Positions 1 to 64,000 of a DNA stretch of 64,000 nucleotides are shown here, in pieces. Position 1 is the stretch's first letter. Each line of letters opens with the position of its first letter. The position numbers and the translations under genes were made by a program. Below the pieces are notes generated by a model. That model saw only the letters and a list, made by a program, of their open reading frames with translations. It was not told the origin of the DNA and did no database searches. This DNA is from Clostridia bacterium (lineage in GTDB: Bacteria > Bacillota > Clostridia > Christensenellales > CAAEEZ01): positions 172,873-236,872 of the forward strand of contig CAAEEZ010000016.1 of the NCBI GenBank assembly GCA_900755035.1. Direction: 5' to 3'.

Positions 1-139
1 TATTATAGCACAAAAAATTAAAAAACAATTCAAAAGATATCTAGTAAAGGAAAATATCGTTTTATTTTATTGCTAATTCGTGTTATAATGTTCTAAACGC
101 AAACGAAAAGCACTTAATTTATTTATTATAAGGATTATT

Positions 140-790
140 ATGAAAAAACTTTGTATATTTGATTTGGACGGCACGCTAACTAATACGTTGGACAATTTAG
201 CGTACGTAACGAACGAGGCACTTGGAAAATTTGACATCAAGCCAAGCCCAACGGAAATGTTTAAGTATTTTGCAGGCGACGGCGTAAAACAACTGATAAA
301 AAGGGCAATGGAATATCAAAACGCCGATATGACAAACTACGATGCTTGCCTAAATACCTATCTAGAAATGTTTGAAACCAAATGTTCGTATCTTGTAAAA
401 CCTTACGACGATATAGTAAACTTGCTTGGCGAATTAAAAAAGATGGGCGTTAAACTATCCGTTTACTCAAACAAACCGCACGAAATGGCAGTTAGCGTTG
501 TTGAAGAAATATTTGGTAAAGGCACTTTCGACGTAATTATCGGGCAAAGAGAAGGCCACGAAGTAAAGCCGTCTGCCGAGGGTGTGTTTGAAACTATGGA
601 AACGCTAGGGGTAAATGCTAAGGACGTACTTTACATAGGCGACACGAATACCGACGTAAAAACGGGCAAAAACGCAGGAGTTTTTACGATAGGCGTAACT
701 TGGGGTTTTAGAACGAAAGACGAACTTGAAAAGGAAGGAGCGGACGTAATTATAGATAATCCGCTACAAGTACTGAATTATTTAGATTAA
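140..790 (+). CDS. HAD-superfamily hydrolase (phosphoglycolate phosphatase / PpaX-like)
   Basis: 216 aa; nucleophile motif FDLDGTL, later YSNK and GDTNTD motifs typical of HAD subfamily IA phosphatases. Confidence 0.8.
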   Translation: MKKLCIFDLDGTLTNTLDNLAYVTNEALGKFDIKPSPTEMFKYFAGDGVKQLIKRAMEYQNADMTNYDACLNTYLEMFETKCSYLVKPYDDIVNLLGELKKMGVKLSVYSNKPHEMAVSVVEEIFGKGTFDVIIGQREGHEVKPSAEGVFETMETLGVNAKDVLYIGDTNTDVKTGKNAGVFTIGVTWGFRTKDELEKEGADVIIDNPLQVLNYLD

Positions 791-802
791 CAGGAGGCAG
801 TT

Positions 803-1225
803 ATGTTATTAGAAGATTTGAAAAAAGAAAAAGTAGTTTACATGAAGGAAAAGAACAAAGAGGCTGTAAACGCAATGAATGCACTTATCAACAAGGCAAT
901 GCTACTTACGATTGAAAAAAGAAAGGACGGTGGGGAACTTGCCGACGCCGACGTAGACGTACTATTACAAAAAACCGAAAAAGAACTTATCGAAGAGCAG
1001 GTTGCTTACAAAAATGCGGGCAGAGAGGACACCGTACAAAGTTTAGAGGTGCAACTAGAAACGATAAGAAAGTATTTGCCAAAACTACTTAGCGACGAAG
1101 AAATTAAGGAAGTAATTTTGTCGCTTAGCGATAGGTCTATGCCTACCGTTATGAAGCACTTTAAGGCTAACTATAACGGCAAGGTAGATATGAAAAGAGT
1201 AGGAATAGTGCTAAAACAAATATAG
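803..1225 (+). CDS. GatB/YqeY domain protein
   Basis: 140 aa; overall YqeY-like pattern (…RKYLPKLLSDEEIKEVI…, C-terminal …GKVDMKRVGIVLKQI). Confidence 0.7.
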   Translation: MLLEDLKKEKVVYMKEKNKEAVNAMNALINKAMLLTIEKRKDGGELADADVDVLLQKTEKELIEEQVAYKNAGREDTVQSLEVQLETIRKYLPKLLSDEEIKEVILSLSDRSMPTVMKHFKANYNGKVDMKRVGIVLKQI

Positions 1226-1249
1226 GATTATAGCAAGAAGGAGAGTAAA

Positions 1250-1621
1250 ATGGAAGTAGTGTATTCTAACCATGCACCCGAAGCAATAGGTCCGTATTCG
1301 CAAGCAATAAAAGTGGACGGCTACTTGTTTACGTCGGGACAAATTCCTATTAACCCCGTAACGGGCGACGTAATTATAGGCGATATTATAATGCAAACCG
1401 AGCAAGTATGCAGGAACTTAAAAGAGGTGCTATCGGCAGCAGGCATAGGCTTTGCTAACGTAATTAAAACCACTTGCTTTTTAAGTGATATGGCGGACTT
1501 TGCTAGGTTTAACGAAGTGTACGCAAAGTATTTCGTATCTAAGCCTGCAAGAAGTTGCGTAGCAGTAAAAAGTTTGCCGAAGGGCGTATTAGTAGAGGTA
1601 GAATTGATTGCTAAATTATAA
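1250..1621 (+). CDS. ridA: RidA/YjgF-family reactive intermediate deaminase
   Basis: 123 aa; APEAIGPYSQAI…GQIPINP…KTTCFL…PARSCVAV…LPKGVLVEVE is the classic YjgF/RidA signature. Confidence 0.85.
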   Translation: MEVVYSNHAPEAIGPYSQAIKVDGYLFTSGQIPINPVTGDVIIGDIIMQTEQVCRNLKEVLSAAGIGFANVIKTTCFLSDMADFARFNEVYAKYFVSKPARSCVAVKSLPKGVLVEVELIAKL

Positions 1622-1694
1622 CGCAAAACGGGGTTTATCCTCGTTTTTGTCGTTGTAAAAGCGTTATTTTGCAATTTTGGATAAAAGAGAGAGT

Positions 1695-2147
1695 ATGATA
1701 AAAGTTGCGTTTGTGTGCCACGGCAATATATGTAGGTCGCCGATGGCAGAAATGATTATGGCAAAAAAGATAAAGGACGAAGGGCTTACGGGCAAGGTCG
1801 CAGTTAGTTCGTTTGCTACCTCGACAGAGGAAATAGGCAGTGGAATCCATTACGGCACTAGGGCAGTATTGGGTAGGCACGCAGTACCTATCGTGCCACA
1901 CGTGGCAACCAGAATAACGAAAAACGATTACGACCAAATGGATTACGTCGTTTGTATGGACGAGAATAATTTACGTAATTTGCGTTATTTACTTGGTACA
2001 GCAGACAAAGCCACCTTGCTACTTTCCTACGTTGGCGAAAACGAAGAGGTGGACGACCCGTGGTATACGGGCGATTTTGAAAAAGCCTATTTTGATATAT
2101 CACGAGGGGTGGACGGGCTAATCAAAAGGATTAAGGAGCAATTATGA
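1695..2147 (+). CDS. Low-molecular-weight protein-tyrosine phosphatase
   Basis: P-loop VCHGNICRSP (C-X5-R-S) 5 aa from the ATG at 1695, DPWY near the C-terminus; the track start at 1677 (TTG) is less likely than the ATG at 1695. Confidence 0.85.
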   Translation: MIKVAFVCHGNICRSPMAEMIMAKKIKDEGLTGKVAVSSFATSTEEIGSGIHYGTRAVLGRHAVPIVPHVATRITKNDYDQMDYVVCMDENNLRNLRYLLGTADKATLLLSYVGENEEVDDPWYTGDFEKAYFDISRGVDGLIKRIKEQL

Positions 2148-2812
2148 TAAAAACGGTAATATTCGATATGGACGGAGTTTTGCTTGATACCGAAAGAATG
2201 ATGACGGAGTGTTCGCTGACTATTTGTAAAAAATTAGGGGTAGAAAACGCCGAGCAATTAGCATTAGAAAACGCTGGCGTTGCAGGCAGTGAAATACGAA
2301 AGAAAATGGGCGAAATTCTAGGTGGTGGATACAATGAAGGCAAAAGGTTTTACCAAAAATTCGGTGCGTTGTACGTAAAAAGGCTACTACTAGAAGGGAT
2401 ACCCGTAAAAGAAAATATCGAAGAAACGCTTAAATACTTAAAGGAACACGGCTATACTCTTGCCGTAGCATCTACGACCAAAACGCCACTTGTAAAACTG
2501 ATGTTATCTATTTGCGGGCTGAAAAAATATTTTGATAGTATAATGGGTGGTGATAAGGTAGAAAATAGGAAACCTGCCCCCGATATATACCTTAAAAGTA
2601 TTGAAAAAATAGGTAAAACGAGTGAGGAATGCTACGCCGTTGAAGATTCGCTAGTAGGGGCAAAAGCCTCGATAGACGCAGGAATAAAAACCATTATTAT
2701 TCCCGATTTACAAGAGCCGGACGAATATAATAAGAAAAACGCATATAAGATTTTCGATAGCGCAAAAGACCTATTAGAATTTTTCAAAAAGGAAAACGAA
2801 GAGCCTAATTAA
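2144..2812 (+). CDS. HAD-family hydrolase (beta-phosphoglucomutase-like subfamily)
   Basis: 222 aa; FDMDGVL nucleophile motif, ASTT, K-PAPD, EDS-G motifs; 4-nt overlap with upstream gene. Confidence 0.75.
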   Translation: MIKTVIFDMDGVLLDTERMMTECSLTICKKLGVENAEQLALENAGVAGSEIRKKMGEILGGGYNEGKRFYQKFGALYVKRLLLEGIPVKENIEETLKYLKEHGYTLAVASTTKTPLVKLMLSICGLKKYFDSIMGGDKVENRKPAPDIYLKSIEKIGKTSEECYAVEDSLVGAKASIDAGIKTIIIPDLQEPDEYNKKNAYKIFDSAKDLLEFFKKENEEPN

Positions 2813-2825
2813 AGGCTCTTTTTTA
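2800..2825 (+). terminator. Rho-independent terminator
   Basis: agagcct/aggctct stem followed by a T-run, overlapping the stop codon. Confidence 0.6.
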
Positions 2826-2995
2826 GTCGTTTTGTTATATTAAATATATTATTTTCCTTAAATATTACAATAAATAAAAAATTATCTTGATAAATCCAAA
2901 CGACGAAAAAGTTTTTCGTTATGTAATAAAAAAATTGTAAAAAGAGCATATTAAAAGATTTTTTTGTAAAAACTTTTATAAATATTGCTAATCGA

Positions 2996-3013
2996 TTGTT
3001 AATTAGTTGACAA
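2996..3013. promoter_or_regulatory. Rex-type operator (box 1), overlaps -35
   Basis: TTGTTAATTAGTTGACAA versus the clostridial Rex consensus TTGTTAANNNNTTAACAA (one arm mismatch). Confidence 0.55.
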
Positions 3014-3036
3014 TTAGCGTCAAAATGGTGTATAGT
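3007..3036 (+). promoter_or_regulatory. sigma-A type promoter of adhE
   Basis: TTGACA (3007-3012), 18-nt spacer, TATAGT (3031-3036), about 55 nt upstream of the adhE ATG. Confidence 0.6.
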
Positions 3037-3040
3037 GATA

Positions 3041-3058
3041 TTGTTAATTTTTTAACAG
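3041..3058. promoter_or_regulatory. Rex-type operator (box 2), just downstream of -10
   Basis: TTGTTAATTTTTTAACAG matches TTGTTAANNNNTTAACAA at 17 of 18 positions. Confidence 0.6.
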
Positions 3059-3092
3059 CAAAAAATAGACAATAATTTTTTAGGAGATATAT

Positions 3093-5690
3093 ATGAAAGA
3101 TTTTGTAGTGAACAACGAGGAAAGTTTGCAAGAAATGCTTAAAAGAGTTAGAGCGGCTCAAAAGAAGTTTGCTACCTACACGCAAGAACAGGTAGACAAA
3201 ATTTTCTACGAGGCTGCTATGGCTGCAAACAAGGCAAGAATACCGCTTGCTAAAATGGCTGTTGCTGAAACGGGCATGGGCGTAGTAGAAGATAAAGTTA
3301 TCAAAAATAACTACGCTGCAGAGTATATTTATAACGCATACAAAAACACCAAAACGTGCGGAGTGCTAGAAGAGGACGACGGATTTGGATATATGAAAAT
3401 AGCAGAGCCTATCGGCGTAATCGCTGCTGTTATCCCTACCACGAACCCAACTTCTACGGCAATATTTAAGGCTCTACTTGCCCTAAAAACCCGTAACGGT
3501 TTAATTTTCTCGCCACACCCAAGAGCAAAAAACTGCACGATAGCAGCAGGTAAACTTGTACTAGAAGCAGCAGTAAAAGCAGGTGCTCCTGAGGATATTA
3601 TCGGCTGGATAGACGAGCCAAGCGTTCCACTAAGCAACTTTATTATGAAAGAAGCAGACATAATACTTGCTACCGGTGGTCCTGGTATGGTTAAGGCTGC
3701 GTATAGTTCTGGAAAACCGGCAGTTGGTGTTGGCGCAGGTAATACCCCTGCAATAATCGACGCATCTGCAAATATCGAGCTTGCAGTAAACTCTATTTTG
3801 CTATCTAAGACGTTTGATAACGGTATGATTTGCGCATCAGAGCAATCTTGTATCGTAGACAAAAAGATATACGACAAAGTTAAAAAGGAATTTATCAAGA
3901 GAGGCGCATACTTCTTAAAGGACGACGAAATCGACAAAGTAAGAAAAACCATTTTGATAAACGGTGCGCTAAACGCAAAAATCGTTGGTCAATCTGCATA
4001 TAATATTGCAAAACTAGCAGGCGTTGAAGTTCCTGAAAGCGCAAAGGTTTTAATCGGCGAAGTTGAAAGCGTGGAAATCGAGGAAGAATTTGCACACGAG
4101 AAATTAAGCCCTGTTCTTGCAATGTACAAGAGCGAGAATTTTGACGATGCAGTTGCTAAGGCTGAAAAACTAATTGCAGACGGCGGATACGGACACACTT
4201 CTAGCGTATACCTAGACGAACATACCGAAGAAGAAAAATTACAAAAATTCTACGCTAGTATGAAAACTTGTAGAGTGCTTGTAAATACTCCTTCTTCTCA
4301 AGGTGGTATCGGCGATTTGTACAACTTCAAACTTGCTCCTAGCCTTACCCTTGGTTGTGGTTCTTGGGGCGGAAACAGCGTAAGCGAAAACGTTGGCGTA
4401 AAACATTTAATCAATATTAAGACTGTTGCTAAAAGGAGAGAAAATATGTTGTGGTTTAGAGCGCCTGAAAAAGTATACTTCAAGAGAGGTTCTTTGAAAG
4501 TTGCTTTGGACGAACTAAAAGCAGTTATGGGCAAAAAGAGAGCGTTTATCGTAACCGATAAATTCTTGTACGAAAACGGATATACCAAAAATATTACCGA
4601 CAAATTAGAGGAAATGGATATTGCTTACGAAGTATTTAGTAGCGTTACTCCTGACCCTACCTTAACTTGTGCAAAAGAAGGCGCAAAAATAATGACCGCA
4701 TTCAAGCCTGACGTAATCATCTCCGTTGGTGGTGGTTCTCCTATGGACGCAGGTAAAATTATGTGGGTAATGTACGAGCATCCTGAAATCGAGTTCGAAG
4801 ATTTGGCAATGAGATTTATGGATATTCGTAAGAGAGTATACACCTTCCCTAAGATGGGCGAAAAGGCATACTTTATTGCAATTCCTACGACCGCTGGTAC
4901 GGGTAGTGAAGTTACTCCGTTTGCCGTTATTACCGACGACAGCACGGGTACTAAATATCCACTTGCAGACTATCAACTAATGCCTAATATGGCTATTATC
5001 GATGCCGACCTTATGAGAAATATCCCAAGAGGACTAACTAGCGCATCTGGTATCGACGCATTGACCCACGCATTAGAGGCTATTGCAAGTATGATGGCTA
5101 CCGACTACACCGACGGCTTAGCATTAAAAGCAATCAAACTAATATTCGAATACTTGCCAAGAGCATACGAACTAGGCAAGGACGATATGGAAGCAAGAGA
5201 GAGAATGGCTAACGCTAGTACCTTAGCAGGTATGGCATTTGCAAACGCATTCTTAGGCGTATGTCACTCTATGGCTCACAAACTAGGCGCATACTTCCAT
5301 ATTCCTCACGGTGTTGCTAACGCTCTTATGATAGACGAAGTTATTCGTTTCAACGCTAGCGAAGCACCTGCTAAAATGGGTACTTTCCCTCAATACGCTT
5401 TCCCTAACTGCAAACGTCGTTATGCCGAGATTGCAGAGAACTTAGGATTAGGCGGAAAAACCGACGATGAAAAAATTGAGAAATTAATTGCTAAAATCGA
5501 CGAATTAAAGAGTATAATAAAATTACCAAGAACGATTCAAGAGTACGGCGTAGACGAAAAAGAGTTCTTGGAAAGACTTGACCAAATGACCGAAGACGCA
5601 TTCGACGACCAATGTACCGGCGCAAACCCTCGTTATCCACTAATGAAGGAAATTAAGCAAATGTACTTGAATGCTTACTACGGCAAATAA
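3093..5690 (+). CDS. adhE: Bifunctional acetaldehyde-CoA / alcohol dehydrogenase
   Basis: 865 aa; N-terminal ALDH domain (…FDNGMICASEQS…), C-terminal iron-ADH domain (…GGGSPMDAGK…, …HSMAHKLG…HGVANA…). Confidence 0.95.
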   Translation: MKDFVVNNEESLQEMLKRVRAAQKKFATYTQEQVDKIFYEAAMAANKARIPLAKMAVAETGMGVVEDKVIKNNYAAEYIYNAYKNTKTCGVLEEDDGFGYMKIAEPIGVIAAVIPTTNPTSTAIFKALLALKTRNGLIFSPHPRAKNCTIAAGKLVLEAAVKAGAPEDIIGWIDEPSVPLSNFIMKEADIILATGGPGMVKAAYSSGKPAVGVGAGNTPAIIDASANIELAVNSILLSKTFDNGMICASEQSCIVDKKIYDKVKKEFIKRGAYFLKDDEIDKVRKTILINGALNAKIVGQSAYNIAKLAGVEVPESAKVLIGEVESVEIEEEFAHEKLSPVLAMYKSENFDDAVAKAEKLIADGGYGHTSSVYLDEHTEEEKLQKFYASMKTCRVLVNTPSSQGGIGDLYNFKLAPSLTLGCGSWGGNSVSENVGVKHLINIKTVAKRRENMLWFRAPEKVYFKRGSLKVALDELKAVMGKKRAFIVTDKFLYENGYTKNITDKLEEMDIAYEVFSSVTPDPTLTCAKEGAKIMTAFKPDVIISVGGGSPMDAGKIMWVMYEHPEIEFEDLAMRFMDIRKRVYTFPKMGEKAYFIAIPTTAGTGSEVTPFAVITDDSTGTKYPLADYQLMPNMAIIDADLMRNIPRGLTSASGIDALTHALEAIASMMATDYTDGLALKAIKLIFEYLPRAYELGKDDMEARERMANASTLAGMAFANAFLGVCHSMAHKLGAYFHIPHGVANALMIDEVIRFNASEAPAKMGTFPQYAFPNCKRRYAEIAENLGLGGKTDDEKIEKLIAKIDELKSIIKLPRTIQEYGVDEKEFLERLDQMTEDAFDDQCTGANPRYPLMKEIKQMYLNAYYGK

Positions 5691-5699
5691 GGAGGAAAA

Positions 5700-6449
5700 A
5701 TGGAACTAAAAAACGTTATTGCTAAAAGAAGCAATAAAACTATCTACAAATCGGGAGAGAACTGCGTAAAGGTATTCTCCGAGGAATTCAAACATTCCGA
5801 CGTTCTTAACGAGGCGCTTAACCACGCAAGAGCCGTAGAAACGGGACTTCTTGTACCTCAAATCAAGGACGTAGGCGTAATAGAAGGCGAAAAGTGGGGT
5901 ATCGTAACCGAGTACGTAGAGGGCAAAACCTTATCTGCACTATTTAAGGAAAACCCTGACAAAATAGACGAGTATTTGGAAAAATTCGTGGATTTGCAAT
6001 TAGAAATCCACTCCAAAAAATCTCCGCTATTAAACAAACTTAAAGATAAGATGACTAGAAAAATCGACGAGACCACCTTCGACGCTACCACGAGATACGA
6101 ATTGAAAATGCGTCTTGACAGTATGCCAAAGCACGATAAAGTATGCCACGGAGATTTTACTCCTAGCAATATTATCGTTAGCGACAACGGTTGGTACGTA
6201 ATCGACTGGTCGCACGCAACGCAAGGAAACGCAAGTGCCGACGTTGCTAGAACCTACCTAATATTCAACCTTAACTACACCGAGGAAATTGCTAATAAAT
6301 ATCTAGATATTTTCTGCAAAAAGAGCGATACTGCAAAACAATACGTACAAAAATGGTTACCTATCGTAGCAGCAAGCCAATCGGTAAAGGGCAACAAGGA
6401 AGAAAGAGAATTCTTAGCAAAATGGGTAGACGTAGTAGAATACGAATAA
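5700..6449 (+). CDS. Phosphotransferase-family kinase (APH / choline-kinase fold)
   Basis: 249 aa; catalytic loop CHGDFTPSNIIV and IDWSHA motif; 9 nt downstream of adhE with a strong SD (aaggagg). Confidence 0.6.
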   Translation: MELKNVIAKRSNKTIYKSGENCVKVFSEEFKHSDVLNEALNHARAVETGLLVPQIKDVGVIEGEKWGIVTEYVEGKTLSALFKENPDKIDEYLEKFVDLQLEIHSKKSPLLNKLKDKMTRKIDETTFDATTRYELKMRLDSMPKHDKVCHGDFTPSNIIVSDNGWYVIDWSHATQGNASADVARTYLIFNLNYTEEIANKYLDIFCKKSDTAKQYVQKWLPIVAASQSVKGNKEEREFLAKWVDVVEYE

Positions 6450-6465
6450 AAACCAAAAATAAAAA

Positions 6466-6490
6466 AGTCCGCAATAGCGGGCTTTTTGTT
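6466..6490 (+). terminator. Rho-independent terminator
   Basis: agtccgc/gcgggct stem then T-run. Confidence 0.6.
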
Positions 6491-6538
6491 TTGCTAAAAT
6501 TTACTAAATAACGAAATATAACGAAACTGCTTATACGC

Positions 6539-6590
6539 ACGGTTAAAGAGAGTTTTTAGTTTAATATAAATCATAACGTAGAAAAAGTGT
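6539..6590. repeat. Intergenic repeat element, copy A
   Basis: Shares the exact 19-mer cggttaaagagagttttta plus downstream blocks (aatata, cataacgtag, gaagtgt) with 56049-56110. Confidence 0.6.
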
Positions 6591-6602
6591 TATAATTAAA
6601 AT

Positions 6603-7160
6603 ATGTTACGTGAACTTGAAAAGGAAATTAAAAATTGTACCAAGTGTAAACTGTGCAAAACTAGGACTAACGTCGTGGTTGGCGACGGTAATATGGGCGC
6701 AAAAATTATGCTGATAGGCGAAGGCCCTGGCGAAAACGAGGACTTGACGGGAGTGGCTTTCGTGGGTAAAGCAGGGCAACTATTAGACAAAATGTTGCTT
6801 AGCATAGGGCTAGATAGGAAAAGCGTGTATATTTGTAATATCGTAAAGTGTAGGCCACCTCAAAACCGCAACCCCGAAAAAGACGAAGTAACGGCGTGTA
6901 TGGACTACCTAAGAAAGCAATACCTAATTATGAAACCAAAAGCCGTGCTACTACTAGGCAGTATTGCTTGTAAAAACATACTAGGCGAAAACTTTTCGAT
7001 AATGCGTAGCCACGGTGTAGAGCAAATTAAAAAGGGAGTAATATTTATGCCCACTTTTCACCCGTCGGCACTACTTAGAAATCCCGACCTTAAAAAACTT
7101 GCTTGGCATGACCTTAAAAGGTTTAGAGAATTGCTTATTAAGGAGAATATAATTGAGTGA
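6603..7160 (+). CDS. Uracil-DNA glycosylase, family 4
   Basis: 185 aa; Cys cluster CTKCKLC, GEGPGENED active-site motif, HPSALLRNP C-terminal motif. Confidence 0.85.
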   Translation: MLRELEKEIKNCTKCKLCKTRTNVVVGDGNMGAKIMLIGEGPGENEDLTGVAFVGKAGQLLDKMLLSIGLDRKSVYICNIVKCRPPQNRNPEKDEVTACMDYLRKQYLIMKPKAVLLLGSIACKNILGENFSIMRSHGVEQIKKGVIFMPTFHPSALLRNPDLKKLAWHDLKRFRELLIKENIIE

Positions 7161-7653
7161 GTTAAGACACGTAGTGCATACGTTTTTGCCCGTAATTAGC
7201 GAAAACACCACCGTTTTACTACTTGGTAGCGTACCTAGCGTAAAATCTATGGAGCAAGGCTTTTATTATATGCATAAGCAAAATAGGTTTTGGAAAGTAA
7301 TGTCTTTACTACTTGGCGAGGACTTGTACAATAGCCCTATCGCAAATAGAATAGAAGTATTAAAAAGAGTAGGAATAGGCTTGTACGATGCGGTGGAAGA
7401 ATGTGATATACAGGGTAGTAGCGACAATAAAATATACAACGTTGTTCCAACAGACCTTGAAAAACTTATTAAGGGCACGAAGGTAAAGGCAATATTTTGC
7501 CTTGGAGATAAAAGTTACCTAATTGCAACTAGAAACAACGCAACGCTAAAAGGCATATTAAAAAAATTGCCGTCAACTAGCCCGGCCAACGCCAAAATGA
7601 GTTTGGAAAACCTCGTAAAAGAATTTCAAGTCGTTCTAGATTACTTAGAATAA
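7153..7653 (+). CDS. UDG-superfamily glycosylase (DNA-deoxyinosine / hypoxanthine glycosylase-like)
   Basis: 166 aa; LLLGSVPSVKS…YYMHKQNRFW… and C-terminal LPSTSPAN motif; 8-nt overlap with the family-4 UDG. Confidence 0.6.
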   Translation: MSELRHVVHTFLPVISENTTVLLLGSVPSVKSMEQGFYYMHKQNRFWKVMSLLLGEDLYNSPIANRIEVLKRVGIGLYDAVEECDIQGSSDNKIYNVVPTDLEKLIKGTKVKAIFCLGDKSYLIATRNNATLKGILKKLPSTSPANAKMSLENLVKEFQVVLDYLE

Positions 7654-7850
7654 AAAACGAATATCTAACAAGTATTTATAAAAAGCCGACGAAAGTCGGT
7701 TTTTTTATTTCTTAATTAACTAAAAAGATTAACGATTTTATAATATAAAAGTGGGCGTTAAAAATATTTTGCCTAAAATAATCGTGCTAATTAAATATAA
7801 AACGCACTAAACGTACAGTAAACACTAGTGGTTTAGAATTTAACGGCGTA

Positions 7851-8474
7851 TTACAATACGTAGAAAAATACGGCAAAGAAATGAAGAAGCGCACCCGATA
7901 AACAGCAAAAATGCCATATTGAGTGCATATATTCCTTATGTATTGCGTAGAAAATTAAACCTATCATATAGCAAGCGCCACCAGCGGCAAGAAGATATAC
8001 GCCATCTCCTATTGCTTGGTATAGTAGGTGTATTACGAAAATGCACATCCAACCTGTAATAATATAGCAAGTCATAGTAAGCGCGCGGAATTTTTTTACG
8101 TTGATTGCGTTGAAAATAATGGAAATAATCGATAACCCTATAACTACGCCCGTTAGAATATAGCCAAGTTCGTTTTGTAGTCCGCCCACTAAAAAGGCAA
8201 CGTTACACCCCACTATTGAAATATTTACGGATAAGTGGTCGAATTTTTGCGTTATTCGTCTTACCTTATCGTTTTTTGTGGAGTGGTAAATTGTAGATGC
8301 AAAATACATCTCTATAAGCGACAACCCGTAGATAACTGCGCTTGCAATCTTGTTAGGATTTCCGGTGTAGGACGCTTTTATAGTTAGCAAAATAAAGCCG
8401 ACTACGGCAAATATCGCTCCGACAAAATGTGATATTATATTTATTCTTTCTTCGTTTTTCGTATATATTGGCAT
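7851..8474 (-). CDS. Hemolysin III / PAQR family membrane protein
   Basis: 207 aa, seven hydrophobic segments, EERINIISH… N-terminus and STIYH / HxxxH-type motifs. Confidence 0.8.
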   Translation of the reverse strand: MPIYTKNEERINIISHFVGAIFAVVGFILLTIKASYTGNPNKIASAVIYGLSLIEMYFASTIYHSTKNDKVRRITQKFDHLSVNISIVGCNVAFLVGGLQNELGYILTGVVIGLSIISIIFNAINVKKFRALTMTCYIITGWMCIFVIHLLYQAIGDGVYLLAAGGACYMIGLIFYAIHKEYMHSIWHFCCLSGALLHFFAVFFYVL

Positions 8475-8755
8475 ATTTTTCCCCTAGGTATTTATTATAA
8501 CAAATTACCGCAAATAACCATATCAAAATACGGGCTAAAAGGCAAAAAAGATTGAAAATAGATAAAAAATATGCAAGAATTTGCAAAATGATATAAAAAA
8601 ACGAGATAAAATGGAAAAGGATAGAAAAAATTAAAAATTTTAATAGGCTTTTTTGAAAATATACGCAATATGTAATATATTAAACGCAGTCGCTATTGAC
8701 AATGACTAAAAGCAGGTTTATAATAAAGTCGGTCAAGTGGCTGATAGGAGAGGAT

Positions 8756-9952
8756 ATGATAAAGCATAATCTATGCGCAAAGTATAACGAATTGCAAAAA
8801 GAATTACACTTTACTAACTTTGCTATGTATGCTTGCTGTGACGGAATAGTTTACTACACGCACGATGGAAAATCCGCCGGTGAAAAGCCGATTGGCGAGT
8901 TGCAAACGAGTGGATTAAAAAATAAAATCGTAGTAAAGCAGTTTGGCAAGGCAAGGGCAAACGTAATAGTGTTTTTCTATTCTCAAAATATAGAAAAGTG
9001 TGCAAAACTTGGCGGTATTCCTACCGTGCTTGACGATTATACCGAGATGTTCGGTAAAAAGTTGAAAGTCGTAAAAAAAGACGACAAAAAGGTGCTTAGA
9101 GCGCTTAGCAAAGCAAAAAGCGTGATAGTGGACGGCAGTTATTGCGTTGCGCTAGCAAGGTCTATAGACGAAGCGGGTACGATGGCAAGAATTATCGACA
9201 AAAACGCTTTCGTTATAGGTAAGTGCGAAGGCGAGTACGTAAAAATAAACAAGATAGTTGCTAGGGGTATGAATATCGGCTACACGAGATATTACTCCAA
9301 AGGCAATCAAGACAGAGTGTGGGAGCGAGAAAAAACTCAGCCGATAAACACGCTAAAAGACGATAATATAGAAGTAGACGATATAAAAAATAGCGATAGG
9401 CGAATAGAAGCGTTAACGACTGCAAAAAAAGTGTATCAAGATAACTTCACGCAAGGCACTTGGGGCAACGTATCGGTAAGAATAGACGACAAAACGCTTT
9501 ACTGCACGCCAAAGGCAATAGGATACGGGCTACTAACCCCCGACGATATCGTAACTATGGATTTTAGGACGGTGGAGCAAGTAGCGGGAAGCACTCGTGC
9601 AACTAGCGAAAAAGGCATACATTGTCGTATTATGAACGAGAAAAAGGACGCAAACGTCGTAGTGCACGCTCACCCTACGTATAGTTCGGTATTTTGTGCA
9701 CAAAATAGAGTGTTAGAAGTGTCTAGCGAGGGAAGGGCGCTACTTGGCGACAAGGTGTATTGCTCAAAGCACGCAATACCTATGACCAAAAGACTATCGA
9801 ATAATACCGTGAACGCAATGAATAAAAAAGCAGTGTTTATGGGTAATCACGGCGTAGCCGTATACGGCGAAAGCATAGACGACGTATTTAACGTACTTAA
9901 TACGCTTGAAAAAGAAGCGAAAATGGCGCTAAGCCACAAAAAAAGACAGTAG
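8756..9952 (+). CDS. Class II aldolase/adducin-domain protein (tandem, N-terminal half degenerate)
   Basis: C-terminal half has TWGNVS…SEKGIH…VVHAHPTYS…GNHGVAVYG; start moved to the ATG at 8756, which follows aggagagg. Confidence 0.7.
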   Translation: MIKHNLCAKYNELQKELHFTNFAMYACCDGIVYYTHDGKSAGEKPIGELQTSGLKNKIVVKQFGKARANVIVFFYSQNIEKCAKLGGIPTVLDDYTEMFGKKLKVVKKDDKKVLRALSKAKSVIVDGSYCVALARSIDEAGTMARIIDKNAFVIGKCEGEYVKINKIVARGMNIGYTRYYSKGNQDRVWEREKTQPINTLKDDNIEVDDIKNSDRRIEALTTAKKVYQDNFTQGTWGNVSVRIDDKTLYCTPKAIGYGLLTPDDIVTMDFRTVEQVAGSTRATSEKGIHCRIMNEKKDANVVVHAHPTYSSVFCAQNRVLEVSSEGRALLGDKVYCSKHAIPMTKRLSNNTVNAMNKKAVFMGNHGVAVYGESIDDVFNVLNTLEKEAKMALSHKKRQ

Positions 9953-10114
9953 TTAATTTTGTCCAAAATTAATTCACTTATATACTCTCTCTTAAAAGCC
10001 TGCAAAACGCAGGCTTTTATCCTGTAATTTTTTGTTAAAAAAAGTAAAATACCCACAAAATAATTAGGTTTTTTTGTGGAAAAATGTTACAATACAGGTA
10101 TAGGAGAGAGTAAT

Positions 10115-10621
10115 ATGAAAGTTAAATTTGAAGTAGTAGAGGACGATATTCTAAATCAAGCAGAGTGGGCTGACGCTATTGTAAATTGCGCAAACGCAAT
10201 GATGATTCACGGTGGTGGAATTTGCGGTACTATCTTCGAAGCGGCAGGAAAAGAATTAGACAAAGAGTGCAAGGAATTTAGAGGAAGTAACGTATGCGAT
10301 GCAATCATTACGAAAGGATATAATATCCCTGCAAAAATCATACACGCAGTAGGTCCTAGATACGATAGCAGTAGCGATCAAAACAAAGAATTATTATTGA
10401 AAACTTATCAAAACGTAATTAAAACGGCAGAGAAAAACGGCATAGAGAGAATAGCAATTCCACTTATTTCTAGTGGCATCTACGCTTATCCGCTTCCACT
10501 TGCAGCAATCACGGCCGTGGAGTATTTGAAAGATTTAGAGTCGGACGTTGTAAAAGAAGTAAAATTAGTGTTGTATACCAGGGTATATTATTTGCTTTGC
10601 AGAGAATTAGCAACCAAATAA
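10115..10621 (+). CDS. Macro-domain protein (ADP-ribose binding/hydrolase)
   Basis: …DAIVNCANAMMIHGGGICG…IIHAVGP…IAIPLISSGIYAYP…; start at the ATG at 10115, which follows aggagag. Confidence 0.8.
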   Translation: MKVKFEVVEDDILNQAEWADAIVNCANAMMIHGGGICGTIFEAAGKELDKECKEFRGSNVCDAIITKGYNIPAKIIHAVGPRYDSSSDQNKELLLKTYQNVIKTAEKNGIERIAIPLISSGIYAYPLPLAAITAVEYLKDLESDVVKEVKLVLYTRVYYLLCRELATK

Positions 10622-10785
10622 ACTAAAAAGCGTTTAATAAGGAATTAACAATTAAAAACTTAAAGGACTAACGTTAATTAGCATAAGTGGTTTGTATGGA
10701 AGTTTGAAGCAAATTAGCCAAAGGACACGAAGCGAATTAAAAAAGTAAACGACTTTATAAAGTTAAAAATTATCATAACAAATAA

Positions 10786-10813
10786 AAAAGCCTCGCAAAA
10801 AGCGAGGTTTTTC
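10786..10813. terminator. Bidirectional terminator between convergent genes
   Basis: cctcgc/gcgagg stem flanked by an A-run and a T-run. Confidence 0.65.
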
Positions 10814-10862
10814 GTTATAATTCGATAGTTAAACCCTTAATTATGTCAAATAACCCTATTTG

Positions 10863-11255
10863 TTAATCAATTACGTTTTGTGGAAAATTATCGGTTTCTA
10901 ACGCCTTTAACATAATTTCTGCGCTCTTAATATTAGTGGCGAGTGGTATATTTTGTACGTCGCATAGTCTAAGCAAAGCAGATACGTCCGGTTCGTGTGG
11001 TTGAGCAGTAAGTGGATCACGCAAGAATATAATAAGGTCTAGTTTTCCTTCCGCTACCATAGAGCCTATTTGTTGGTCGCCACCAAGCGGACCACTTTTC
11101 ATACGGGTGATATTTAGCCCCGTTTCGCCCATAATTAGAGTACCCGTAGTGCCCGTTGCGTATAGTTCGTGTTTTGCTAAAATATCTTTATGTTTAATAG
11201 CAAGTTTTATAATACTGTCTTTCTTTTTATCGTGTGCGATTAAAGCAATTTTCAT
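10863..11255 (-). CDS. mgsA: Methylglyoxal synthase
   Basis: 130 aa; [12 protein letters not shown]…ATGTTG…[10 protein letters not shown]…IFLRDP…HEPD. Confidence 0.9.
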
Positions 11256-11425
11256 ATCTTTTATCTCCTTGGTTAAATTATATCAAATATAAATTCTCAT
11301 TGCAATGGTATTTTAGTCAATATTAGCCAAAATAAGTGGATAAAAAGTGAAATAATTTTCAAAAATGTTTATAAAAATCAATACTATTTCTTGTCTACGT
11401 TATTTAATTATAGTATAATAAGATT

Positions 11426-12217
11426 ATGGTTATTAAGAAAATATACTATAAAATATGCAAAGGGATTGCGAGAATTATATTTCCTAAAAGAAAAATGGCG
11501 TACGAAGTTATGCCGGAGGAAAACGACGCAAGTATATTCGTATGTAATCATTCGGGGGCAATAGGTCCGGTAAATATGACGCTTTATTTCGACCGTCCTG
11601 CTAGGCCTTGGATTGTTGATTATATATTTGATAAAGAGGTTGGTGCAAACTTCGTATTTCACGACTTCTTTTTCGCGCGTAGTAAAAAATGCAAATGGTT
11701 TTGGAGAGGTCTTGCTAAATTAGTGGTATTTTTCCTTCGCCCTATGTTAGAAATGCAAAATGCAATACACGTATTTAAGGCAAACGCAAAGGCAAGACAA
11801 ACTTTCGAAGAGAGTGTGGAGGCGTTAAAAAACGGCGATAACGTGATTATTTTCCCAGAGTGCCCGAACAAATTTTCAAAATATATATGCGAATTTTACG
11901 ACGGGTTCGTAATGGTGGGAAAGTATCTTTACGAACAAACGGGCAAAATAGTAAAGTTCTATCCCGTATACGTTCCGCCACAACTTAAAACGATAAACGT
12001 GGGCGAGCCGATTAGTTATAATCCAAACGTTTCGCCTAAGGAAAATAGACAAATTATATCTAATTATCTAAAAGAAAAGATTAACGAGATTGCTGAAAAC
12101 TTGCCAAAGCACAAACCTATTCCGTTCTTAACGGACGATTTTTACAACTACTACGGCGAGTTTATAGACAATATGGACGAGTATTGGCAATTCGTAAATC
12201 AAAAACATTCGGATTGA
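11426..12217 (+). CDS. Putative lysophospholipid (PlsC-like) acyltransferase
   Basis: 263 aa; CNHSGAIGP (H-x4 block) and IIFPECP block resemble the acyltransferase motifs; exact start uncertain. Confidence 0.5.
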   Translation: MVIKKIYYKICKGIARIIFPKRKMAYEVMPEENDASIFVCNHSGAIGPVNMTLYFDRPARPWIVDYIFDKEVGANFVFHDFFFARSKKCKWFWRGLAKLVVFFLRPMLEMQNAIHVFKANAKARQTFEESVEALKNGDNVIIFPECPNKFSKYICEFYDGFVMVGKYLYEQTGKIVKFYPVYVPPQLKTINVGEPISYNPNVSPKENRQIISNYLKEKINEIAENLPKHKPIPFLTDDFYNYYGEFIDNMDEYWQFVNQKHSD

Positions 12218-12235
12218 TTGTTGGGAGGATAGATT

Positions 12236-13390
12236 TTGGATAATATTCAACCAATTCTAGGCGCAATATTTACGGGCGTTCCCGTTGTGCTGTTAGCAGT
12301 GGCGATAGCACGTTATAATATATACAACAAACACAACGTACTTTTGCACGTGTTTGGCATACTTACTATTCTTGCGGGAGGCGTACTAACGGGCGAAAAA
12401 ATTTGCCAAATTATTACTCCGCAAGGCTTTTTAGGATATTCCGGTGGAATAATCTGTTTCAGTGCTTTTATAGCGCTTCTATTAGCGTACGCCGTTTCGG
12501 TAAACGTTTTTATGGAGATTCAATTAAAAGAGGATAATAGGCCTGCTATTTTAGGCACGGCTATTCTTGCTTTTGTAGGTTTCGTATTTTATGCGGTTAA
12601 TTCCATTTTCAACGTAATAGGTTACAACGTAGTCGTTGAGTATTGCGTATATATCGTAGTAATGCTATGCTCGATAGGCATTTACAGCGAGAAGAACAAA
12701 TTGCAAAAATATTGCAAGAAAAACAGCATAGAGTATAACGTATTAACTAGTAGAAAAAAGGACGATATCGAATATAACAAGTATTGGATTAGCGTAGAAC
12801 AAGCATTACAAAAACGTAGAGAATTAGTATTAAATAAAGCAACCTACAATAAGATAAAGGGCAATTTAACGAAAGGCGAAGTAAAACTAGACGAATTGCA
12901 AAAGGCAATCGACAATTTGTATAACGGCTTAACCAAGCGTGATATAAAGAAGATGCACAAGCAGGATAAGAAAAACCAAAAAGCCGAAGAAAAACAAGAA
13001 AAACTGAATAAGAAAGCAGAAAAGAAGCAAAGCAAGAAGGCTAATTCTACGGTTGACGAAAACGTACTTAGCGCTCAAACCGCTGAGCAACCTGAAAGCG
13101 TAATGGTAGAAGTGCCAACGTATAGCGAAAAGGAATTAGAGCAAATCGAAGATAGCGTTGCTACGGAGCAAGTAGATCAACTAAACGAAGATAAGACGAT
13201 TGAACTAAATAGTGAAAGTGAAAATAGTTTTGATATTACAATCGAACAACCGAGCGAAATAAATTACGATGAGATAGTTGTTACTAATACTAACGAAAAC
13301 ACTGAGATAGAGAAAGACGAAAAAGAAAGTGCGGTAACGGGCGTAGACGAGCAAAGTACCGAAAGCGAGGTGAACAATGCAAACGTGTAA
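12236..13390 (+). CDS. Membrane protein with K/E-rich and acidic C-terminal tail
   Basis: 384 aa; about five N-terminal TM segments, then a low-complexity charged tail; TTG start after gggagg. Confidence 0.5.
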   Translation: MDNIQPILGAIFTGVPVVLLAVAIARYNIYNKHNVLLHVFGILTILAGGVLTGEKICQIITPQGFLGYSGGIICFSAFIALLLAYAVSVNVFMEIQLKEDNRPAILGTAILAFVGFVFYAVNSIFNVIGYNVVVEYCVYIVVMLCSIGIYSEKNKLQKYCKKNSIEYNVLTSRKKDDIEYNKYWISVEQALQKRRELVLNKATYNKIKGNLTKGEVKLDELQKAIDNLYNGLTKRDIKKMHKQDKKNQKAEEKQEKLNKKAEKKQSKKANSTVDENVLSAQTAEQPESVMVEVPTYSEKELEQIEDSVATEQVDQLNEDKTIELNSESENSFDITIEQPSEINYDEIVVTNTNENTEIEKDEKESAVTGVDEQSTESEVNNANV

Positions 13391-14318
13391 ATATTGTTCA
13401 AAAGAATTCGAAGGAAAGTTTTGCCCGTATTGTGGAAGAAACGTTATAGACGGAAGCACTAATCCGTTAAACGACGAGATAGTAAAAGAAGATATAAGCG
13501 AAAAGGTAATACCGCCTATCCAAACCGATTTCGTAAAGGAAACCGAAAAAAGAGAAGAAACGGCGCAAATTGAAGAAAGCGCCCCTATCGTAGAAAACGG
13601 CGTGGAAGAACAAAACGTGGCTACCGAAAACGATATTATTAGCGATAAAGTAAATAGCGACGAGAGTGAAAACGACGGGGACGACGAGCCAAACGAGAAA
13701 AGCAAGAAAAAGGAAAAGCCCGTTTGGGTAATGAAAAACGGCGCAAAGATTACCGTTAGAAGTAGTTATAAAAAACGTGGGATATTAGCAGGCTTGTCAC
13801 TTATGGTAATGGTGATAGCAATCGTGGTAGTTGCGGGCATATTTATTGCTCCTAATTATTCGAAATATTGGCTAAACAGTTTTGATATAACCACGGCAAC
13901 GATAACGACTATGGAGCAACGCTTTGGACAAAGTATCGTTCAAGAAGAAAACTTCTACGTTTGGGCAAAAGATTGCAAAACGAAAGAGCAACTTGATAGT
14001 AAGATTAAAAACGAAAAGAACGTTGATATAATAGTGGTTACGGCAGATAACGGCAAGGTAAAAACCTTTGCATATCTAAAAACTCTTGGAGAGAAAAAAA
14101 TAAATACTATCAAATATTCAACCACAACGGTGTCTAGCAAGGAAGAACTAGACAATATAACGTTTGAGGCTACGTTTACGGACGGCAGTATTGCAAAAGC
14201 GTATATTGGTGGTTGCTCGGCAATGGATAATCAAATAAATTTTGAAAATAAAGGCGAGCAATTATATTATTTCAGCGATGAAATATATAACTATTCCGTA
14301 AAAATCAACGTTGTGTAA
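13377..14318 (+). CDS. Zinc-ribbon, single-pass membrane protein
   Basis: CKYC…CPYCG ribbon at the N-terminus, acidic linker, one TM (GLSLMVMVIAIVVVAGIFI), about 150-aa outer domain. Confidence 0.5.
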   Translation: MQTCKYCSKEFEGKFCPYCGRNVIDGSTNPLNDEIVKEDISEKVIPPIQTDFVKETEKREETAQIEESAPIVENGVEEQNVATENDIISDKVNSDESENDGDDEPNEKSKKKEKPVWVMKNGAKITVRSSYKKRGILAGLSLMVMVIAIVVVAGIFIAPNYSKYWLNSFDITTATITTMEQRFGQSIVQEENFYVWAKDCKTKEQLDSKIKNEKNVDIIVVTADNGKVKTFAYLKTLGEKKINTIKYSTTTVSSKEELDNITFEATFTDGSIAKAYIGGCSAMDNQINFENKGEQLYYFSDEIYNYSVKINVV

Positions 14319-14405
14319 TAAGACGAGGTTATTACTATGTAATAGCCTTTTTAATTAACATTTTTTGCACGGGTGTGCTACACTTACTAGGCTTGTGGAG
14401 GCATT

Positions 14406-14630
14406 ATGACGTTAGATAAATTGCAAGTAGGAAAAAGCGCAAGAATAACCAAAGTTGGTGGGGAAGGGGCACTTAGACTTAGGCTACTAGATATGGGGCT
14501 AATTCCAAGAACAGTGGTAACCGTAATAAAAAAAGCGCCGATGGGCGACCCTATCGAATTGTCGCTTAGAGGCTATCAATTATCAATTAGGTTAGAAAGC
14601 GCAAAAGATATAGAGGTGGACGAACTATGA
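14406..14630 (+). CDS. feoA: Ferrous iron transport protein A
   Basis: 74 aa SH3-like FeoA pattern (…RLRLLDMGLIPRTVV…), overlaps feoB by 4 nt. Confidence 0.85.
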   Translation: MTLDKLQVGKSARITKVGGEGALRLRLLDMGLIPRTVVTVIKKAPMGDPIELSLRGYQLSIRLESAKDIEVDEL

Positions 14631-16783
14631 AATACGCATTAGTAGGCAATCAAAACTGTGGAAAAACCACCTTGTTTAATCAACTTACGGGCTCGAATCA
14701 GCACGTAGGCAATTTTCCTGGTGTAACGGTGGATCAAAAGATAGGCGTTATTAAAAATATGAAGGATAGCACTATCGTGGATTTACCGGGCATATATTCC
14801 ATTAGGCCGTATTCTAGCGAAGAGATTGTAACTAGGGATTTTATATTAAAGCAAAAACCCGACGCAATACTTAATATCGTGGACGCTACGAATATTGAAA
14901 GGAATCTATACCTTACCTTGCAACTACTTGAAATGCGTTTACCTATGGTGATAGCGCTTAATATGATGGACGAGGTGGAAAATAACGGTGGTACTATCGA
15001 CGTTAAAAAACTAAGCGAGGAGATAGGCGTACCGGTCGTGCCGATAAGCGCAGCAAAAAAGCAAGGCTTAGACGACCTAACAAAAACGATGAGCGAAGTG
15101 GCTACCAAAAAGATATTGCCCGCAAAAATGGACTTTTGCTCGGGGGCAGTGCATCGTTCTATCCACTCGGTTTGCCATATTATAGAGGACCACGCCGAAG
15201 CGTGCTCAATGTCGCCTAGGTTCGTAACGTCTAGCGTTATTCAAGGCGACGAAGATATAGTGGCTGAGTTAAACCTTGACGAAAATGAAAAAGAACTAAT
15301 AGAGCACACCATAGTGCAAATGGAAAAGGAAATGGACCTAGACCGTAACGAAGCGCTTGCAGATATGCGTTATACGTTTATTGAAAAGGTCGTTTCAGAG
15401 GCGGTAAAGAAAAAGGCAACCAAAAACAAGGAGAGAATCCGTAGCGAAAAAATAGATAAAGTGCTAACTAACAAGTGGCTAGCAATACCAACCTTTATAG
15501 GTATAATGTTACTAATTTTCTATTTGTCGTTTGATTTAATAGGTGGTATTCTTACCGAACTTTTGGGCAAGGGAATAGACGAATTAGGCGTGCTTACGGG
15601 CAATGCAATGGCGTCGGCAGGTATCAACCCCGTTGTAACTAGCCTTGTGGTAAACGGTGTGTTTGCGGGCGTAGGTAGCGTGCTAAGTTTCTTGCCCGTA
15701 ATAGTAATATTATTCTTCTTCCTATCTATTTTAGAAGATACGGGCTATATGGCAAGGATTGCTTTCGTTATGGATAAACTGCTACGAAAGATAGGTTTGT
15801 CGGGAAGAAGTATCGTGCCTATGCTAATCGGTTTCGGCTGTTCAGTCCCTGCCGTTATGTCAACTAGAACGCTGTCTAGTAACAGAGATAGGAAAATGAC
15901 TATATTCCTTACTCCGTATATGAGTTGCTCGGCAAAGATACCTATCTATTCGGTATTTACTATGGCGTTTTTCCCAAAATATAGGGCGCTTGTAATGATG
16001 GGCTTGTATTTGCTTGGTATCGTAGTGGGCATACTTATATCGCTTATATTCAAAAAGACAGTATACAAAGGCAACCCGACGCCGTTTTTAATGGAATTAC
16101 CTAATTACCGTATGCCAAGCGTAAAAAGCGTACTACTACTAATGTGGGAAAAGGCAAAAGATTTTATAAAAAAGGCGTTTACCATTATATTCTTAGCATC
16201 GCTAGTTATTTGGTTCTTGCAAACCTTCGATTACAAATTCAACGTCGTAGAAAGTATCGACCAAAGTTTGCTGGGTATAATAGGTAAAGGGCTCGCTCCG
16301 ATATTCTATCCTCTTGGCATTACCGATTGGCGTGTTAGTACGTCGCTTATTGCGGGAATATCAGCCAAAGAAGCGGTCGTTAGTACGCTTGCCGTACTTA
16401 TGGGAACAAGCGTATCCGAACTAAGCGGAGTGCTAGCAACGGTATTTTCACCGCTTACGGCGTTTGCATTTTTGGTATTTACGTTATTGTATACGCCGTG
16501 TATTGCAGCCGTTACCACGATAGGTAAGGAGCTAGGTAGTAGGTGGTGGACGCTTGCCGTAATAGTATTCCAATGCGTAGTTGCTTGGGTGGTAAGTTTC
16601 GTTATTTATAGGCTTGGGCTTCTAATTCAAGGAGGCGGACTAAACGCAATAGACTACGTCGTTATATCTTTAATTATGGTGCTTGCAATAGTAGTTTTGG
16701 CATATATCTTGCATCAAAAGAAAAAGGGCGCAAACTTATGTTCAGGCGACTGCTCGTCTTGTAATAAATCGTGTAAAAAATAA
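14627..16783 (+). CDS. feoB: Ferrous iron transporter B
   Basis: 718 aa; G-domain GNQNCGKTT, DLPG, NMMD, then a polytopic membrane domain; Cys-rich tail. Confidence 0.95.
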   Translation: MKYALVGNQNCGKTTLFNQLTGSNQHVGNFPGVTVDQKIGVIKNMKDSTIVDLPGIYSIRPYSSEEIVTRDFILKQKPDAILNIVDATNIERNLYLTLQLLEMRLPMVIALNMMDEVENNGGTIDVKKLSEEIGVPVVPISAAKKQGLDDLTKTMSEVATKKILPAKMDFCSGAVHRSIHSVCHIIEDHAEACSMSPRFVTSSVIQGDEDIVAELNLDENEKELIEHTIVQMEKEMDLDRNEALADMRYTFIEKVVSEAVKKKATKNKERIRSEKIDKVLTNKWLAIPTFIGIMLLIFYLSFDLIGGILTELLGKGIDELGVLTGNAMASAGINPVVTSLVVNGVFAGVGSVLSFLPVIVILFFFLSILEDTGYMARIAFVMDKLLRKIGLSGRSIVPMLIGFGCSVPAVMSTRTLSSNRDRKMTIFLTPYMSCSAKIPIYSVFTMAFFPKYRALVMMGLYLLGIVVGILISLIFKKTVYKGNPTPFLMELPNYRMPSVKSVLLLMWEKAKDFIKKAFTIIFLASLVIWFLQTFDYKFNVVESIDQSLLGIIGKGLAPIFYPLGITDWRVSTSLIAGISAKEAVVSTLAVLMGTSVSELSGVLATVFSPLTAFAFLVFTLLYTPCIAAVTTIGKELGSRWWTLAVIVFQCVVAWVVSFVIYRLGLLIQGGGLNAIDYVVISLIMVLAIVVLAYILHQKKKGANLCSGDCSSCNKSCKK

Positions 16784-16808
16784 TTCGCTTTTATAAGCGA
16801 ATTTTTTT
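16782..16808 (+). terminator. Rho-independent terminator
   Basis: aattcgctt/aagcgaatt stem plus T7. Confidence 0.75.
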
Positions 16809-16930
16809 ATATTATCGTGATATAATACGAATAGGCTATAATAGATATAAAATTGATAATACGTAATAATCGCAAGTTTATATTGTAAAAACTAGTAATA
16901 AAGTTGCGATTATGTGGTAAAGAGGTAATT

Positions 16931-17752
16931 ATGAGTAAAATATACGAAAGGATAATCGAAATAGTAAACGTAATACGTACTAAAACGGACTTCGTGCCTG
17001 ACGTTGCCGTAGTACTTGGCTCCGGGTTAGGCGAATTTGGCGAAAAAATAGACGTTAAATGCACAGTTGACTACAAGGATTTACCAAACTTTCCCGTGTC
17101 TACGGTAAGCGGACACAAGGGTAGATTTTTGTTTGGCTACGTAGGAGATACCAAGGTGGTGTGTATGCAAGGTAGAGTGCATTATTACGAAGGATATTCT
17201 ATGCAGGACGTAGTACTTCCTATTAGAGTAATGAAAGTATTAGGCGCAGAAACTTTGCTTCTAACAAACGCAGCAGGCGGGATAAACGAAAGCTTTAAGG
17301 CGGGCGATTTAATGCAAATAACGGGGCATATATCCTCATTTGTTCCGTCCCCTATGATAGGCGAAACGCTAAGCGAATTTGCGCCTACTTTCCCTGATAT
17401 GAGCGAAGTGTACGATAAGGAATTAGTCAAAAAGATAAGCGAGATTGCTTGCAAAGTAGGTGTAACTTTGCGCCAAGGCGTATATCTTCAAACTACCGGT
17501 CCAAACTACGAAACGCCCGAGGAGATAAAGGCGTTTAGGGTGCTAGGCGCAGACGCCGTGGGTATGTCGACGACCGTTGAGGCAGTAGCGGCAGTTAGTA
17601 TGGGTATGAAAGTATGTGGAATAAGCCTAATAACGAATATGGCGGCTGGCGTATCAAAAACTAAACTGTCGCACGAAGAAGTAAAGGAGCAAGCAAACAA
17701 GTCTAGCGAGGAGTTTACAAGACTAGTAAGCGCAATACTTACTAATATATAA
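16931..17752 (+). CDS. Purine nucleoside phosphorylase (PNP/MTAP family, PunA-type)
   Basis: …VLGSGLG…STVSGHKGRF…MQGRVHYYEGY…NAAGG…GPNYETPEE…GADAVGMST…; start at the ATG at 16931, which follows agagg. Confidence 0.9.
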   Translation: MSKIYERIIEIVNVIRTKTDFVPDVAVVLGSGLGEFGEKIDVKCTVDYKDLPNFPVSTVSGHKGRFLFGYVGDTKVVCMQGRVHYYEGYSMQDVVLPIRVMKVLGAETLLLTNAAGGINESFKAGDLMQITGHISSFVPSPMIGETLSEFAPTFPDMSEVYDKELVKKISEIACKVGVTLRQGVYLQTTGPNYETPEEIKAFRVLGADAVGMSTTVEAVAAVSMGMKVCGISLITNMAAGVSKTKLSHEEVKEQANKSSEEFTRLVSAILTNI

Positions 17753-17910
17753 GTGAACGATGCTTAATCGCGTGCTCGTTAAATAGTTTTTAGCGTATTT
17801 AGGGTTTGAAGGGCGCTATTTAAGTTTAATGCACAAGGTAGACGGTTGGCGTTAATATATAGTTGTTTGTAATAGGCGTATTAGAAAACGGTACTTAGCG
17901 CCGAATTTGA

Positions 17911-17939
17911 TTTACAAGTATAATAAATGGTGCTATAAT
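17911..17939 (+). promoter_or_regulatory. sigma-A promoter with extended -10
   Basis: TTTACA, 17-nt spacer, TGcTATAAT. Confidence 0.6.
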
Positions 17940-17944
17940 AAATT

Positions 17945-18050
17945 TACAATTTGGGTAGGGGAAGAGCGGTGCAAGTCCGTCGCAACTATTATTGCCGTAT
18001 AGTCGGAATGCCTACGAGTACTGAATACGAGGACGAAATTATGCTATTAG
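17945..18050 (+). promoter_or_regulatory. Cobalamin (B12) riboswitch aptamer
   Basis: GGGAAgagcGGTGcAAgTCCgtcGCAACTat…GCCgtatAGTCgGAAtGCCtac reproduces the conserved cobalamin core and a B12-box-like AGTCGGAATGCC. Confidence 0.8.
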
Positions 18051-18051
18051 A

Positions 18052-18084
18052 AAATTGCGTTCTTGTGTAATGCAATTTTTTTAT
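18052..18084 (+). terminator. Riboswitch expression-platform terminator
   Basis: aaattgcgt/atgcaattt stem (one G-U) followed by a T-run. Confidence 0.65.
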
Positions 18085-18098
18085 TTTACGGGGAAATA

Positions 18099-18338
18099 AT
18101 GACGAAAGATGAGGCAATAACTTTACTTACTGAAAAATATGCAACACTTGGCAGACTGCCTAAGAAAAGCGATTTTACTGCTACGGAGATAAGCAGAATA
18201 AAAGCGAAGTTAGGGCCGTGGACAAGGGCGCTAGAACAAGCGAACTTAAAAGAAAAATCACCCTTGCACGAAGCGAAAGTCCAAAGAATAAAGCAAAAAA
18301 GAATACTAAATAAAGAGGTAAAAAATGAAGAGAACTAG
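18099..18338 (+). CDS. Small protein with a single homing-endonuclease-associated (HNH-repeat-like) motif
   Basis: 79 aa from the ATG at 18099; …LGRLPKKSDF…LGPWTRALEQANL resembles that repeat as I recall it; the track start at 18063 lies inside the terminator. Confidence 0.5.
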   Translation: MTKDEAITLLTEKYATLGRLPKKSDFTATEISRIKAKLGPWTRALEQANLKEKSPLHEAKVQRIKQKRILNKEVKNEEN

Positions 18339-19995
18339 CAAAATAATAACTGTAATATTAGTGGTTGCATTGTCTATAACGATGGTGTTTGGACTAACGG
18401 CTTGCGCAAACGATTCTACTAGTATTGTTACAAGACCTTCTGCAAATTTTAATTTTTTGGCGTGCAGTAGCGACAAAGTAGACAAAGTAACCATATATAC
18501 CGACGACTTTAATGACACGGCTAGCGTGTACGACGTGCTAAAAAAGGCTGAGTTGAAGTACGGGTTTGGCGCAGAGTTTGGCGAGTATGATATGCTAACT
18601 GCTGTAAAAAAGAGAGGTTTGATACCTAATACTTTGCAATACATTTGTATATATACCGACCAAAAGCCAAGCGATATGACATACGTAACTACTAGAAAGG
18701 TGGACGGCATTACCTATTATTCTGCTAGCGTTGGAATAAAAGACCTTAGATTAAAGCCTAGCGTAAACTATTTGTTTGCAATAGAGCAAAACGAATTTTT
18801 CGATAAGGGAATAGAAATAAGCCAAACGTTGCCTGGCATTGAAGAAGAAAAGTATTTAAGCGAGCCTGTTATAGACGGCGAATTCGTTTACGTAACGCTT
18901 GGCGATACGATTATGAAGTTAAGGGTAAACGGCGACAAGTTCGACGTAGTAAAAGAAGCGCAAATGAAAGGCTCTACCTACCACGGAATGAGTGCTCCTA
19001 TTATTGCTGGCGACAAAATAGTTACGGGCGTAAAAGGTGGTTTGCAAGCATTTGATAAGGACTTAAATTCGTTATGGTACTATAAAAACGAAAAGGGTGG
19101 CGACGTAACTTCTCCTATTACCTACGATATAGTAAACAAAGACGAATACGTTTACGTGGGGTTTGGAAACAACGAAGGTGCAAACGATTTTGTTTGTATT
19201 AACGTAAAAGATGAAAATCCGTCTTCTGTTGACGAATTAAAAAACGCCGAATGGAAATACGAAAAACAAGGTGGATATTATTATAACGGCGTAGTAATCG
19301 TAAAAGATTACGTTATTTTGCCGGGTACTCTTAACGGTGGAAACGCCATAGTATCGCTAAATAAAACTAGTGGCGAGTATATGGACGGAAAGGTAGTTGA
19401 CGGCGTAATAAAAAGTTCTATCGTTTATGAATACGAGCTTAACAGCGTTTTCTTTACTACCGAAAAAGGTACGTTGTATAGGATATATTTTAGCAAGGAA
19501 GAAGAAAGCGAAGGTAAATTTGGAGCAAACGTAAATTCCGTGCGCACGGCTAAGTTAAAGTACGAGTATACTACTTGTACGCCTGCTATTTACAAAAATA
19601 GATTGTACGTATCGTCAGGAAAACAATTTGACAACACTACGGGCGCAGCTATGCAAGTATTTAACGTGGATACTATGACGGAAATCTACGGCGTAGAAAC
19701 CGACGATCCAACTGTGTCTAAGCCGGTTGTAAGAATTACCGATAACGACGGCGTAGAAGAAATTTTTGTGTTCTTTACAAAAAATAGCGAACCGGGAGGA
19801 ATATATTATATCGTTGATACTTCGGTATCTAAGCAAGGGCATTATCACACCTTGTACGAGCCAGAGGGAAGTCAGCAAGACTATTGTATGAGTAATATTA
19901 TCTTTGATAAAAACGGAAAAATATATTACAAAAACGATAGCAATACGTTGTTCATGTATCATCTTGGAATAAATTGGATAGATAATAAATTCTAA
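18325..19995 (+). CDS. Surface lipoprotein: DUF4430-like N-domain plus PQQ-like beta-propeller
   Basis: Signal peptide with lipobox LTAC (Cys27); repeated …G-L-AFD…LW-Y… blade-like segments; first large gene of the B12-riboswitch operon. Confidence 0.6.
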   Translation: MKRTSKIITVILVVALSITMVFGLTACANDSTSIVTRPSANFNFLACSSDKVDKVTIYTDDFNDTASVYDVLKKAELKYGFGAEFGEYDMLTAVKKRGLIPNTLQYICIYTDQKPSDMTYVTTRKVDGITYYSASVGIKDLRLKPSVNYLFAIEQNEFFDKGIEISQTLPGIEEEKYLSEPVIDGEFVYVTLGDTIMKLRVNGDKFDVVKEAQMKGSTYHGMSAPIIAGDKIVTGVKGGLQAFDKDLNSLWYYKNEKGGDVTSPITYDIVNKDEYVYVGFGNNEGANDFVCINVKDENPSSVDELKNAEWKYEKQGGYYYNGVVIVKDYVILPGTLNGGNAIVSLNKTSGEYMDGKVVDGVIKSSIVYEYELNSVFFTTEKGTLYRIYFSKEEESEGKFGANVNSVRTAKLKYEYTTCTPAIYKNRLYVSSGKQFDNTTGAAMQVFNVDTMTEIYGVETDDPTVSKPVVRITDNDGVEEIFVFFTKNSEPGGIYYIVDTSVSKQGHYHTLYEPEGSQQDYCMSNIIFDKNGKIYYKNDSNTLFMYHLGINWIDNKF

Positions 19996-20525
19996 TGTTA
20001 AAAAAACGCGCAAAAGACTTAATAGTTATACTAATTATAGCAATCGTACTTACGGTTGCTATTCTTGCGTTAGACATTAAAAGCGTTGACGAATACTATA
20101 ACGAGCCGTTAGATAAAATTACCGATACGAGCAAAGTGGCGTATCTGTCTATCGATTGCAAGACGGTACTATCTAATATGGATAAACTAAAAGAGGAAGT
20201 AAAAGATTTTATCCCAAGTAACGGAGTGATTTTAGAAAAAAAGCCTTATGCCATAAAAAGTGGCGATACGGCGTTTACAATTTTGCAAAGGATAGCAAAG
20301 CATAATAAAATATCGCTATCGTATAGTGGAAATAATCAATTTAATTCTATTTACGTTGAAGGCATAAATCACTTGTTTGAAAAAGATTGTGGCGGAGAGT
20401 CCGGTTGGATAGTTCTAGTAAACGGAAAAATGCTGAAAATGGCAAGCGACAAGTACGTGCTTAAAGAGGGCGACTACGTAGAGTGGCGCTATTCGTGTGT
20501 GCTTGGCGACGTGGGGGTAGTATGA
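19995..20525 (+). CDS. DUF4430-domain protein (transcobalamin-like fold family), membrane anchored
   Basis: N-terminal TM; …GDTAFTILQRI…SGWIVLVNGKM…LKEGDYVEWRY matches the DUF4430 pattern. Confidence 0.7.
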   Translation: MLKKRAKDLIVILIIAIVLTVAILALDIKSVDEYYNEPLDKITDTSKVAYLSIDCKTVLSNMDKLKEEVKDFIPSNGVILEKKPYAIKSGDTAFTILQRIAKHNKISLSYSGNNQFNSIYVEGINHLFEKDCGGESGWIVLVNGKMLKMASDKYVLKEGDYVEWRYSCVLGDVGVV

Positions 20526-21403
20526 GAAAATTATATAATTATCATCCACTTTCAACGTTCGTGTATTTTTTCTGTACGATATGCTTAACTATGTTCACGT
20601 TTAATCCTATCATAATAGGAATATCATTGCTAGGTGCAATTTGCCTGAGTTTTGCATATTTCCCTGCAAAAACCGTATTAAAACGGTTGGTAACGGGGCT
20701 TTTAATTATCGCTATCCTAACGCTTATAAATCCGCTTATCGTACATAGGGGCGTAACGGAATTGTTATTTATCAACGGAAAACCTATCACATTAGAAGCG
20801 TTGTTATACGGGTTAAATGCGTCCGTAATGCTAGTAAGTATAGTTTGTTGGTTTGCCGTGTATAACGAAGCAATGAGTAGCGATAAATTTATATACTTGT
20901 TCAAAAAAACGATGCCGAAAATAGCGCTTATGATATCCTCTATTTTGGCTTTTATTCCAAAACTGAAAAGGCAATATCAAGATATCGAGGCAGGTCAAAT
21001 TGCGCTTGGCTACGAAAATGGCAACGGGTTTGTAGATAAAATAAAGAGCGGAATAAGAAGAACGCAAATTTTATTTACGTCAGCTATTGAAAACAGCGTG
21101 GAAACGGGGCAATCTATGGAGGCAAGGGGATACGGACAAAAAGGGAAAAGTGGCTTTGGCTTTTTTAGGTTTAAGCTGGGCGACGGAACGTTTTTAGCGT
21201 GGACGATAATAGTATTTACGGCAATAATCACTTTGCTCGGTTTAGGTATAGGGCGGTTTAGTTTTTACCCTACGCTTACGACTTTAACGGCAAGCGCAAA
21301 GGATATTGCGTTATACGTACTTTGCTTTTTAGGGCTATTTACGGGCATAACTATGGAAATTAAGGAGGAAATATTATGGCAGACGTACTTATCAAAAATT
21401 TAA
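20522..21403 (+). CDS. ecfT: ECF transporter T component (CbiQ/EcfT family)
   Basis: Polytopic protein with …EAMSSDKF… and …SAIENSVETGQSMEARGY (the conserved ARG-type coupling helix region); start at the ATG at 20522 overlaps the upstream stop. Confidence 0.75.
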   Translation: MRKLYNYHPLSTFVYFFCTICLTMFTFNPIIIGISLLGAICLSFAYFPAKTVLKRLVTGLLIIAILTLINPLIVHRGVTELLFINGKPITLEALLYGLNASVMLVSIVCWFAVYNEAMSSDKFIYLFKKTMPKIALMISSILAFIPKLKRQYQDIEAGQIALGYENGNGFVDKIKSGIRRTQILFTSAIENSVETGQSMEARGYGQKGKSGFGFFRFKLGDGTFLAWTIIVFTAIITLLGLGIGRFSFYPTLTTLTASAKDIALYVLCFLGLFTGITMEIKEEILWQTYLSKI

Positions 21404-23007
21404 GTTTTACCTATGCAGGCGAAGATAAGCACGCCTTAAAAAATATTGATATTGCCATTAAATCGGGCGAATTTATAGCCTTGGCAGGTATTAGTGGTTC
21501 GGGCAAAACTACGCTACTAAAACTACTAAAACCACAAATTGCCCCAAACGGAACGATAAACGGCGAAATACTGATAGGTGGCGTGCCTATTGAAAAAGTG
21601 AACACGGCTGTGGACGTAGGTTTCGTTATGCAAAATCCTGAAAATCAAATAGTTACGGATAAGGTATATAGAGAACTTGCGTTCGGGCTAGAAAATATTG
21701 GCGAAAAAACCGAAAAAATAAAAGTAAAGATTGCCGAAATTGCCGAATATTTTGGTATCAGCAGTTGGATAGAGGAAAAAACGTCGAATCTTAGTGGAGG
21801 ACAAAGACAACTGTTGAATTTGTCCGCCGTTATGGTAACCGACCCTAAAATACTTATTTTTGACGAAGCAACTAGCCAACTAGATCCCATCGTTGCTAGC
21901 GAGTTTTTGCGTGTGGTAAAAAGAATTAACGAAGAGTTTGGCGTAACGGTAATTATGGCGGAGCATAGGCTAAACGAACTTATCGGAATTGCCGATAGGC
22001 TAATCGTATTAGACGACGGAAAGAAGATAATAGACGCCGTGCCAAAAACTCTAAGCCCTAGCGAAATGAGTGGCGAATTTGTACAATCTATGCCGTTTAC
22101 GTTTAGGCTAGCCAAAAAACTAAATCTTGAAAAATGCCCGCTTACAGAGAAAGAAGCAAGAGAGTGCTTAAAAGAGATAGTAACTATGCCCGTAACCTAC
22201 CTGCCAAACAAGAAAGAGGAACGGGAAAAAGAGATTGCGCTAAGCGTGAAGAGTGCGTATTTTAGATACGACAAAAAGGGTAGCGACGTAATTAAGGATT
22301 TAAGGTTAGAGGTTAAAAAAGGGGAAGTTTACGCTTTGGTAGGTGGTAACGGCTCGGGCAAAACCACCTTGTTAAATTGTATCGTAGGTATTAAAGATTT
22401 TTATCACGGTAAAATAAAATACTTTGGTAGTAGTAAAAAGGAGTTTTTGTCAAAAAGGGCAGGCAATATCGCTATGCTTACCCAAAACCCCAAAACGCTG
22501 TTTATAAAAGATACCGTTAAAAAAGACCTAGAAGAGGTTGCAAAAATAGTAGGGAAAAGCAAAGACGAATTTGCGAATTTACTAGAAAAAACGATAGAAA
22601 CACTAGGTATTAAGCCACTTTTAGAAAAGCACCCTTACGATTTGTCGGGTGGCGAAACCGAAAAGGTTGCGCTAGCGAAAGTGCTACTAACTAGCCCGAA
22701 AATATTGCTGTTAGACGAGCCTACCAAGGGGCTTGACGGCTACTACAAATCTAAAATCGCTAGCATTATCAACGATTTGAAAGACGAAGACGTTACCGTT
22801 ATATTAGTAACTCACGACCAAGAGTTTGCCGCAATGGTGGCTGATAGAATAGGTATGCTGTTTAACGGCGAGATAGTAGGGGAAGATACGCCTAGAAACT
22901 TTTTTATAAATAGCAAATATTACACTACGTCTGCCGTAAAGGTGGCTAGGGGAATAGTGAATAACGCAGTTAGCGAAAATGAAATAGCAGAGGCAATAAA
23001 TGGATAA
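21376..23007 (+). CDS. ECF transporter fused tandem ATPase (EcfA-EcfA')
   Basis: 543 aa with two ABC cassettes: GISGSGKTT…LSGGQRQ…IFDEATS and GGNGSGKTT…LSGGETE…LLDEPT. Confidence 0.9.
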   Translation: MADVLIKNLSFTYAGEDKHALKNIDIAIKSGEFIALAGISGSGKTTLLKLLKPQIAPNGTINGEILIGGVPIEKVNTAVDVGFVMQNPENQIVTDKVYRELAFGLENIGEKTEKIKVKIAEIAEYFGISSWIEEKTSNLSGGQRQLLNLSAVMVTDPKILIFDEATSQLDPIVASEFLRVVKRINEEFGVTVIMAEHRLNELIGIADRLIVLDDGKKIIDAVPKTLSPSEMSGEFVQSMPFTFRLAKKLNLEKCPLTEKEARECLKEIVTMPVTYLPNKKEEREKEIALSVKSAYFRYDKKGSDVIKDLRLEVKKGEVYALVGGNGSGKTTLLNCIVGIKDFYHGKIKYFGSSKKEFLSKRAGNIAMLTQNPKTLFIKDTVKKDLEEVAKIVGKSKDEFANLLEKTIETLGIKPLLEKHPYDLSGGETEKVALAKVLLTSPKILLLDEPTKGLDGYYKSKIASIINDLKDEDVTVILVTHDQEFAAMVADRIGMLFNGEIVGEDTPRNFFINSKYYTTSAVKVARGIVNNAVSENEIAEAING

Positions 23008-23770
23008 AAAATTGCTAATAAGACGAATAATAAACGTTTTGGTGTACCTATTACTTATACCACTTACGCTTGTTCTTGGCGTAACGGTATTTAAGGATAG
23101 ACAGTACGTCGTAGTGTCGGTGGTGATTGCGTTTTTAGTTTTATTAGGTTTCTTTTTTAGTTACGACAGGAAAAAAACAACTTCAAAAGAGATAGCAATC
23201 GTAACCGTCATGGTGGCGTTCTCCGTTGTAGGCAGGCTTATTTTTGCCGCAGTGCCGTCCTTTAAGCCAATCAGCGCAATAGTGATTATTAGCGGTATAG
23301 CGCTTGGCTACGAAGCGGGCTTTATGGTGGGGGCGTTGTCGGCTTTTATCAGTAATTTTTATTTTGGGCAAGGTGCTTGGACTCCCTTTCAAATGGTCAG
23401 TTTTGGGCTAATTGGTTTGCTTTCTGGGTTATTATTTAGAAAAAACCGCAATATATGGCTTATTCTAATATACGGGGCGATAAGTGGCGTATTGTTTAGT
23501 TTAATTATGGACGTATGGACTGTAATTTCGGTTGATAACGCCTTTGTGCTCGAAAGATATTTTTCGGCGCTTACGGTGGGTTTACCGTATATGGCAATAT
23601 ATATAGTAAGCAACGTAGCTTTTTTGTCGTTACTTGCAAAACCTATGCTAAAACAACTCGACAGAATAAAAAAGAAGTACGGTATATTTGACGGTAGTAA
23701 GAATTATATAACCACAAATAACGCCACGAATAAAGACGTTAAATTAGAAGATAATAACGCAGAAAATTAG
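23000..23770 (+). CDS. ECF transporter S (substrate-capture) component, predicted cobalamin-specific by context
   Basis: 256 aa, about six TM segments, last gene of the riboswitch-controlled ECF cluster. Confidence 0.6.
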   Translation: MDKKLLIRRIINVLVYLLLIPLTLVLGVTVFKDRQYVVVSVVIAFLVLLGFFFSYDRKKTTSKEIAIVTVMVAFSVVGRLIFAAVPSFKPISAIVIISGIALGYEAGFMVGALSAFISNFYFGQGAWTPFQMVSFGLIGLLSGLLFRKNRNIWLILIYGAISGVLFSLIMDVWTVISVDNAFVLERYFSALTVGLPYMAIYIVSNVAFLSLLAKPMLKQLDRIKKKYGIFDGSKNYITTNNATNKDVKLEDNNAEN

Positions 23771-24002
23771 CAAAATGCGTTGTTTATATGCATATTTTGT
23801 TCGTTAAAACTCATATTTTGTTAAAATAATAAAAATAATGCATATTCTAAAAGCGAGCGAAAACACGTGTAAGCGAAAGCAATAATATTAAAATAAAATT
23901 AAATTATTTTTATTTTTTTTAGAAATTTTAAGCAAGGTATTGAAAAGTATTTTTTGTGTGTTACAATAGATTATGTTAAAAAATTAATTAGTTGAGGTAA
24001 TT

Positions 24003-25058
24003 ATGAGTTATCCTGATTATATTTCAAAAAAACGTATTCCCGTAGAAACGCCAAACGATTTGGTGGAAAACGGCGAAGCGCATTTTGGCACTTTTAAGGA
24101 TCCGTTCCCAAATATGAGTATGCTTGATATAAAAAAGCCTTGCGGTAAAATGCCAGGGTTTTTGAAAAAGTCAAGACTTACCGTATGGGAAGCTTTCGAA
24201 ATCAATATGGACGAAGGTACGTTAGTCAGCGCCGTATACAATATGAACGCACTTGGCTTTAACATTATGGTGTTTTACGACAAAGCCGAGGACAAGGTGT
24301 ACAGTTGGCAAAATTTTGCGCCTGGATTTAAGTGCAAGGTTGCTCCTACTTTAATAGATTCGGTAACCAGTCTTAAAACAAAAAGGGCAAATTTGGTTAT
24401 CGAGAACGATTTTGCAAACGGCAAATGCAAGGCGACGGGTAAGGCAGTAAATAGGAAGAGTGGCGAATTTGAGTTTTGTATGGAGGCAGAAAGGGTAAGC
24501 GATCCGTCGGTTGTGTCTATTCCGCTAGGTAAACCTAATCCACTATACTCCGAAAAGGATTTCTTTAAGGGTAAAGGTTATATTAAAATCAACGGTAAAA
24601 CCTACAAAAGTAACGAAAATACTACTTGTATCGTAGATGACCACAAAGGTTACTATCCGTTCCACGCGCACTACGATTGGCTTACTATGATGGGAAAAGT
24701 ACAAATTGACGGTGATTACAAGTATTTAGCAATTAACTTTACGCACAATCAATCAACAAGCGAGGACGACTACAACGAGAATTTGTTGTGGCTTGAAGGG
24801 GAAACGCATCCAATTCCGCCCGTTAAGTTTGAAAAAATAACGAAGAACAAGTGGAGAATTTACGACGAGCACAAGACGGTAGAAGTAATTTTTGATATGC
24901 GCCAAGACTTTAAGATGATGGTACATTTACTAGTAGTCGATATAAGTTATAGATTGCCGTTTGGTTACGTAAAAGGTTACGTAACGGATACTAACGGAAA
25001 GCGTTATTCAGTAAATGGAATGACGGGAATAGGTGAAGACAAGACTACAAGGATATAA
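24003..25058 (+). CDS. Conserved hypothetical protein (beta-rich; possibly DUF2804-like, not confidently recognised)
   Basis: 351-aa ORF with its own promoter-like TTGAAA…TGtTACAAT and SD; family assignment is a weak recollection. Confidence 0.45.
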   Translation: MSYPDYISKKRIPVETPNDLVENGEAHFGTFKDPFPNMSMLDIKKPCGKMPGFLKKSRLTVWEAFEINMDEGTLVSAVYNMNALGFNIMVFYDKAEDKVYSWQNFAPGFKCKVAPTLIDSVTSLKTKRANLVIENDFANGKCKATGKAVNRKSGEFEFCMEAERVSDPSVVSIPLGKPNPLYSEKDFFKGKGYIKINGKTYKSNENTTCIVDDHKGYYPFHAHYDWLTMMGKVQIDGDYKYLAINFTHNQSTSEDDYNENLLWLEGETHPIPPVKFEKITKNKWRIYDEHKTVEVIFDMRQDFKMMVHLLVVDISYRLPFGYVKGYVTDTNGKRYSVNGMTGIGEDKTTRI

Positions 25059-25268
25059 TATCGTTTGTAAAAAAGAGAAAAAATTGTAGAATTTTAACGA
25101 AAAAAAGGAAAAATAAGGGAAAATGGGATAAAAATAGCCGTTTTCTCTTTTTTTACCGAAATATTAGACAAAAAACAAAAAGTGTGTACAAATAAATATG
25201 GACTAGAAAAAAATTAAATGTTATAATTAATTAACGACATTAATTAATGCGACCAAGGAGGACTTAAA

Positions 25269-26378
25269 ATGGTAAAGAAAAAGAAAGATATTAGGGAGGT
25301 AAGACGAAGCAATAAATCGCAAATTTTGTGGCATTTATATAATTACGGCCCACTGTCTAGGTTAGAGCTTGCAAAATTGTGTCATCTTACCACGCCGTCT
25401 ATAACTCAACTTATGCATGACTTACTTTTGCAAGACGAAGTTGTCGAAATAGGCTCTATACAAAGGAATGCAACGGGAAGAAAAGAAATACTCGTAGACT
25501 TAAATCCAAACAAGAATATAGCGCTTGGCGTAAATATCGAAACGGACTATACTTATTTTAGCGTAGCAAACGTGAAGGAAGTGTTCAAAATAGAAAAATT
25601 CGTTACAGCCGACTTAAAACTTAACGAAAATCTGGACGCGCTAGACGAAAAAATTGCGGAACTTATTAGCGAGTTCCCTAGCATAAATCAAATATGCGTT
25701 GCGTCGGTTGGAAAGGTTGAGGACGGCGTAATAGTTATTAGTTACGGCGAAATGCCCGTAAATTTGGATATGCAAGCGCATCTTACCGAAAAGTTTGGCT
25801 TGAAAATTTTGGTAATGAGTAGCGTAAAGGCGCAAGCGTTATCTTTATACAGAGCAGGCAACGAAAACTACTTGTACGTAAGCCACTCGCCTGAACTAAG
25901 CTCGGCAATGATTATAAAGGGTGAAGTAATAAGGGGCAACGACAAGGTAACCGGCGACCTAGGACACATTATCATAAATATGAACGGCAGACAATGTAAA
26001 TGTGGCAAACCGGGTTGTCTAAACACCTACGTAAGCGACGAGGCAATCGAGGAAAGATATTTTGAAAAAACGGGTAACAAACTAACCGTAAACGAAATAT
26101 ACGCACTATACAAAAAAGACGAGGCTGCAACCGAACTACTAAATACGGTAATAAAATATTTGGCAGTAATTATTGCCGACGTAAACGAACTATTAAATCC
26201 TGAAAAGGTGTACGTGGCAGGTGGAATATTCTCGTGCGACGATGTATACGAACACGGTTGGGAAGTTTTAAGAGAGTGTAATTTTGGTATTACGGCTGAA
26301 AGAATTACCGATACCGAAAACCTAAAAGCAACTGCGCCTGCTAAGTATATGATTTGTAAATCGATACTAGAAGTATAA
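25269..26378 (+). CDS. ROK-family transcriptional regulator
   Basis: N-terminal wHTH (…LSRLELAKLCHLTTPSITQLM…) and ROK zinc motif GHI…CKCGKPGCLNTY. Confidence 0.85.
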   Translation: MVKKKKDIREVRRSNKSQILWHLYNYGPLSRLELAKLCHLTTPSITQLMHDLLLQDEVVEIGSIQRNATGRKEILVDLNPNKNIALGVNIETDYTYFSVANVKEVFKIEKFVTADLKLNENLDALDEKIAELISEFPSINQICVASVGKVEDGVIVISYGEMPVNLDMQAHLTEKFGLKILVMSSVKAQALSLYRAGNENYLYVSHSPELSSAMIIKGEVIRGNDKVTGDLGHIIINMNGRQCKCGKPGCLNTYVSDEAIEERYFEKTGNKLTVNEIYALYKKDEAATELLNTVIKYLAVIIADVNELLNPEKVYVAGGIFSCDDVYEHGWEVLRECNFGITAERITDTENLKATAPAKYMICKSILEV

Positions 26379-26527
26379 TAAAAGTCATAAATAAATATTG
26401 TAAAAAGCGAATTTGTTAAAAATAGATAAAATATGAGTTATTCTATTTTAACAATCGCTTTTTATATGTTATTATATTATATGTAATAGTTCGTATTACA
26501 AAAGTTCGTTGAAAGAGAGAGGAGATT

Positions 26528-28303
26528 ATGGGAGAGCAAAATCAAAAAGAAAAAGTGCCTTTCAAAGTTAAGGTAAAAAATGGTGCGCTTGCCGTAAAAG
26601 GTATGTGGAAAACTCCGCCAAAGGGAAGATTTCTAAACCTAAAAGAGATGTTATCGTTTGGTGGTTTTGCGCTTGGTAATAGTATGATGCTTAGCGCAAT
26701 CAACTACGTAGCAACTGCATCGTACTTACCTATGTTTTACGAGATTGACGCAATACACGCTTACATTATTATTGCGCTTGCAACGTTTATCAATATGATA
26801 ATATTGCCGTTTATAGGTAACTTAATCGAGAGATTAAATACCAAAATCGGTAGATACAAGCCTGTTATTTTGGGTGCGTTGCCTATCTACGTAATATTTA
26901 TGATGCTAACTATGTGGATTCCGCAGTTAGAAAAAGAGGCAGACCGTATTATTTACGCTTACTTAACTTGTACGCCTGGACTAGTGCTTGCAAACTTTGT
27001 AAACAATATGTACCAAAATATGCCTACCGTTATCACGCCAAACAACCAAGAAAGAGCGGATATCATGACGCCTATCGGTCTTATCGTAGGTTTTGCACCT
27101 ACCGTGCTTAATATCGTTGCAGGCCCTGTAAGAGCGGCATTCCCTAAGGGACAACAATATATGGCAATGCGTATAATCGGTGCAGTTAGTGCAGTACTTG
27201 GCGTAATTTGCATTTTGTTTATCCTAAAAGTAAAAGAAAGAATATACGAAATAGATAAGACTAATAATAGTAATGAAAAAGAAGAAAAAGTTACTATGAT
27301 AGAGGCTCTTAAAATGCTGAGCAAAAACAAACCTGCAATTATTTTCTGTATTGCGCTTGTGCTTGGTTCGCTTAGGGGCTTTACCGATCAATTCAGGTGG
27401 CTAATTATTCAATTTAGATTTGACGAGCACGTACAAACGGCAGTGCAAATTTCGGGCTTGCCACAAACGATTATCGGTTTTGCGTCTACGGTAGCAATGT
27501 TGTTATTGCCTATTATTACTAGAAAGATGAACAAGCGAACGGCAATTATATTGTTTACTTTTACAAGCGTGTTACCATACGTAATACTAGGAAGTATAGG
27601 TTACCAAAATATTCCGGTTGGAACGCCATCGTTAATAGTTTTAACTATATTGTTCTTTATCGCTTGCTTGAACCCTATTTATCTGCTAATTCCTATTATG
27701 CTAGGCGAACTTGCAGATTATCAGCAATGGAAGACGGGAAAGAGATTAGACGGACACTTGCAAAACCTACTATTTATCGTACCGGGACTTAGCATGAACC
27801 TACTAATGATTGCATCGTACTATTTGCAAAAACAAGTTGGTTTCGAGCAAAAAGATTACATAGAGATTATGCAGGACTATACGGCTGTACAACAAGCAAC
27901 GGCATGCGAGTGGTTTAACATAGTTACTATAATATCGGCAGTTAGCGGTGCTTTGATGATAATAGTTATGTTGTTCTATCCACTTTCAAGAAAGAAACAT
28001 CAACAAATCGTAGAGGAGTTGAAGGCAAGGTCGGTAATAACTAACGATGGAGCAGTTGCTGCTAGCGTAGAAGTTAGCCAAGAATTGACGGGCGAGCCAA
28101 GCGAAATAGACGAGGTTGTTTTTGAAGAGGCTGAAAAAGAAATGGAGAAAGCCGAAAGCGAAAACGAAACGGTTGACGAAACTGCGGTAGATGAAAGCGA
28201 AAACGTTAAGGAAAGCGAAGAAGCCGACGAAACTAGCGAAGTTTTAGAAGAAGAAAAGTCTAGCGAAGAAGTAGACGAGGCTAGTAACGAAACGAAAGAA
28301 TAA
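26528..28303 (+). CDS. GPH-family glycoside/cation symporter (MFS) with long acidic tail
   Basis: 591 aa, 12 TM-like segments, GPH-like N-terminal loop (…RLNTKIGRYKP…); last about 90 aa are an E/S/D-rich tail. Confidence 0.75.
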   Translation: MGEQNQKEKVPFKVKVKNGALAVKGMWKTPPKGRFLNLKEMLSFGGFALGNSMMLSAINYVATASYLPMFYEIDAIHAYIIIALATFINMIILPFIGNLIERLNTKIGRYKPVILGALPIYVIFMMLTMWIPQLEKEADRIIYAYLTCTPGLVLANFVNNMYQNMPTVITPNNQERADIMTPIGLIVGFAPTVLNIVAGPVRAAFPKGQQYMAMRIIGAVSAVLGVICILFILKVKERIYEIDKTNNSNEKEEKVTMIEALKMLSKNKPAIIFCIALVLGSLRGFTDQFRWLIIQFRFDEHVQTAVQISGLPQTIIGFASTVAMLLLPIITRKMNKRTAIILFTFTSVLPYVILGSIGYQNIPVGTPSLIVLTILFFIACLNPIYLLIPIMLGELADYQQWKTGKRLDGHLQNLLFIVPGLSMNLLMIASYYLQKQVGFEQKDYIEIMQDYTAVQQATACEWFNIVTIISAVSGALMIIVMLFYPLSRKKHQQIVEELKARSVITNDGAVAASVEVSQELTGEPSEIDEVVFEEAEKEMEKAESENETVDETAVDESENVKESEEADETSEVLEEEKSSEEVDEASNETKE

Positions 28304-28328
28304 CGTTTGAAACTATAACGATAAGCAT

Positions 28329-28359
28329 AAAGGAGCAATTATAAGTTGCTCCTTTTTTG
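28329..28359 (+). terminator. Rho-independent terminator
   Basis: aggagcaa/ttgctcct stem plus T6. Confidence 0.7.
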
Positions 28360-28479
28360 TTTTGAAATTTTCATAAAATTATTAAAAAAATACAAAAATA
28401 TATTCGAAGTACGGGCGTTATTTGGGCGTTATTATTGAAATCTATATAAATATAGTATATTATTTGAAAAGAGGGTATT

Positions 28480-29148
28480 ATGGCAAAGAATATTTTACAA
28501 GAGCCGTCCAAAAATTTTAACGATACGATAGCGTTATTTGCAAGTGGAATCGAAGGTTTTTTCGACGGACAAATAGCAAAAGAAACGATATACGTAAAAG
28601 GTGGCACTAAAAACTTAAACGGCGACGTTATGCTTGCCGAGATTAAAATTGCGACGAAACTTAAACAGTCTAGCGATTATTATAGGGAATACGACGAGGA
28701 AAATTCCACGCACTTAGTGCGCCAAACAAACGTATGTAAGGATAGTTTCGTTAGTGGCAAAAACTTTATCGGGCATAAAACCACCTTTAAGGAAAAACAA
28801 AGCGTGGAGATAAGGTTAGAGCCAAACGATAAAGCAATTTACGGTGGGGATAAACATTGTATCGCAGCCGTGATAAAACACCTAGGCGTTGGAGTAGGGC
28901 TTTCGATAAATACCGACGGCGTGCCTACATATAAAAAGAATAAAATCAAGATAGACGGTGCAAGCAAGGTGGAAATATTTATCAAGGTAACTACGGGGCT
29001 TAACCCGATAAGTCAAAAAAGAGAAACCGACGAAAATAGACTGCTTGAAAATTTGCGTGGACAAATGTATTTAATGGAGTCCGAACTTTTCGACGTATTA
29101 AAAATGAAACACTTAATGGATATAGATAAACTGAAAATTATGGAGTAA
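28480..29148 (+). CDS. Hypothetical protein
   Basis: 222-aa ORF, tightly followed by the M20 gene; no motif recognised. Confidence 0.45.
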   Translation: MAKNILQEPSKNFNDTIALFASGIEGFFDGQIAKETIYVKGGTKNLNGDVMLAEIKIATKLKQSSDYYREYDEENSTHLVRQTNVCKDSFVSGKNFIGHKTTFKEKQSVEIRLEPNDKAIYGGDKHCIAAVIKHLGVGVGLSINTDGVPTYKKNKIKIDGASKVEIFIKVTTGLNPISQKRETDENRLLENLRGQMYLMESELFDVLKMKHLMDIDKLKIME

Positions 29149-29151
29149 GAG

Positions 29152-30557
29152 ATGTTATTAACTAGGGCAATACTTGCAAAAAACAAAAGAACGACGAAGG
29201 ATTTACCAAACGTAAACGTGGACGAAACTACGCTAAACGAATACGTAAGAAAACTAAGAAGAATGTTGGAGTGCAAAACCGTTTTTGACGTAAATAATTA
29301 CGACGACAGGGAGTTTGCTAAGTTTAGAGAAGTATTAAAGCAGGAATTTCCAAACGTGAACGAAAAATGCACGCTAACGCTATTTGGTAGTGGCTGTATC
29401 GTGTACAAATTAGCGGGTAAAAACGCAACGAAAAATATAATGCTGATGAGTCATCACGACGTGGTTGCAGCAAGCGATAATTGGACGTACGACCCGTTCG
29501 GCGCAGAAATTCACGACGGGAAAATATACGCGCGTGGCGCAATAGATACCAAAACGCCGTTGTTTGGCGAATTACAAGCCTTGGAAGAACTTATTGGCGA
29601 AGGCTACGAATTCCCCGTAAACGTGTATATCGCATCTTCAAACAACGAAGAAATTTGCGGGGACGGAATAGTAAAGGCTGTAAAGTATTTTGAGGAAAAC
29701 GGCATATACTTCGACTTCGTTATCGACGAAGGCGGAGCAATAATAGAAGGTATGATGCCCGGGGTAAAAGGCTACTCGGCTATGGTTGCCGTTCACGAAA
29801 AGGGTAGGCATACCTTTAAGTTAACTGCAAAAAAGGACGTAGCAATGGACGGCGGACACTCGGGACTAACTTGTAAAAGCGACAACCCTATCGTTAGAAT
29901 GAGCGAGTTTATTGCCGAGATAGAAAAGGTTAAGTGGAAGGTAAAATGTACGACGAAGTACGCCAAACGTTTATAGCGTCAGCCCCGTATATGAGCCTTC
30001 AGTATAGATATTTGTTTTATAATATCGACTTTTTCAAGGGCTTACTACTTAAAATTATGCCAAAGTTTAGCCCGACGGTATCGGCAATGTTAGGTAACAG
30101 CGTGTCGTTTACAAATATAAACGGCAACGGAATCTATAATATGGTGCAAACCAAAGAAGTAACGGCAACGGCGTTTTTTAGGTGCGTAAGAGAAGAGGAC
30201 CTGTACGAAGAGGTGGCAAAGTTTACCGAAATTGCCAAGAAGTATAATATTACGGTAGAGGCGGATATAAAGGACTTTTGTCAGCCTGCAAGTTACAAAA
30301 ACGAGCAGTACGCTTTAATAGAAAAAACGGTTAGTGAAATTTTCCCTAGCGTGAACGTTGCGCCGTTCTTACTTACGGCAGGTAGCGACGCTAGAAGGTT
30401 TACTACGGTAGCAAAAAATATTTATCGATTTGCTCCGCTTGTCGTAACGAGCGAGCAATTTAAGACCATTCACCAAGACGACGAAAATATCAGCGCAAAC
30501 AACGTTGGCGAAGTGGTATGTTTTTACAAAAGATTACTAAAATCTTACGAGGCGTAA
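29152..30557 (+). pseudogene. M20/M25/M40-family metallopeptidase/deacylase, split by an apparent 1-nt frameshift
   Basis: ORF 29152-29976 carries MSHHDVV…RGAIDTK… (M20 metal-binding motifs). ORF 29934-30557, in frame -1, carries the M20 C-terminus. The shift must lie in 29934-29976, where an A4 run sits at 29943-29946. Confidence 0.7.
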
Positions 30558-30558
30558 T

Positions 30559-32133
30559 ATGGCTAAAATTAACGTAATACCAAAACCACAACAAATAGAA
30601 GAAAGAGAAGGCACGTTTTCCTTTGACAAAAAAATCACCGTATCGGGTGATTATACCGACAACTTAAAATTAGCAGTAACCAATCTATTGTTGCCTTTTG
30701 CGGGCAAAGAAGTAGAGTTTTTGAAATGGGGCGGAATAATCGATTTTGTAACGGCTAATATAGTAGACGAAGGATACGTATTAGATATCGACGAAAAAAT
30801 CAAGATATCGGCAGGTAGCGAAGCAGGTTTTTACTATGCGCTGCAAACGCTAAAACAACTACTGCAAGAAAACCCCGACGAACTGCCAAAACTGAAAATA
30901 GACGACTATCCAAGGTTTAGTTACCGTAGTTTTATGCTAGACGTAGCAAGATATTATTATCCCGTAACCGATATTAAAAAATTGATAGACGTAATCGCTA
31001 TGCTTAAACTTAACTATTTGCATTTGCATCTAACAGAGGACCAAGGTTGGAGGGTGCAAATAGACCGTTATCCGCTACTTACCGAAAAGGGTAGCAAGCG
31101 TAGCCATACTAATTTTAACAACAAACCGCACGAAGGCTTTTACACAAAGCAGGATATAAAGGAAATAGTGGATTATGCAAGGCAAAAATACGTAAAAGTA
31201 GTGCCGGAAATAGATATGCCTGGGCATATGGTGTCTGCTATCAGTTGCTACAAACACTTAGGTTGTTTCGATAGGGAAATAGAGGTTGCAACCCATTGGG
31301 GCGTAAAACACGATATACTTTGCGCAGGCAAAAACAGTACTATGGAATTTGTAAAGGGCGTACTTGACGAGATATTCGAAATGTTCCCGGACGGCTACGT
31401 ACACATAGGTGGCGACGAAGCAGTTAAAACTAGGTGGAACTTATGTCCTAATTGCAAAAAGAAGATGGACGAACTTGGGGTGGATGCAAACGGCTTGCAA
31501 AGTTATTTTATGAACGAAGTAGCCTCTTACGTAAAGGAAAACGGCAAAACGGCAATAGTATGGAACGAGGAAAAACCCGACGAAATATTGTCAAGGGACG
31601 TAATTTGGAATTACTATATGTTTGGAAAAGAGCAGGAAGAAGCGATGGTTAGCGAAGTAAATGCGGGCAGAAAAATGATAAACGTACAAAGCGACGCATA
31701 TTATTTTGATTTGCCTTACCACGACGTACCACTAAGAAGGACTTACGAAACCGAGCCGATATTAAAGGGAATAACTAAGCCTGAGAACGTACTAGGCGTA
31801 GAGGGTGATTTGTGGACGGAGTACGTAAAGAATATGACGGTTGCCGTTAAAAAGAGTTTTCCAAGAACCTTTGCAATGGCAGAAACTGCGTGGACAAACG
31901 CCGAAAACAAAGATTACGACGACTTCTTAACTAGGTTAAAACCTGCTGAGGATATAGTTAGGGAAATAACCAAAGTAAAACCAACCAGCGTGAAAAAGGC
32001 AACGCCAAACAAGGCAAAGGCTTTAATGCAAAAGATTTGGTTTGAAAAAAGACAGCTTACTTGGGAAGGTATAAAAATACTAAGAGAAAATGCAAAGATA
32101 GAAAAAATGGTAAAAAAGGGGAAAAAGGTATAA
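30559..32133 (+). CDS. GH20 beta-N-acetylhexosaminidase
   Basis: …RSFMLDVARYY…LHLHLTEDQGWR…EIDMPGH…HIGGDE… (catalytic D-E pair). Confidence 0.9.
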   Translation: MAKINVIPKPQQIEEREGTFSFDKKITVSGDYTDNLKLAVTNLLLPFAGKEVEFLKWGGIIDFVTANIVDEGYVLDIDEKIKISAGSEAGFYYALQTLKQLLQENPDELPKLKIDDYPRFSYRSFMLDVARYYYPVTDIKKLIDVIAMLKLNYLHLHLTEDQGWRVQIDRYPLLTEKGSKRSHTNFNNKPHEGFYTKQDIKEIVDYARQKYVKVVPEIDMPGHMVSAISCYKHLGCFDREIEVATHWGVKHDILCAGKNSTMEFVKGVLDEIFEMFPDGYVHIGGDEAVKTRWNLCPNCKKKMDELGVDANGLQSYFMNEVASYVKENGKTAIVWNEEKPDEILSRDVIWNYYMFGKEQEEAMVSEVNAGRKMINVQSDAYYFDLPYHDVPLRRTYETEPILKGITKPENVLGVEGDLWTEYVKNMTVAVKKSFPRTFAMAETAWTNAENKDYDDFLTRLKPAEDIVREITKVKPTSVKKATPNKAKALMQKIWFEKRQLTWEGIKILRENAKIEKMVKKGKKV

Positions 32134-32856
32134 ATGGGAAAAAGTGAGGAAAAACAAGAAAAAGTAAGCGTATTCAAAACTTTGCAGAGGTTAGGATATA
32201 TCGTATTTAATATGCTGTACGTATCGGCTTTCGTAGCCTATTCGGCAATCAGCATTTATTCGAAAAATCAAACGATAGCGTGGCTTCCGTACGTAATTAT
32301 CGCAATGAGCGTAATTTACTTTATATCCTTTGTGGTTACGCTACTTGTAGGTAATAAGCGAGAAGTAAAAGCAAACGTAAAAAACTACAAAAGTTCCTTA
32401 AAAATATTCAAAAAGTTATTAAAATTGTCGAACTTAGCGCTATCCGTAATGATGATTACGAATACGGTATTATACGATAAGGACAGTTTGTTTTCGTTCG
32501 TTTTAGCGGCAGTATCCTTGCCGTTAGTAGTACTACAAATCGTTACAGAGATTGTGAAAATGGTAAAACGACGCAAGAAAATGAAAATCAAACAAGAAAA
32601 AGAGGATCTAAAAAACGATTACGTTAGCGACGTGAAGGAAATTGCAACGACTGCCTTTACTCAAACGGAAGAAAACGAGGAAGTTAAGAGAGAAAAGATA
32701 GTACAAAAAGGGAAAATCAATACGGAAGAAGTAAAAAATAGAATTAAAGAAGCCGACCAAAAAATAAACGCCGTAGCAGGTGGCGTGGAAAAGTTGCAAC
32801 AACGAACGAAACAGTACAGCGACGACAAGAAAAACGTAGGCAAGAAAAAGAAATAG
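32134..32856 (+). CDS. Membrane protein with K/E-rich tail
   Basis: 240 aa, four TM-like segments then a charged low-complexity tail; directly abuts the GH20 stop. Confidence 0.45.
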   Translation: MGKSEEKQEKVSVFKTLQRLGYIVFNMLYVSAFVAYSAISIYSKNQTIAWLPYVIIAMSVIYFISFVVTLLVGNKREVKANVKNYKSSLKIFKKLLKLSNLALSVMMITNTVLYDKDSLFSFVLAAVSLPLVVLQIVTEIVKMVKRRKKMKIKQEKEDLKNDYVSDVKEIATTAFTQTEENEEVKREKIVQKGKINTEEVKNRIKEADQKINAVAGGVEKLQQRTKQYSDDKKNVGKKKK

Positions 32857-32924
32857 AAAATAGCGAACGATTATGTGTTCGCTGTTGTAGTTTATAGGAG
32901 AATAAATAGTGCTTAATATAAGAT

Positions 32925-33353
32925 ATGCAACAAAAAAACGACGTAGATAGGTGGCTTATACTAGATAAACATATAAGTAAAGACGTGCTTTTTAATAAGA
33001 TTGAACGAAAGGAAGCGTACGTGTTAACGGAAAACGAAGTGGTGATAGGGGTGCTAAGATATGGTTTGTTTTGGTATAGCGTGCCGTTTTGCAATATGCT
33101 GTACGTAGACGAGAATTACCAAAAAAACGGATACGGAACATGGCTTGTTAAACGGTTTGAAAAGGATATGAAGAAGTTTGGTTACGACGTAGTACTTACA
33201 TCTACAAGGGTGGACGAAACGGCTCAATTTTTTTATAGGAAATTGGGGTATAAAGATTGTGGCGGTTTGCTATTTGAAACTACTAAAGAAAAGCAACCTA
33301 CGGAGTTGTTCTTGATAAAAGAACTTAAAACGGATATAGGTGATTATGGATAA
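32925..33353 (+). CDS. GNAT-family N-acetyltransferase
   Basis: 142 aa; …YQKNGYGTWLVKRFE… (acetyl-CoA Q/R-x-x-G-x-G/A motif). Confidence 0.75.
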   Translation: MQQKNDVDRWLILDKHISKDVLFNKIERKEAYVLTENEVVIGVLRYGLFWYSVPFCNMLYVDENYQKNGYGTWLVKRFEKDMKKFGYDVVLTSTRVDETAQFFYRKLGYKDCGGLLFETTKEKQPTELFLIKELKTDIGDYG

Positions 33354-35760
33354 ACTAAAATCGAAACTGATAAATATAATAAACGTGATAAACGACAAAA
33401 GCGTAGCGCAAAAATCTAGTAACGTAATGGGCGAGAAAAAGCCGTTTGGCAATATGCCTGCTTTAACTAGGCAGGTGGCAACGGAAGGCGCAGTGTTACT
33501 AGAAAACGACGGGGTATTGCCACTTAAAAATAGCGATAAAGTAGCGCTACTTGGCAGGTGTCAAATAAACTACTTTTACGTAGGCTACGGCAGTGGCGGG
33601 GACGTCAATCCGCCGTATTTGGTAAACGTTAAAGACGGTATGCAAAATCACGGGATAAATTTAGATAAAAATATCCTTGACTATTACGAGAAATGGACAA
33701 AGAAAAACAAGGTGGTAAAAGGAGCGTGGGGGTTGTGGCCAACTTGCTACGACGAAGCGCCGTTACCAAGCGACCTAATTGACGAAGCGACAAAAACCTG
33801 CAACGTATGCGTAGTGGTGATAGGTAGGGCGGCAGGCGAAGACAGGGACAACGAACTAGCCAAGGGTAGTTATTACCTAACCGACGAAGAAAGGGCTATG
33901 CTTAGCCAAGCCGAAAAGTTCAATAAGACCGTAGTAATAGTAAATAGTGGCAATATTATAGATTTAAGTTGGGTAAAAGAATATCACGTATCTGCTTTGC
34001 TGTACGTATGGCAAGGGGGTAGCGAAAGTGGAAACGCAATAGCCGATTTGTTATGTGGAAACGTCAGCCCGTCGGGGCGTCTTACCGATACGATAGCCTA
34101 TAATTACGAAGATTATCCAAGTAGCAAGAATTTTGGAGGTAAGGAGTTTAACGTTTATAAGGAAGATATTTTCGTTGGATACAAATATTTCGAAACTTTC
34201 AACAAAAATGCCGTACTTTATCCGTTTGGTTACGGGCTAAGTTATGGCATGTTTGATTTTAAGGACGTGGAGTTTAGTTTTATAGAAAACGAAGTAACCG
34301 TTAGGTGTAAAATTAAAAACGTAGGTAACGTTAAGGCAAAAGAAGTGGCGCAACTTTACCTATCTGCTCCACAAGGTAAACTAGGCAAGGCAACTAGGGA
34401 ATTAGTCGCTTTTTGTAAAACAACCGAGTTAGAGGCAGGCGAAGAAGAAAGCGTAGTACTTACGGCAAATTACGATGCTTTTGCTTCTTTTGACGACGTG
34501 GGAGCAGTTTGCAAAAACGCTTTCGTTTTGGAAAAGGGCAGGTACGAATTTTATTTAGGCAAGGACGTACGCTCGGCAGTTTTGGTTGGTAATTTCGATC
34601 TGAAAGACGACGTAATTTTGGGAAAGGTAACGGGCATTTCTGCCGTAAACGAAGAGTTTGAAAGAGTGGTCGCAGTTGAAAAGGACGGTGAATTACGCTT
34701 AGATTACGCCACCGTAAAAGCCGAAGAAAACACCCTAAAACAAAGAATTTTGGCAAATATACCTAAATTTACGGGCAAAGGTGGCAATTACAAGTGGCAA
34801 AACGTGGTAAACGGCGAGTGCAGTATAGACGATTTTATATCGGGCTTGTCATTGGACGAACTAGAAGCCTTGACAAGAGGTCAGGGCAAAATGGACAGCG
34901 AATACGGAGTGAAAGGCAACGCAGGAGCGTTTGGGGGTATTACTAAAAAACTAAGAGAAAAAGGCGTACCTGCCGTAATTACAACGGACGGACCTAGTGG
35001 AATAAGGGTAAGTTATTATACCACTTTAATGCCGTGTGGTACGGCTATTGCGTGCAGTTTTAACGAAAAACTTGTCGAGCAACTTGGTGAAGAAACGGGT
35101 AAGGAAATGAGATTTAGGACTGCGGACGTACTACTTGCCCCAGGAATGAATATCCACAGAAACCCTTTGTGCGGTAGAAATTTCGAGTATTTTTCCGAAG
35201 ATTCTTTTTTAACGGGCAAAATCGCAGCGGCACAAATTCGTGGCATACAGAAAAGTGGGTTAAGTGCTTGCCCTAAACATTTTGCTTGCAATAATCAGGA
35301 GCAATATAGGACAACGAATAATTCAGTAGTATCGCAAAGGGCGCTAAGGGAAACGTATCTAAAAGGTTTTCAAATAGCCGTAAAAGAAGGGAAGCCTAAC
35401 GTAATTATGACTAGTTACAACAAAATAAACGGGGTGTGGAGCCACTATAATTACGACCTTGCTACCGAGGTACTTCGCAACGAGTGGGGTTTTGACGGCG
35501 TGGTAATTACGGATTGGTGGATGAGAAAAGCGTCTAGTCCGGAGTTTCCTACCGTTAAGGATAATGCCTACCGTGTAAGGTCGGGCGTGGACGTACTTAT
35601 GCCGGGTGGAATAAAACGCCTAGAAAAAAGTTACAAGTCCGACGGTACGTTGCTAAGCGGCGTAGATACCCCTAACGGTATATGCAAGGAAGAAATTATT
35701 CGGTCGGCAAAGGCAGTGCTTTCGCTAATATTAAAATTACAAAAGCCTAGTGTAGATTAG
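33346..35760 (+). CDS. GH3 glycosidase with permuted domain order (C-domain, Fn3-like, then catalytic N-domain)
   Basis: …VLLENDGVLPL… and FGYGLSYG (GH3 C-domain) come first; KHFACNNQE and GFDGVVITDWW (nucleophile Asp) are at the C-terminus. Confidence 0.85.
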   Translation: MDKLKSKLINIINVINDKSVAQKSSNVMGEKKPFGNMPALTRQVATEGAVLLENDGVLPLKNSDKVALLGRCQINYFYVGYGSGGDVNPPYLVNVKDGMQNHGINLDKNILDYYEKWTKKNKVVKGAWGLWPTCYDEAPLPSDLIDEATKTCNVCVVVIGRAAGEDRDNELAKGSYYLTDEERAMLSQAEKFNKTVVIVNSGNIIDLSWVKEYHVSALLYVWQGGSESGNAIADLLCGNVSPSGRLTDTIAYNYEDYPSSKNFGGKEFNVYKEDIFVGYKYFETFNKNAVLYPFGYGLSYGMFDFKDVEFSFIENEVTVRCKIKNVGNVKAKEVAQLYLSAPQGKLGKATRELVAFCKTTELEAGEEESVVLTANYDAFASFDDVGAVCKNAFVLEKGRYEFYLGKDVRSAVLVGNFDLKDDVILGKVTGISAVNEEFERVVAVEKDGELRLDYATVKAEENTLKQRILANIPKFTGKGGNYKWQNVVNGECSIDDFISGLSLDELEALTRGQGKMDSEYGVKGNAGAFGGITKKLREKGVPAVITTDGPSGIRVSYYTTLMPCGTAIACSFNEKLVEQLGEETGKEMRFRTADVLLAPGMNIHRNPLCGRNFEYFSEDSFLTGKIAAAQIRGIQKSGLSACPKHFACNNQEQYRTTNNSVVSQRALRETYLKGFQIAVKEGKPNVIMTSYNKINGVWSHYNYDLATEVLRNEWGFDGVVITDWWMRKASSPEFPTVKDNAYRVRSGVDVLMPGGIKRLEKSYKSDGTLLSGVDTPNGICKEEIIRSAKAVLSLILKLQKPSVD

Positions 35761-35871
35761 GCTTTCAATAGGTTTTTTTAGATACGATATTTGTAATTAA
35801 ACAGGCATATAATTAGTAATAATAGGTAAATAATTTTTCAGTAAAAAACAATAAAATTAGAAAAAAGTTTT

Positions 35872-35897
35872 AGGCGAGCGTATGCTCGCTTTTTTTG
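35872..35897 (+). terminator. Rho-independent terminator (end of core chromosome block)
   Basis: gcgagc/gctcgc stem plus T7. Confidence 0.7.
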
Positions 35898-36060
35898 TTT
35901 ATAGCGTTTAAGGTTGCGTATATTGACAATATCGTTGCATGCCTACCTATAATATGATATAATTATGATCATCTAATATTCTATATAAAATCGGTGAGGT
36001 TGTAAAAGGCCTTAAATGTAGAAATTCTATTTGTACATTAAACTCAAAGGAGCACGAATT

Positions 36061-37977
36061 GTGGAAAGACTAAATGATATACTTGTAAATCTATTAAAAA
36101 CGGATAGCCGTTATTTTACGGACGAAGGCGAACTTCTTAAAAATGCCGTTTATGAAGACGCTATGAAAATGGAAACTTCGCTTATAAAATTATTGCTTTC
36201 AGATGATACCTGCAAAGCACGTTTCTTTACGGAAGTTGACGGCGTTTTAGTATTTGATAAAGTCGGCTTTGGCTGGGTAATCAATAATCGTCAGTTTTTA
36301 CCGGATTCATTCACACGCTATAAGAATAAAATTGGACTTGTCGATAATAACGGCGAGTTTCTTTCGTCATCGGATAATGTTGTTTTAGCATTTCCGTACA
36401 AAGATTGCGTTTTAGAGTTTGACAGTACGGATGAAAATGAGAAGCGTACTGAAATTTTTTATAACGAAACATTATGCCACGACGATATAGATCATTTATT
36501 CAATAGAAAAGTATTTTCCAACGCACAACGACACACGAAAACAGGTATAGAAAACATAACAACCTTTAATGATGAGAATCTTGTAATTAAGGGTAATAAT
36601 TTACTTTCTTTATATTCTTTGCTCGATAAATACGCTGGAAAAATAAAGTGTATGTATTGGGATATACTTTATAACACGGAAAACGACCAAGTTCCCTACA
36701 ATGATAGTTTTAAGCACTCATCTTGGCTGACTATGATGAAAAATCGTTTAGAAGTAGCTAAAAAACTATTGCGCACCGACGGTGTTATTTGTTTGCAATG
36801 CGATGATAACGAAATGGCTTATTTGAAAGTCTTATGTGATGAACTTTTCGGTAGGGAAGCATTTATCAATTGTATTTGTATTAAATCTTCCGAAGCGAGT
36901 GGCACAAAAATGGCACACGTTGAAAAAAAATTTCCTAAAATAAAAGATTATTTGCTTGTGTATAAGTCAAATCCTTCTGCTTTAATCCATATTAAACCTA
37001 TTAAAGTTGACAATACTGAAAATATATATGATTTTATTGAATATGCAAAATATTATACTAAAATTATTACAAATCCAAACGCTCCTGTAAATCAGTGGAA
37101 TATTGTTTCCATAAAAGATTATATAAAAAACGAGAAATTGAGCATAAATGTCAATAACGATATTGAATTAACAAAATTCAAATTGGATAATGCAGATAGA
37201 ATAGTGTATAGAACAAATAATAAGTCTTTTAGTAAATATCATTTTAATACAGCAACTGAAGAAATTATTTCGCCAAACGGTATTCGCTATATTTGGTGGG
37301 AAGGAAAGCAAATGCTGTTTTTGTCAGAATATACAAGTACATATCTGTGTGATATTTGGAGTGATATTAGTACAATAAATCTAAACAAAGAAGGAAATGT
37401 CCAACTTCCAAATGGTAAAAAACCCGAATCGTTATTAAGACGTATCATATATGCATTTACCAATGAAAATGATTACGTTTTAGATGCATACTTTGGTACA
37501 GGAACAACGGGTGCAGTTGCATTAAAAATGAATAGAAAGTTTATTGGTTTAGAGCAACTTAATTCTCATTACGAAAAATGCAAACACCGTTTAACAGAAG
37601 TCATAAACGGCGATACTTCGGGAATCTCAAGCGAAGTAAATTGGCAAGGTGGTGGCTCGTTTGTTTCGGTTGAATTAAAAACGCTTAATCAAGTTTTTGT
37701 GGAAGCAATACAATCGGCAGCAAACGATGAGCAACTTGCAAGCGTTTGGGCTAAAATGCGTGAAAGTGGTTTTATTAGCAGTTACGTAAATCCGAAAGAT
37801 ATAAATACCGAAGCTGAAGATTTTAACACCCTTTCTTTTGACGATAAAAAAAGACTGTTCCTTGCTATTTTGGATAAAAATATGCTTTACGTAAACTATT
37901 GTGATATCGACGACGAAACCTACGATATATCAGAAGCAGATAAGGCATTCACAAACAGTTTCTATAAGGAGTCGTAA
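36061..37977 (+). CDS. mod: Type III R-M methyltransferase (Mod), beta-class, atypical motif IV
   Basis: Motif I LDAYFGTGTTG near the C-terminus; the motif IV position reads WDILYNT instead of IDPPYNT; GTG start at 36061 lies 8 nt after aaggag. Confidence 0.75.
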   Translation: MERLNDILVNLLKTDSRYFTDEGELLKNAVYEDAMKMETSLIKLLLSDDTCKARFFTEVDGVLVFDKVGFGWVINNRQFLPDSFTRYKNKIGLVDNNGEFLSSSDNVVLAFPYKDCVLEFDSTDENEKRTEIFYNETLCHDDIDHLFNRKVFSNAQRHTKTGIENITTFNDENLVIKGNNLLSLYSLLDKYAGKIKCMYWDILYNTENDQVPYNDSFKHSSWLTMMKNRLEVAKKLLRTDGVICLQCDDNEMAYLKVLCDELFGREAFINCICIKSSEASGTKMAHVEKKFPKIKDYLLVYKSNPSALIHIKPIKVDNTENIYDFIEYAKYYTKIITNPNAPVNQWNIVSIKDYIKNEKLSINVNNDIELTKFKLDNADRIVYRTNNKSFSKYHFNTATEEIISPNGIRYIWWEGKQMLFLSEYTSTYLCDIWSDISTINLNKEGNVQLPNGKKPESLLRRIIYAFTNENDYVLDAYFGTGTTGAVALKMNRKFIGLEQLNSHYEKCKHRLTEVINGDTSGISSEVNWQGGGSFVSVELKTLNQVFVEAIQSAANDEQLASVWAKMRESGFISSYVNPKDINTEAEDFNTLSFDDKKRLFLAILDKNMLYVNYCDIDDETYDISEADKAFTNSFYKES

Positions 37978-37979
37978 TT

Positions 37980-40565
37980 ATGCCGTTCCTTTTTGAAAAA
38001 ATTGACACATTAAAGGAAGTTGGCATTTATAGCGAACTTCCAACGTATATAAAAGAAAATCTAAATCCTGCATTTGAGTTGCGCCCTTATCAAGAATCGG
38101 CGTTTTGTAATTATATTACATACTTTGAAAATCCGAAAATACGACAAAAACCAACGCAAACGTTATTTCATATGGCAACGGGTAGTGGTAAAACGCTTAT
38201 TATGGCAGGGCTTATGCTTTATCTTTACAAACAAGGCTATCGTAATTTCCTTTTCTTTGTAAATTTAAGTAATATTGTACGCAAAACGAAAGAAAATTTC
38301 CTTGTGCAAACGTCGTCTAAATATCTTTTTGCTGAAAATTTAATTATCGACGGCGAACGCATTAAGATTAAAGAAGTTAGCAATTTTCAAAATACCGATG
38401 AAAATGCTATAAATATTTGCTTTACTACCATTCAAGGTTTACACTCGGATATGTGGGCTGTTAAAGAAAATAGTATTTCCTTTGACGATTTTAAGGATAA
38501 AAAAGTCGTTCTTATATCTGATGAAGCCCACCATTTAAGCGCAAGTACGAAAAAGCAAGAAAAAGAAGAACAAGAAAATAATAAGCATTGGGAATATACT
38601 GTTGGTCGTATTTTTGGTGCTAACACTGACAACGTTCTTTTAGAGTTTACCGCTACTTGCGACGTTAAAAATGTTGATATTTTAGCAAAGTATAAAAATA
38701 AGATTATTTTTGATTATCCGTTAGCGAGGTTTAGAGAAGATTTATATTCCAAAGAAATTAAAACGTTGCGTACGGATAGCCCCGTTTTTGAGAGGTCTTT
38801 ACAAGCCGTTTTATTAAGTCAATATCGCTTGAAAGAATTTCAAGATAACCGCCTTAACATAAAGCCCATTATTCTTTTTAAGTCGCATTTAATTAAAGAA
38901 AATGCGGATAATATGGCAAATTTTATAAAGAATATTTCTACACTTACGGGCGCAAAAATACAAGAAGTTTTTGATATGATACGTGGACAAGCACCCGTTA
39001 TGCAAGAAGCCTACGAATATTTTATAAATAATGGTATTTCTTTTGAACAATTAGCGCAAGAGATTAAAGACGATTTTTCGGCTTCGCATTGTATTTCAGC
39101 TAATGACGATAAAGAAGTCGAAAAAAATCAATTGCTTTTGAACTCTCTTGAAGATAAAAACAATCCGTATCGTGCCGTATTTGCTGTTGATAAATTAAAT
39201 GAAGGTTGGGATGTTCTTAACCTTTTCGATATTGTTCGTCTATACGAAACCCGTGATGGTAAAAACGGCAAGCCGGGCGCAGGTACGATTTCAGAAGCAC
39301 AACTTATAGGGCGTGGTGCAAGATATTGTCCTTTTAAGATTGATGATGAGCAACCTAAATATCAACGCAAATATGATAACGACGTTGATAATCAACTTCG
39401 TATTTGTGAAACGCTTTATTATCATTGTTGGAATGAGCCGAGATATATAAGTGAATTACATACTGCTTTACGCGAAGTTGGACTTGATCTTGATGGTATC
39501 GTTACTAAAAGATATAAATTAAAGGACTCATTCAAAGCTGACGATTTATATCGTACAGGCTACGTATTTACGAATGAAAGAGTATTAAAAAGCCGTAACG
39601 ACGTACACGAACTTTTGCCGTCCGTAAGAGATAAAATATATGAAGTGGTGATAGCCGTTGGTAAAGGTGGCGAAGACATTGTTTTAGAAGAAGTTTCTAC
39701 CGATATAAGTGTAAAAACTTATCAATATCTTACAACGTTTAAGGAAATTGCTTCTATAAATTATTCTACCGTAAACCGAGCATTAAGACAGTTTGACGTG
39801 TTTAAATTTAACACCTTAAAATCATACTTCCCGAACGTAAAATCTACTTATGATTTTGTAACCGATAGCAATTATTTAGGCGACATTAAAATAAAAATTA
39901 CGTCGAAGCACCAAATACCACAGATGAGCATTATTTATAAGGCTTGCGTAAACGTTCTTTCTAAAATTGCTTCAAAGGTGTCTGCTATTGAAGAAGTTTG
40001 GGAAGGTACGACAGAATTTAAGGCGCACTATATAAGCGAATTTATTAAAGATAAGAGTGTAAACTATACGCCGATTGCAGGCGGTAAAGGAACGTCGCAA
40101 AACGATGCTTCCGTTGGTGCAAATCGTTTAGATTTGTCAGTTGAAGATTGGTTTGTATTTAACGATAACTACGGAACGTCCGAAGAAAAAGCCTTTGTGC
40201 GTTATTTCAAGGATTATGTTGATACCTTGCGAAGTAAGTACGATAAAATATATTTGCTTCGTAATGAACGTCAAATACACCTATATTCGTTTGAAGGTGG
40301 TGAACGCTTTGAGCCTGACTATATCTTATATTTATGCAAAAATCGCACCGATTCGGTTGAACAACTTATTGTTTTCGTTGAGCCGAAAGGTACACACTTA
40401 ATTGATTCGGATAAATGGAAAGAAGATTTCTTACTAGAACTTAAAGGCAAGTCAATTCCTACAATTACGTTTGCCGATGATAATAAATATAAAATATGGG
40501 GTTTTCACTTTTTTAATACAGAACGTAGAAGCATTGAATTTACTGCGGATATGGAAACATTATAA
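37980..40565 (+). CDS. res: Type III restriction enzyme Res subunit (SF2 helicase plus PD-(D/E)xK nuclease)
   Basis: Walker A MATGSGKT, DEAH box SDEAHH, C-terminal EPDY…VEPKG nuclease motif. Confidence 0.85.
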   Translation: MPFLFEKIDTLKEVGIYSELPTYIKENLNPAFELRPYQESAFCNYITYFENPKIRQKPTQTLFHMATGSGKTLIMAGLMLYLYKQGYRNFLFFVNLSNIVRKTKENFLVQTSSKYLFAENLIIDGERIKIKEVSNFQNTDENAINICFTTIQGLHSDMWAVKENSISFDDFKDKKVVLISDEAHHLSASTKKQEKEEQENNKHWEYTVGRIFGANTDNVLLEFTATCDVKNVDILAKYKNKIIFDYPLARFREDLYSKEIKTLRTDSPVFERSLQAVLLSQYRLKEFQDNRLNIKPIILFKSHLIKENADNMANFIKNISTLTGAKIQEVFDMIRGQAPVMQEAYEYFINNGISFEQLAQEIKDDFSASHCISANDDKEVEKNQLLLNSLEDKNNPYRAVFAVDKLNEGWDVLNLFDIVRLYETRDGKNGKPGAGTISEAQLIGRGARYCPFKIDDEQPKYQRKYDNDVDNQLRICETLYYHCWNEPRYISELHTALREVGLDLDGIVTKRYKLKDSFKADDLYRTGYVFTNERVLKSRNDVHELLPSVRDKIYEVVIAVGKGGEDIVLEEVSTDISVKTYQYLTTFKEIASINYSTVNRALRQFDVFKFNTLKSYFPNVKSTYDFVTDSNYLGDIKIKITSKHQIPQMSIIYKACVNVLSKIASKVSAIEEVWEGTTEFKAHYISEFIKDKSVNYTPIAGGKGTSQNDASVGANRLDLSVEDWFVFNDNYGTSEEKAFVRYFKDYVDTLRSKYDKIYLLRNERQIHLYSFEGGERFEPDYILYLCKNRTDSVEQLIVFVEPKGTHLIDSDKWKEDFLLELKGKSIPTITFADDNKYKIWGFHFFNTERRSIEFTADMETL

Positions 40566-40569
40566 AGTA

Positions 40570-40595
40570 AAAAGGCGAGAATTTTTCGCCTTTTA
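40570..40595 (+). terminator. Rho-independent terminator after res
   Basis: aaggcga/tcgcctt stem plus T-run. Confidence 0.7.
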
Positions 40596-40642
40596 TCATT
40601 GAAATTTTGACTATTTTAACTTAACGATTAAATCTAAATAAT

Positions 40643-42160
40643 CTATTGTAAAAAAACAAAACGCACTCCTAAATATTTGGAAGTGCGTTTTATCTTTGGT
40701 GCCCCAAGGCATTTCAAATCCGAACCAGACGGGGTGCAGTTGAGTTCCGAAAGGAATACTGTTTTTGTTCCGTCCTTGTAGTTGAAGGTAAAGGTTATCT
40801 TATCATCGTAAAGGTATATTGCATTGATAAATCCATCGATTAGCCTTTGTTTACCTTCTTTTGTTGAAATATTCAACTTTTTAAATTTCTCTATTCCAAA
40901 GCGTATTTGCTCTTTCGTAAGAAAGGGTTTTTTAATTTGTTCTTGAACGATAGTTAAATCAAGTTGGTTCTTTTCTTTTTCAAGTTCCGCAAGTCTATCT
41001 TTCGTTGAGTCGAAGATAATCCCTTGCTCAATCGCTGTAATTATGTTTTTAATACGATTTTCAACGTCTTCTAATTGTAAACGCAATCTCGGTAAGCGCG
41101 GATTTTCTTCGCCCTGTAAATCGAAAATCCTATCCACAAGATAATCAATCACGGCTTCGTCGTGAAGAAGCTCCATTGCCTTTTGAACGGCTAAATCTTC
41201 AATCCACAACTTACGTACCGTTTTCTTATCGCAAGTATGCTTTTTAGCGTTTACGCATTTGTAATAGCGGTGGACTTCCTTTTTTCTTCCCGTTCCTGCT
41301 TCACCAACCATAAGCGCGCCACATTTACCGCAGAACAATTTTGTAGTTAAAAGATAATCATCTTCCGCTTTATGACGGGCGGGTGCGTGTTTATTTTGCG
41401 CCATACGACGTTGAACACGCTCAAATAAGTCTTTGCTAACGATAGCAGGCACGGCATCGGGAATTACAATGTCATTATATCTAAATTCGCCTATATACTT
41501 GCGGTTGGTAAGCATATATTGAACGATATTATAAGACATTTTCTTGCCAAGTCTTGTCGTTATTCCTTTTGCATTGAAATGGTTTACAATATCTTTGATA
41601 AGGTAGCCGTCGGCATACATTGTAAAGGCTTCCACAACGATAGGAGCAAGTGTTTGGGCAATAGCGTGTTTTTGTTCTTCGTCTATGTAGTAACCAAAAG
41701 GAATTTGTCCGCCGTTTACTTTCGCTTTTAATGCATTTTCTTTGAGCCCACGCTTAACCTTAACGGAAAGTTCAGCCGAGTAGTATTCCGCCATACCTTC
41801 AAGCATTGATTCAAGAATAATTCCTTCAGGACCTTCGCTAATGTTTTCCTTTGCCGAAACTACTTTAACGCCGTTCTTTTTAAGGATATGTTTGTAATTG
41901 GCAGAATCGTATCTATCACGAGAAAAACGGTCTAATTTCCAAACGATAATCATATTAAAGCAGTGCTTATAACTATCTTTAATCATACGTTGAAAATCGG
42001 GACGATTATCCGAAGTAGCCGTCATCGCACGGTCTATATAGTTTGCAACGACGTCCACACCGATTTTATTCGCAAATTCCAAACACTCACGAAGTTGACC
42101 TTCAATAGATTCTTCACGTTGACTATCCGAAGAATATCGCGCATATATAACTGCTTTCAT
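40643..42160 (-). CDS. Large serine recombinase
   Basis: 505 aa; N-terminal resolvase domain AVIYARYSSDSQ (catalytic Ser), recombinase domain, Cys-rich zinc-ribbon (CGKCG…YYKC…C). The last codons run through a hairpin/T-run at 40650-40691. Confidence 0.9.
   Translation of the reverse strand: MKAVIYARYSSDSQREESIEGQLRECLEFANKIGVDVVANYIDRAMTATSDNRPDFQRMIKDSYKHCFNMIIVWKLDRFSRDRYDSANYKHILKKNGVKVVSAKENISEGPEGIILESMLEGMAEYYSAELSVKVKRGLKENALKAKVNGGQIPFGYYIDEEQKHAIAQTLAPIVVEAFTMYADGYLIKDIVNHFNAKGITTRLGKKMSYNIVQYMLTNRKYIGEFRYNDIVIPDAVPAIVSKDLFERVQRRMAQNKHAPARHKAEDDYLLTTKLFCGKCGALMVGEAGTGRKKEVHRYYKCVNAKKHTCDKKTVRKLWIEDLAVQKAMELLHDEAVIDYLVDRIFDLQGEENPRLPRLRLQLEDVENRIKNIITAIEQGIIFDSTKDRLAELEKEKNQLDLTIVQEQIKKPFLTKEQIRFGIEKFKKLNISTKEGKQRLIDGFINAIYLYDDKITFTFNYKDGTKTVFLSELNCTPSGSDLKCLGAPKIKRTSKYLGVRFVFLQ
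40716..40727. repeat. Direct repeat copy L (aaatccgaacca)
   Basis: Exact 12-mer also present at 55108-55119, where it is the left arm of the hairpin downstream of tRNA-Leu. Confidence 0.5.
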
Positions 42161-43254
42161 TCAGTTTTCTCCTTTATTTTATATTTTACACTTAAATAAT
42201 TAGTAAAATTTTTATGCTCATTTAAGTTGTATTCGGCTTGTAATCGTTCATATACATTTCCTTTCATTATGTCATCAAAGGATATGCCCGCCATAGTTGT
42301 TTTTCCTGTAATCTCTTTTACTTTTTTATCTTTTTTAAGCACTTGTTTCAAAGTTTCAGAACAATAAAAATCTTCTGAATACAAGAAAATCAAATAGTTG
42401 ATTACAGATAATTTATCTTCGCGAGATAAGGCTTTGAACCCTTTATAAAACTTTCTATACCTTTTCTCATTATTGTCAATAAAAAGCATTATCGCCGTTT
42501 TATTTTTCAATGGAAAAACACAAATATATAAGTCTTTCATATGATAATTAGGGTCTTTATTATAAATGTCATTTACGATATTTCCGTCAAAATCAACATA
42601 TAAAGCAATTTGCCCTTGAAAAGCAATTGGAACGGTATAATCAAGTAAATCATAGTAAATTAAATAATATCCGTCATTGTAATTGCTTTTGATTTGTTTT
42701 TTTGCTTTGTTAAAATCCATTAAAAAATCTTTCAAATCAAGCGAATTGACTTCATTCATTTGCGTAAAGCGCGGAGCATCTTTAATTGCTTGCATCAATT
42801 TATATTGTTCTATTTCTACCTTTCGTTTATATATATATTTCAAATTGGATTTTAATGCAATAGCCGCTAAAATACTATGTGAAGGTGTAGCATTGTACAC
42901 GTCAGGATTTTCATATTCTTGAAAGATAGTATTATCACAATCTTTACAAATAATATGAAACGTCCCTGCATTGCCAACACCGCTATCTTCTTTCAGATAA
43001 AACGGAAACTCTATAATGCTATTTACCGTTAAGACCATTCCATCGCTATCTATGTTATGTAAACAAAAAGCGGGGATATTATGAGAGTTGCAAAATGATG
43101 TTACGGATTTTCCACAATACAGACAAGTAGTTCCTTTTGCATTATCACGGGCTTGTTTTATAAGCCTTGACATCTGTTTGTTTACTTCAATAGCATTACC
43201 ATTAAAATTTTTTGATATCCATTCGCTTGTTTTAGCTAAATTGTGTAATTCCAT
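42157..43254 (-). CDS. DUF4238-like protein with N-terminal CxxC…CxxC element
   Basis: 365 aa; CLYCGK…SHNIPAFCLHNI resembles the DUF4238 HY(V/I)PxFYLxNF signature; second pair CKDC; 4-nt overlap (ATGA) with the recombinase gene. Confidence 0.45.
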   Translation of the reverse strand: MELHNLAKTSEWISKNFNGNAIEVNKQMSRLIKQARDNAKGTTCLYCGKSVTSFCNSHNIPAFCLHNIDSDGMVLTVNSIIEFPFYLKEDSGVGNAGTFHIICKDCDNTIFQEYENPDVYNATPSHSILAAIALKSNLKYIYKRKVEIEQYKLMQAIKDAPRFTQMNEVNSLDLKDFLMDFNKAKKQIKSNYNDGYYLIYYDLLDYTVPIAFQGQIALYVDFDGNIVNDIYNKDPNYHMKDLYICVFPLKNKTAIMLFIDNNEKRYRKFYKGFKALSREDKLSVINYLIFLYSEDFYCSETLKQVLKKDKKVKEITGKTTMAGISFDDIMKGNVYERLQAEYNLNEHKNFTNYLSVKYKIKEKTE

Positions 43255-43270
43255 ATTATTTATCTCAAAT

Positions 43271-44020
43271 CTATATTGTTAAACTATACTTGTTGTATAA
43301 TTCGATGAATTGGTCTAAAAATTTACATACCAAATCTCTATCTAAAGCAGTTGATAAAGTTTCCTCGTTTCCTTCAGCATTTTTACTCCAATTATATGAG
43401 CCGTGCATTACATAATCAAAATCTATAATACAAAATTTGTTATGCATCCTATTTTTTCCCCACATTGGAACAGTGATAGTGTCAAATTTCTCTTCTAATT
43501 CAGGCAATCTCCATTTGTTAGATTCTTCGTCTGATGTTATAATTCGCACATTAACACCTGCATCTTTTTTTAATTCAAGTTCACGGATAATATCTTTATC
43601 AGTTATCCACGCAACTGCCGCCCAAATTATATATTTAGCACCTCTTATACCTTGAATAATTGTGTCTTTAATTTCATTAAAATCTACATCATATTCTTTA
43701 TAATCCCAATTTTCGGTTTCTATTGGCTTAGGCTTAATTTGTAATTCGCCAAAGGCATATTGCTCGCTTTCAATATATATGTCTTCAGCTAATCCGTTTA
43801 ATTGATTTTTATATTCTTTTGCATTCTTCAACATAGGGATGGGTACGCGCAAAGCAATATTTTCCCAAAATTGATAACTTTTTTTCGTGAAGTATGATGT
43901 TTTTTCAAAAGTGATAATAGAATTACGAAGGATAGTTAAAATTTCATCTTTATTAGGAAAATCCTCATATTTTACATACTCAATCATAGTTTTCAAGAAT
44001 TGCTTTTCATTGACTATCAT
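43271..44020 (-). CDS. PLD-superfamily (single HKD, Nuc-like) putative nuclease
   Basis: 249 aa; HNKFCIIDFDYVMHGSYNWSKNA matches H-x-K-x4-D-x6-GS-x-N; unassigned N-terminal domain of about 110 aa. Confidence 0.75.
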   Translation of the reverse strand: MIVNEKQFLKTMIEYVKYEDFPNKDEILTILRNSIITFEKTSYFTKKSYQFWENIALRVPIPMLKNAKEYKNQLNGLAEDIYIESEQYAFGELQIKPKPIETENWDYKEYDVDFNEIKDTIIQGIRGAKYIIWAAVAWITDKDIIRELELKKDAGVNVRIITSDEESNKWRLPELEEKFDTITVPMWGKNRMHNKFCIIDFDYVMHGSYNWSKNAEGNEETLSTALDRDLVCKFLDQFIELYNKYSLTI

Positions 44021-44376
44021 TACTTTTGTTCCTCCAACATTTTCTTTAAGGTTTCTTTGAGTTTTGCGTGTGCGTTAGTGCTTGGGTCAAAACACATCTC
44101 GATAAAGTCTTGCATACGGTCAGAATTTTCTAATTTAGGTTGTCCGTAAAGTTTACCTTCGGGGTTGTCCGTTCTACCGAGAAGATAATCCGCCGATACG
44201 TCAAAGTAATCGGCAATCTTAACAAGTACGGGGTAGGACGGCATAATAGAGCCAAGCTCGTAACGAGCGAGAACGGGTTGTTTTACGTCGCCAAGTGCCG
44301 TAGCAAGTTTTGCTTGTGATAACTTTGCTTTTTCTCTTAATGACTTTATTCTATATCCAATAATGTTTTCTTGCAT
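44020..44376 (-). CDS. XRE-family HTH transcriptional regulator
   Basis: 118 aa; …IKSLREKAKLSQAKLATALG…YELG… HTH_3 pattern; its stop codon overlaps the PLD gene start by 1 nt. Confidence 0.8.
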   Translation of the reverse strand: MQENIIGYRIKSLREKAKLSQAKLATALGDVKQPVLARYELGSIMPSYPVLVKIADYFDVSADYLLGRTDNPEGKLYGQPKLENSDRMQDFIEMCFDPSTNAHAKLKETLKKMLEEQK

Positions 44377-44403
44377 ATATACCTCTTGTTATTTTGTTCT
44401 TTA

Positions 44404-45414
44404 CTAACAGTATTTTCGTAAATCTTCTTCTTTTGCACCATAAACTTGTTTTGTTGACGCATTAAATAGTTTTTCATTGTAAGCATCAATAATAGCCGCA
44501 TCTCTAATTATAGTGGTCGTGTTTTCTTTTATGGAATTCTTACAGATAATTGAAAGTTGGGGGGTTATCGGATAAAATAATTCAAAATTATTTATAGTTT
44601 CTCCAATATTATTATAATCAGCGTAAAGATTAATTAATGGAAAATCGCTCGTTATGAAATTTTGCGTTGTTTCATTTTTTATTAAATCTATATAAAAATT
44701 ATTTTTACAAAAGGCAGAAGCTAATATTTGAGTATTAACAACCATCATTAAAGGAAACATTGCTAAAGTGGTATTTTTTAAGCACGAATCTTCAAATTTT
44801 TCAACAGTTTGCTTTATCGAATTCAAAATATTATCCTTACTTCTCCATGTTCTAAGCATTTGAGCTGCAATAAACTCAAAAAAATCATATCTTAAATCTT
44901 CGCCATTATATGTAGAAAGTGTTAAGTTATATAACGCTTTAATTTCCATATCAGAAAAAAGGCATTCATTTGAAAATAGATTATTAAGCATATTAAATTT
45001 TAAAAAATCTGAAAATTGTTCCAATACTGTTGGTCCTTCAAATGGAAATTCTCCTTTATATAATTTATTTAAAAATTTAATGCCATTATTTTCTATAGGA
45101 CATACAAAATTATTTTCGATAAAATCTTTTTGAAATATATCTGAAGCATCTGTTATTTTACTTTTGACTCCAATCAGTTTTTGATTATTCAGCCACTTAT
45201 CAAAATATTGAGTTACTGCCTTTTTATCGCTCTCGTTTATCATGCTAATATCATAACTATATTTTTGGACACCAACATTTTCAAGTGATACATTTTTTAT
45301 AATTTTATTTTCAGCTTTGTAATAACAAACAATATTTCCATTGCTAGAATCTAAATTATCTGTCCAAGGCGATAAATACTTTCTCCAAACTAAGTGTTGT
45401 CGTATTGTTGACAT
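44404..45414 (-). CDS. DUF4238-family protein
   Basis: 336 aa; N-terminal QHLVWRKYLSPW and later FITSDFPL resemble the DUF4238 signature blocks. Confidence 0.5.
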   Translation of the reverse strand: MSTIRQHLVWRKYLSPWTDNLDSSNGNIVCYYKAENKIIKNVSLENVGVQKYSYDISMINESDKKAVTQYFDKWLNNQKLIGVKSKITDASDIFQKDFIENNFVCPIENNGIKFLNKLYKGEFPFEGPTVLEQFSDFLKFNMLNNLFSNECLFSDMEIKALYNLTLSTYNGEDLRYDFFEFIAAQMLRTWRSKDNILNSIKQTVEKFEDSCLKNTTLAMFPLMMVVNTQILASAFCKNNFYIDLIKNETTQNFITSDFPLINLYADYNNIGETINNFELFYPITPQLSIICKNSIKENTTTIIRDAAIIDAYNEKLFNASTKQVYGAKEEDLRKYC

Positions 45415-45458
45415 TTCGCACCTCCATATTTTTTAGATGTTAATTACCATCTTACATT

Positions 45459-45487
45459 ATTATAACCGAAAAGTTTTTAAATGTCAA
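45459..45487 (-). promoter_or_regulatory. Consensus sigma-A promoter for the DUF4238-XRE-PLD operon
   Basis: Minus strand reads TTGACA, 17-nt spacer, TATAAT, about 40 nt upstream of the ATG at 45414. Confidence 0.7.
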
Positions 45488-45519
45488 TACGATATAGGTA
45501 TATTTATAAAAAATAGATA

Positions 45520-45551
45520 TTAAAAACGGCAGATACTTTAATCTACCGTTT
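45520..45551 (-). terminator. Rho-independent terminator ending the Hsp70-like operon
   Basis: Minus strand aacggtaga/tctgccgtt stem (one G-U) followed by TTTTT, 10 nt after the stop. Confidence 0.65.
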
Positions 45552-45560
45552 CAATAAGAT

Positions 45561-47390
45561 TTATTTCCAATTTTTATCTTTGTAAGGAGTATCTTCTACA
45601 CCTTTATCATTGAGTTTTTTAACCATACGGTCTAATGTACCTTTCCACATTTTCTTAAACCATTTTGTTTTACCAAACCATTTTACAAGTGTAGGACTAA
45701 TCGCGTAATATAATTTGATAAAGGCACGACCATACCAAGTAGAGCCAAGAGTGTCATCACGGAAGCGACGTAACGTCCATACTTGCGGGCAATCATATGA
45801 GCCATAAACGCAAGTAGCAACATAACATCCACCACAACAATCGGAAGAACTAGAAGAATAACTTCTTGGATAAGAGTAGGAAGAACGTGATGCTGCTTTA
45901 TTTTTTGCATCTTCGAGTGTATCAGGATACGTTCTATGTGAACCACGTACAGCATCGCATTTTTCCATATAGGTTTTTGCGGTGTAAGAGTTAGCAGTCA
46001 ATAATTTATAAACTTCATCGAAGGTCTTAATGATTTCGCTTTGTAAAATCGTAAGTGCATAATATTTTAGAATATAATTTTTTAGCTCGTCTTGTCTTTT
46101 TTCTATAACGTATATTCCAAGTGCACCCATATTTGAAATGCTTGCGAGTTCTCGATTAAGATTTTCAAATAAGTTTTCAGTTACATTATCAAAACGGGTT
46201 AATGCGATAAGCAAATTAGTAAATAACGTGCGGTAATTTTTTAAACGTTCGGATTTGTAGAGTAAGCGCGTTAAATCATATAAATTTTGAGATACAGACG
46301 TTCCTTTTTTTATCGCAAGAATGCGTTCTCGGTAATAATTGTACCATTCTTCGCCGTTTTTTATTAAGGCGGAAAGTATTTCAAGTATTTCAATGTGTTC
46401 GCATTCGATATCGTTATCTTTAATATAGTCAATAACGCTCGAAACTGAACTCATTTTACTTAGCTCGTAATAAGTGTTTTTTTCAATGTTATCAAATAAT
46501 ATATAAGTAAAACACAGATTTATAAATACGGTACATAAGTGTTCAGCATCTTCGGGATGAAGTTTTTCTAAAAGTTTTGAAAAATTTGCAAAGAATAATG
46601 TGCCGTTTTCATCCACATTATTGGCTAATTGATTACAAAAAGCCTTATATGAATAATAGAACTCTTTATTTTTGAACAAAGAATTGTTTAATCCACAAAC
46701 AAACTCAATACTTGAAGTAAATAAACTTTCATCTTCCAATCTTGATGAAATCGAATCAAGAGAAGTAGCAATAGCATCGGCAAAAGCAGTAACAAATCTT
46801 TTTTTGAGAGAAGTATCCGTTGTCGCACTCAAAACCCTATAAGTCGCATTAACAGTTTTACTATTTAAGCCGTTTACAGACGAATTGATTTCATTTTCTA
46901 TCTCTAACCACAAAGATTCACAGAACGCAGAAAAGATTTCGCCGTTGGCATCCACTTTTGCATAGGTTAAATCTTTTTTCAGTAGCGCAGGAGTCACTAT
47001 CACACTTACAAGTTCATCAAAAACTTTACCGCTTATCTTCAATTTAGATATAGCATAATCAAAATTACGCACCAAATTAATTAATGCAGCTAGTTTCTTT
47101 CGGGAAGAAACTGATGAAGTTATTTCAGTATCAAATACGCTTTCTAATTGTTCAACAGATTTTCTATCTTGAACGTATTTTTCTACTGTATAGAAATCGA
47201 TATCTATGTAAGTCGAAAAAAGTTCTTCAACAAATAATTTTGCATCGCTATTTATTGTTTGAATATGAACCGGCAACTCTTTTCTCAATTCAGGACGAGT
47301 TTGAAATAACTTCATTAACTCGCCTTTTGATAACGATGATGATAACTTAAACTTCTCGAAAAGAGTTTCTCTTTTGAATTGTACTTCCAT
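45561..47390 (-). CDS. 609-aa helical protein with Ser-rich linker and Cys-rich C-terminal module (operon gene 3)
   Basis: No catalytic motif seen; the C-terminal 93 aa read DCCGGCYVATCVYGSYDCPQVWTLRRFRD…GRAFIKLYYAISPTLV… followed by a basic amphipathic tail. Confidence 0.6.
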   Translation of the reverse strand: MEVQFKRETLFEKFKLSSSLSKGELMKLFQTRPELRKELPVHIQTINSDAKLFVEELFSTYIDIDFYTVEKYVQDRKSVEQLESVFDTEITSSVSSRKKLAALINLVRNFDYAISKLKISGKVFDELVSVIVTPALLKKDLTYAKVDANGEIFSAFCESLWLEIENEINSSVNGLNSKTVNATYRVLSATTDTSLKKRFVTAFADAIATSLDSISSRLEDESLFTSSIEFVCGLNNSLFKNKEFYYSYKAFCNQLANNVDENGTLFFANFSKLLEKLHPEDAEHLCTVFINLCFTYILFDNIEKNTYYELSKMSSVSSVIDYIKDNDIECEHIEILEILSALIKNGEEWYNYYRERILAIKKGTSVSQNLYDLTRLLYKSERLKNYRTLFTNLLIALTRFDNVTENLFENLNRELASISNMGALGIYVIEKRQDELKNYILKYYALTILQSEIIKTFDEVYKLLTANSYTAKTYMEKCDAVRGSHRTYPDTLEDAKNKAASRSSYSYPRSYSSSSSDCCGGCYVATCVYGSYDCPQVWTLRRFRDDTLGSTWYGRAFIKLYYAISPTLVKWFGKTKWFKKMWKGTLDRMVKKLNDKGVEDTPYKDKNWK

Positions 47391-48247
47391 TATTTCTCTT
47401 TAACTTCCTTTTTATTGGGGTGTACGTTTATAGTAATTTTTGCTCTTTGGATAATAAGGCTATGATAACGTATTTCCGGTTGAAAAACTTTTACAACTTG
47501 ACCATTGGGTTTCTTTTTATCCTCGATTGTATCCACGGCACCAAAAACTTTCTTTTCTTCATCTGTTAAATCATTATAATTTAACCCTAAATAGTTAGGG
47601 ATATTCATTTCGTTTCTTAATAAAAACTCAATAAATATCTTCTCGTAGAAAAATTTTATTTGTTCAAATATCGGACTTTTATTCTTTTGCTGTTGCACTT
47701 TACAATAAATGTCATATATTTGGTTCGCAAAATCTTTTAATTGTGCGGTTATTTTAATTCTTTCTTCTTGTTTTGCATTTGCTAATTTTTCAACAGAAGG
47801 AAGAAAAGTATTCCCCTCAAATACTATTTTTCTAGAAAAATCTTTTAACGAAATACTTTCAGGCGAATCAATTAATTTTACTGTCCATCTATCACTATTT
47901 TCTTGAAGATAATTTTCTGCTTTAACATTAAAATCTTCGTCTTTTAAAAGAAATAAAATATATAAACGCAAATGTTGAGCATCTACGTCTTTAGGATAAT
48001 ATTCCAAAAACGATATTATTTTTTCATAAGCAGTTACAACTTTGTTTTCCTCTAATAATGTAATGGCCTCATTGTAATTGTTAAAGCGTGAAAAATAAAC
48101 GCTTTCAAATTCCTTTAATGAATAACGGCAATATTTACATTCCGTAGAATTTATGTTGTTATCCGTCCCACATAATGGACATTTATATAGCGTATAGTCG
48201 TTTTTTCGACTAATTGCTTGCGCAGAAAAATATTCAAACTGTCCCAT
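47390..48247 (-). CDS. Zinc-ribbon / helical-repeat protein with GrpE-like C-terminal domain (operon gene 2)
   Basis: 285 aa; CPLCG…CKYC ribbon; C-terminus …PNGQVVKVFQPEIRYHSLIIQRAKITI parallels the GrpE beta-domain (…V-x-QKGY-x-L-x-x-R-x-I-R-x-A-x-V-x-V); its stop overlaps the start of gene 3 (45561-47390) by 1 nt and the gene 1 stop overlaps its own start by 1 nt. Confidence 0.55.
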   Translation of the reverse strand: MGQFEYFSAQAISRKNDYTLYKCPLCGTDNNINSTECKYCRYSLKEFESVYFSRFNNYNEAITLLEENKVVTAYEKIISFLEYYPKDVDAQHLRLYILFLLKDEDFNVKAENYLQENSDRWTVKLIDSPESISLKDFSRKIVFEGNTFLPSVEKLANAKQEERIKITAQLKDFANQIYDIYCKVQQQKNKSPIFEQIKFFYEKIFIEFLLRNEMNIPNYLGLNYNDLTDEEKKVFGAVDTIEDKKKPNGQVVKVFQPEIRYHSLIIQRAKITINVHPNKKEVKEK

Positions 48248-51201
48248 TAGTCTTTGCTCACTCTTCCTTGGAATTTCTTAACTTTATCGCTAATTTCTTT
48301 AATGCCCGTTTGTTCAAGCAACATCATAAGACGTCTTGATTTTTGGATTGCGCGTTCAGCGATATCGTTATATTCGTCGTCCGTTTTTTCTTCAATATTC
48401 TTTATATCTAACGAGTTAAGGAATATAGTTACGTTTTCTATTTCTTGAGAAATAGAATTACGCAAAGAGTAATCGCTTAAAGTAGGAAGAATGCCTTGTG
48501 CATCAGTTATCAAATCGTAAATATGTTTCAAGCATATTGCCATCCAAGTTTTAGGATTTGATTTTATGTTCAAGATAGCTTTCATTCCTAACATATCTTG
48601 ATATCTTTCTTCAGCTTGTTTATAATCTTTTCTACTTAAAGCTCTTTTACCAAAGAACGCGTCGTCTTCAATTTTTGATATGTTAATATCGTCTTGTTGC
48701 GAAGCTAAATCTTTTAATTCTCGTTCTAACTCATCAAAATCTTCTTCAGTTAAGTCGCTAATACTGCTTGGAAGTTCACGAACAAGTGTCTCATACTTAT
48801 TAAGCGCATCCGTATAGTGGTTTTTATCGGAGTTAGCAACGGCTTCATTGAGCTCACGAGTGATATTTTCTTGCCTTGCAACAAATTCGGCTTTTGCTTC
48901 ACCGCGAACGTTTTCAATTTTATCGTAGAATTTTTCTTCAATATCCATAAGGGTGGAGTCATCTATATCTTTTGTTTCTGCATAAACGACTTTACCCTTA
49001 ATTTCTTTATTATTAAGCAATACTTTTAAGGTAACTTTTCCTAATACGTCAATTTCGGTGTTTACAGTTACTCGACTACCGAGTGGAGTATTTTCAGGCA
49101 CGTCTATAATAAGACTATAAATTTCACGATAACCTTCTTTAACGGGGAGAATAATTTGTTCTCGGCTATATTCGTTAATTTTAAAGTTGTGGCTTGCCGA
49201 ACAAGGGAGCGCCTCACCTTTATTTACTAACGGATAATCTTCCGTTTCTTGTCTTTCCAAGTCAACAATTTCTATACGGATGGTTTCGTTTTGGACAGGA
49301 GTAGGCGCAATTAAATTATTTTTTTCTACCGACTCCGTTAAGTTTGCTACCGTATTATTTCCAAAATAGAATTTATATTCTAATTTTTCATACACACCAT
49401 CAATGTCGGCAGAGAAGGTTCCGTCGCCTTGAACCGTTGCTTTAACTTCTTTTTCGTTAGAAATTAATCCAACTGTGTCAACTTGTCCTTTAATAAGTTT
49501 GCCCGATATGTTCATTGTTCCGTCAAACATATAAGGAGCATTGATTTCAACCACAATACCATTTTCCGTATCTTCAAATTTCATAGATTGAGTAGCGGCA
49601 ACGATACCTGCACCGTATCCAACTGCCAAGTCGGGGTCTGCTATAATCAACTCTTTAATCATTCCGCTATCAACAAATTTTTCTTTAACAGCGTTGCGAA
49701 CGTAAGGGATATGGCTTGAGCCACCAACCATTAAAACTCCCGTAATTTCAGAAAGTTGTCTGCCGCTTGCAACAAAAGCATCCAATGCTTTTTGGCATTC
49801 GTTAAAACTGTCAATTACGATTTTATCACGGATAAGTTCTTCAAATTTTGCTCTTGAAAAGTCTTCAATAATAAGGTCAACACCCGAATTGTCTTTGAAC
49901 ACATCGTAATAACTAATAGTATAGGTATCGTTTTGCGAAAGATTTTTCTTAACATTTTCAGCGGCAAGGAGAAGTGCATTATATTTATGTAAATCTTCTT
50001 TTTTAGTTAAATCTAAATCAATATCATATCCCAAATCGTTATTAAGAACATCAATAAAGTAGCGAGCGAGAAGATTATCGAAGTTATCTCCTCCCAAAAA
50101 GTTGTTGCCGGCAGTAGCCAAAACAACGGGTATGTTTTCTATTTTTTCGATAATAGAAACGTCAAACGTGCCACCGCCTAAATCGTAAACCATAAATACA
50201 CCGCTATTCACGTTGTTTTTAACGGTGTAATTTATAGCCGCTGCAGTCGGTTCTTCCAAAAGCATTAAAACTTCTAAACCTGCAAGTTCGCCCGCTTTGC
50301 GTGTAGCATCTTTTTGAGCGATAGAGAAGTAAGCGGGCACGGTAATAACGATTCTATCATACACAACATTTTCAGCTTTTTCCACTTGCTTGTTAAGTAT
50401 TTCCGCACAATATCTTACGATTTCGGCAGAGATTTCTTCAGGAGAATAGTTTTGACCATTCAAAACGGCGGGTTCTTCTTTACCCATCATTCTTTTGATT
50501 GAACGAATTTTTTCAATATGCGGATTGTTTTTAGGCGCAACACCCACTATAAATTTATCGCCTTTCTTAGCGACTAACGACGGAATCGTTTTAAGTTTTC
50601 CGTCTTCGGGACAAAAACTTGCACCGTTAATAAAAACTGAAGGTGTACTGTTTGTTGTTCCTAAATCAAGACCGAACGTTTTGTGAATAATCATTTTATT
50701 TATCTCCTTGTTTTGTTCTTCTAATGGTTTGTTTACTGCGGTATTTATTGCGACGGCTTTACTTTCACAACTTTCACCGATAATTTCTTCAATTTTAGTT
50801 ATAATTAGTTCATCATCATTATTTGGATAACTGCCGTAATTATAATGGGCTTTGTCATCCCAGCTACATAAAGCAATTTGATTTTGTCCTATTGTATATT
50901 CTGCGGTGAAATAATAATTTTGTTCTTTTACTAAAATTATTATATAGGCGCAGTCTGTAATAGAGATAGGCATAGTGGACGTCGTAAATCTATATTTTAG
51001 GGCGTTTAGATTTCCTACCTTAATAAATTCAATTTTATATGAAACAAAATCTGATAGATGCGCTTTTTCAATGGCGGTATCAATAATTTGCGTTGCACCA
51101 AAATTGTTTTTACCTTCGATAATACGGCTTAATAAATCTGAATCATAATTCAACACCATATTTCTTAATAATATGTGTTGAAAATTGTAATAGGCTCTCA
51201 T
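48247..51201 (-). CDS. Hsp70/DnaK-superfamily ATPase with unassigned 169-aa N-terminal domain (operon gene 1)
   Basis: 984 aa; GLDLGTTNS, VITVPAYFS, VYDLGGGTFDVS, MVGGSSHIPY motifs, then a beta-rich SBD-like region and a long helical C-terminus. Confidence 0.85.
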   Translation of the reverse strand: MRAYYNFQHILLRNMVLNYDSDLLSRIIEGKNNFGATQIIDTAIEKAHLSDFVSYKIEFIKVGNLNALKYRFTTSTMPISITDCAYIIILVKEQNYYFTAEYTIGQNQIALCSWDDKAHYNYGSYPNNDDELIITKIEEIIGESCESKAVAINTAVNKPLEEQNKEINKMIIHKTFGLDLGTTNSTPSVFINGASFCPEDGKLKTIPSLVAKKGDKFIVGVAPKNNPHIEKIRSIKRMMGKEEPAVLNGQNYSPEEISAEIVRYCAEILNKQVEKAENVVYDRIVITVPAYFSIAQKDATRKAGELAGLEVLMLLEEPTAAAINYTVKNNVNSGVFMVYDLGGGTFDVSIIEKIENIPVVLATAGNNFLGGDNFDNLLARYFIDVLNNDLGYDIDLDLTKKEDLHKYNALLLAAENVKKNLSQNDTYTISYYDVFKDNSGVDLIIEDFSRAKFEELIRDKIVIDSFNECQKALDAFVASGRQLSEITGVLMVGGSSHIPYVRNAVKEKFVDSGMIKELIIADPDLAVGYGAGIVAATQSMKFEDTENGIVVEINAPYMFDGTMNISGKLIKGQVDTVGLISNEKEVKATVQGDGTFSADIDGVYEKLEYKFYFGNNTVANLTESVEKNNLIAPTPVQNETIRIEIVDLERQETEDYPLVNKGEALPCSASHNFKINEYSREQIILPVKEGYREIYSLIIDVPENTPLGSRVTVNTEIDVLGKVTLKVLLNNKEIKGKVVYAETKDIDDSTLMDIEEKFYDKIENVRGEAKAEFVARQENITRELNEAVANSDKNHYTDALNKYETLVRELPSSISDLTEEDFDELERELKDLASQQDDINISKIEDDAFFGKRALSRKDYKQAEERYQDMLGMKAILNIKSNPKTWMAICLKHIYDLITDAQGILPTLSDYSLRNSISQEIENVTIFLNSLDIKNIEEKTDDEYNDIAERAIQKSRRLMMLLEQTGIKEISDKVKKFQGRVSKD

Positions 51202-51242
51202 TTGTTGTAATCTCCTGAAATTTTTCCTTTTGTTTTTACATT

Positions 51243-51254
51243 GAATTATCTAAT
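51243..51254. repeat. Inverted repeat, left arm (gaattatctaat)
   Basis: Perfect reverse complement of 51422-51433. Confidence 0.6.
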
Positions 51255-51267
51255 ACGTGTACTATAG

Positions 51268-51293
51268 AAAGATCTTTTACATCTATAGATGTA
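51268..51293. promoter_or_regulatory. Adjacent perfect palindromes (operator-like)
   Basis: AAAGATCTTT (51268-51277) is immediately followed by TACATCTATAGATGTA (51278-51293). Confidence 0.4.
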
Positions 51294-51319
51294 TCTAATG
51301 TACGCCTATATGTTTTCGA

Positions 51320-51348
51320 TTGACTAAATCGTAAAAAAGATGTATAAT
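51320..51348 (+). promoter_or_regulatory. Near-consensus sigma-A promoter inside the IR-flanked segment, facing away from the Hsp70-like operon
   Basis: TTGACT (51320-51325), 17-nt spacer, TATAAT (51343-51348) on the plus strand. Confidence 0.55.
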
Positions 51349-51421
51349 ATTATCAGTATTTTTCAAGAAAAAAAGGATTTTGACAATTTTTATCGTATAT
51401 TAAATATAGAGAAGTTCATAG

Positions 51422-51433
51422 ATTAGATAATTC
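51422..51433. repeat. Inverted repeat, right arm (attagataattc)
   Basis: Reverse complement of 51243-51254. Confidence 0.6.
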
Positions 51434-51439
51434 TATGTA

Positions 51440-51470
51440 GAAAAAGTGGCGAGCACGAAACTCGCCACTT
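51440..51470. terminator. Terminator hairpin after the tyrosine recombinase gene (potentially bidirectional)
   Basis: agtggcgag/ctcgccact stem flanked by A5 on one side and T4 on the other. Confidence 0.65.
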
Positions 51471-51479
51471 TTACCATTT

Positions 51480-52391
51480 TTAGAACAAAAACTTACCAAC
51501 GCGGTTCATCATTTCCGTCTTGTGTTCAAGCATAGAGTGAGCGTAGCGTTTTAAGGTTATCGTAGGGTTTTTGTGCCCTAAAATTTCCGATAGCGTTTTA
51601 ATATCCATTCCGCACTCTAAAGCGCGCGTTGCAAACGTATGACGAAGAGAGTGAAAGCCTTTATGCGGTAATTTCAAACGTTTTAATAATAGTTCGAAAC
51701 TCTTTTGATAAGAGCGAACCTGCGCACCATGTACGCGTTCACTACAAACAACGTAGTTTCCGCTTGACGATTTCTTATACTCTCTTAATCGTGAAAGCAG
51801 TTGCTTGGGTAAAGGAATAACACGTTCTGAAAAGTCCGTTTTTGGCGTGTCTATAACCTTAACGTATTTACCGTTTTCCCAACTATCGTGGCAAGATTTA
51901 GAAACAGTTATAATACCTTTTTGTAAATCTACGTCATCCCACGTAAGAGATAGAAGTTCGCCAATACGTAAGCCCGTGTAAAGACAAAGTACCACGCCGA
52001 ACAATTTATTTTTCTTCTTTTCAAAGATATATTGCTCGATTTTTCGTTGCTCTTCTTTAGAAAAACAATCAACTTGCTTTTCACGCTGTTTAGGACGCAC
52101 AATAGCCATTGTAAACTCTTTGTCCGTTACGCCAAGTAATACTGCTCGGCGCAAAGAAGATTTAAGCACGGATATAATGCCGTTTACGGTGTTTGCAGAT
52201 AGACCTTTTTCAGATAAATCCACAGTAAAACGTTGCAAAACGGTTGCCGTTAAATCGTTAAGTTCAAACTCTCCAAGCGCGGGGAGTATATGTAGTTCTA
52301 TTTGCCTTTTATATTTCTTGTACGTTCTAATTTTCGTAGTGGGCTTGACGTACAAAGCAAGCCACTCGTTTAACCAATTTTTATATTTCAA
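51480..52391 (-). CDS. Tyrosine site-specific recombinase (phage-integrase family)
   Basis: 303 aa; core-binding SAM-like N-domain, catalytic Arg (TGLRIGEL), HSLRHTF, LGH, RYAH(S) Tyr; TTG start after ggagg. Confidence 0.9.
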   Translation of the reverse strand: MKYKNWLNEWLALYVKPTTKIRTYKKYKRQIELHILPALGEFELNDLTATVLQRFTVDLSEKGLSANTVNGIISVLKSSLRRAVLLGVTDKEFTMAIVRPKQREKQVDCFSKEEQRKIEQYIFEKKKNKLFGVVLCLYTGLRIGELLSLTWDDVDLQKGIITVSKSCHDSWENGKYVKVIDTPKTDFSERVIPLPKQLLSRLREYKKSSSGNYVVCSERVHGAQVRSYQKSFELLLKRLKLPHKGFHSLRHTFATRALECGMDIKTLSEILGHKNPTITLKRYAHSMLEHKTEMMNRVGKFLF

Positions 52392-52556
52392 TAGTTTACC
52401 TCCGTTTGTGTTTTGCCGTCCCCGTTATAGGGGAACGGCTTAATTATTTTTAACCGTTTTTTTATTTCGGGATACGAAAACGGTCAAAACCCGTCCGCCG
52501 TTCCTTTTTACATTTTACTATTTTCTTTACCTTAATCGGCGGTTATCTCTATGTAA

Positions 52557-52742
52557 TCAACGAGATTCTTTATTTTGTTTTTTATTAAGTTGTAATTTGT
52601 GCCTTTCGGCTTTCCACGCTTCAAACTCCTCTTGCACTTTTCCGTCCTCAAAAAGTTTTTGTATCGCGGGAAGTAATGCTCTTGCGAGCGAGTCAATTTC
52701 ATAGTCCGGTATTCCCGTGGTGTTCTTGCGCTTTCTCGGCAT
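52557..52742 (-). CDS. Small basic mobile-element protein (function unknown, possibly a recombination directionality or accessory factor)
   Basis: 61 aa, MPRKRKNTTGIPDYEIDSLARALLP…; sits between the relaxase and recombinase genes. Confidence 0.5.
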   Translation of the reverse strand: MPRKRKNTTGIPDYEIDSLARALLPAIQKLFEDGKVQEEFEAWKAERHKLQLNKKQNKESR

Positions 52743-52769
52743 CCTCTATAGCGTTTTCCTCCTTCTCGT

Positions 52770-53930
52770 TTATTTGCTCCAAGTATATTCGGAGCGATTT
52801 TCTTTTGTTTGTTCCGTTTGTTCTTGCCGCTTTTCTTTTTCGATTTCCTGCTCGATCTCCCTTAATCGATTACGCGACAGGAGAACGGGCGCGGCGAAAA
52901 GGTCTATGAACGATTGCATTGCCGACGTCGCTTTGAAGAACGTTCTTGCATACGCTTCCGGCTCGTGTTGCCTGACCGCGAGCATAGCGTTCTTGGCAAC
53001 TTCCACTTTCCTCTCAAATCCTTTTGCCTTTTGACATTCTTTGAATAAGTCTCCGTTATCTTTGGCGAGTACTGCGTTCTCGTTTTCAAGCCGCTTGTTC
53101 TCAATGGTCAGAGCGATTACTTGTTCTTTCAATCCTCTTTTGCCGTGGGCAACGTCGCCGTTCTTGGCTTCTTCTAACGCTTGACTGTAATCCGCTTCTT
53201 TGTCTCGCTCAGCAATGATTCTGTCCCTTTCCTTGCGCGCTTGCTCCGTCTGTCGGATCGTCCTGTCAAGATATTCTCTTGCCGTAGCGTTGGCTTCTTT
53301 TAAGTCCTCGTTTTCGGCTCGCGCATCGTCGGTGGCTTGCTTTACGACTTTGTGATAGGTTTTCGGATCGACATGCTTGGCTGTGCTTCCGACTTTACCC
53401 CGTGACAAATTCCACTTCTTACCGACTTCTTCATATACGGCGGTTTGCAATTCCGCTAATTTCCCGTCAAAGTAGTATTTAGCACTCAATCGGTTGTCGG
53501 GGGTGATCGGTACGAAGTTGATATGCAGGTGCGGCGTTGTTTCGTCCTTGTGGACAACGGCGGAGATGATGTTTTCTTCGCCGTATCTCTTCTTGACGAA
53601 GTTCACGCAGTCGGCAAAGAAAGCACGTTCGACTTCCAACGGCATACTGTCGAAGAAATCTTTGTCCGACGTCATCACGAACGATACCATCTTGATCGCG
53701 TCGTCTTTGACTTTCCGTTTCACGCCTGCTTGCCTGATCCGTTGGTTGATAAACTCCGCATAGCCTTTTTCGGGCGGTGGGATCATGTGATAGTTATTCT
53801 TTGTGCGGCTCGTGTCAATCGTTTCCTTTCCGATGCGGACGTAGCCCTCTTGACGTTCGTTCTCCAAAGCGACTTTTACAATATCGCCTTGCGGATATTT
53901 TTTCATGTTCAGCACGATATAAGATATAAT
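52770..53930 (-). CDS. MobV-family (Pre/Mob) relaxase
   Basis: VVHKDETTPHLHINFVPI is the HxDE…PHxH motif. The N-terminus (I)ISYIVLNMKKY parallels MobV MSYxVxRxxK. An AGGAGG sits 5-8 nt upstream of ATT/ATA codons at 53930/53927, so a non-ATG start is likely; the alternative ATG is at 53906. Confidence 0.8.
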   Translation of the reverse strand: MISYIVLNMKKYPQGDIVKVALENERQEGYVRIGKETIDTSRTKNNYHMIPPPEKGYAEFINQRIRQAGVKRKVKDDAIKMVSFVMTSDKDFFDSMPLEVERAFFADCVNFVKKRYGEENIISAVVHKDETTPHLHINFVPITPDNRLSAKYYFDGKLAELQTAVYEEVGKKWNLSRGKVGSTAKHVDPKTYHKVVKQATDDARAENEDLKEANATAREYLDRTIRQTEQARKERDRIIAERDKEADYSQALEEAKNGDVAHGKRGLKEQVIALTIENKRLENENAVLAKDNGDLFKECQKAKGFERKVEVAKNAMLAVRQHEPEAYARTFFKATSAMQSFIDLFAAPVLLSRNRLREIEQEIEKEKRQEQTEQTKENRSEYTWSK

Positions 53931-53963
53931 GGTTTCCTCCTGTAAATTTCGTTTTTTTGTTGC

Positions 53964-54072
53964 GCGAAATAGGTGTGTAGAAACAGTCATCCCGACTTTG
54001 TTCGGTGGACAAAAAGCCTCGCAGAGCCTACGACCAAACAACGTTTGGTGTAGTAGGCTACACCTATTTCGC
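53964..54072. promoter_or_regulatory. Candidate oriT region (13-bp inverted repeat with GTGTGT)
   Basis: gcgaaataggtgt (53964-53976) and acacctatttcgc (54060-54072) are perfect complements. GTGTGT lies next to the left arm, just upstream of the relaxase start. Confidence 0.4.
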
Positions 54073-54230
54073 TTCATCTCGTTTTGCTTGCAATTTGCTT
54101 TCCAAATAGGTCATTTTGCAATCACTTCCACAAGCGTTTAACGACCGCTTGCAAGTCATCCTACAATCATATCAATCACCGTCCTTGTTATATTTGTCCC
54201 TTCACGTAAAAGGGCTGTTTTCCACAGACA

Positions 54231-54262
54231 ACAAAAAATGCCGCTGAATATAGAGCGGCATT
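54231..54262 (-). terminator. Rho-independent terminator
   Basis: atgccgct/agcggcat stem, T6 on the minus strand. Confidence 0.65.
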
Positions 54263-54398
54263 CATACGATAAAAAAGGAAGTCCTATCACAGAAATTCCT
54301 TATTTACAAATATTCAGTTGTGAATGGGGAGAGATTGTTTTACCCTACATAATATAGCCATAACGGCGTTAAAAAATCGTACCCCCTGTAAAAATGAC

Positions 54399-54986
54399 CT
54401 AATTTTCTCCGAAAAGCGCCTTTAACAAGCGCAGTTCAAGCGTTTCTTCTTGGGTTCGTTTCAGAAGTTTGTGCTGTTCCTTTTTGCGCTTTCGCGCCTC
54501 TTTGCGTCTCAGGCGTTTTCGTTCTTTTCTCGCTTCCATTGCTTGCTGATGCAATTTTTCAAGGTTATCTTCTGCTTTCAGAATAAGTTTACGGACGGCT
54601 CCTTCGGTAACGCCCATCTCATCGGCAATACGGACTTTTTTCATATTCAAATACTTGAACATAAAATACGCTTGCGCTTGGCGCGGAGTCAGTTTTGCTT
54701 CTAATCTACGTTGCTGACGGTCGAGCCTTTCTTGCTCCAAGCGTTCGTTCTCTGCATCACGCTCGGCTTCTTCCTGTTTCTCCCAAATCACTTCAATATC
54801 CTCATCTGGATCGGGGAAGTCAAAGCCGTCTTCCAACATTTTACTCAAAGAAACCTGCCGCCGTGTTTCTTTGCGATTGACTTTTTTCTCGTATTTTTCT
54901 ATTTCCGCAAAAACTTCGGCAACGTCATCTTCGACTTCGATATTTTCTATATGCCCATCGGCAAATTCGTAAGTAATTGTTTTCAT
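54399..54986 (-). CDS. Sigma-70 region-4-like HTH protein of the mobilisation module
   Basis: …LTPRQAQAYFMFKYLNMKKVRIADEMGVTEGAVRKLILKA…; the ATG at 54986 lies 7 nt after a -10 box, so the mRNA is probably leaderless. Confidence 0.65.
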   Translation of the reverse strand: MKTITYEFADGHIENIEVEDDVAEVFAEIEKYEKKVNRKETRRQVSLSKMLEDGFDFPDPDEDIEVIWEKQEEAERDAENERLEQERLDRQQRRLEAKLTPRQAQAYFMFKYLNMKKVRIADEMGVTEGAVRKLILKAEDNLEKLHQQAMEARKERKRLRRKEARKRKKEQHKLLKRTQEETLELRLLKALFGEN

Positions 54987-54992
54987 AGTTGT

Positions 54993-55021
54993 ATTATACC
55001 ACAAAAGTGTGCAAATTTCAA
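54993..55021 (-). promoter_or_regulatory. Strong sigma-A promoter (extended -10) giving a probable leaderless transcript
   Basis: Minus strand TTGAAA, 17-nt spacer ending in TGg, TATAAT, then acaactATG. Confidence 0.6.
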
Positions 55022-55107
55022 TCCTTAATGCCGATAAACACGCAAAAACGAAAAAAGCGACGGAACGTGAATCCCGCCGCTCTTTGTGCTTATTTTAGTA
55101 TAAAAGT

Positions 55108-55119
55108 AAATCCGAACCA
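55108..55119. repeat. Direct repeat copy R (aaatccgaacca)
   Basis: Identical to 40716-40727. Confidence 0.5.
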
Positions 55120-55150
55120 CTCACTCGTAACGAATACTTGGTTCGGATTA
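55108..55150 (-). terminator. Hairpin downstream of tRNA-Leu
   Basis: aatccgaacca / tggttcggatt 11-bp stem with a 19-nt loop; only a short T-run follows on the minus strand. Confidence 0.4.
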
Positions 55151-55158
55151 TACTGACT

Positions 55159-55244
55159 TGGTGCGGATAACAGGACTTGAACCTGCACGACCTAGGGTCA
55201 TAAGATCCTGAATCTTACGCGTCTGCCTATTCCGCCATATCCGC
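55159..55244 (-). tRNA. tRNA-Leu (anticodon CAG)
   Basis: 86 nt; acceptor GCGGATA/TATCCGC, anticodon loop TTCAGGA, long variable arm (class II), T-loop GGTTCAAGTCC, encoded CCA. Confidence 0.9.
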
Positions 55245-55385
55245 ATAGCAGAATAATTTTATAATAGCATTAGGTTATTTGTCAAGGGAATACTATGGTT
55301 GGGGCGAAGGTGCGTTTGAAATAAAAGTTGGCGTAAGACGTTGCTAAACTTTGGTATTCGTGGTATTTTGTTATAAGGTGAGGAT

Positions 55386-56047
55386 ATGAATTGGTATGAA
55401 ATTGCGTTAATTGTTTTGGTAGTGTTAGTTGCGATAGTTGTTGTGGCGCTTGGCTTGACGGCTAAGGAAAGAAAGCGTAAAAAAGAGATTGCGAAAGCGA
55501 AAATGGAAAGTGGCAGTAAAGGGGAAGAAGTTACTGCCGACGTGTTGCAGGCGCTACAAGGCAAAAACTATTTGCTTAACGGATTGATAATAGAGTATTT
55601 GCCCGGAAAAACTAGCGAGATGGACCACGTTTTGGTTCGCAGGAACGGAGTATTTTGTATAGAAACGAAAGCGTGGGGTGGAAGGATTACGGGGAGTGAT
55701 AAGGACGAGTTTTGGCTAAGGCAAAGGGGCGGAAGTTTTGAAAAAATGAAAAACCCGTTAGTGCAGAACGCAGGACACGTGAGAACTCTTAAAAGGGTGC
55801 TTGGCGAACAAAATATAAAGTGCAAGATAGTACCCGTAATAGTGTTTGGAAAAATAATGCGGGTAGCGTGGACTGTGGAAACGTTGTAAACCTAAGAGAT
55901 TTAGATAGGTGGATAGCCGGGTACGACGACGGGACGTGCTACTCAAAACGCAAAATGAAAAAAATATATAAAACGTTAAAAAAGGCGTCGGGAAAAGTTA
56001 GCCACGCAAGGCACGTGAAAAATGTAAGGCGTAACGATAAAAAATAG
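55386..56047 (+). pseudogene. NERD-domain protein, split by an apparent 1-nt frameshift at an A5 run
   Basis: N-terminal TM plus NERD core (…MDHVLVRRNGVFCIETKAW…). The reading frame continues naturally (…IVFGK|NNAGSVDCGNVVNLRDLDRWI…) in the -1 frame after the A-run at 55850-55854. Confidence 0.65.
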
Positions 56048-56048
56048 G

Positions 56049-56110
56049 GCGGTTAAAGAGAGTTTTTATTTTGTAATATAGGCGTAAAGCATAAACGTAG
56101 TAATGAAGTG
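56049..56110. repeat. Intergenic repeat element, copy B
   Basis: cggttaaagagagttttta is identical to 6540-6558, followed by similar blocks. Confidence 0.6.
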
Positions 56111-56121
56111 TAAAAGTAAAT

Positions 56122-56150
56122 GAAAACGCTACTAAACAGTAGCGTTTTTG
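56122..56150. terminator. Bidirectional terminator between convergent genes
   Basis: aacgctact/agtagcgtt stem with A/T runs on both sides. Confidence 0.7.
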
Positions 56151-56197
56151 AATTATACGGTATATTGTTTTGTATAAATATTCGGTTTGCGGATAGG

Positions 56198-57865
56198 TTA
56201 AAGCGTTTCGATTTTCGGTTCGATTTTTTGCGATCCCGTTGGGTTAAGTACGCTGTAACCTACGTTGATTAAGTGGTCGGCAATTCTTTCAAGCCCTGAT
56301 ATAGTCGAGAAGAAGTAAGCGCCTACTTCCACTTGACAATCACCCGTAGCCAGCCTATTAAAGTGCGAAGCGGTATAATCTTTTTTCATTAAGTCCACTT
56401 TTTTTTCTAATTCGGTAAGGCGCGCTAGTTTAGTCGTGTTGCGAGTGGTGAATACGTTTAACGCTATGTCGAACATCTCGGTGGTTTTCTCCACCATATT
56501 TTTTATTTCGTTTTGTGCCGTTTCAGAGAATTGCAAGCCTGCTTCTTTCATTTGAGCGCCTATCTCGTAGAAGTTTTCGGCGTGGTCGCCCAGCCTTTCT
56601 ACGTCGTTAATTACGTGGAAGAATCCTGCCACTCTGGTTTCTTCGCTAGCTTCAAGGTTTGGCGAAAGTTTAATTAAGTATTTGGTGATAGCGTTGTTAG
56701 AAAAGTCGATATTTTCTTCGGTTTTTAGTATTTCGTCCTTTTTGGAATCGTCTTGCGAGGTTAGCACAACGTAGGATTTTTCTAGGTTTTGCTTGCTAAG
56801 CGACGCCATATATTCAATTTCTTTCTGGACTTGCATCAAAGCGATAGCAGGGGTGGAAAGTAGTAGCTCGTCGATAAATTTTAGTTTTGGAGCATCCTTG
56901 TCTTTTGCCTTTACTTTTTTGTCTTTTATAACGAACGTTGCGAATTTAACCAAATATTTTATAAAAGGCAATAATAAGATTGTAGTTGTTACGTTGAATA
57001 TTACGTGGAACCAAGCAATTTGCATTTGCGTGTTGGATATGCCTGCAAGCGCATTTACGATAGGTTTTGTAAATATCCATAGAATTATGGTAAAAATTAT
57101 CGTACCTATTACGTTAAACATTAGGTGGATAAACGCAGTACGCTTAGCGTTGGTGCTTGCGCCAATCGATGCAAGTATAGCAGTTATGCACGTACCAATG
57201 TTAGAGCCTAGTACTATAAACAGCGCGTTTTCAACGGGGATAACGCCTTGACCAACCATAATGATTATTAGTCCCGTTGCCGCCGAAGAACTTTGAATTA
57301 GAGCTGTAAACAGCGCGCCTACTAGTATAAGTAATAGAGGGAAATTGATTGATGCTAATAAATCTTCGAAAAAGTTTTTTATTTCAGCATTGTTGAATGC
57401 CCCACTCATAGCGTCTAGTCCAACGAATAGTAGTCCAAGTCCACACAGTGTAGAGCCTATGATTTTTACTTTTTCTTTTTTAATAAAAGTCATCATAACG
57501 CCTATAAAGGCAAGGACAGATGCGTATAACGATACGTCGAAAGCAGAAAGTGAAACGATAAGTCCGGTAACGGTTGTGCCTATGTTTGCTCCCATAATTA
57601 TTGCAGTTGCTTGCATAAGCGTCATAATGCCTGCGTTTACAAAGCCGATTACCATTACGCTAGTTGCCGACGAACTTTGTATTATTGCGGTAACTGCCAT
57701 ACCTACGCCAACGCCTGCAAAACGGTTGTTGCTTAGTTTTCCTAGCAGTTTTTTCATACCGCCACCGGCGCTACGCTCCAAGCCGTCGCTCATCATATTC
57801 ATACCGGCAATAAATACGCCACAACCGGCAAGTAACGTCAAAATACTAAAAACAATATTATTCAT
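56198..57865 (-). CDS. Na/Pi-cotransporter family protein with PhoU-like C-terminal domain
   Basis: 555 aa; duplicated QSSSAT / QSSSAA motifs in the membrane domain, cytosolic PhoU-like helical repeats (…ERLGDHAEN…, …ERIADHLIN…). Confidence 0.85.
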   Translation of the reverse strand: MNNIVFSILTLLAGCGVFIAGMNMMSDGLERSAGGGMKKLLGKLSNNRFAGVGVGMAVTAIIQSSSATSVMVIGFVNAGIMTLMQATAIIMGANIGTTVTGLIVSLSAFDVSLYASVLAFIGVMMTFIKKEKVKIIGSTLCGLGLLFVGLDAMSGAFNNAEIKNFFEDLLASINFPLLLILVGALFTALIQSSSAATGLIIIMVGQGVIPVENALFIVLGSNIGTCITAILASIGASTNAKRTAFIHLMFNVIGTIIFTIILWIFTKPIVNALAGISNTQMQIAWFHVIFNVTTTILLLPFIKYLVKFATFVIKDKKVKAKDKDAPKLKFIDELLLSTPAIALMQVQKEIEYMASLSKQNLEKSYVVLTSQDDSKKDEILKTEENIDFSNNAITKYLIKLSPNLEASEETRVAGFFHVINDVERLGDHAENFYEIGAQMKEAGLQFSETAQNEIKNMVEKTTEMFDIALNVFTTRNTTKLARLTELEKKVDLMKKDYTASHFNRLATGDCQVEVGAYFFSTISGLERIADHLINVGYSVLNPTGSQKIEPKIETL

Positions 57866-58492
57866 AACCTCTTAAATTCCTTATTTTTTATCGTAAGTAT
57901 AACAAAAGAAATGTAAAGAAAAGGTAAAATTTTGCGTATTTTGCAAAATCTTCGTATTTAATTTGTAAAATATTCGTTTGGTAAAACGATGTTGAATTGC
58001 TAAAACAAATACGGAAAATAATATTAAATTAAAATTAAATATTAAAAATAGTATCATAAATGATACAACTACGTGTTGACATTAAAAAATCTAAGGTGTT
58101 TAATTTAATAAACGCAATTAATAAATTGACAAACAAGATATAGTTGATATATAATAAACCCGAACAAATACATAATACATAAACTTACTGTTACGTTTAG
58201 GGGTAATAAGTATGCTAAATATGAATTGTTTCGAAAAAAAATATAAAATAGACGTAACAAAATAGAAAATAAATACAAAATAACGTGAAATTAATAAAAA
58301 TATAAATTTTGTAAAAAATACAAAAATTTGAAATTGGCACAAAAAAATAGAGAACATTGTTTACAATAGTTTACTCGCGCGATTATATAGTGATATTATA
58401 AATAATAATAAAACATCAAAATTATGAAATGTTAATTTAATATTGCTAAATCACCGTGTGAGTGAAAGATAAATAAAATAGGTGATGATAAA

Positions 58493-61400
58493 ATGGTAAA
58501 ACGAAAAATGAAAACGAAAAATGTTAAAAATAAAAATGTGTTGGCTATTGTTGCAATCATAACGATAATGCTACTTACTTTCGTCGCGTGCGATTCGCCA
58601 CAAACGACCGAACCAAATTTTCAACAATTCGAGATTAAATTTTACTTAAATGAAAGCGACGAAACGCCTTATGCTACGCTAAAAGTAGACAAAAAGGATT
58701 TTGATTTTGAGTCATATTTACCAGCTGAACCATCAAAACCTAGTACGGAGGCAGGACGATATGAATTTTTGGGTTGGTTTTATAGTGATGGAAGTATTTT
58801 TGATTTTAACAAAATCGCTAAAAATGAAGACGTTAACGTATATGCCAAATTTAGTTTTGTAAAGAATAGTTTCACGGTTATGTTCCAAGATGATGATGGA
58901 ACGCCTATAAAAGTTAACGGCAAGACGACGCAGGAAGTAAATTACGGGGATGCCGCAATAGAGCCTAAGAAACCGACGAAGGAAGGCTACACATTTGCGG
59001 GGTGGGACAAAGATTTTACAAACATAACTGAAAACGTAACTATAAAAGCGACCTATACGGTGAACGAGTATACGATTACTTACAAGTCGCTAGGCGAAGT
59101 GATATCTACTAGCAAGGCGCAGTTTGGCGCATCTATTAGCGATACAACGCCTGAGATTTCAGAAAAAGGGCTAACTTTCGTAGGCTTTTTTGACGAAAAC
59201 GGCGAGCAAAAAACTAATATGCAGGCAAGGGATATTACGCTGGTTGCGAAATGGAAAATTCAAGAAATAAGCAAAATAGAATTAACGCAAAACGTAGACA
59301 GGGTCGTTTACGGAGATGCTTTGCCTGAGTATACGTTGAAGTTCGAAAAGGTTAAAAATTCTAAAATTACCTACAAGGTAGAGTGGCTAATAAACGGAGA
59401 AAAGGTAGAGGGCGAAGGAAATACTTTCGTTCCGCAAAATAAAAACGCGGGCAAATACGACGTTAAAGCGAAGATTATTGCGTCCGTAGAGGGGCTAGAA
59501 AGTGTGGGGGCGTATTCAAGTTCGCTTGCTTATTACGTAAATAAAGCAACGCTTACCATAAACGTAAGTTCTGCAACGATTATCTACGGCGACGATTTAC
59601 CGAGGTTTACTTATACAATAGAAGGTTATAAGTACGGCGAGAACGAAAGCGTACTTGCAGGGGCGTTTAGCGTAAAAACCGATTATAAAAAAGGCCTGGG
59701 CGTAGGCAATTATATAGTAAATGGCGAAGGATTACTTGCTAGCAACTACGAGTTAAGGTACAATAGCGCAACGCTTACGGTAAACAAAAAACCACTTGAC
59801 GTAACGATAGATTCCCAAAGCGTAACGTATGGCGACGATTTAGCAGATATTACATACGTAGTAAACGGGCTTATTGACGGAGATAGCAAGCAGGAATTAG
59901 GGGTAGCAGAGTTTGAAACCGAGTATAAACGTTACGACGGCGTAGGTACGTACTCGTTAAAGTTCAAACAAGGCTTTGCTTTTAACGGTGCAAAAGCGGT
60001 AAACTGTGAAATTACTCTAAAAAACGGTATCGTTACAGTTGAAAAGCGTGAAGTAGAAGTAACTATAAACAAGGTAGGTAATATTGAGTATTTAGGCGAA
60101 AAACCTATGTTTAGCATATCGTCAAACGGTCTAGTTAGCGGCGATACGATTAGTAATTTGGGCGTAGTGGAAATTACCACCGATTACACGCCAGGCGCTG
60201 ACGTTGGCGAGTACGAAGTCGTAGCAACGTTTACCAAGGAAGGTAATAATTACAAGCCGATAGTAAAGAGTAACGAAAGATTTAGCGTACTACCAAAGAG
60301 CGTTAATTTTACGGGTAGTGCAGAAAAGGATAACGAAACCGATACGACGTTGTGGTCTGGCGATATGGCAAGTTACGTAAAATTACCGAGTGGATACGTA
60401 ATTGACGGAACTTTGCAAATATACACGAACGAAACGGGTGAATACACCGTAAAAGGCTCGCTAACCGATAAATTTACGGCAAATTACGTAATTAAAAAGG
60501 ACGGCGTAGATAAAACGAAAAACTTTAATATCGTTTATGATTTTAAGTTGTCGATAGGTAAACTTATCAGTGTGAAAGTAGACGCTTTCGTTGGTGATTA
60601 CGACGGACAATCACACGGCAGTGAAGTAGTAGTTACGGCAGACGGTATGCAAAACGTAATTGTAGAGTACAGCGAAGACAACGCTAAGTGGCAAGAAACT
60701 TCGCCGATGTACGTGGATTCGGGCGAGTACTTAGTATATTATAGGCTACTGCAAGACGGCAAAGTGATTCAAACGAATAGTTACAAGATAGTAATAAATA
60801 AAATAAGCAATACGATTAGTTTTTCGGCTGACGAATATACTTATAACGGCAAGGAGCAAACGATTTCGGGCAACGTCGTAGCAAACGAAAACCCTATCGT
60901 TAGGTACGAAAACAACAAGTTTACCGACGTACCAACGAGTGGCAAAACGACTATTACCGTAATAGTAGAGGAAACGAAAAACTACAAGCAAACGGTCAAG
61001 AATTTTGAAGTAAAAATTAACAAGGCAAACTACGACAATTTGGTTTTGGATACGTTCGAGGTGTTCGTTGAGCCAAACAAGACGCTTAAAGATAGCAAAG
61101 CGCCAAAATTCGTTACCTTTGTAGACGACTCTTACGTTCCCGTTCTTGGCGAGCAACAAGTAAGCGTAGTATACCTTGACGACGAAATGAACTATAATCC
61201 ACTTACTACAACGCTTACGGTTGTGGGCAAAAAAACTCAAATAGAAATAGTTTCCGGCGACTACGAAATAAATTACGGCGAACAGTTAACGGTGGAAGTA
61301 ACGTACAAAAAAGACGGCGAATCGTTTAATTACGACGGACTAAGCGTTGCGCCTAGCAGAACTACTTTCGACGTAGGTAGTACGTATATAGTTACGCTTA

Positions 61401-62908
61401 ACCTTAAAGAGAACGATTATTACGACGCTACCGAGAAAGAAGTGGTGGTAAAAGTTAAGTCGGTAAGTTACAACGGCGTGCTATACACCATAGAAAACGC
61501 ACTAAAATTAAATACTGCAAAAACAGGCACTGCAACCGTAAACGACTATTTAATAATCACGGCAAATACGTCTTTTGCAACTAGCGAAGTTAAGGCAAAA
61601 CGCCCAGACGTATATTTTGGAGAACAATATTATACTTTGTCTGAGAACGAGTATTTGCTAGTACCGTTTAGTTCGGCGCACGAAATTAAAGCAGATATTG
61701 TAGAACAAGCAATAGCAGGAACGTCAAAAAATTCTGCTTACGTAACTTTAACTTTGCCTAGTGGAACAAGCGTTGAAAGTTACGGACATATATTAGTAAA
61801 TGCTGTTAGAGCAGGTGGCGCAGGTGTGTCGGGTAATCCAAGTGGAAATAAGTACGGTGCAATTCAAATACGTGACAACGCAACGCTAACCATAAACGGC
61901 GGAGTATTTGAAACGCTGGGTTTTGTCCATGGTCAAGGAAAGGTTGTTGTAAAAAGTGGAAACGTGTATGAAACGATGAGTTTGCTTAATTTTAAGGGTG
62001 GCTCTGTAACGTTCAAGATATATAAGGATATTTTCCCGGTAAATCAGTTTACATTATCAAACATTATGGTTGATATGGAGATTTGCCAAGGTGTAAATTA
62101 TTTTGCAAAAGCATATATATATGCTCGTATGGAAGTCCAAAGCGACGTAAAATTCATTGGATCAACAAAAGAAGAGTTTATCCAATTAAAAAGTGGAAAA
62201 ATTATTAAAACGTTTGACGAAACCATGGGAAAAATGACGCTTAATATGTATGGTAATATTCAATTAAACGATATGGCTATAAGTATGCCAGGAATATTCG
62301 GCCAGATAGAAGTAAGTACTAATGGTAAACAAGTTCCGTTGTCTGGTTACGTAGATATCGTTGCAAAGACGGGTAGTATAATAGATATCGGCGTAGGTAT
62401 AAAACTGTTGCCAGGTGCTGAGTTTACTATTGAAAAAGGAGCAACCGTAAACCTAAATAAAGGTGGAAATCTATTTGTATATTCTAATGATGAAAATATG
62501 AAGTTAGATAAATCGAGTAACCCTAAAAATACGCCGATTTTCGAAGGATTCCAAGACGGTCAGTGGCAATATCCTGTAACAAGCCAAGATGCATGGTTTA
62601 ACAATATAACAGTAACCTTCACAAGCAAGACACCTGCCGTTATTATTGTGGAAGGAACGCTTAACGTAAAAAGTGGTTCTGCTATTGCAGGTACGTTAAC
62701 TGCAAAGGAAGGCGGAAACGTAATAGTTGAGGACGGAGCAAATTTAACGCATAGCATAAAGGAAGATTTTACGCTTTCTAGTGGGCTTGGAACGACGAAA
62801 AACTTCTTTACTTCGACAAGCAGTGCAAGTGGCTTGATAGGTGGCGTACTTACAAAATTTGAAGTAGGCACGTATACGGGAACAAAAGAAGGCTGGGTAA
62901 AAGGATAA
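58493..62908 (+). CDS. 1471-aa surface lipoprotein: InlB-B/Flg_new repeats, MBG-type repeats, C-terminal beta-helix-like domain
   Basis: Lipobox TFVAC (Cys33); three …GYxFxGW… repeats; four …YGDxLP…Y… MBG-like repeats; G/N/V-rich C-terminal 450 aa. Confidence 0.8.
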   Translation: MVKRKMKTKNVKNKNVLAIVAIITIMLLTFVACDSPQTTEPNFQQFEIKFYLNESDETPYATLKVDKKDFDFESYLPAEPSKPSTEAGRYEFLGWFYSDGSIFDFNKIAKNEDVNVYAKFSFVKNSFTVMFQDDDGTPIKVNGKTTQEVNYGDAAIEPKKPTKEGYTFAGWDKDFTNITENVTIKATYTVNEYTITYKSLGEVISTSKAQFGASISDTTPEISEKGLTFVGFFDENGEQKTNMQARDITLVAKWKIQEISKIELTQNVDRVVYGDALPEYTLKFEKVKNSKITYKVEWLINGEKVEGEGNTFVPQNKNAGKYDVKAKIIASVEGLESVGAYSSSLAYYVNKATLTINVSSATIIYGDDLPRFTYTIEGYKYGENESVLAGAFSVKTDYKKGLGVGNYIVNGEGLLASNYELRYNSATLTVNKKPLDVTIDSQSVTYGDDLADITYVVNGLIDGDSKQELGVAEFETEYKRYDGVGTYSLKFKQGFAFNGAKAVNCEITLKNGIVTVEKREVEVTINKVGNIEYLGEKPMFSISSNGLVSGDTISNLGVVEITTDYTPGADVGEYEVVATFTKEGNNYKPIVKSNERFSVLPKSVNFTGSAEKDNETDTTLWSGDMASYVKLPSGYVIDGTLQIYTNETGEYTVKGSLTDKFTANYVIKKDGVDKTKNFNIVYDFKLSIGKLISVKVDAFVGDYDGQSHGSEVVVTADGMQNVIVEYSEDNAKWQETSPMYVDSGEYLVYYRLLQDGKVIQTNSYKIVINKISNTISFSADEYTYNGKEQTISGNVVANENPIVRYENNKFTDVPTSGKTTITVIVEETKNYKQTVKNFEVKINKANYDNLVLDTFEVFVEPNKTLKDSKAPKFVTFVDDSYVPVLGEQQVSVVYLDDEMNYNPLTTTLTVVGKKTQIEIVSGDYEINYGEQLTVEVTYKKDGESFNYDGLSVAPSRTTFDVGSTYIVTLNLKENDYYDATEKEVVVKVKSVSYNGVLYTIENALKLNTAKTGTATVNDYLIITANTSFATSEVKAKRPDVYFGEQYYTLSENEYLLVPFSSAHEIKADIVEQAIAGTSKNSAYVTLTLPSGTSVESYGHILVNAVRAGGAGVSGNPSGNKYGAIQIRDNATLTINGGVFETLGFVHGQGKVVVKSGNVYETMSLLNFKGGSVTFKIYKDIFPVNQFTLSNIMVDMEICQGVNYFAKAYIYARMEVQSDVKFIGSTKEEFIQLKSGKIIKTFDETMGKMTLNMYGNIQLNDMAISMPGIFGQIEVSTNGKQVPLSGYVDIVAKTGSIIDIGVGIKLLPGAEFTIEKGATVNLNKGGNLFVYSNDENMKLDKSSNPKNTPIFEGFQDGQWQYPVTSQDAWFNNITVTFTSKTPAVIIVEGTLNVKSGSAIAGTLTAKEGGNVIVEDGANLTHSIKEDFTLSSGLGTTKNFFTSTSSASGLIGGVLTKFEVGTYTGTKEGWVKG
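59267..60292 (+). repeat. Four tandem MBG-like domain repeats (protein level) inside the lipoprotein gene
   Basis: Recurrent V(V/T/I)YGD(A/D)LP…Y…G…D…LG…Y…V blocks about 80-90 aa apart. Confidence 0.6.
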
Positions 62909-62909
62909 T

Positions 62910-63626
62910 ATGGAAGTATTAAAGGTAGAAGAACTAAAAAAGAGATATTCTAAAAAGTCGGATCTTGTAGTAAAAGGCGTGTCTTTATCCTGTGGCGAAG
63001 GGGAAATAGTAGGCTTGCTTGGGCATAACGGCGCAGGCAAATCTACCGTGATTAAATGTATAGAAGGCGTATTGCCGTTTGAATCGGGCAGTATATCTAT
63101 ACTAGGCAAGGATATAAAGAAAGACCCCGTAAACGCAAAAAAGAATATGGGATTCGTTACCGATAATCACGCCGTATTTACGGCTATGACGGGCGTGGAA
63201 TACATAAATTTTTTGGCGGATATATACGGTATGTCTACCGAGGATAGAAAGGCAAGACTAAGTAAATTGCAAGAGGTATTTAGGCTTGGCGACCCGATAT
63301 ATAACCTAATATCTTCTTACTCGCACGGAATGAAACAAAAAATATCTATGATTGGCTCGCTAATACATCAACCTAAATTATGGATACTTGACGAGCCTAT
63401 GCTAGGCTTAGACCCTATTGCTATGAACGCCGTTATTGATTATATGAGAGATTACGCAAGCCAGGGCAACGGCATAGTATTTTCGTCGCACAATCTAAGT
63501 ACCGTACAAAAGTTGTGTGATAGGGTAGTGATAATAAAAAAAGGTACGGTAGTGTTGAACATAAATCTGGCTGATGCAGAAAAAGAAGGAAAGAATATAG
63601 AGGAAATATTCTTAAATGAATACTAA
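62910..63626 (+). CDS. ABC transporter ATP-binding protein
   Basis: GHNGAGKST, YSHGMKQK (signature-like), WILDEP; starts 1 nt after the lipoprotein stop. Confidence 0.9.
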   Translation: MEVLKVEELKKRYSKKSDLVVKGVSLSCGEGEIVGLLGHNGAGKSTVIKCIEGVLPFESGSISILGKDIKKDPVNAKKNMGFVTDNHAVFTAMTGVEYINFLADIYGMSTEDRKARLSKLQEVFRLGDPIYNLISSYSHGMKQKISMIGSLIHQPKLWILDEPMLGLDPIAMNAVIDYMRDYASQGNGIVFSSHNLSTVQKLCDRVVIIKKGTVVLNINLADAEKEGKNIEEIFLNEY

Positions 63627-64000
63627 GAGAGAAAAAATTAAGCTGAATTTAAGGCTGATTAAAGTACTACTGAAAAAGCAAGGCACGGAGTTTTGTAACA
63701 AGGTGAAATCCCAAAAAAACGACGTGCTTGGTATTTTATTAAAAATTTTAATCTTTGCTGGTTTTATTGCGGTATTTGCTAGCGTTTTTAATAGGTTCAG
63801 CGACGTATATCTAAACGTAAAACTTTTCGGCAAAACTGATTACGGGCAAAGGGCGCACGAAATGCTGACTATTTTGTACGGCGTTATTTTCGTTATTATG
63901 ATTGTTAGCGGGGTAGTGCAAATTGACAAATCGCTGTTTAGGGGCGACGAAAATTTGCTATATTCGGCTATGCCTATACCCGATATTAGTTTGTATTTTT
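63616..64000 (+). CDS. Putative ABC transporter permease (partial, runs off the window)
   Basis: The ATG at 63616 overlaps the ATPase gene by 11 nt. The frame stays open to the window end and encodes hydrophobic segments (ILLKILIFAGFIAVFASVF, LTILYGVIFVIMIVSGVV). It is missing from the ORF track because it has no stop. Confidence 0.6.
   Translation, partial: MNTKREKIKLNLRLIKVLLKKQGTEFCNKVKSQKNDVLGILLKILIFAGFIAVFASVFNRFSDVYLNVKLFGKTDYGQRAHEMLTILYGVIFVIMIVSGVVQIDKSLFRGDENLLYSAMPIPDISLYF

Follow-up and report, generated by a model that had tools for sequence, protein, structure and literature searches.

A probable promoter-inversion switch upstream of an Hsp70-like operon on a mobilizable element of gut Clostridia

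Results

Organization of the locus

The stretch of DNA analysed here (the window, 64 kb in full) belongs to an uncultured gut Christensenellales-like Clostridium. A tyrosine recombinase gene and a three-gene operon that begins with the gene of an Hsp70-like protein, all on the minus strand, are separated by an intergenic region of 278 bp. This region contains a short segment, bordered by inverted repeats, that carries a predicted promoter:

45561-48247, minus strand: second and third genes of the operon, 285 aa and 609 aa
48247-51201, minus strand: Hsp70-like protein, 984 aa, first gene of the operon
51237-51261, plus strand: cargo-proximal core-type site, TACATTGAAT-TATC-TAATACGTGTA, containing the perfect core 51243-51254
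51243-51254: left 12-bp repeat, GAATTATCTAAT, perfect core
51255-51421: invertible interior, 167 bp, reverse-complemented in 6 of 26 contigs that cover both flanks
51320-51348, plus strand: predicted sigma-70-type promoter, TTGACT-17-TATAAT, with 11 of 12 consensus matches
51415-51439, minus strand: recombinase-proximal core-type site, TACATAGAAT-TATC-TAATCTATGAA, containing the perfect core 51422-51433
51422-51433: right 12-bp repeat, the reverse complement of GAATTATCTAAT
51442-51472: hairpin, predicted bidirectional intrinsic terminator (A-run, 12-bp GC-rich stem, T-run)
51480-52391, minus strand: tyrosine recombinase, 303 aa, with a TTG start, a GGAGG ribosome-binding site, a SAM-like N-terminal domain and a catalytic domain

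If mismatches are allowed, the repeat arms extend to 31 nt with 81% complementarity (51233-51263 and 51413-51443). The TTGACT-17-TATAAT site is the top promoter-like match in the interval 50500-53000. In the window orientation it is aimed at the recombinase gene and away from the Hsp70-like operon; once the segment is flipped it is directed at the operon, its -10 element lying 126 nt from the ATG. This promoter, predicted from the consensus, faces the operon in the flipped state only. No comparable minus-strand promoter for the operon was found in the same interval, the best candidates (one within the segment and one within coding sequence) showing 9 of 12 matches, in line with what the initial annotation had noticed. 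The Hsp70-like gene is preceded by an AGGAG ribosome-binding site (51212-51216), 10 nt upstream of its ATG. The hairpin on the other side of the segment comprises 12 pairs with a folding energy of -18.3 kcal/mol (z = -5.5). No RNA family was found in the switch or in the leader with Rfam, at either gathering or permissive thresholds, and the sub-threshold matches in the switch region are driven by the terminator hairpin. The possibility that the intergenic region holds an att site of a smaller element was rejected, as no tRNA-derived direct repeats are present and the true element ends map elsewhere.

The repeats with their 167-bp interior, the promoter pointing away from the operon and the adjacent 303-aa recombinase are all present as initially annotated, and the operon start given as position 51201 corresponds to the ATG at 51199-51201 of the minus strand. 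The hairpin described beyond the right repeat also exists, but its coordinates are 51442-51472 and not 51440-51470.

The 12-bp repeat alone is weak evidence and is not significant window-wide. In first-order Markov simulations, carried out for the whole window and for the 278-bp intergenic region, perfect 12-mer inverted repeats with 50-400 bp spacing are expected at a mean of 4.2 matching positions per 64 kb, which bears out the earlier remark that such a match is only modestly significant; 11 matching 12-mer positions, forming 6 distinct repeat pairs, are observed in the window. The chance of such a repeat within the 278-bp intergenic region is ~0.009. The significance of the switch thus derives from the comparative evidence given below and not from the repeat itself.

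Recombination sites and the tyrosine recombinase

When the arms are compared across loci, every repeat arm proves to be a complete palindromic core-type recombination site, composed of two inverted ~10-bp half-sites around an asymmetric centre, TTATCTA, common to both sites. The perfectly identical 12 bp cover this centre, and identity at the site centre is required for strand exchange. Two half-sites around a short centre are the design used by simple tyrosine recombinases, e.g. Cre and XerC/D. Of the two inner half-sites, one is as a rule degenerate and reads …CCGTG or …ACGTG in place of …CTATG. No further copies of the switch site were found in the 64-kb window.

The recombinase scores 101.5 bits against PF00589 (cut-off 27.1), and its catalytic residues R142, K184, H247, R250, H273 and Y283 are invariant in 34 homologues. 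The comparison with a fim-type phase switch made in the initial annotation holds for the layout but not for the enzyme, which falls outside the FimB/FimE family (NCBIfam NF007371, 24.8 bits against a cut-off of 222). Assignment to the Xer equivalogs was also rejected (XerA 99.4 bits against 220, XerC 81.9 against 335, XerD 64.9 against 330). From its position and its intact catalytic site, we infer that the adjacent tyrosine recombinase is the invertase catalysing the flip.

A small basic protein of 61 aa is encoded at 52557-52742, between the relaxase and recombinase genes. It has no family match. Proteins with 77-80% identity to it are encoded upstream of many close recombinase homologues, and with 46-52% identity in some loci with no detectable relaxase; it could be an accessory or directionality factor.

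The mobilizable element

The locus lies within a larger unit, the ends of which were mapped:

40697-55158, minus strand: integrative mobilizable element, 14.5 kb, carrying the switch
40643-42160, minus strand: large serine recombinase, its 3' end spanning the right element/host junction
55159-55244, minus strand: tRNA-Leu(CAG), its 3' end (...CCGCACCA) forming the left junction of the element

The left junction reads …CCGCACCA/AGTCAG… and the right junction …GGGGCACCA/AAGATAAAACGC… (…GGGGCACCA/AAGAT…), after which the host tRNA terminator resumes. The same element was also found at a second tRNA and at a non-tRNA site, giving three left flanks, and all of the targets end in CCGCACCA. Its genes encode a sigma-like HTH protein, a MobV relaxase (165.5 bits against the NCBIfam cut-off of 100), the 61-aa protein, the tyrosine recombinase with the switch, the Hsp70-like triad, a DUF4238 protein, an Xre-type HTH protein, a PLD nuclease, a 365-aa protein and the large serine recombinase; no type IV secretion genes were seen among its ORFs. 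The MobV relaxase, the terminal serine recombinase, the mapped ends, the occurrence at more than one insertion site and the lack of type IV secretion genes in the ORF set together identify 40697-55158, at the level of its gene content and boundaries, as an integrative mobilizable element. No similarity was found between the element ends and the switch sites. Since the serine recombinase gene lies on the right junction and the element ends are unlike the switch sites, integration and excision are most likely carried out by the serine recombinase, and inversion would fall to the tyrosine recombinase.

One short derivative, L097 (ERR12943776_19520), joins the window segments 55227-54058, 52551-52119, 49508-49167 and 46107-40697, so that the serine-recombinase backbone is retained and the relaxase, the switch and the Hsp70 module are largely lost. 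Either decay of the copy or chimeric assembly may account for this structure.

Several features of the surrounding DNA were recorded. To the right of the element, the window has a Type III restriction-modification system (36031-40565), whereas in other host strains (L095:10896-12894 and L096:9464-11462) its place is taken by a split tyrosine-recombinase gene beside a Type I hsdS gene (Methylase_S), which could be an hsdS shufflon. A 627-bp AT-rich region (57866-58492, GC ~28%) upstream of a 1471-aa surface protein with MBG and Listeria-Bacteroides repeats contains AT-rich inverted repeats of 12-13 bp (58021/58432 and 58022/58099); no recombinase gene lies next to it, nothing in it matches the switch site, and a single comparable contig was available. 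An AdoCbl-II (cobalamin) riboswitch match (38.7 bits, gathering threshold 36.5) is located at 17942-18021, upstream of the ORF at 18325-19995.

The Hsp70-like operon

Residues 174-537 of the first protein of the operon form a DnaK-type nucleotide-binding domain, and no domain was assigned to the regions on either side. The start and stop codons of genes 2 and 3 overlap, and the two partners are translationally coupled. Judged from its sequence, the 285-aa protein may have a Cys-rich motif at its N-terminus; the 609-aa protein has a CFI-box-CTERM domain, which is the sole family match for either partner. Searches with PADLOC, Pfam, PHROGs, NCBIfam and PDB sequences gave no function for these two proteins, and a literature search on the CFI-box-CTERM domain found no paper. 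PADLOC-DB v2 gave no matches for the Hsp70-like, 285-aa and 609-aa proteins or for the DUF4238 protein. In CoCoNuT/McrBC systems the Hsp70-like protein CnuD is associated with the McrB GTPase and McrC (DUF2357) (PMC11090510); this identity was rejected for the present operon, as neither McrB nor McrC was detected with Pfam and NCBIfam in the Hsp70-like protein or in the other ORFs of the element.

The three-gene arrangement is conserved in distant homologues. In three contigs (L118-L120, e.g. L118:5704-16466) a 43%-identical Hsp70-like homologue is encoded in a triad of the same arrangement (821, 272 and 605 aa). An AAA ATPase gene comes before this triad and BrxA, BrxB and BrxC follow directly downstream; the triad is part of a conjugative element with relaxase, VirB4-like and TraG-like genes. 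Judged by this gene context, the Hsp70-like triad is a conserved module of defence-type neighbourhoods, borne by mobile elements; a role in conflict or defence is a hypothesis only.

A family of related cassettes

A scan over one genome per species gave 79 loci with recombinases 53-97% identical to that of the window, all in uncultured gut Clostridia (Christensenellaceae, 'Candidatus Scatosoma', Clostridia or CAG-727), and 75 of them were usable. With a threshold of at least 16 of 20 complementary positions, an inverted-repeat pair is present in ~55 of the 75, located 10-110 bp (typically 40-65) past the recombinase stop codon and flanking 93-170 bp; in the other ~20 no pair was found at this threshold. 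The arms are variations on CATAGA(A/T)TA…TAATCTATG. The segment interior nearly always contains a TTGACx-17-TAxAAT promoter; the best one is directed toward the recombinase in 41 loci and toward the cargo in 7. In ~39 of the 55 loci the stretch from the stop codon to the proximal site contains a GC-rich hairpin bracketed by A- and T-runs (scored as hairpin present or absent, the A- and T-runs pairing into the stem).

A same-strand ORF typically starts 30-130 nt past the distal site, and across the family these cargo ORFs have no other evident promoter. The cargo is highly variable. It consists mostly of very large surface proteins (with BspA-type LRR, Listeria-Bacteroides repeats, MBG, Big_2, GLUG or pilin-like N-termini), along with SPFH/zinc-ribbon proteins, a HerA/mad8-like ATPase, a helicase, a radical-SAM/SPASM enzyme, an ABC transporter and a LytTR regulator. 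In the sister elements L019, L023, L038 and L086 the Xre gene is 97-99% identical and the genes between the switch and Xre are different, which indicates that the switch fronts a slot for variable cargo.

These data bear on the question of whether the tyrosine recombinase is mainly the integrase of the element, with inversion performed by another enzyme in trans or arising as a side reaction. The closest relative with a solved structure is indeed an integrase, that of the conjugative transposon Tn1549 (Int, E = 2.6e-21), the top PHROG match is 'integrase', the gene is placed between the MobV relaxase and 61-aa protein on one side and the cargo on the other, and insertion at tRNA 3' ends, as shown by the element, is typical of tyrosine integrases. 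Set against this, the recombinase-plus-repeat cassette is still found where Mob, the 61-aa protein and the serine recombinase are missing, and the repeat sequences covary with the recombinase lineage. The dissimilarity of element ends and switch sites, with the serine recombinase gene overlapping the right junction, also speaks for a separate integrase, as does L097, possibly decayed or chimeric, which keeps the backbone and serine recombinase without most of the tyrosine recombinase and switch. We therefore regard a primarily integrative role as unlikely, and continue with the tyrosine recombinase as the presumed invertase; in view of its Tn1549 Int relationship and the 61-aa protein encoded just upstream, it may still have some part in element mobility.

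Both orientations in public assemblies

Public assemblies, which are consensus contigs with one orientation each, were used as a substitute for PhaseFinder. The contigs, mostly from human-gut metagenomes, were found by exact-protein look-ups of the Hsp70-like protein and the recombinase, and the sample was widened by look-ups of three variant Hsp70-like proteins (85-93% identity). For the element and its 85-93% variants, 26 independent contigs cover both flanks. The window orientation (OFF) is present in 20 of them (L001/L005, which is the window's own, L004, L006, L009-L013, L101-L105, L107-L110, L112, L114 and L115), a count that is partly biased by the retrieval of some contigs via an exact match to the intact recombinase protein, and the flipped orientation (ON) in 6 (L002, L003/L008, L007, L042, L106 and L111). 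One additional contig, L113, covers the distal flank only and has the window orientation. An exact-pattern scan for the segment in the JGI metagenome collection gave no match.

In L002, L003/L008 and L007 the flanks are collinear with the window and 99.8-100% identical to it, and the stretch between the repeats is reverse-complemented. The alignment of the flipped contigs places both junctions at the 12-bp core GAATTATCTAAT, with exactly 51255-51421 inverted. The prediction that inversion of this interval would aim the promoter at the operon is thus matched by a flip that is found in independent assemblies. In the 85-93% variants the segment is ~92% identical and the 12-bp core unchanged.

Two other perfect inverted repeats of the element were used as controls. 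The 14-bp pair at 47114-47127/47302-47315, within the 609-aa gene, is collinear in 14 of 14 contigs, and its candidacy as an intragenic inverton was rejected on this basis. The 13-bp pair at 53964-53976/54060-54072 shows no flip in 10 contigs; its arms lie on either side of the MobV relaxase start, and it may belong to an oriT.

Two of the ON contigs carry a damaged recombinase gene. In L042 (JAAYHP010000636.1, binned as 'Lysinibacillus sp.'; 1150-1560), a diverged copy, a ~120-bp deletion extends over the end of the recombinase gene from codon 288, including the catalytic tyrosine in the RYAH context of Tyr283, and over the terminator and the proximal site. The 285-aa and 609-aa partners of this copy are only 68% and 45% identical to those of the window. 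In L002 (2835-3746) a 1-nt deletion in a T-run (TTT to TT) shifts the recombinase frame at ~codon 135, which could be a real mutation or a sequencing or assembly error. The recombinase is intact in the four other ON contigs. By their sequences, L042 and L002 look like natural locked-ON derivatives.

It could be argued that the main role of the switch lies in controlling the recombinase, or in producing a small RNA, and not in serving the Hsp70-like operon: the commonest orientation faces the 3' end of the recombinase gene, and an RNA of ~125 nt is predicted from it. A strong predicted bidirectional terminator stands, however, between the promoter and the recombinase gene, and no Rfam family reaches threshold in the region. 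The family-wide feature is a same-strand cargo ORF just past the distal site with no promoter of its own in evidence, and the apparent locked-ON derivatives keep the promoter-to-cargo arrangement. Control of the recombinase or of a small RNA as the main purpose is thus distinctly improbable, and the operon is the more natural target of the promoter.

A slightly poorer case can be made for fixed historical rearrangements, in which the two orientations would mark lineages with no active switch; the use of consensus assemblies with a single orientation per contig leaves room for it. Both states are nevertheless present in each of three diverged sub-lineages, and L002 (ON) and L009 (OFF) have opposite states at a common insertion site in almost identical DNA, so that lineage by itself does not account for orientation. 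Flipping is seen in sister cassettes with other cargo too, with collinear flanks (L018 compared with L035 and L022, L036 with L041, and probably L025 with L086). Five contigs (L109, L110, L113, L116 and L117) stop at the repeats or at most 45 nt from them, L113 at the inner edge of the proximal core and L116 at the distal core exactly; such breaks are the pattern expected from mixed orientations in one sample, and are only suggestive. Finally, the site architecture and an intact recombinase are conserved over 53-97% identity. Fixed rearrangement is accordingly a highly improbable account of the two states, and we favour an active switch.

Assembly artefacts at the inverted repeats, which can confuse assemblers and at which several contigs end, are hardly credible as the source of the flipped contigs: the 12-bp perfect repeat and the imperfect arms of ~22-31 bp are shorter than the k-mers in contig names (k127, k141) and probably than typical assembler k-mers in general, so that the interior should be placed unambiguously and misassembly is unlikely, each state is found among records of different origin (k127/k141-named, NODE-named, Logan and scaffold), and the control repeats of 13-14 bp never flip.

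Discussion

The region between the recombinase gene and the Hsp70-like operon is, on the comparative sequence evidence, very probably a promoter-inversion phase switch (inverton), which probably turns the three-gene operon on and off. We infer that the predicted promoter is the functional promoter of the operon and that switching is ongoing and reversible within a population. In the proposed mechanism, the tyrosine recombinase would exchange strands within the shared 12-bp core and thereby flip the 167-bp segment. In the OFF state, which is that of the window, the promoter would fire toward the recombinase gene, and the bidirectional terminator would end the transcript at ~125 nt. The same terminator would stop read-through from the recombinase gene, and because this read-through is blocked, the Hsp70-like operon would be left with no recognisable promoter. 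In the ON state the promoter would be directed toward the operon, giving a leader of ~119 nt that includes the cargo-proximal site and the AGGAG ribosome-binding site. The recombinase, terminator and switch would act as a portable cassette in front of variable cargo, here within a mobilizable element.

The promoter points toward the recombinase in most copies of this element and in most loci of the family, and this predominance suggests that the switch is usually OFF in vivo. Alternatively, the excess of this orientation could reflect a directional bias caused by the asymmetric half-sites.

A wider proposal is offered more tentatively. The recombinase, terminator and invertible promoter may constitute a portable 'phase-variable expression slot' that has spread in uncultured gut Christensenellales-like Clostridia, on chromosomes and, as a cargo slot, on a family of serine-recombinase/MobV elements. 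Here it would place the Hsp70-like triad, possibly an uncharacterised conflict or defence system, under bet-hedging ON/OFF control, with the OFF state prevailing and occasional locked-ON derivatives. Taken as a whole, this proposal is one that we would sooner doubt than assert.

The locus would place a phase switch in an abundant, uncultured lineage of gut Clostridia, for which none is described in the literature searched. With a defined site and recombinase family, sequence alone suffices to predict dozens more switches, most of them placed before genes of giant surface proteins. A mobilizable element could in this way carry cargo under stochastic ON/OFF control, which would cut the burden of costly cargo and aid the persistence of the element. 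The uncharacterised Hsp70-like triad, which appears to be mostly switched off, is a lead for functional study.

Comparison with known systems

The layout resembles that of E. coli fimS with FimB/FimE, in which a short segment flanked by inverted repeats carries the promoter of the adjacent operon, a tyrosine recombinase gene lies next to it, and ON/OFF phase variation shows an OFF bias. The fimS segment is longer (314 bp, compared with 167 bp here) and is served by two recombinases, whereas a single one, outside the FimB/E family, is encoded here. Further differences from fimS are that the arms are complete palindromic core sites, that the recombinase gene is insulated by the putative bidirectional terminator, and that the switch lies on a mobilizable element.

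The RecV switches of Clostridioides difficile (flgB, cwpV and others) employ a tyrosine recombinase and invertible elements of ~150-200 bp in operon leaders. The likeness extends to the Clostridium-class host, the type of recombinase and the small size of the invertible element. RecV acts in trans on several unlinked switches, some of them through leader or terminator effects and not through a promoter; the present system, compared with RecV by description, has a dedicated recombinase encoded in cis, and the 64-kb window contains only one pair of sites. The Mpi- and Tsr-controlled promoters of Bacteroides are, like fimS and the RecV switches, classical cases of promoter inversion.

The closest conceptual precedent is found in the ICEs of Bacteroidales, where an invertase and an invertible promoter are likewise situated in a mobile element and directly followed by a region of high variability (IP-ARG classes; PMC8748976). 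In Bacteroides fragilis, tyrosine recombinases of the Tsr15/Tsr16 type are encoded beside phase-variable surface-structure operons (PMC11761130), and there too the switch is adjacent to its recombinase. The present case differs from both in its host, which belongs to Bacillota (Christensenellales-like) and not to Bacteroidota, and in its sigma-70-type promoter (TTGACx-17-TAxAAT). The carrier is a MobV mobilizable element with a serine-recombinase backbone and not an ICE, and the cargo is the Hsp70-like triad in place of the glycan-synthesis or resistance genes of the Bacteroidales systems.

Recombinase-linked inversion is also shared with the hsdS invertons of Type I restriction-modification systems, which are reported to have an adjacent tyrosine recombinase and to generate heterogeneity at a defence-type locus in host-associated bacteria (PMC7672463). 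Coding segments of hsdS are shuffled in that case, whereas a promoter would be flipped here, and the cargo is no recognised defence system. No paper on invertons of Christensenellales was found in the literature searched, and large-scale predictors, e.g. DeepInverton (PMC11602134), may list such loci. In general, the layout and logic of the switch are known, being those of classical promoter inversion, and what is added here is a well-supported example together with its extension to the level of a family.
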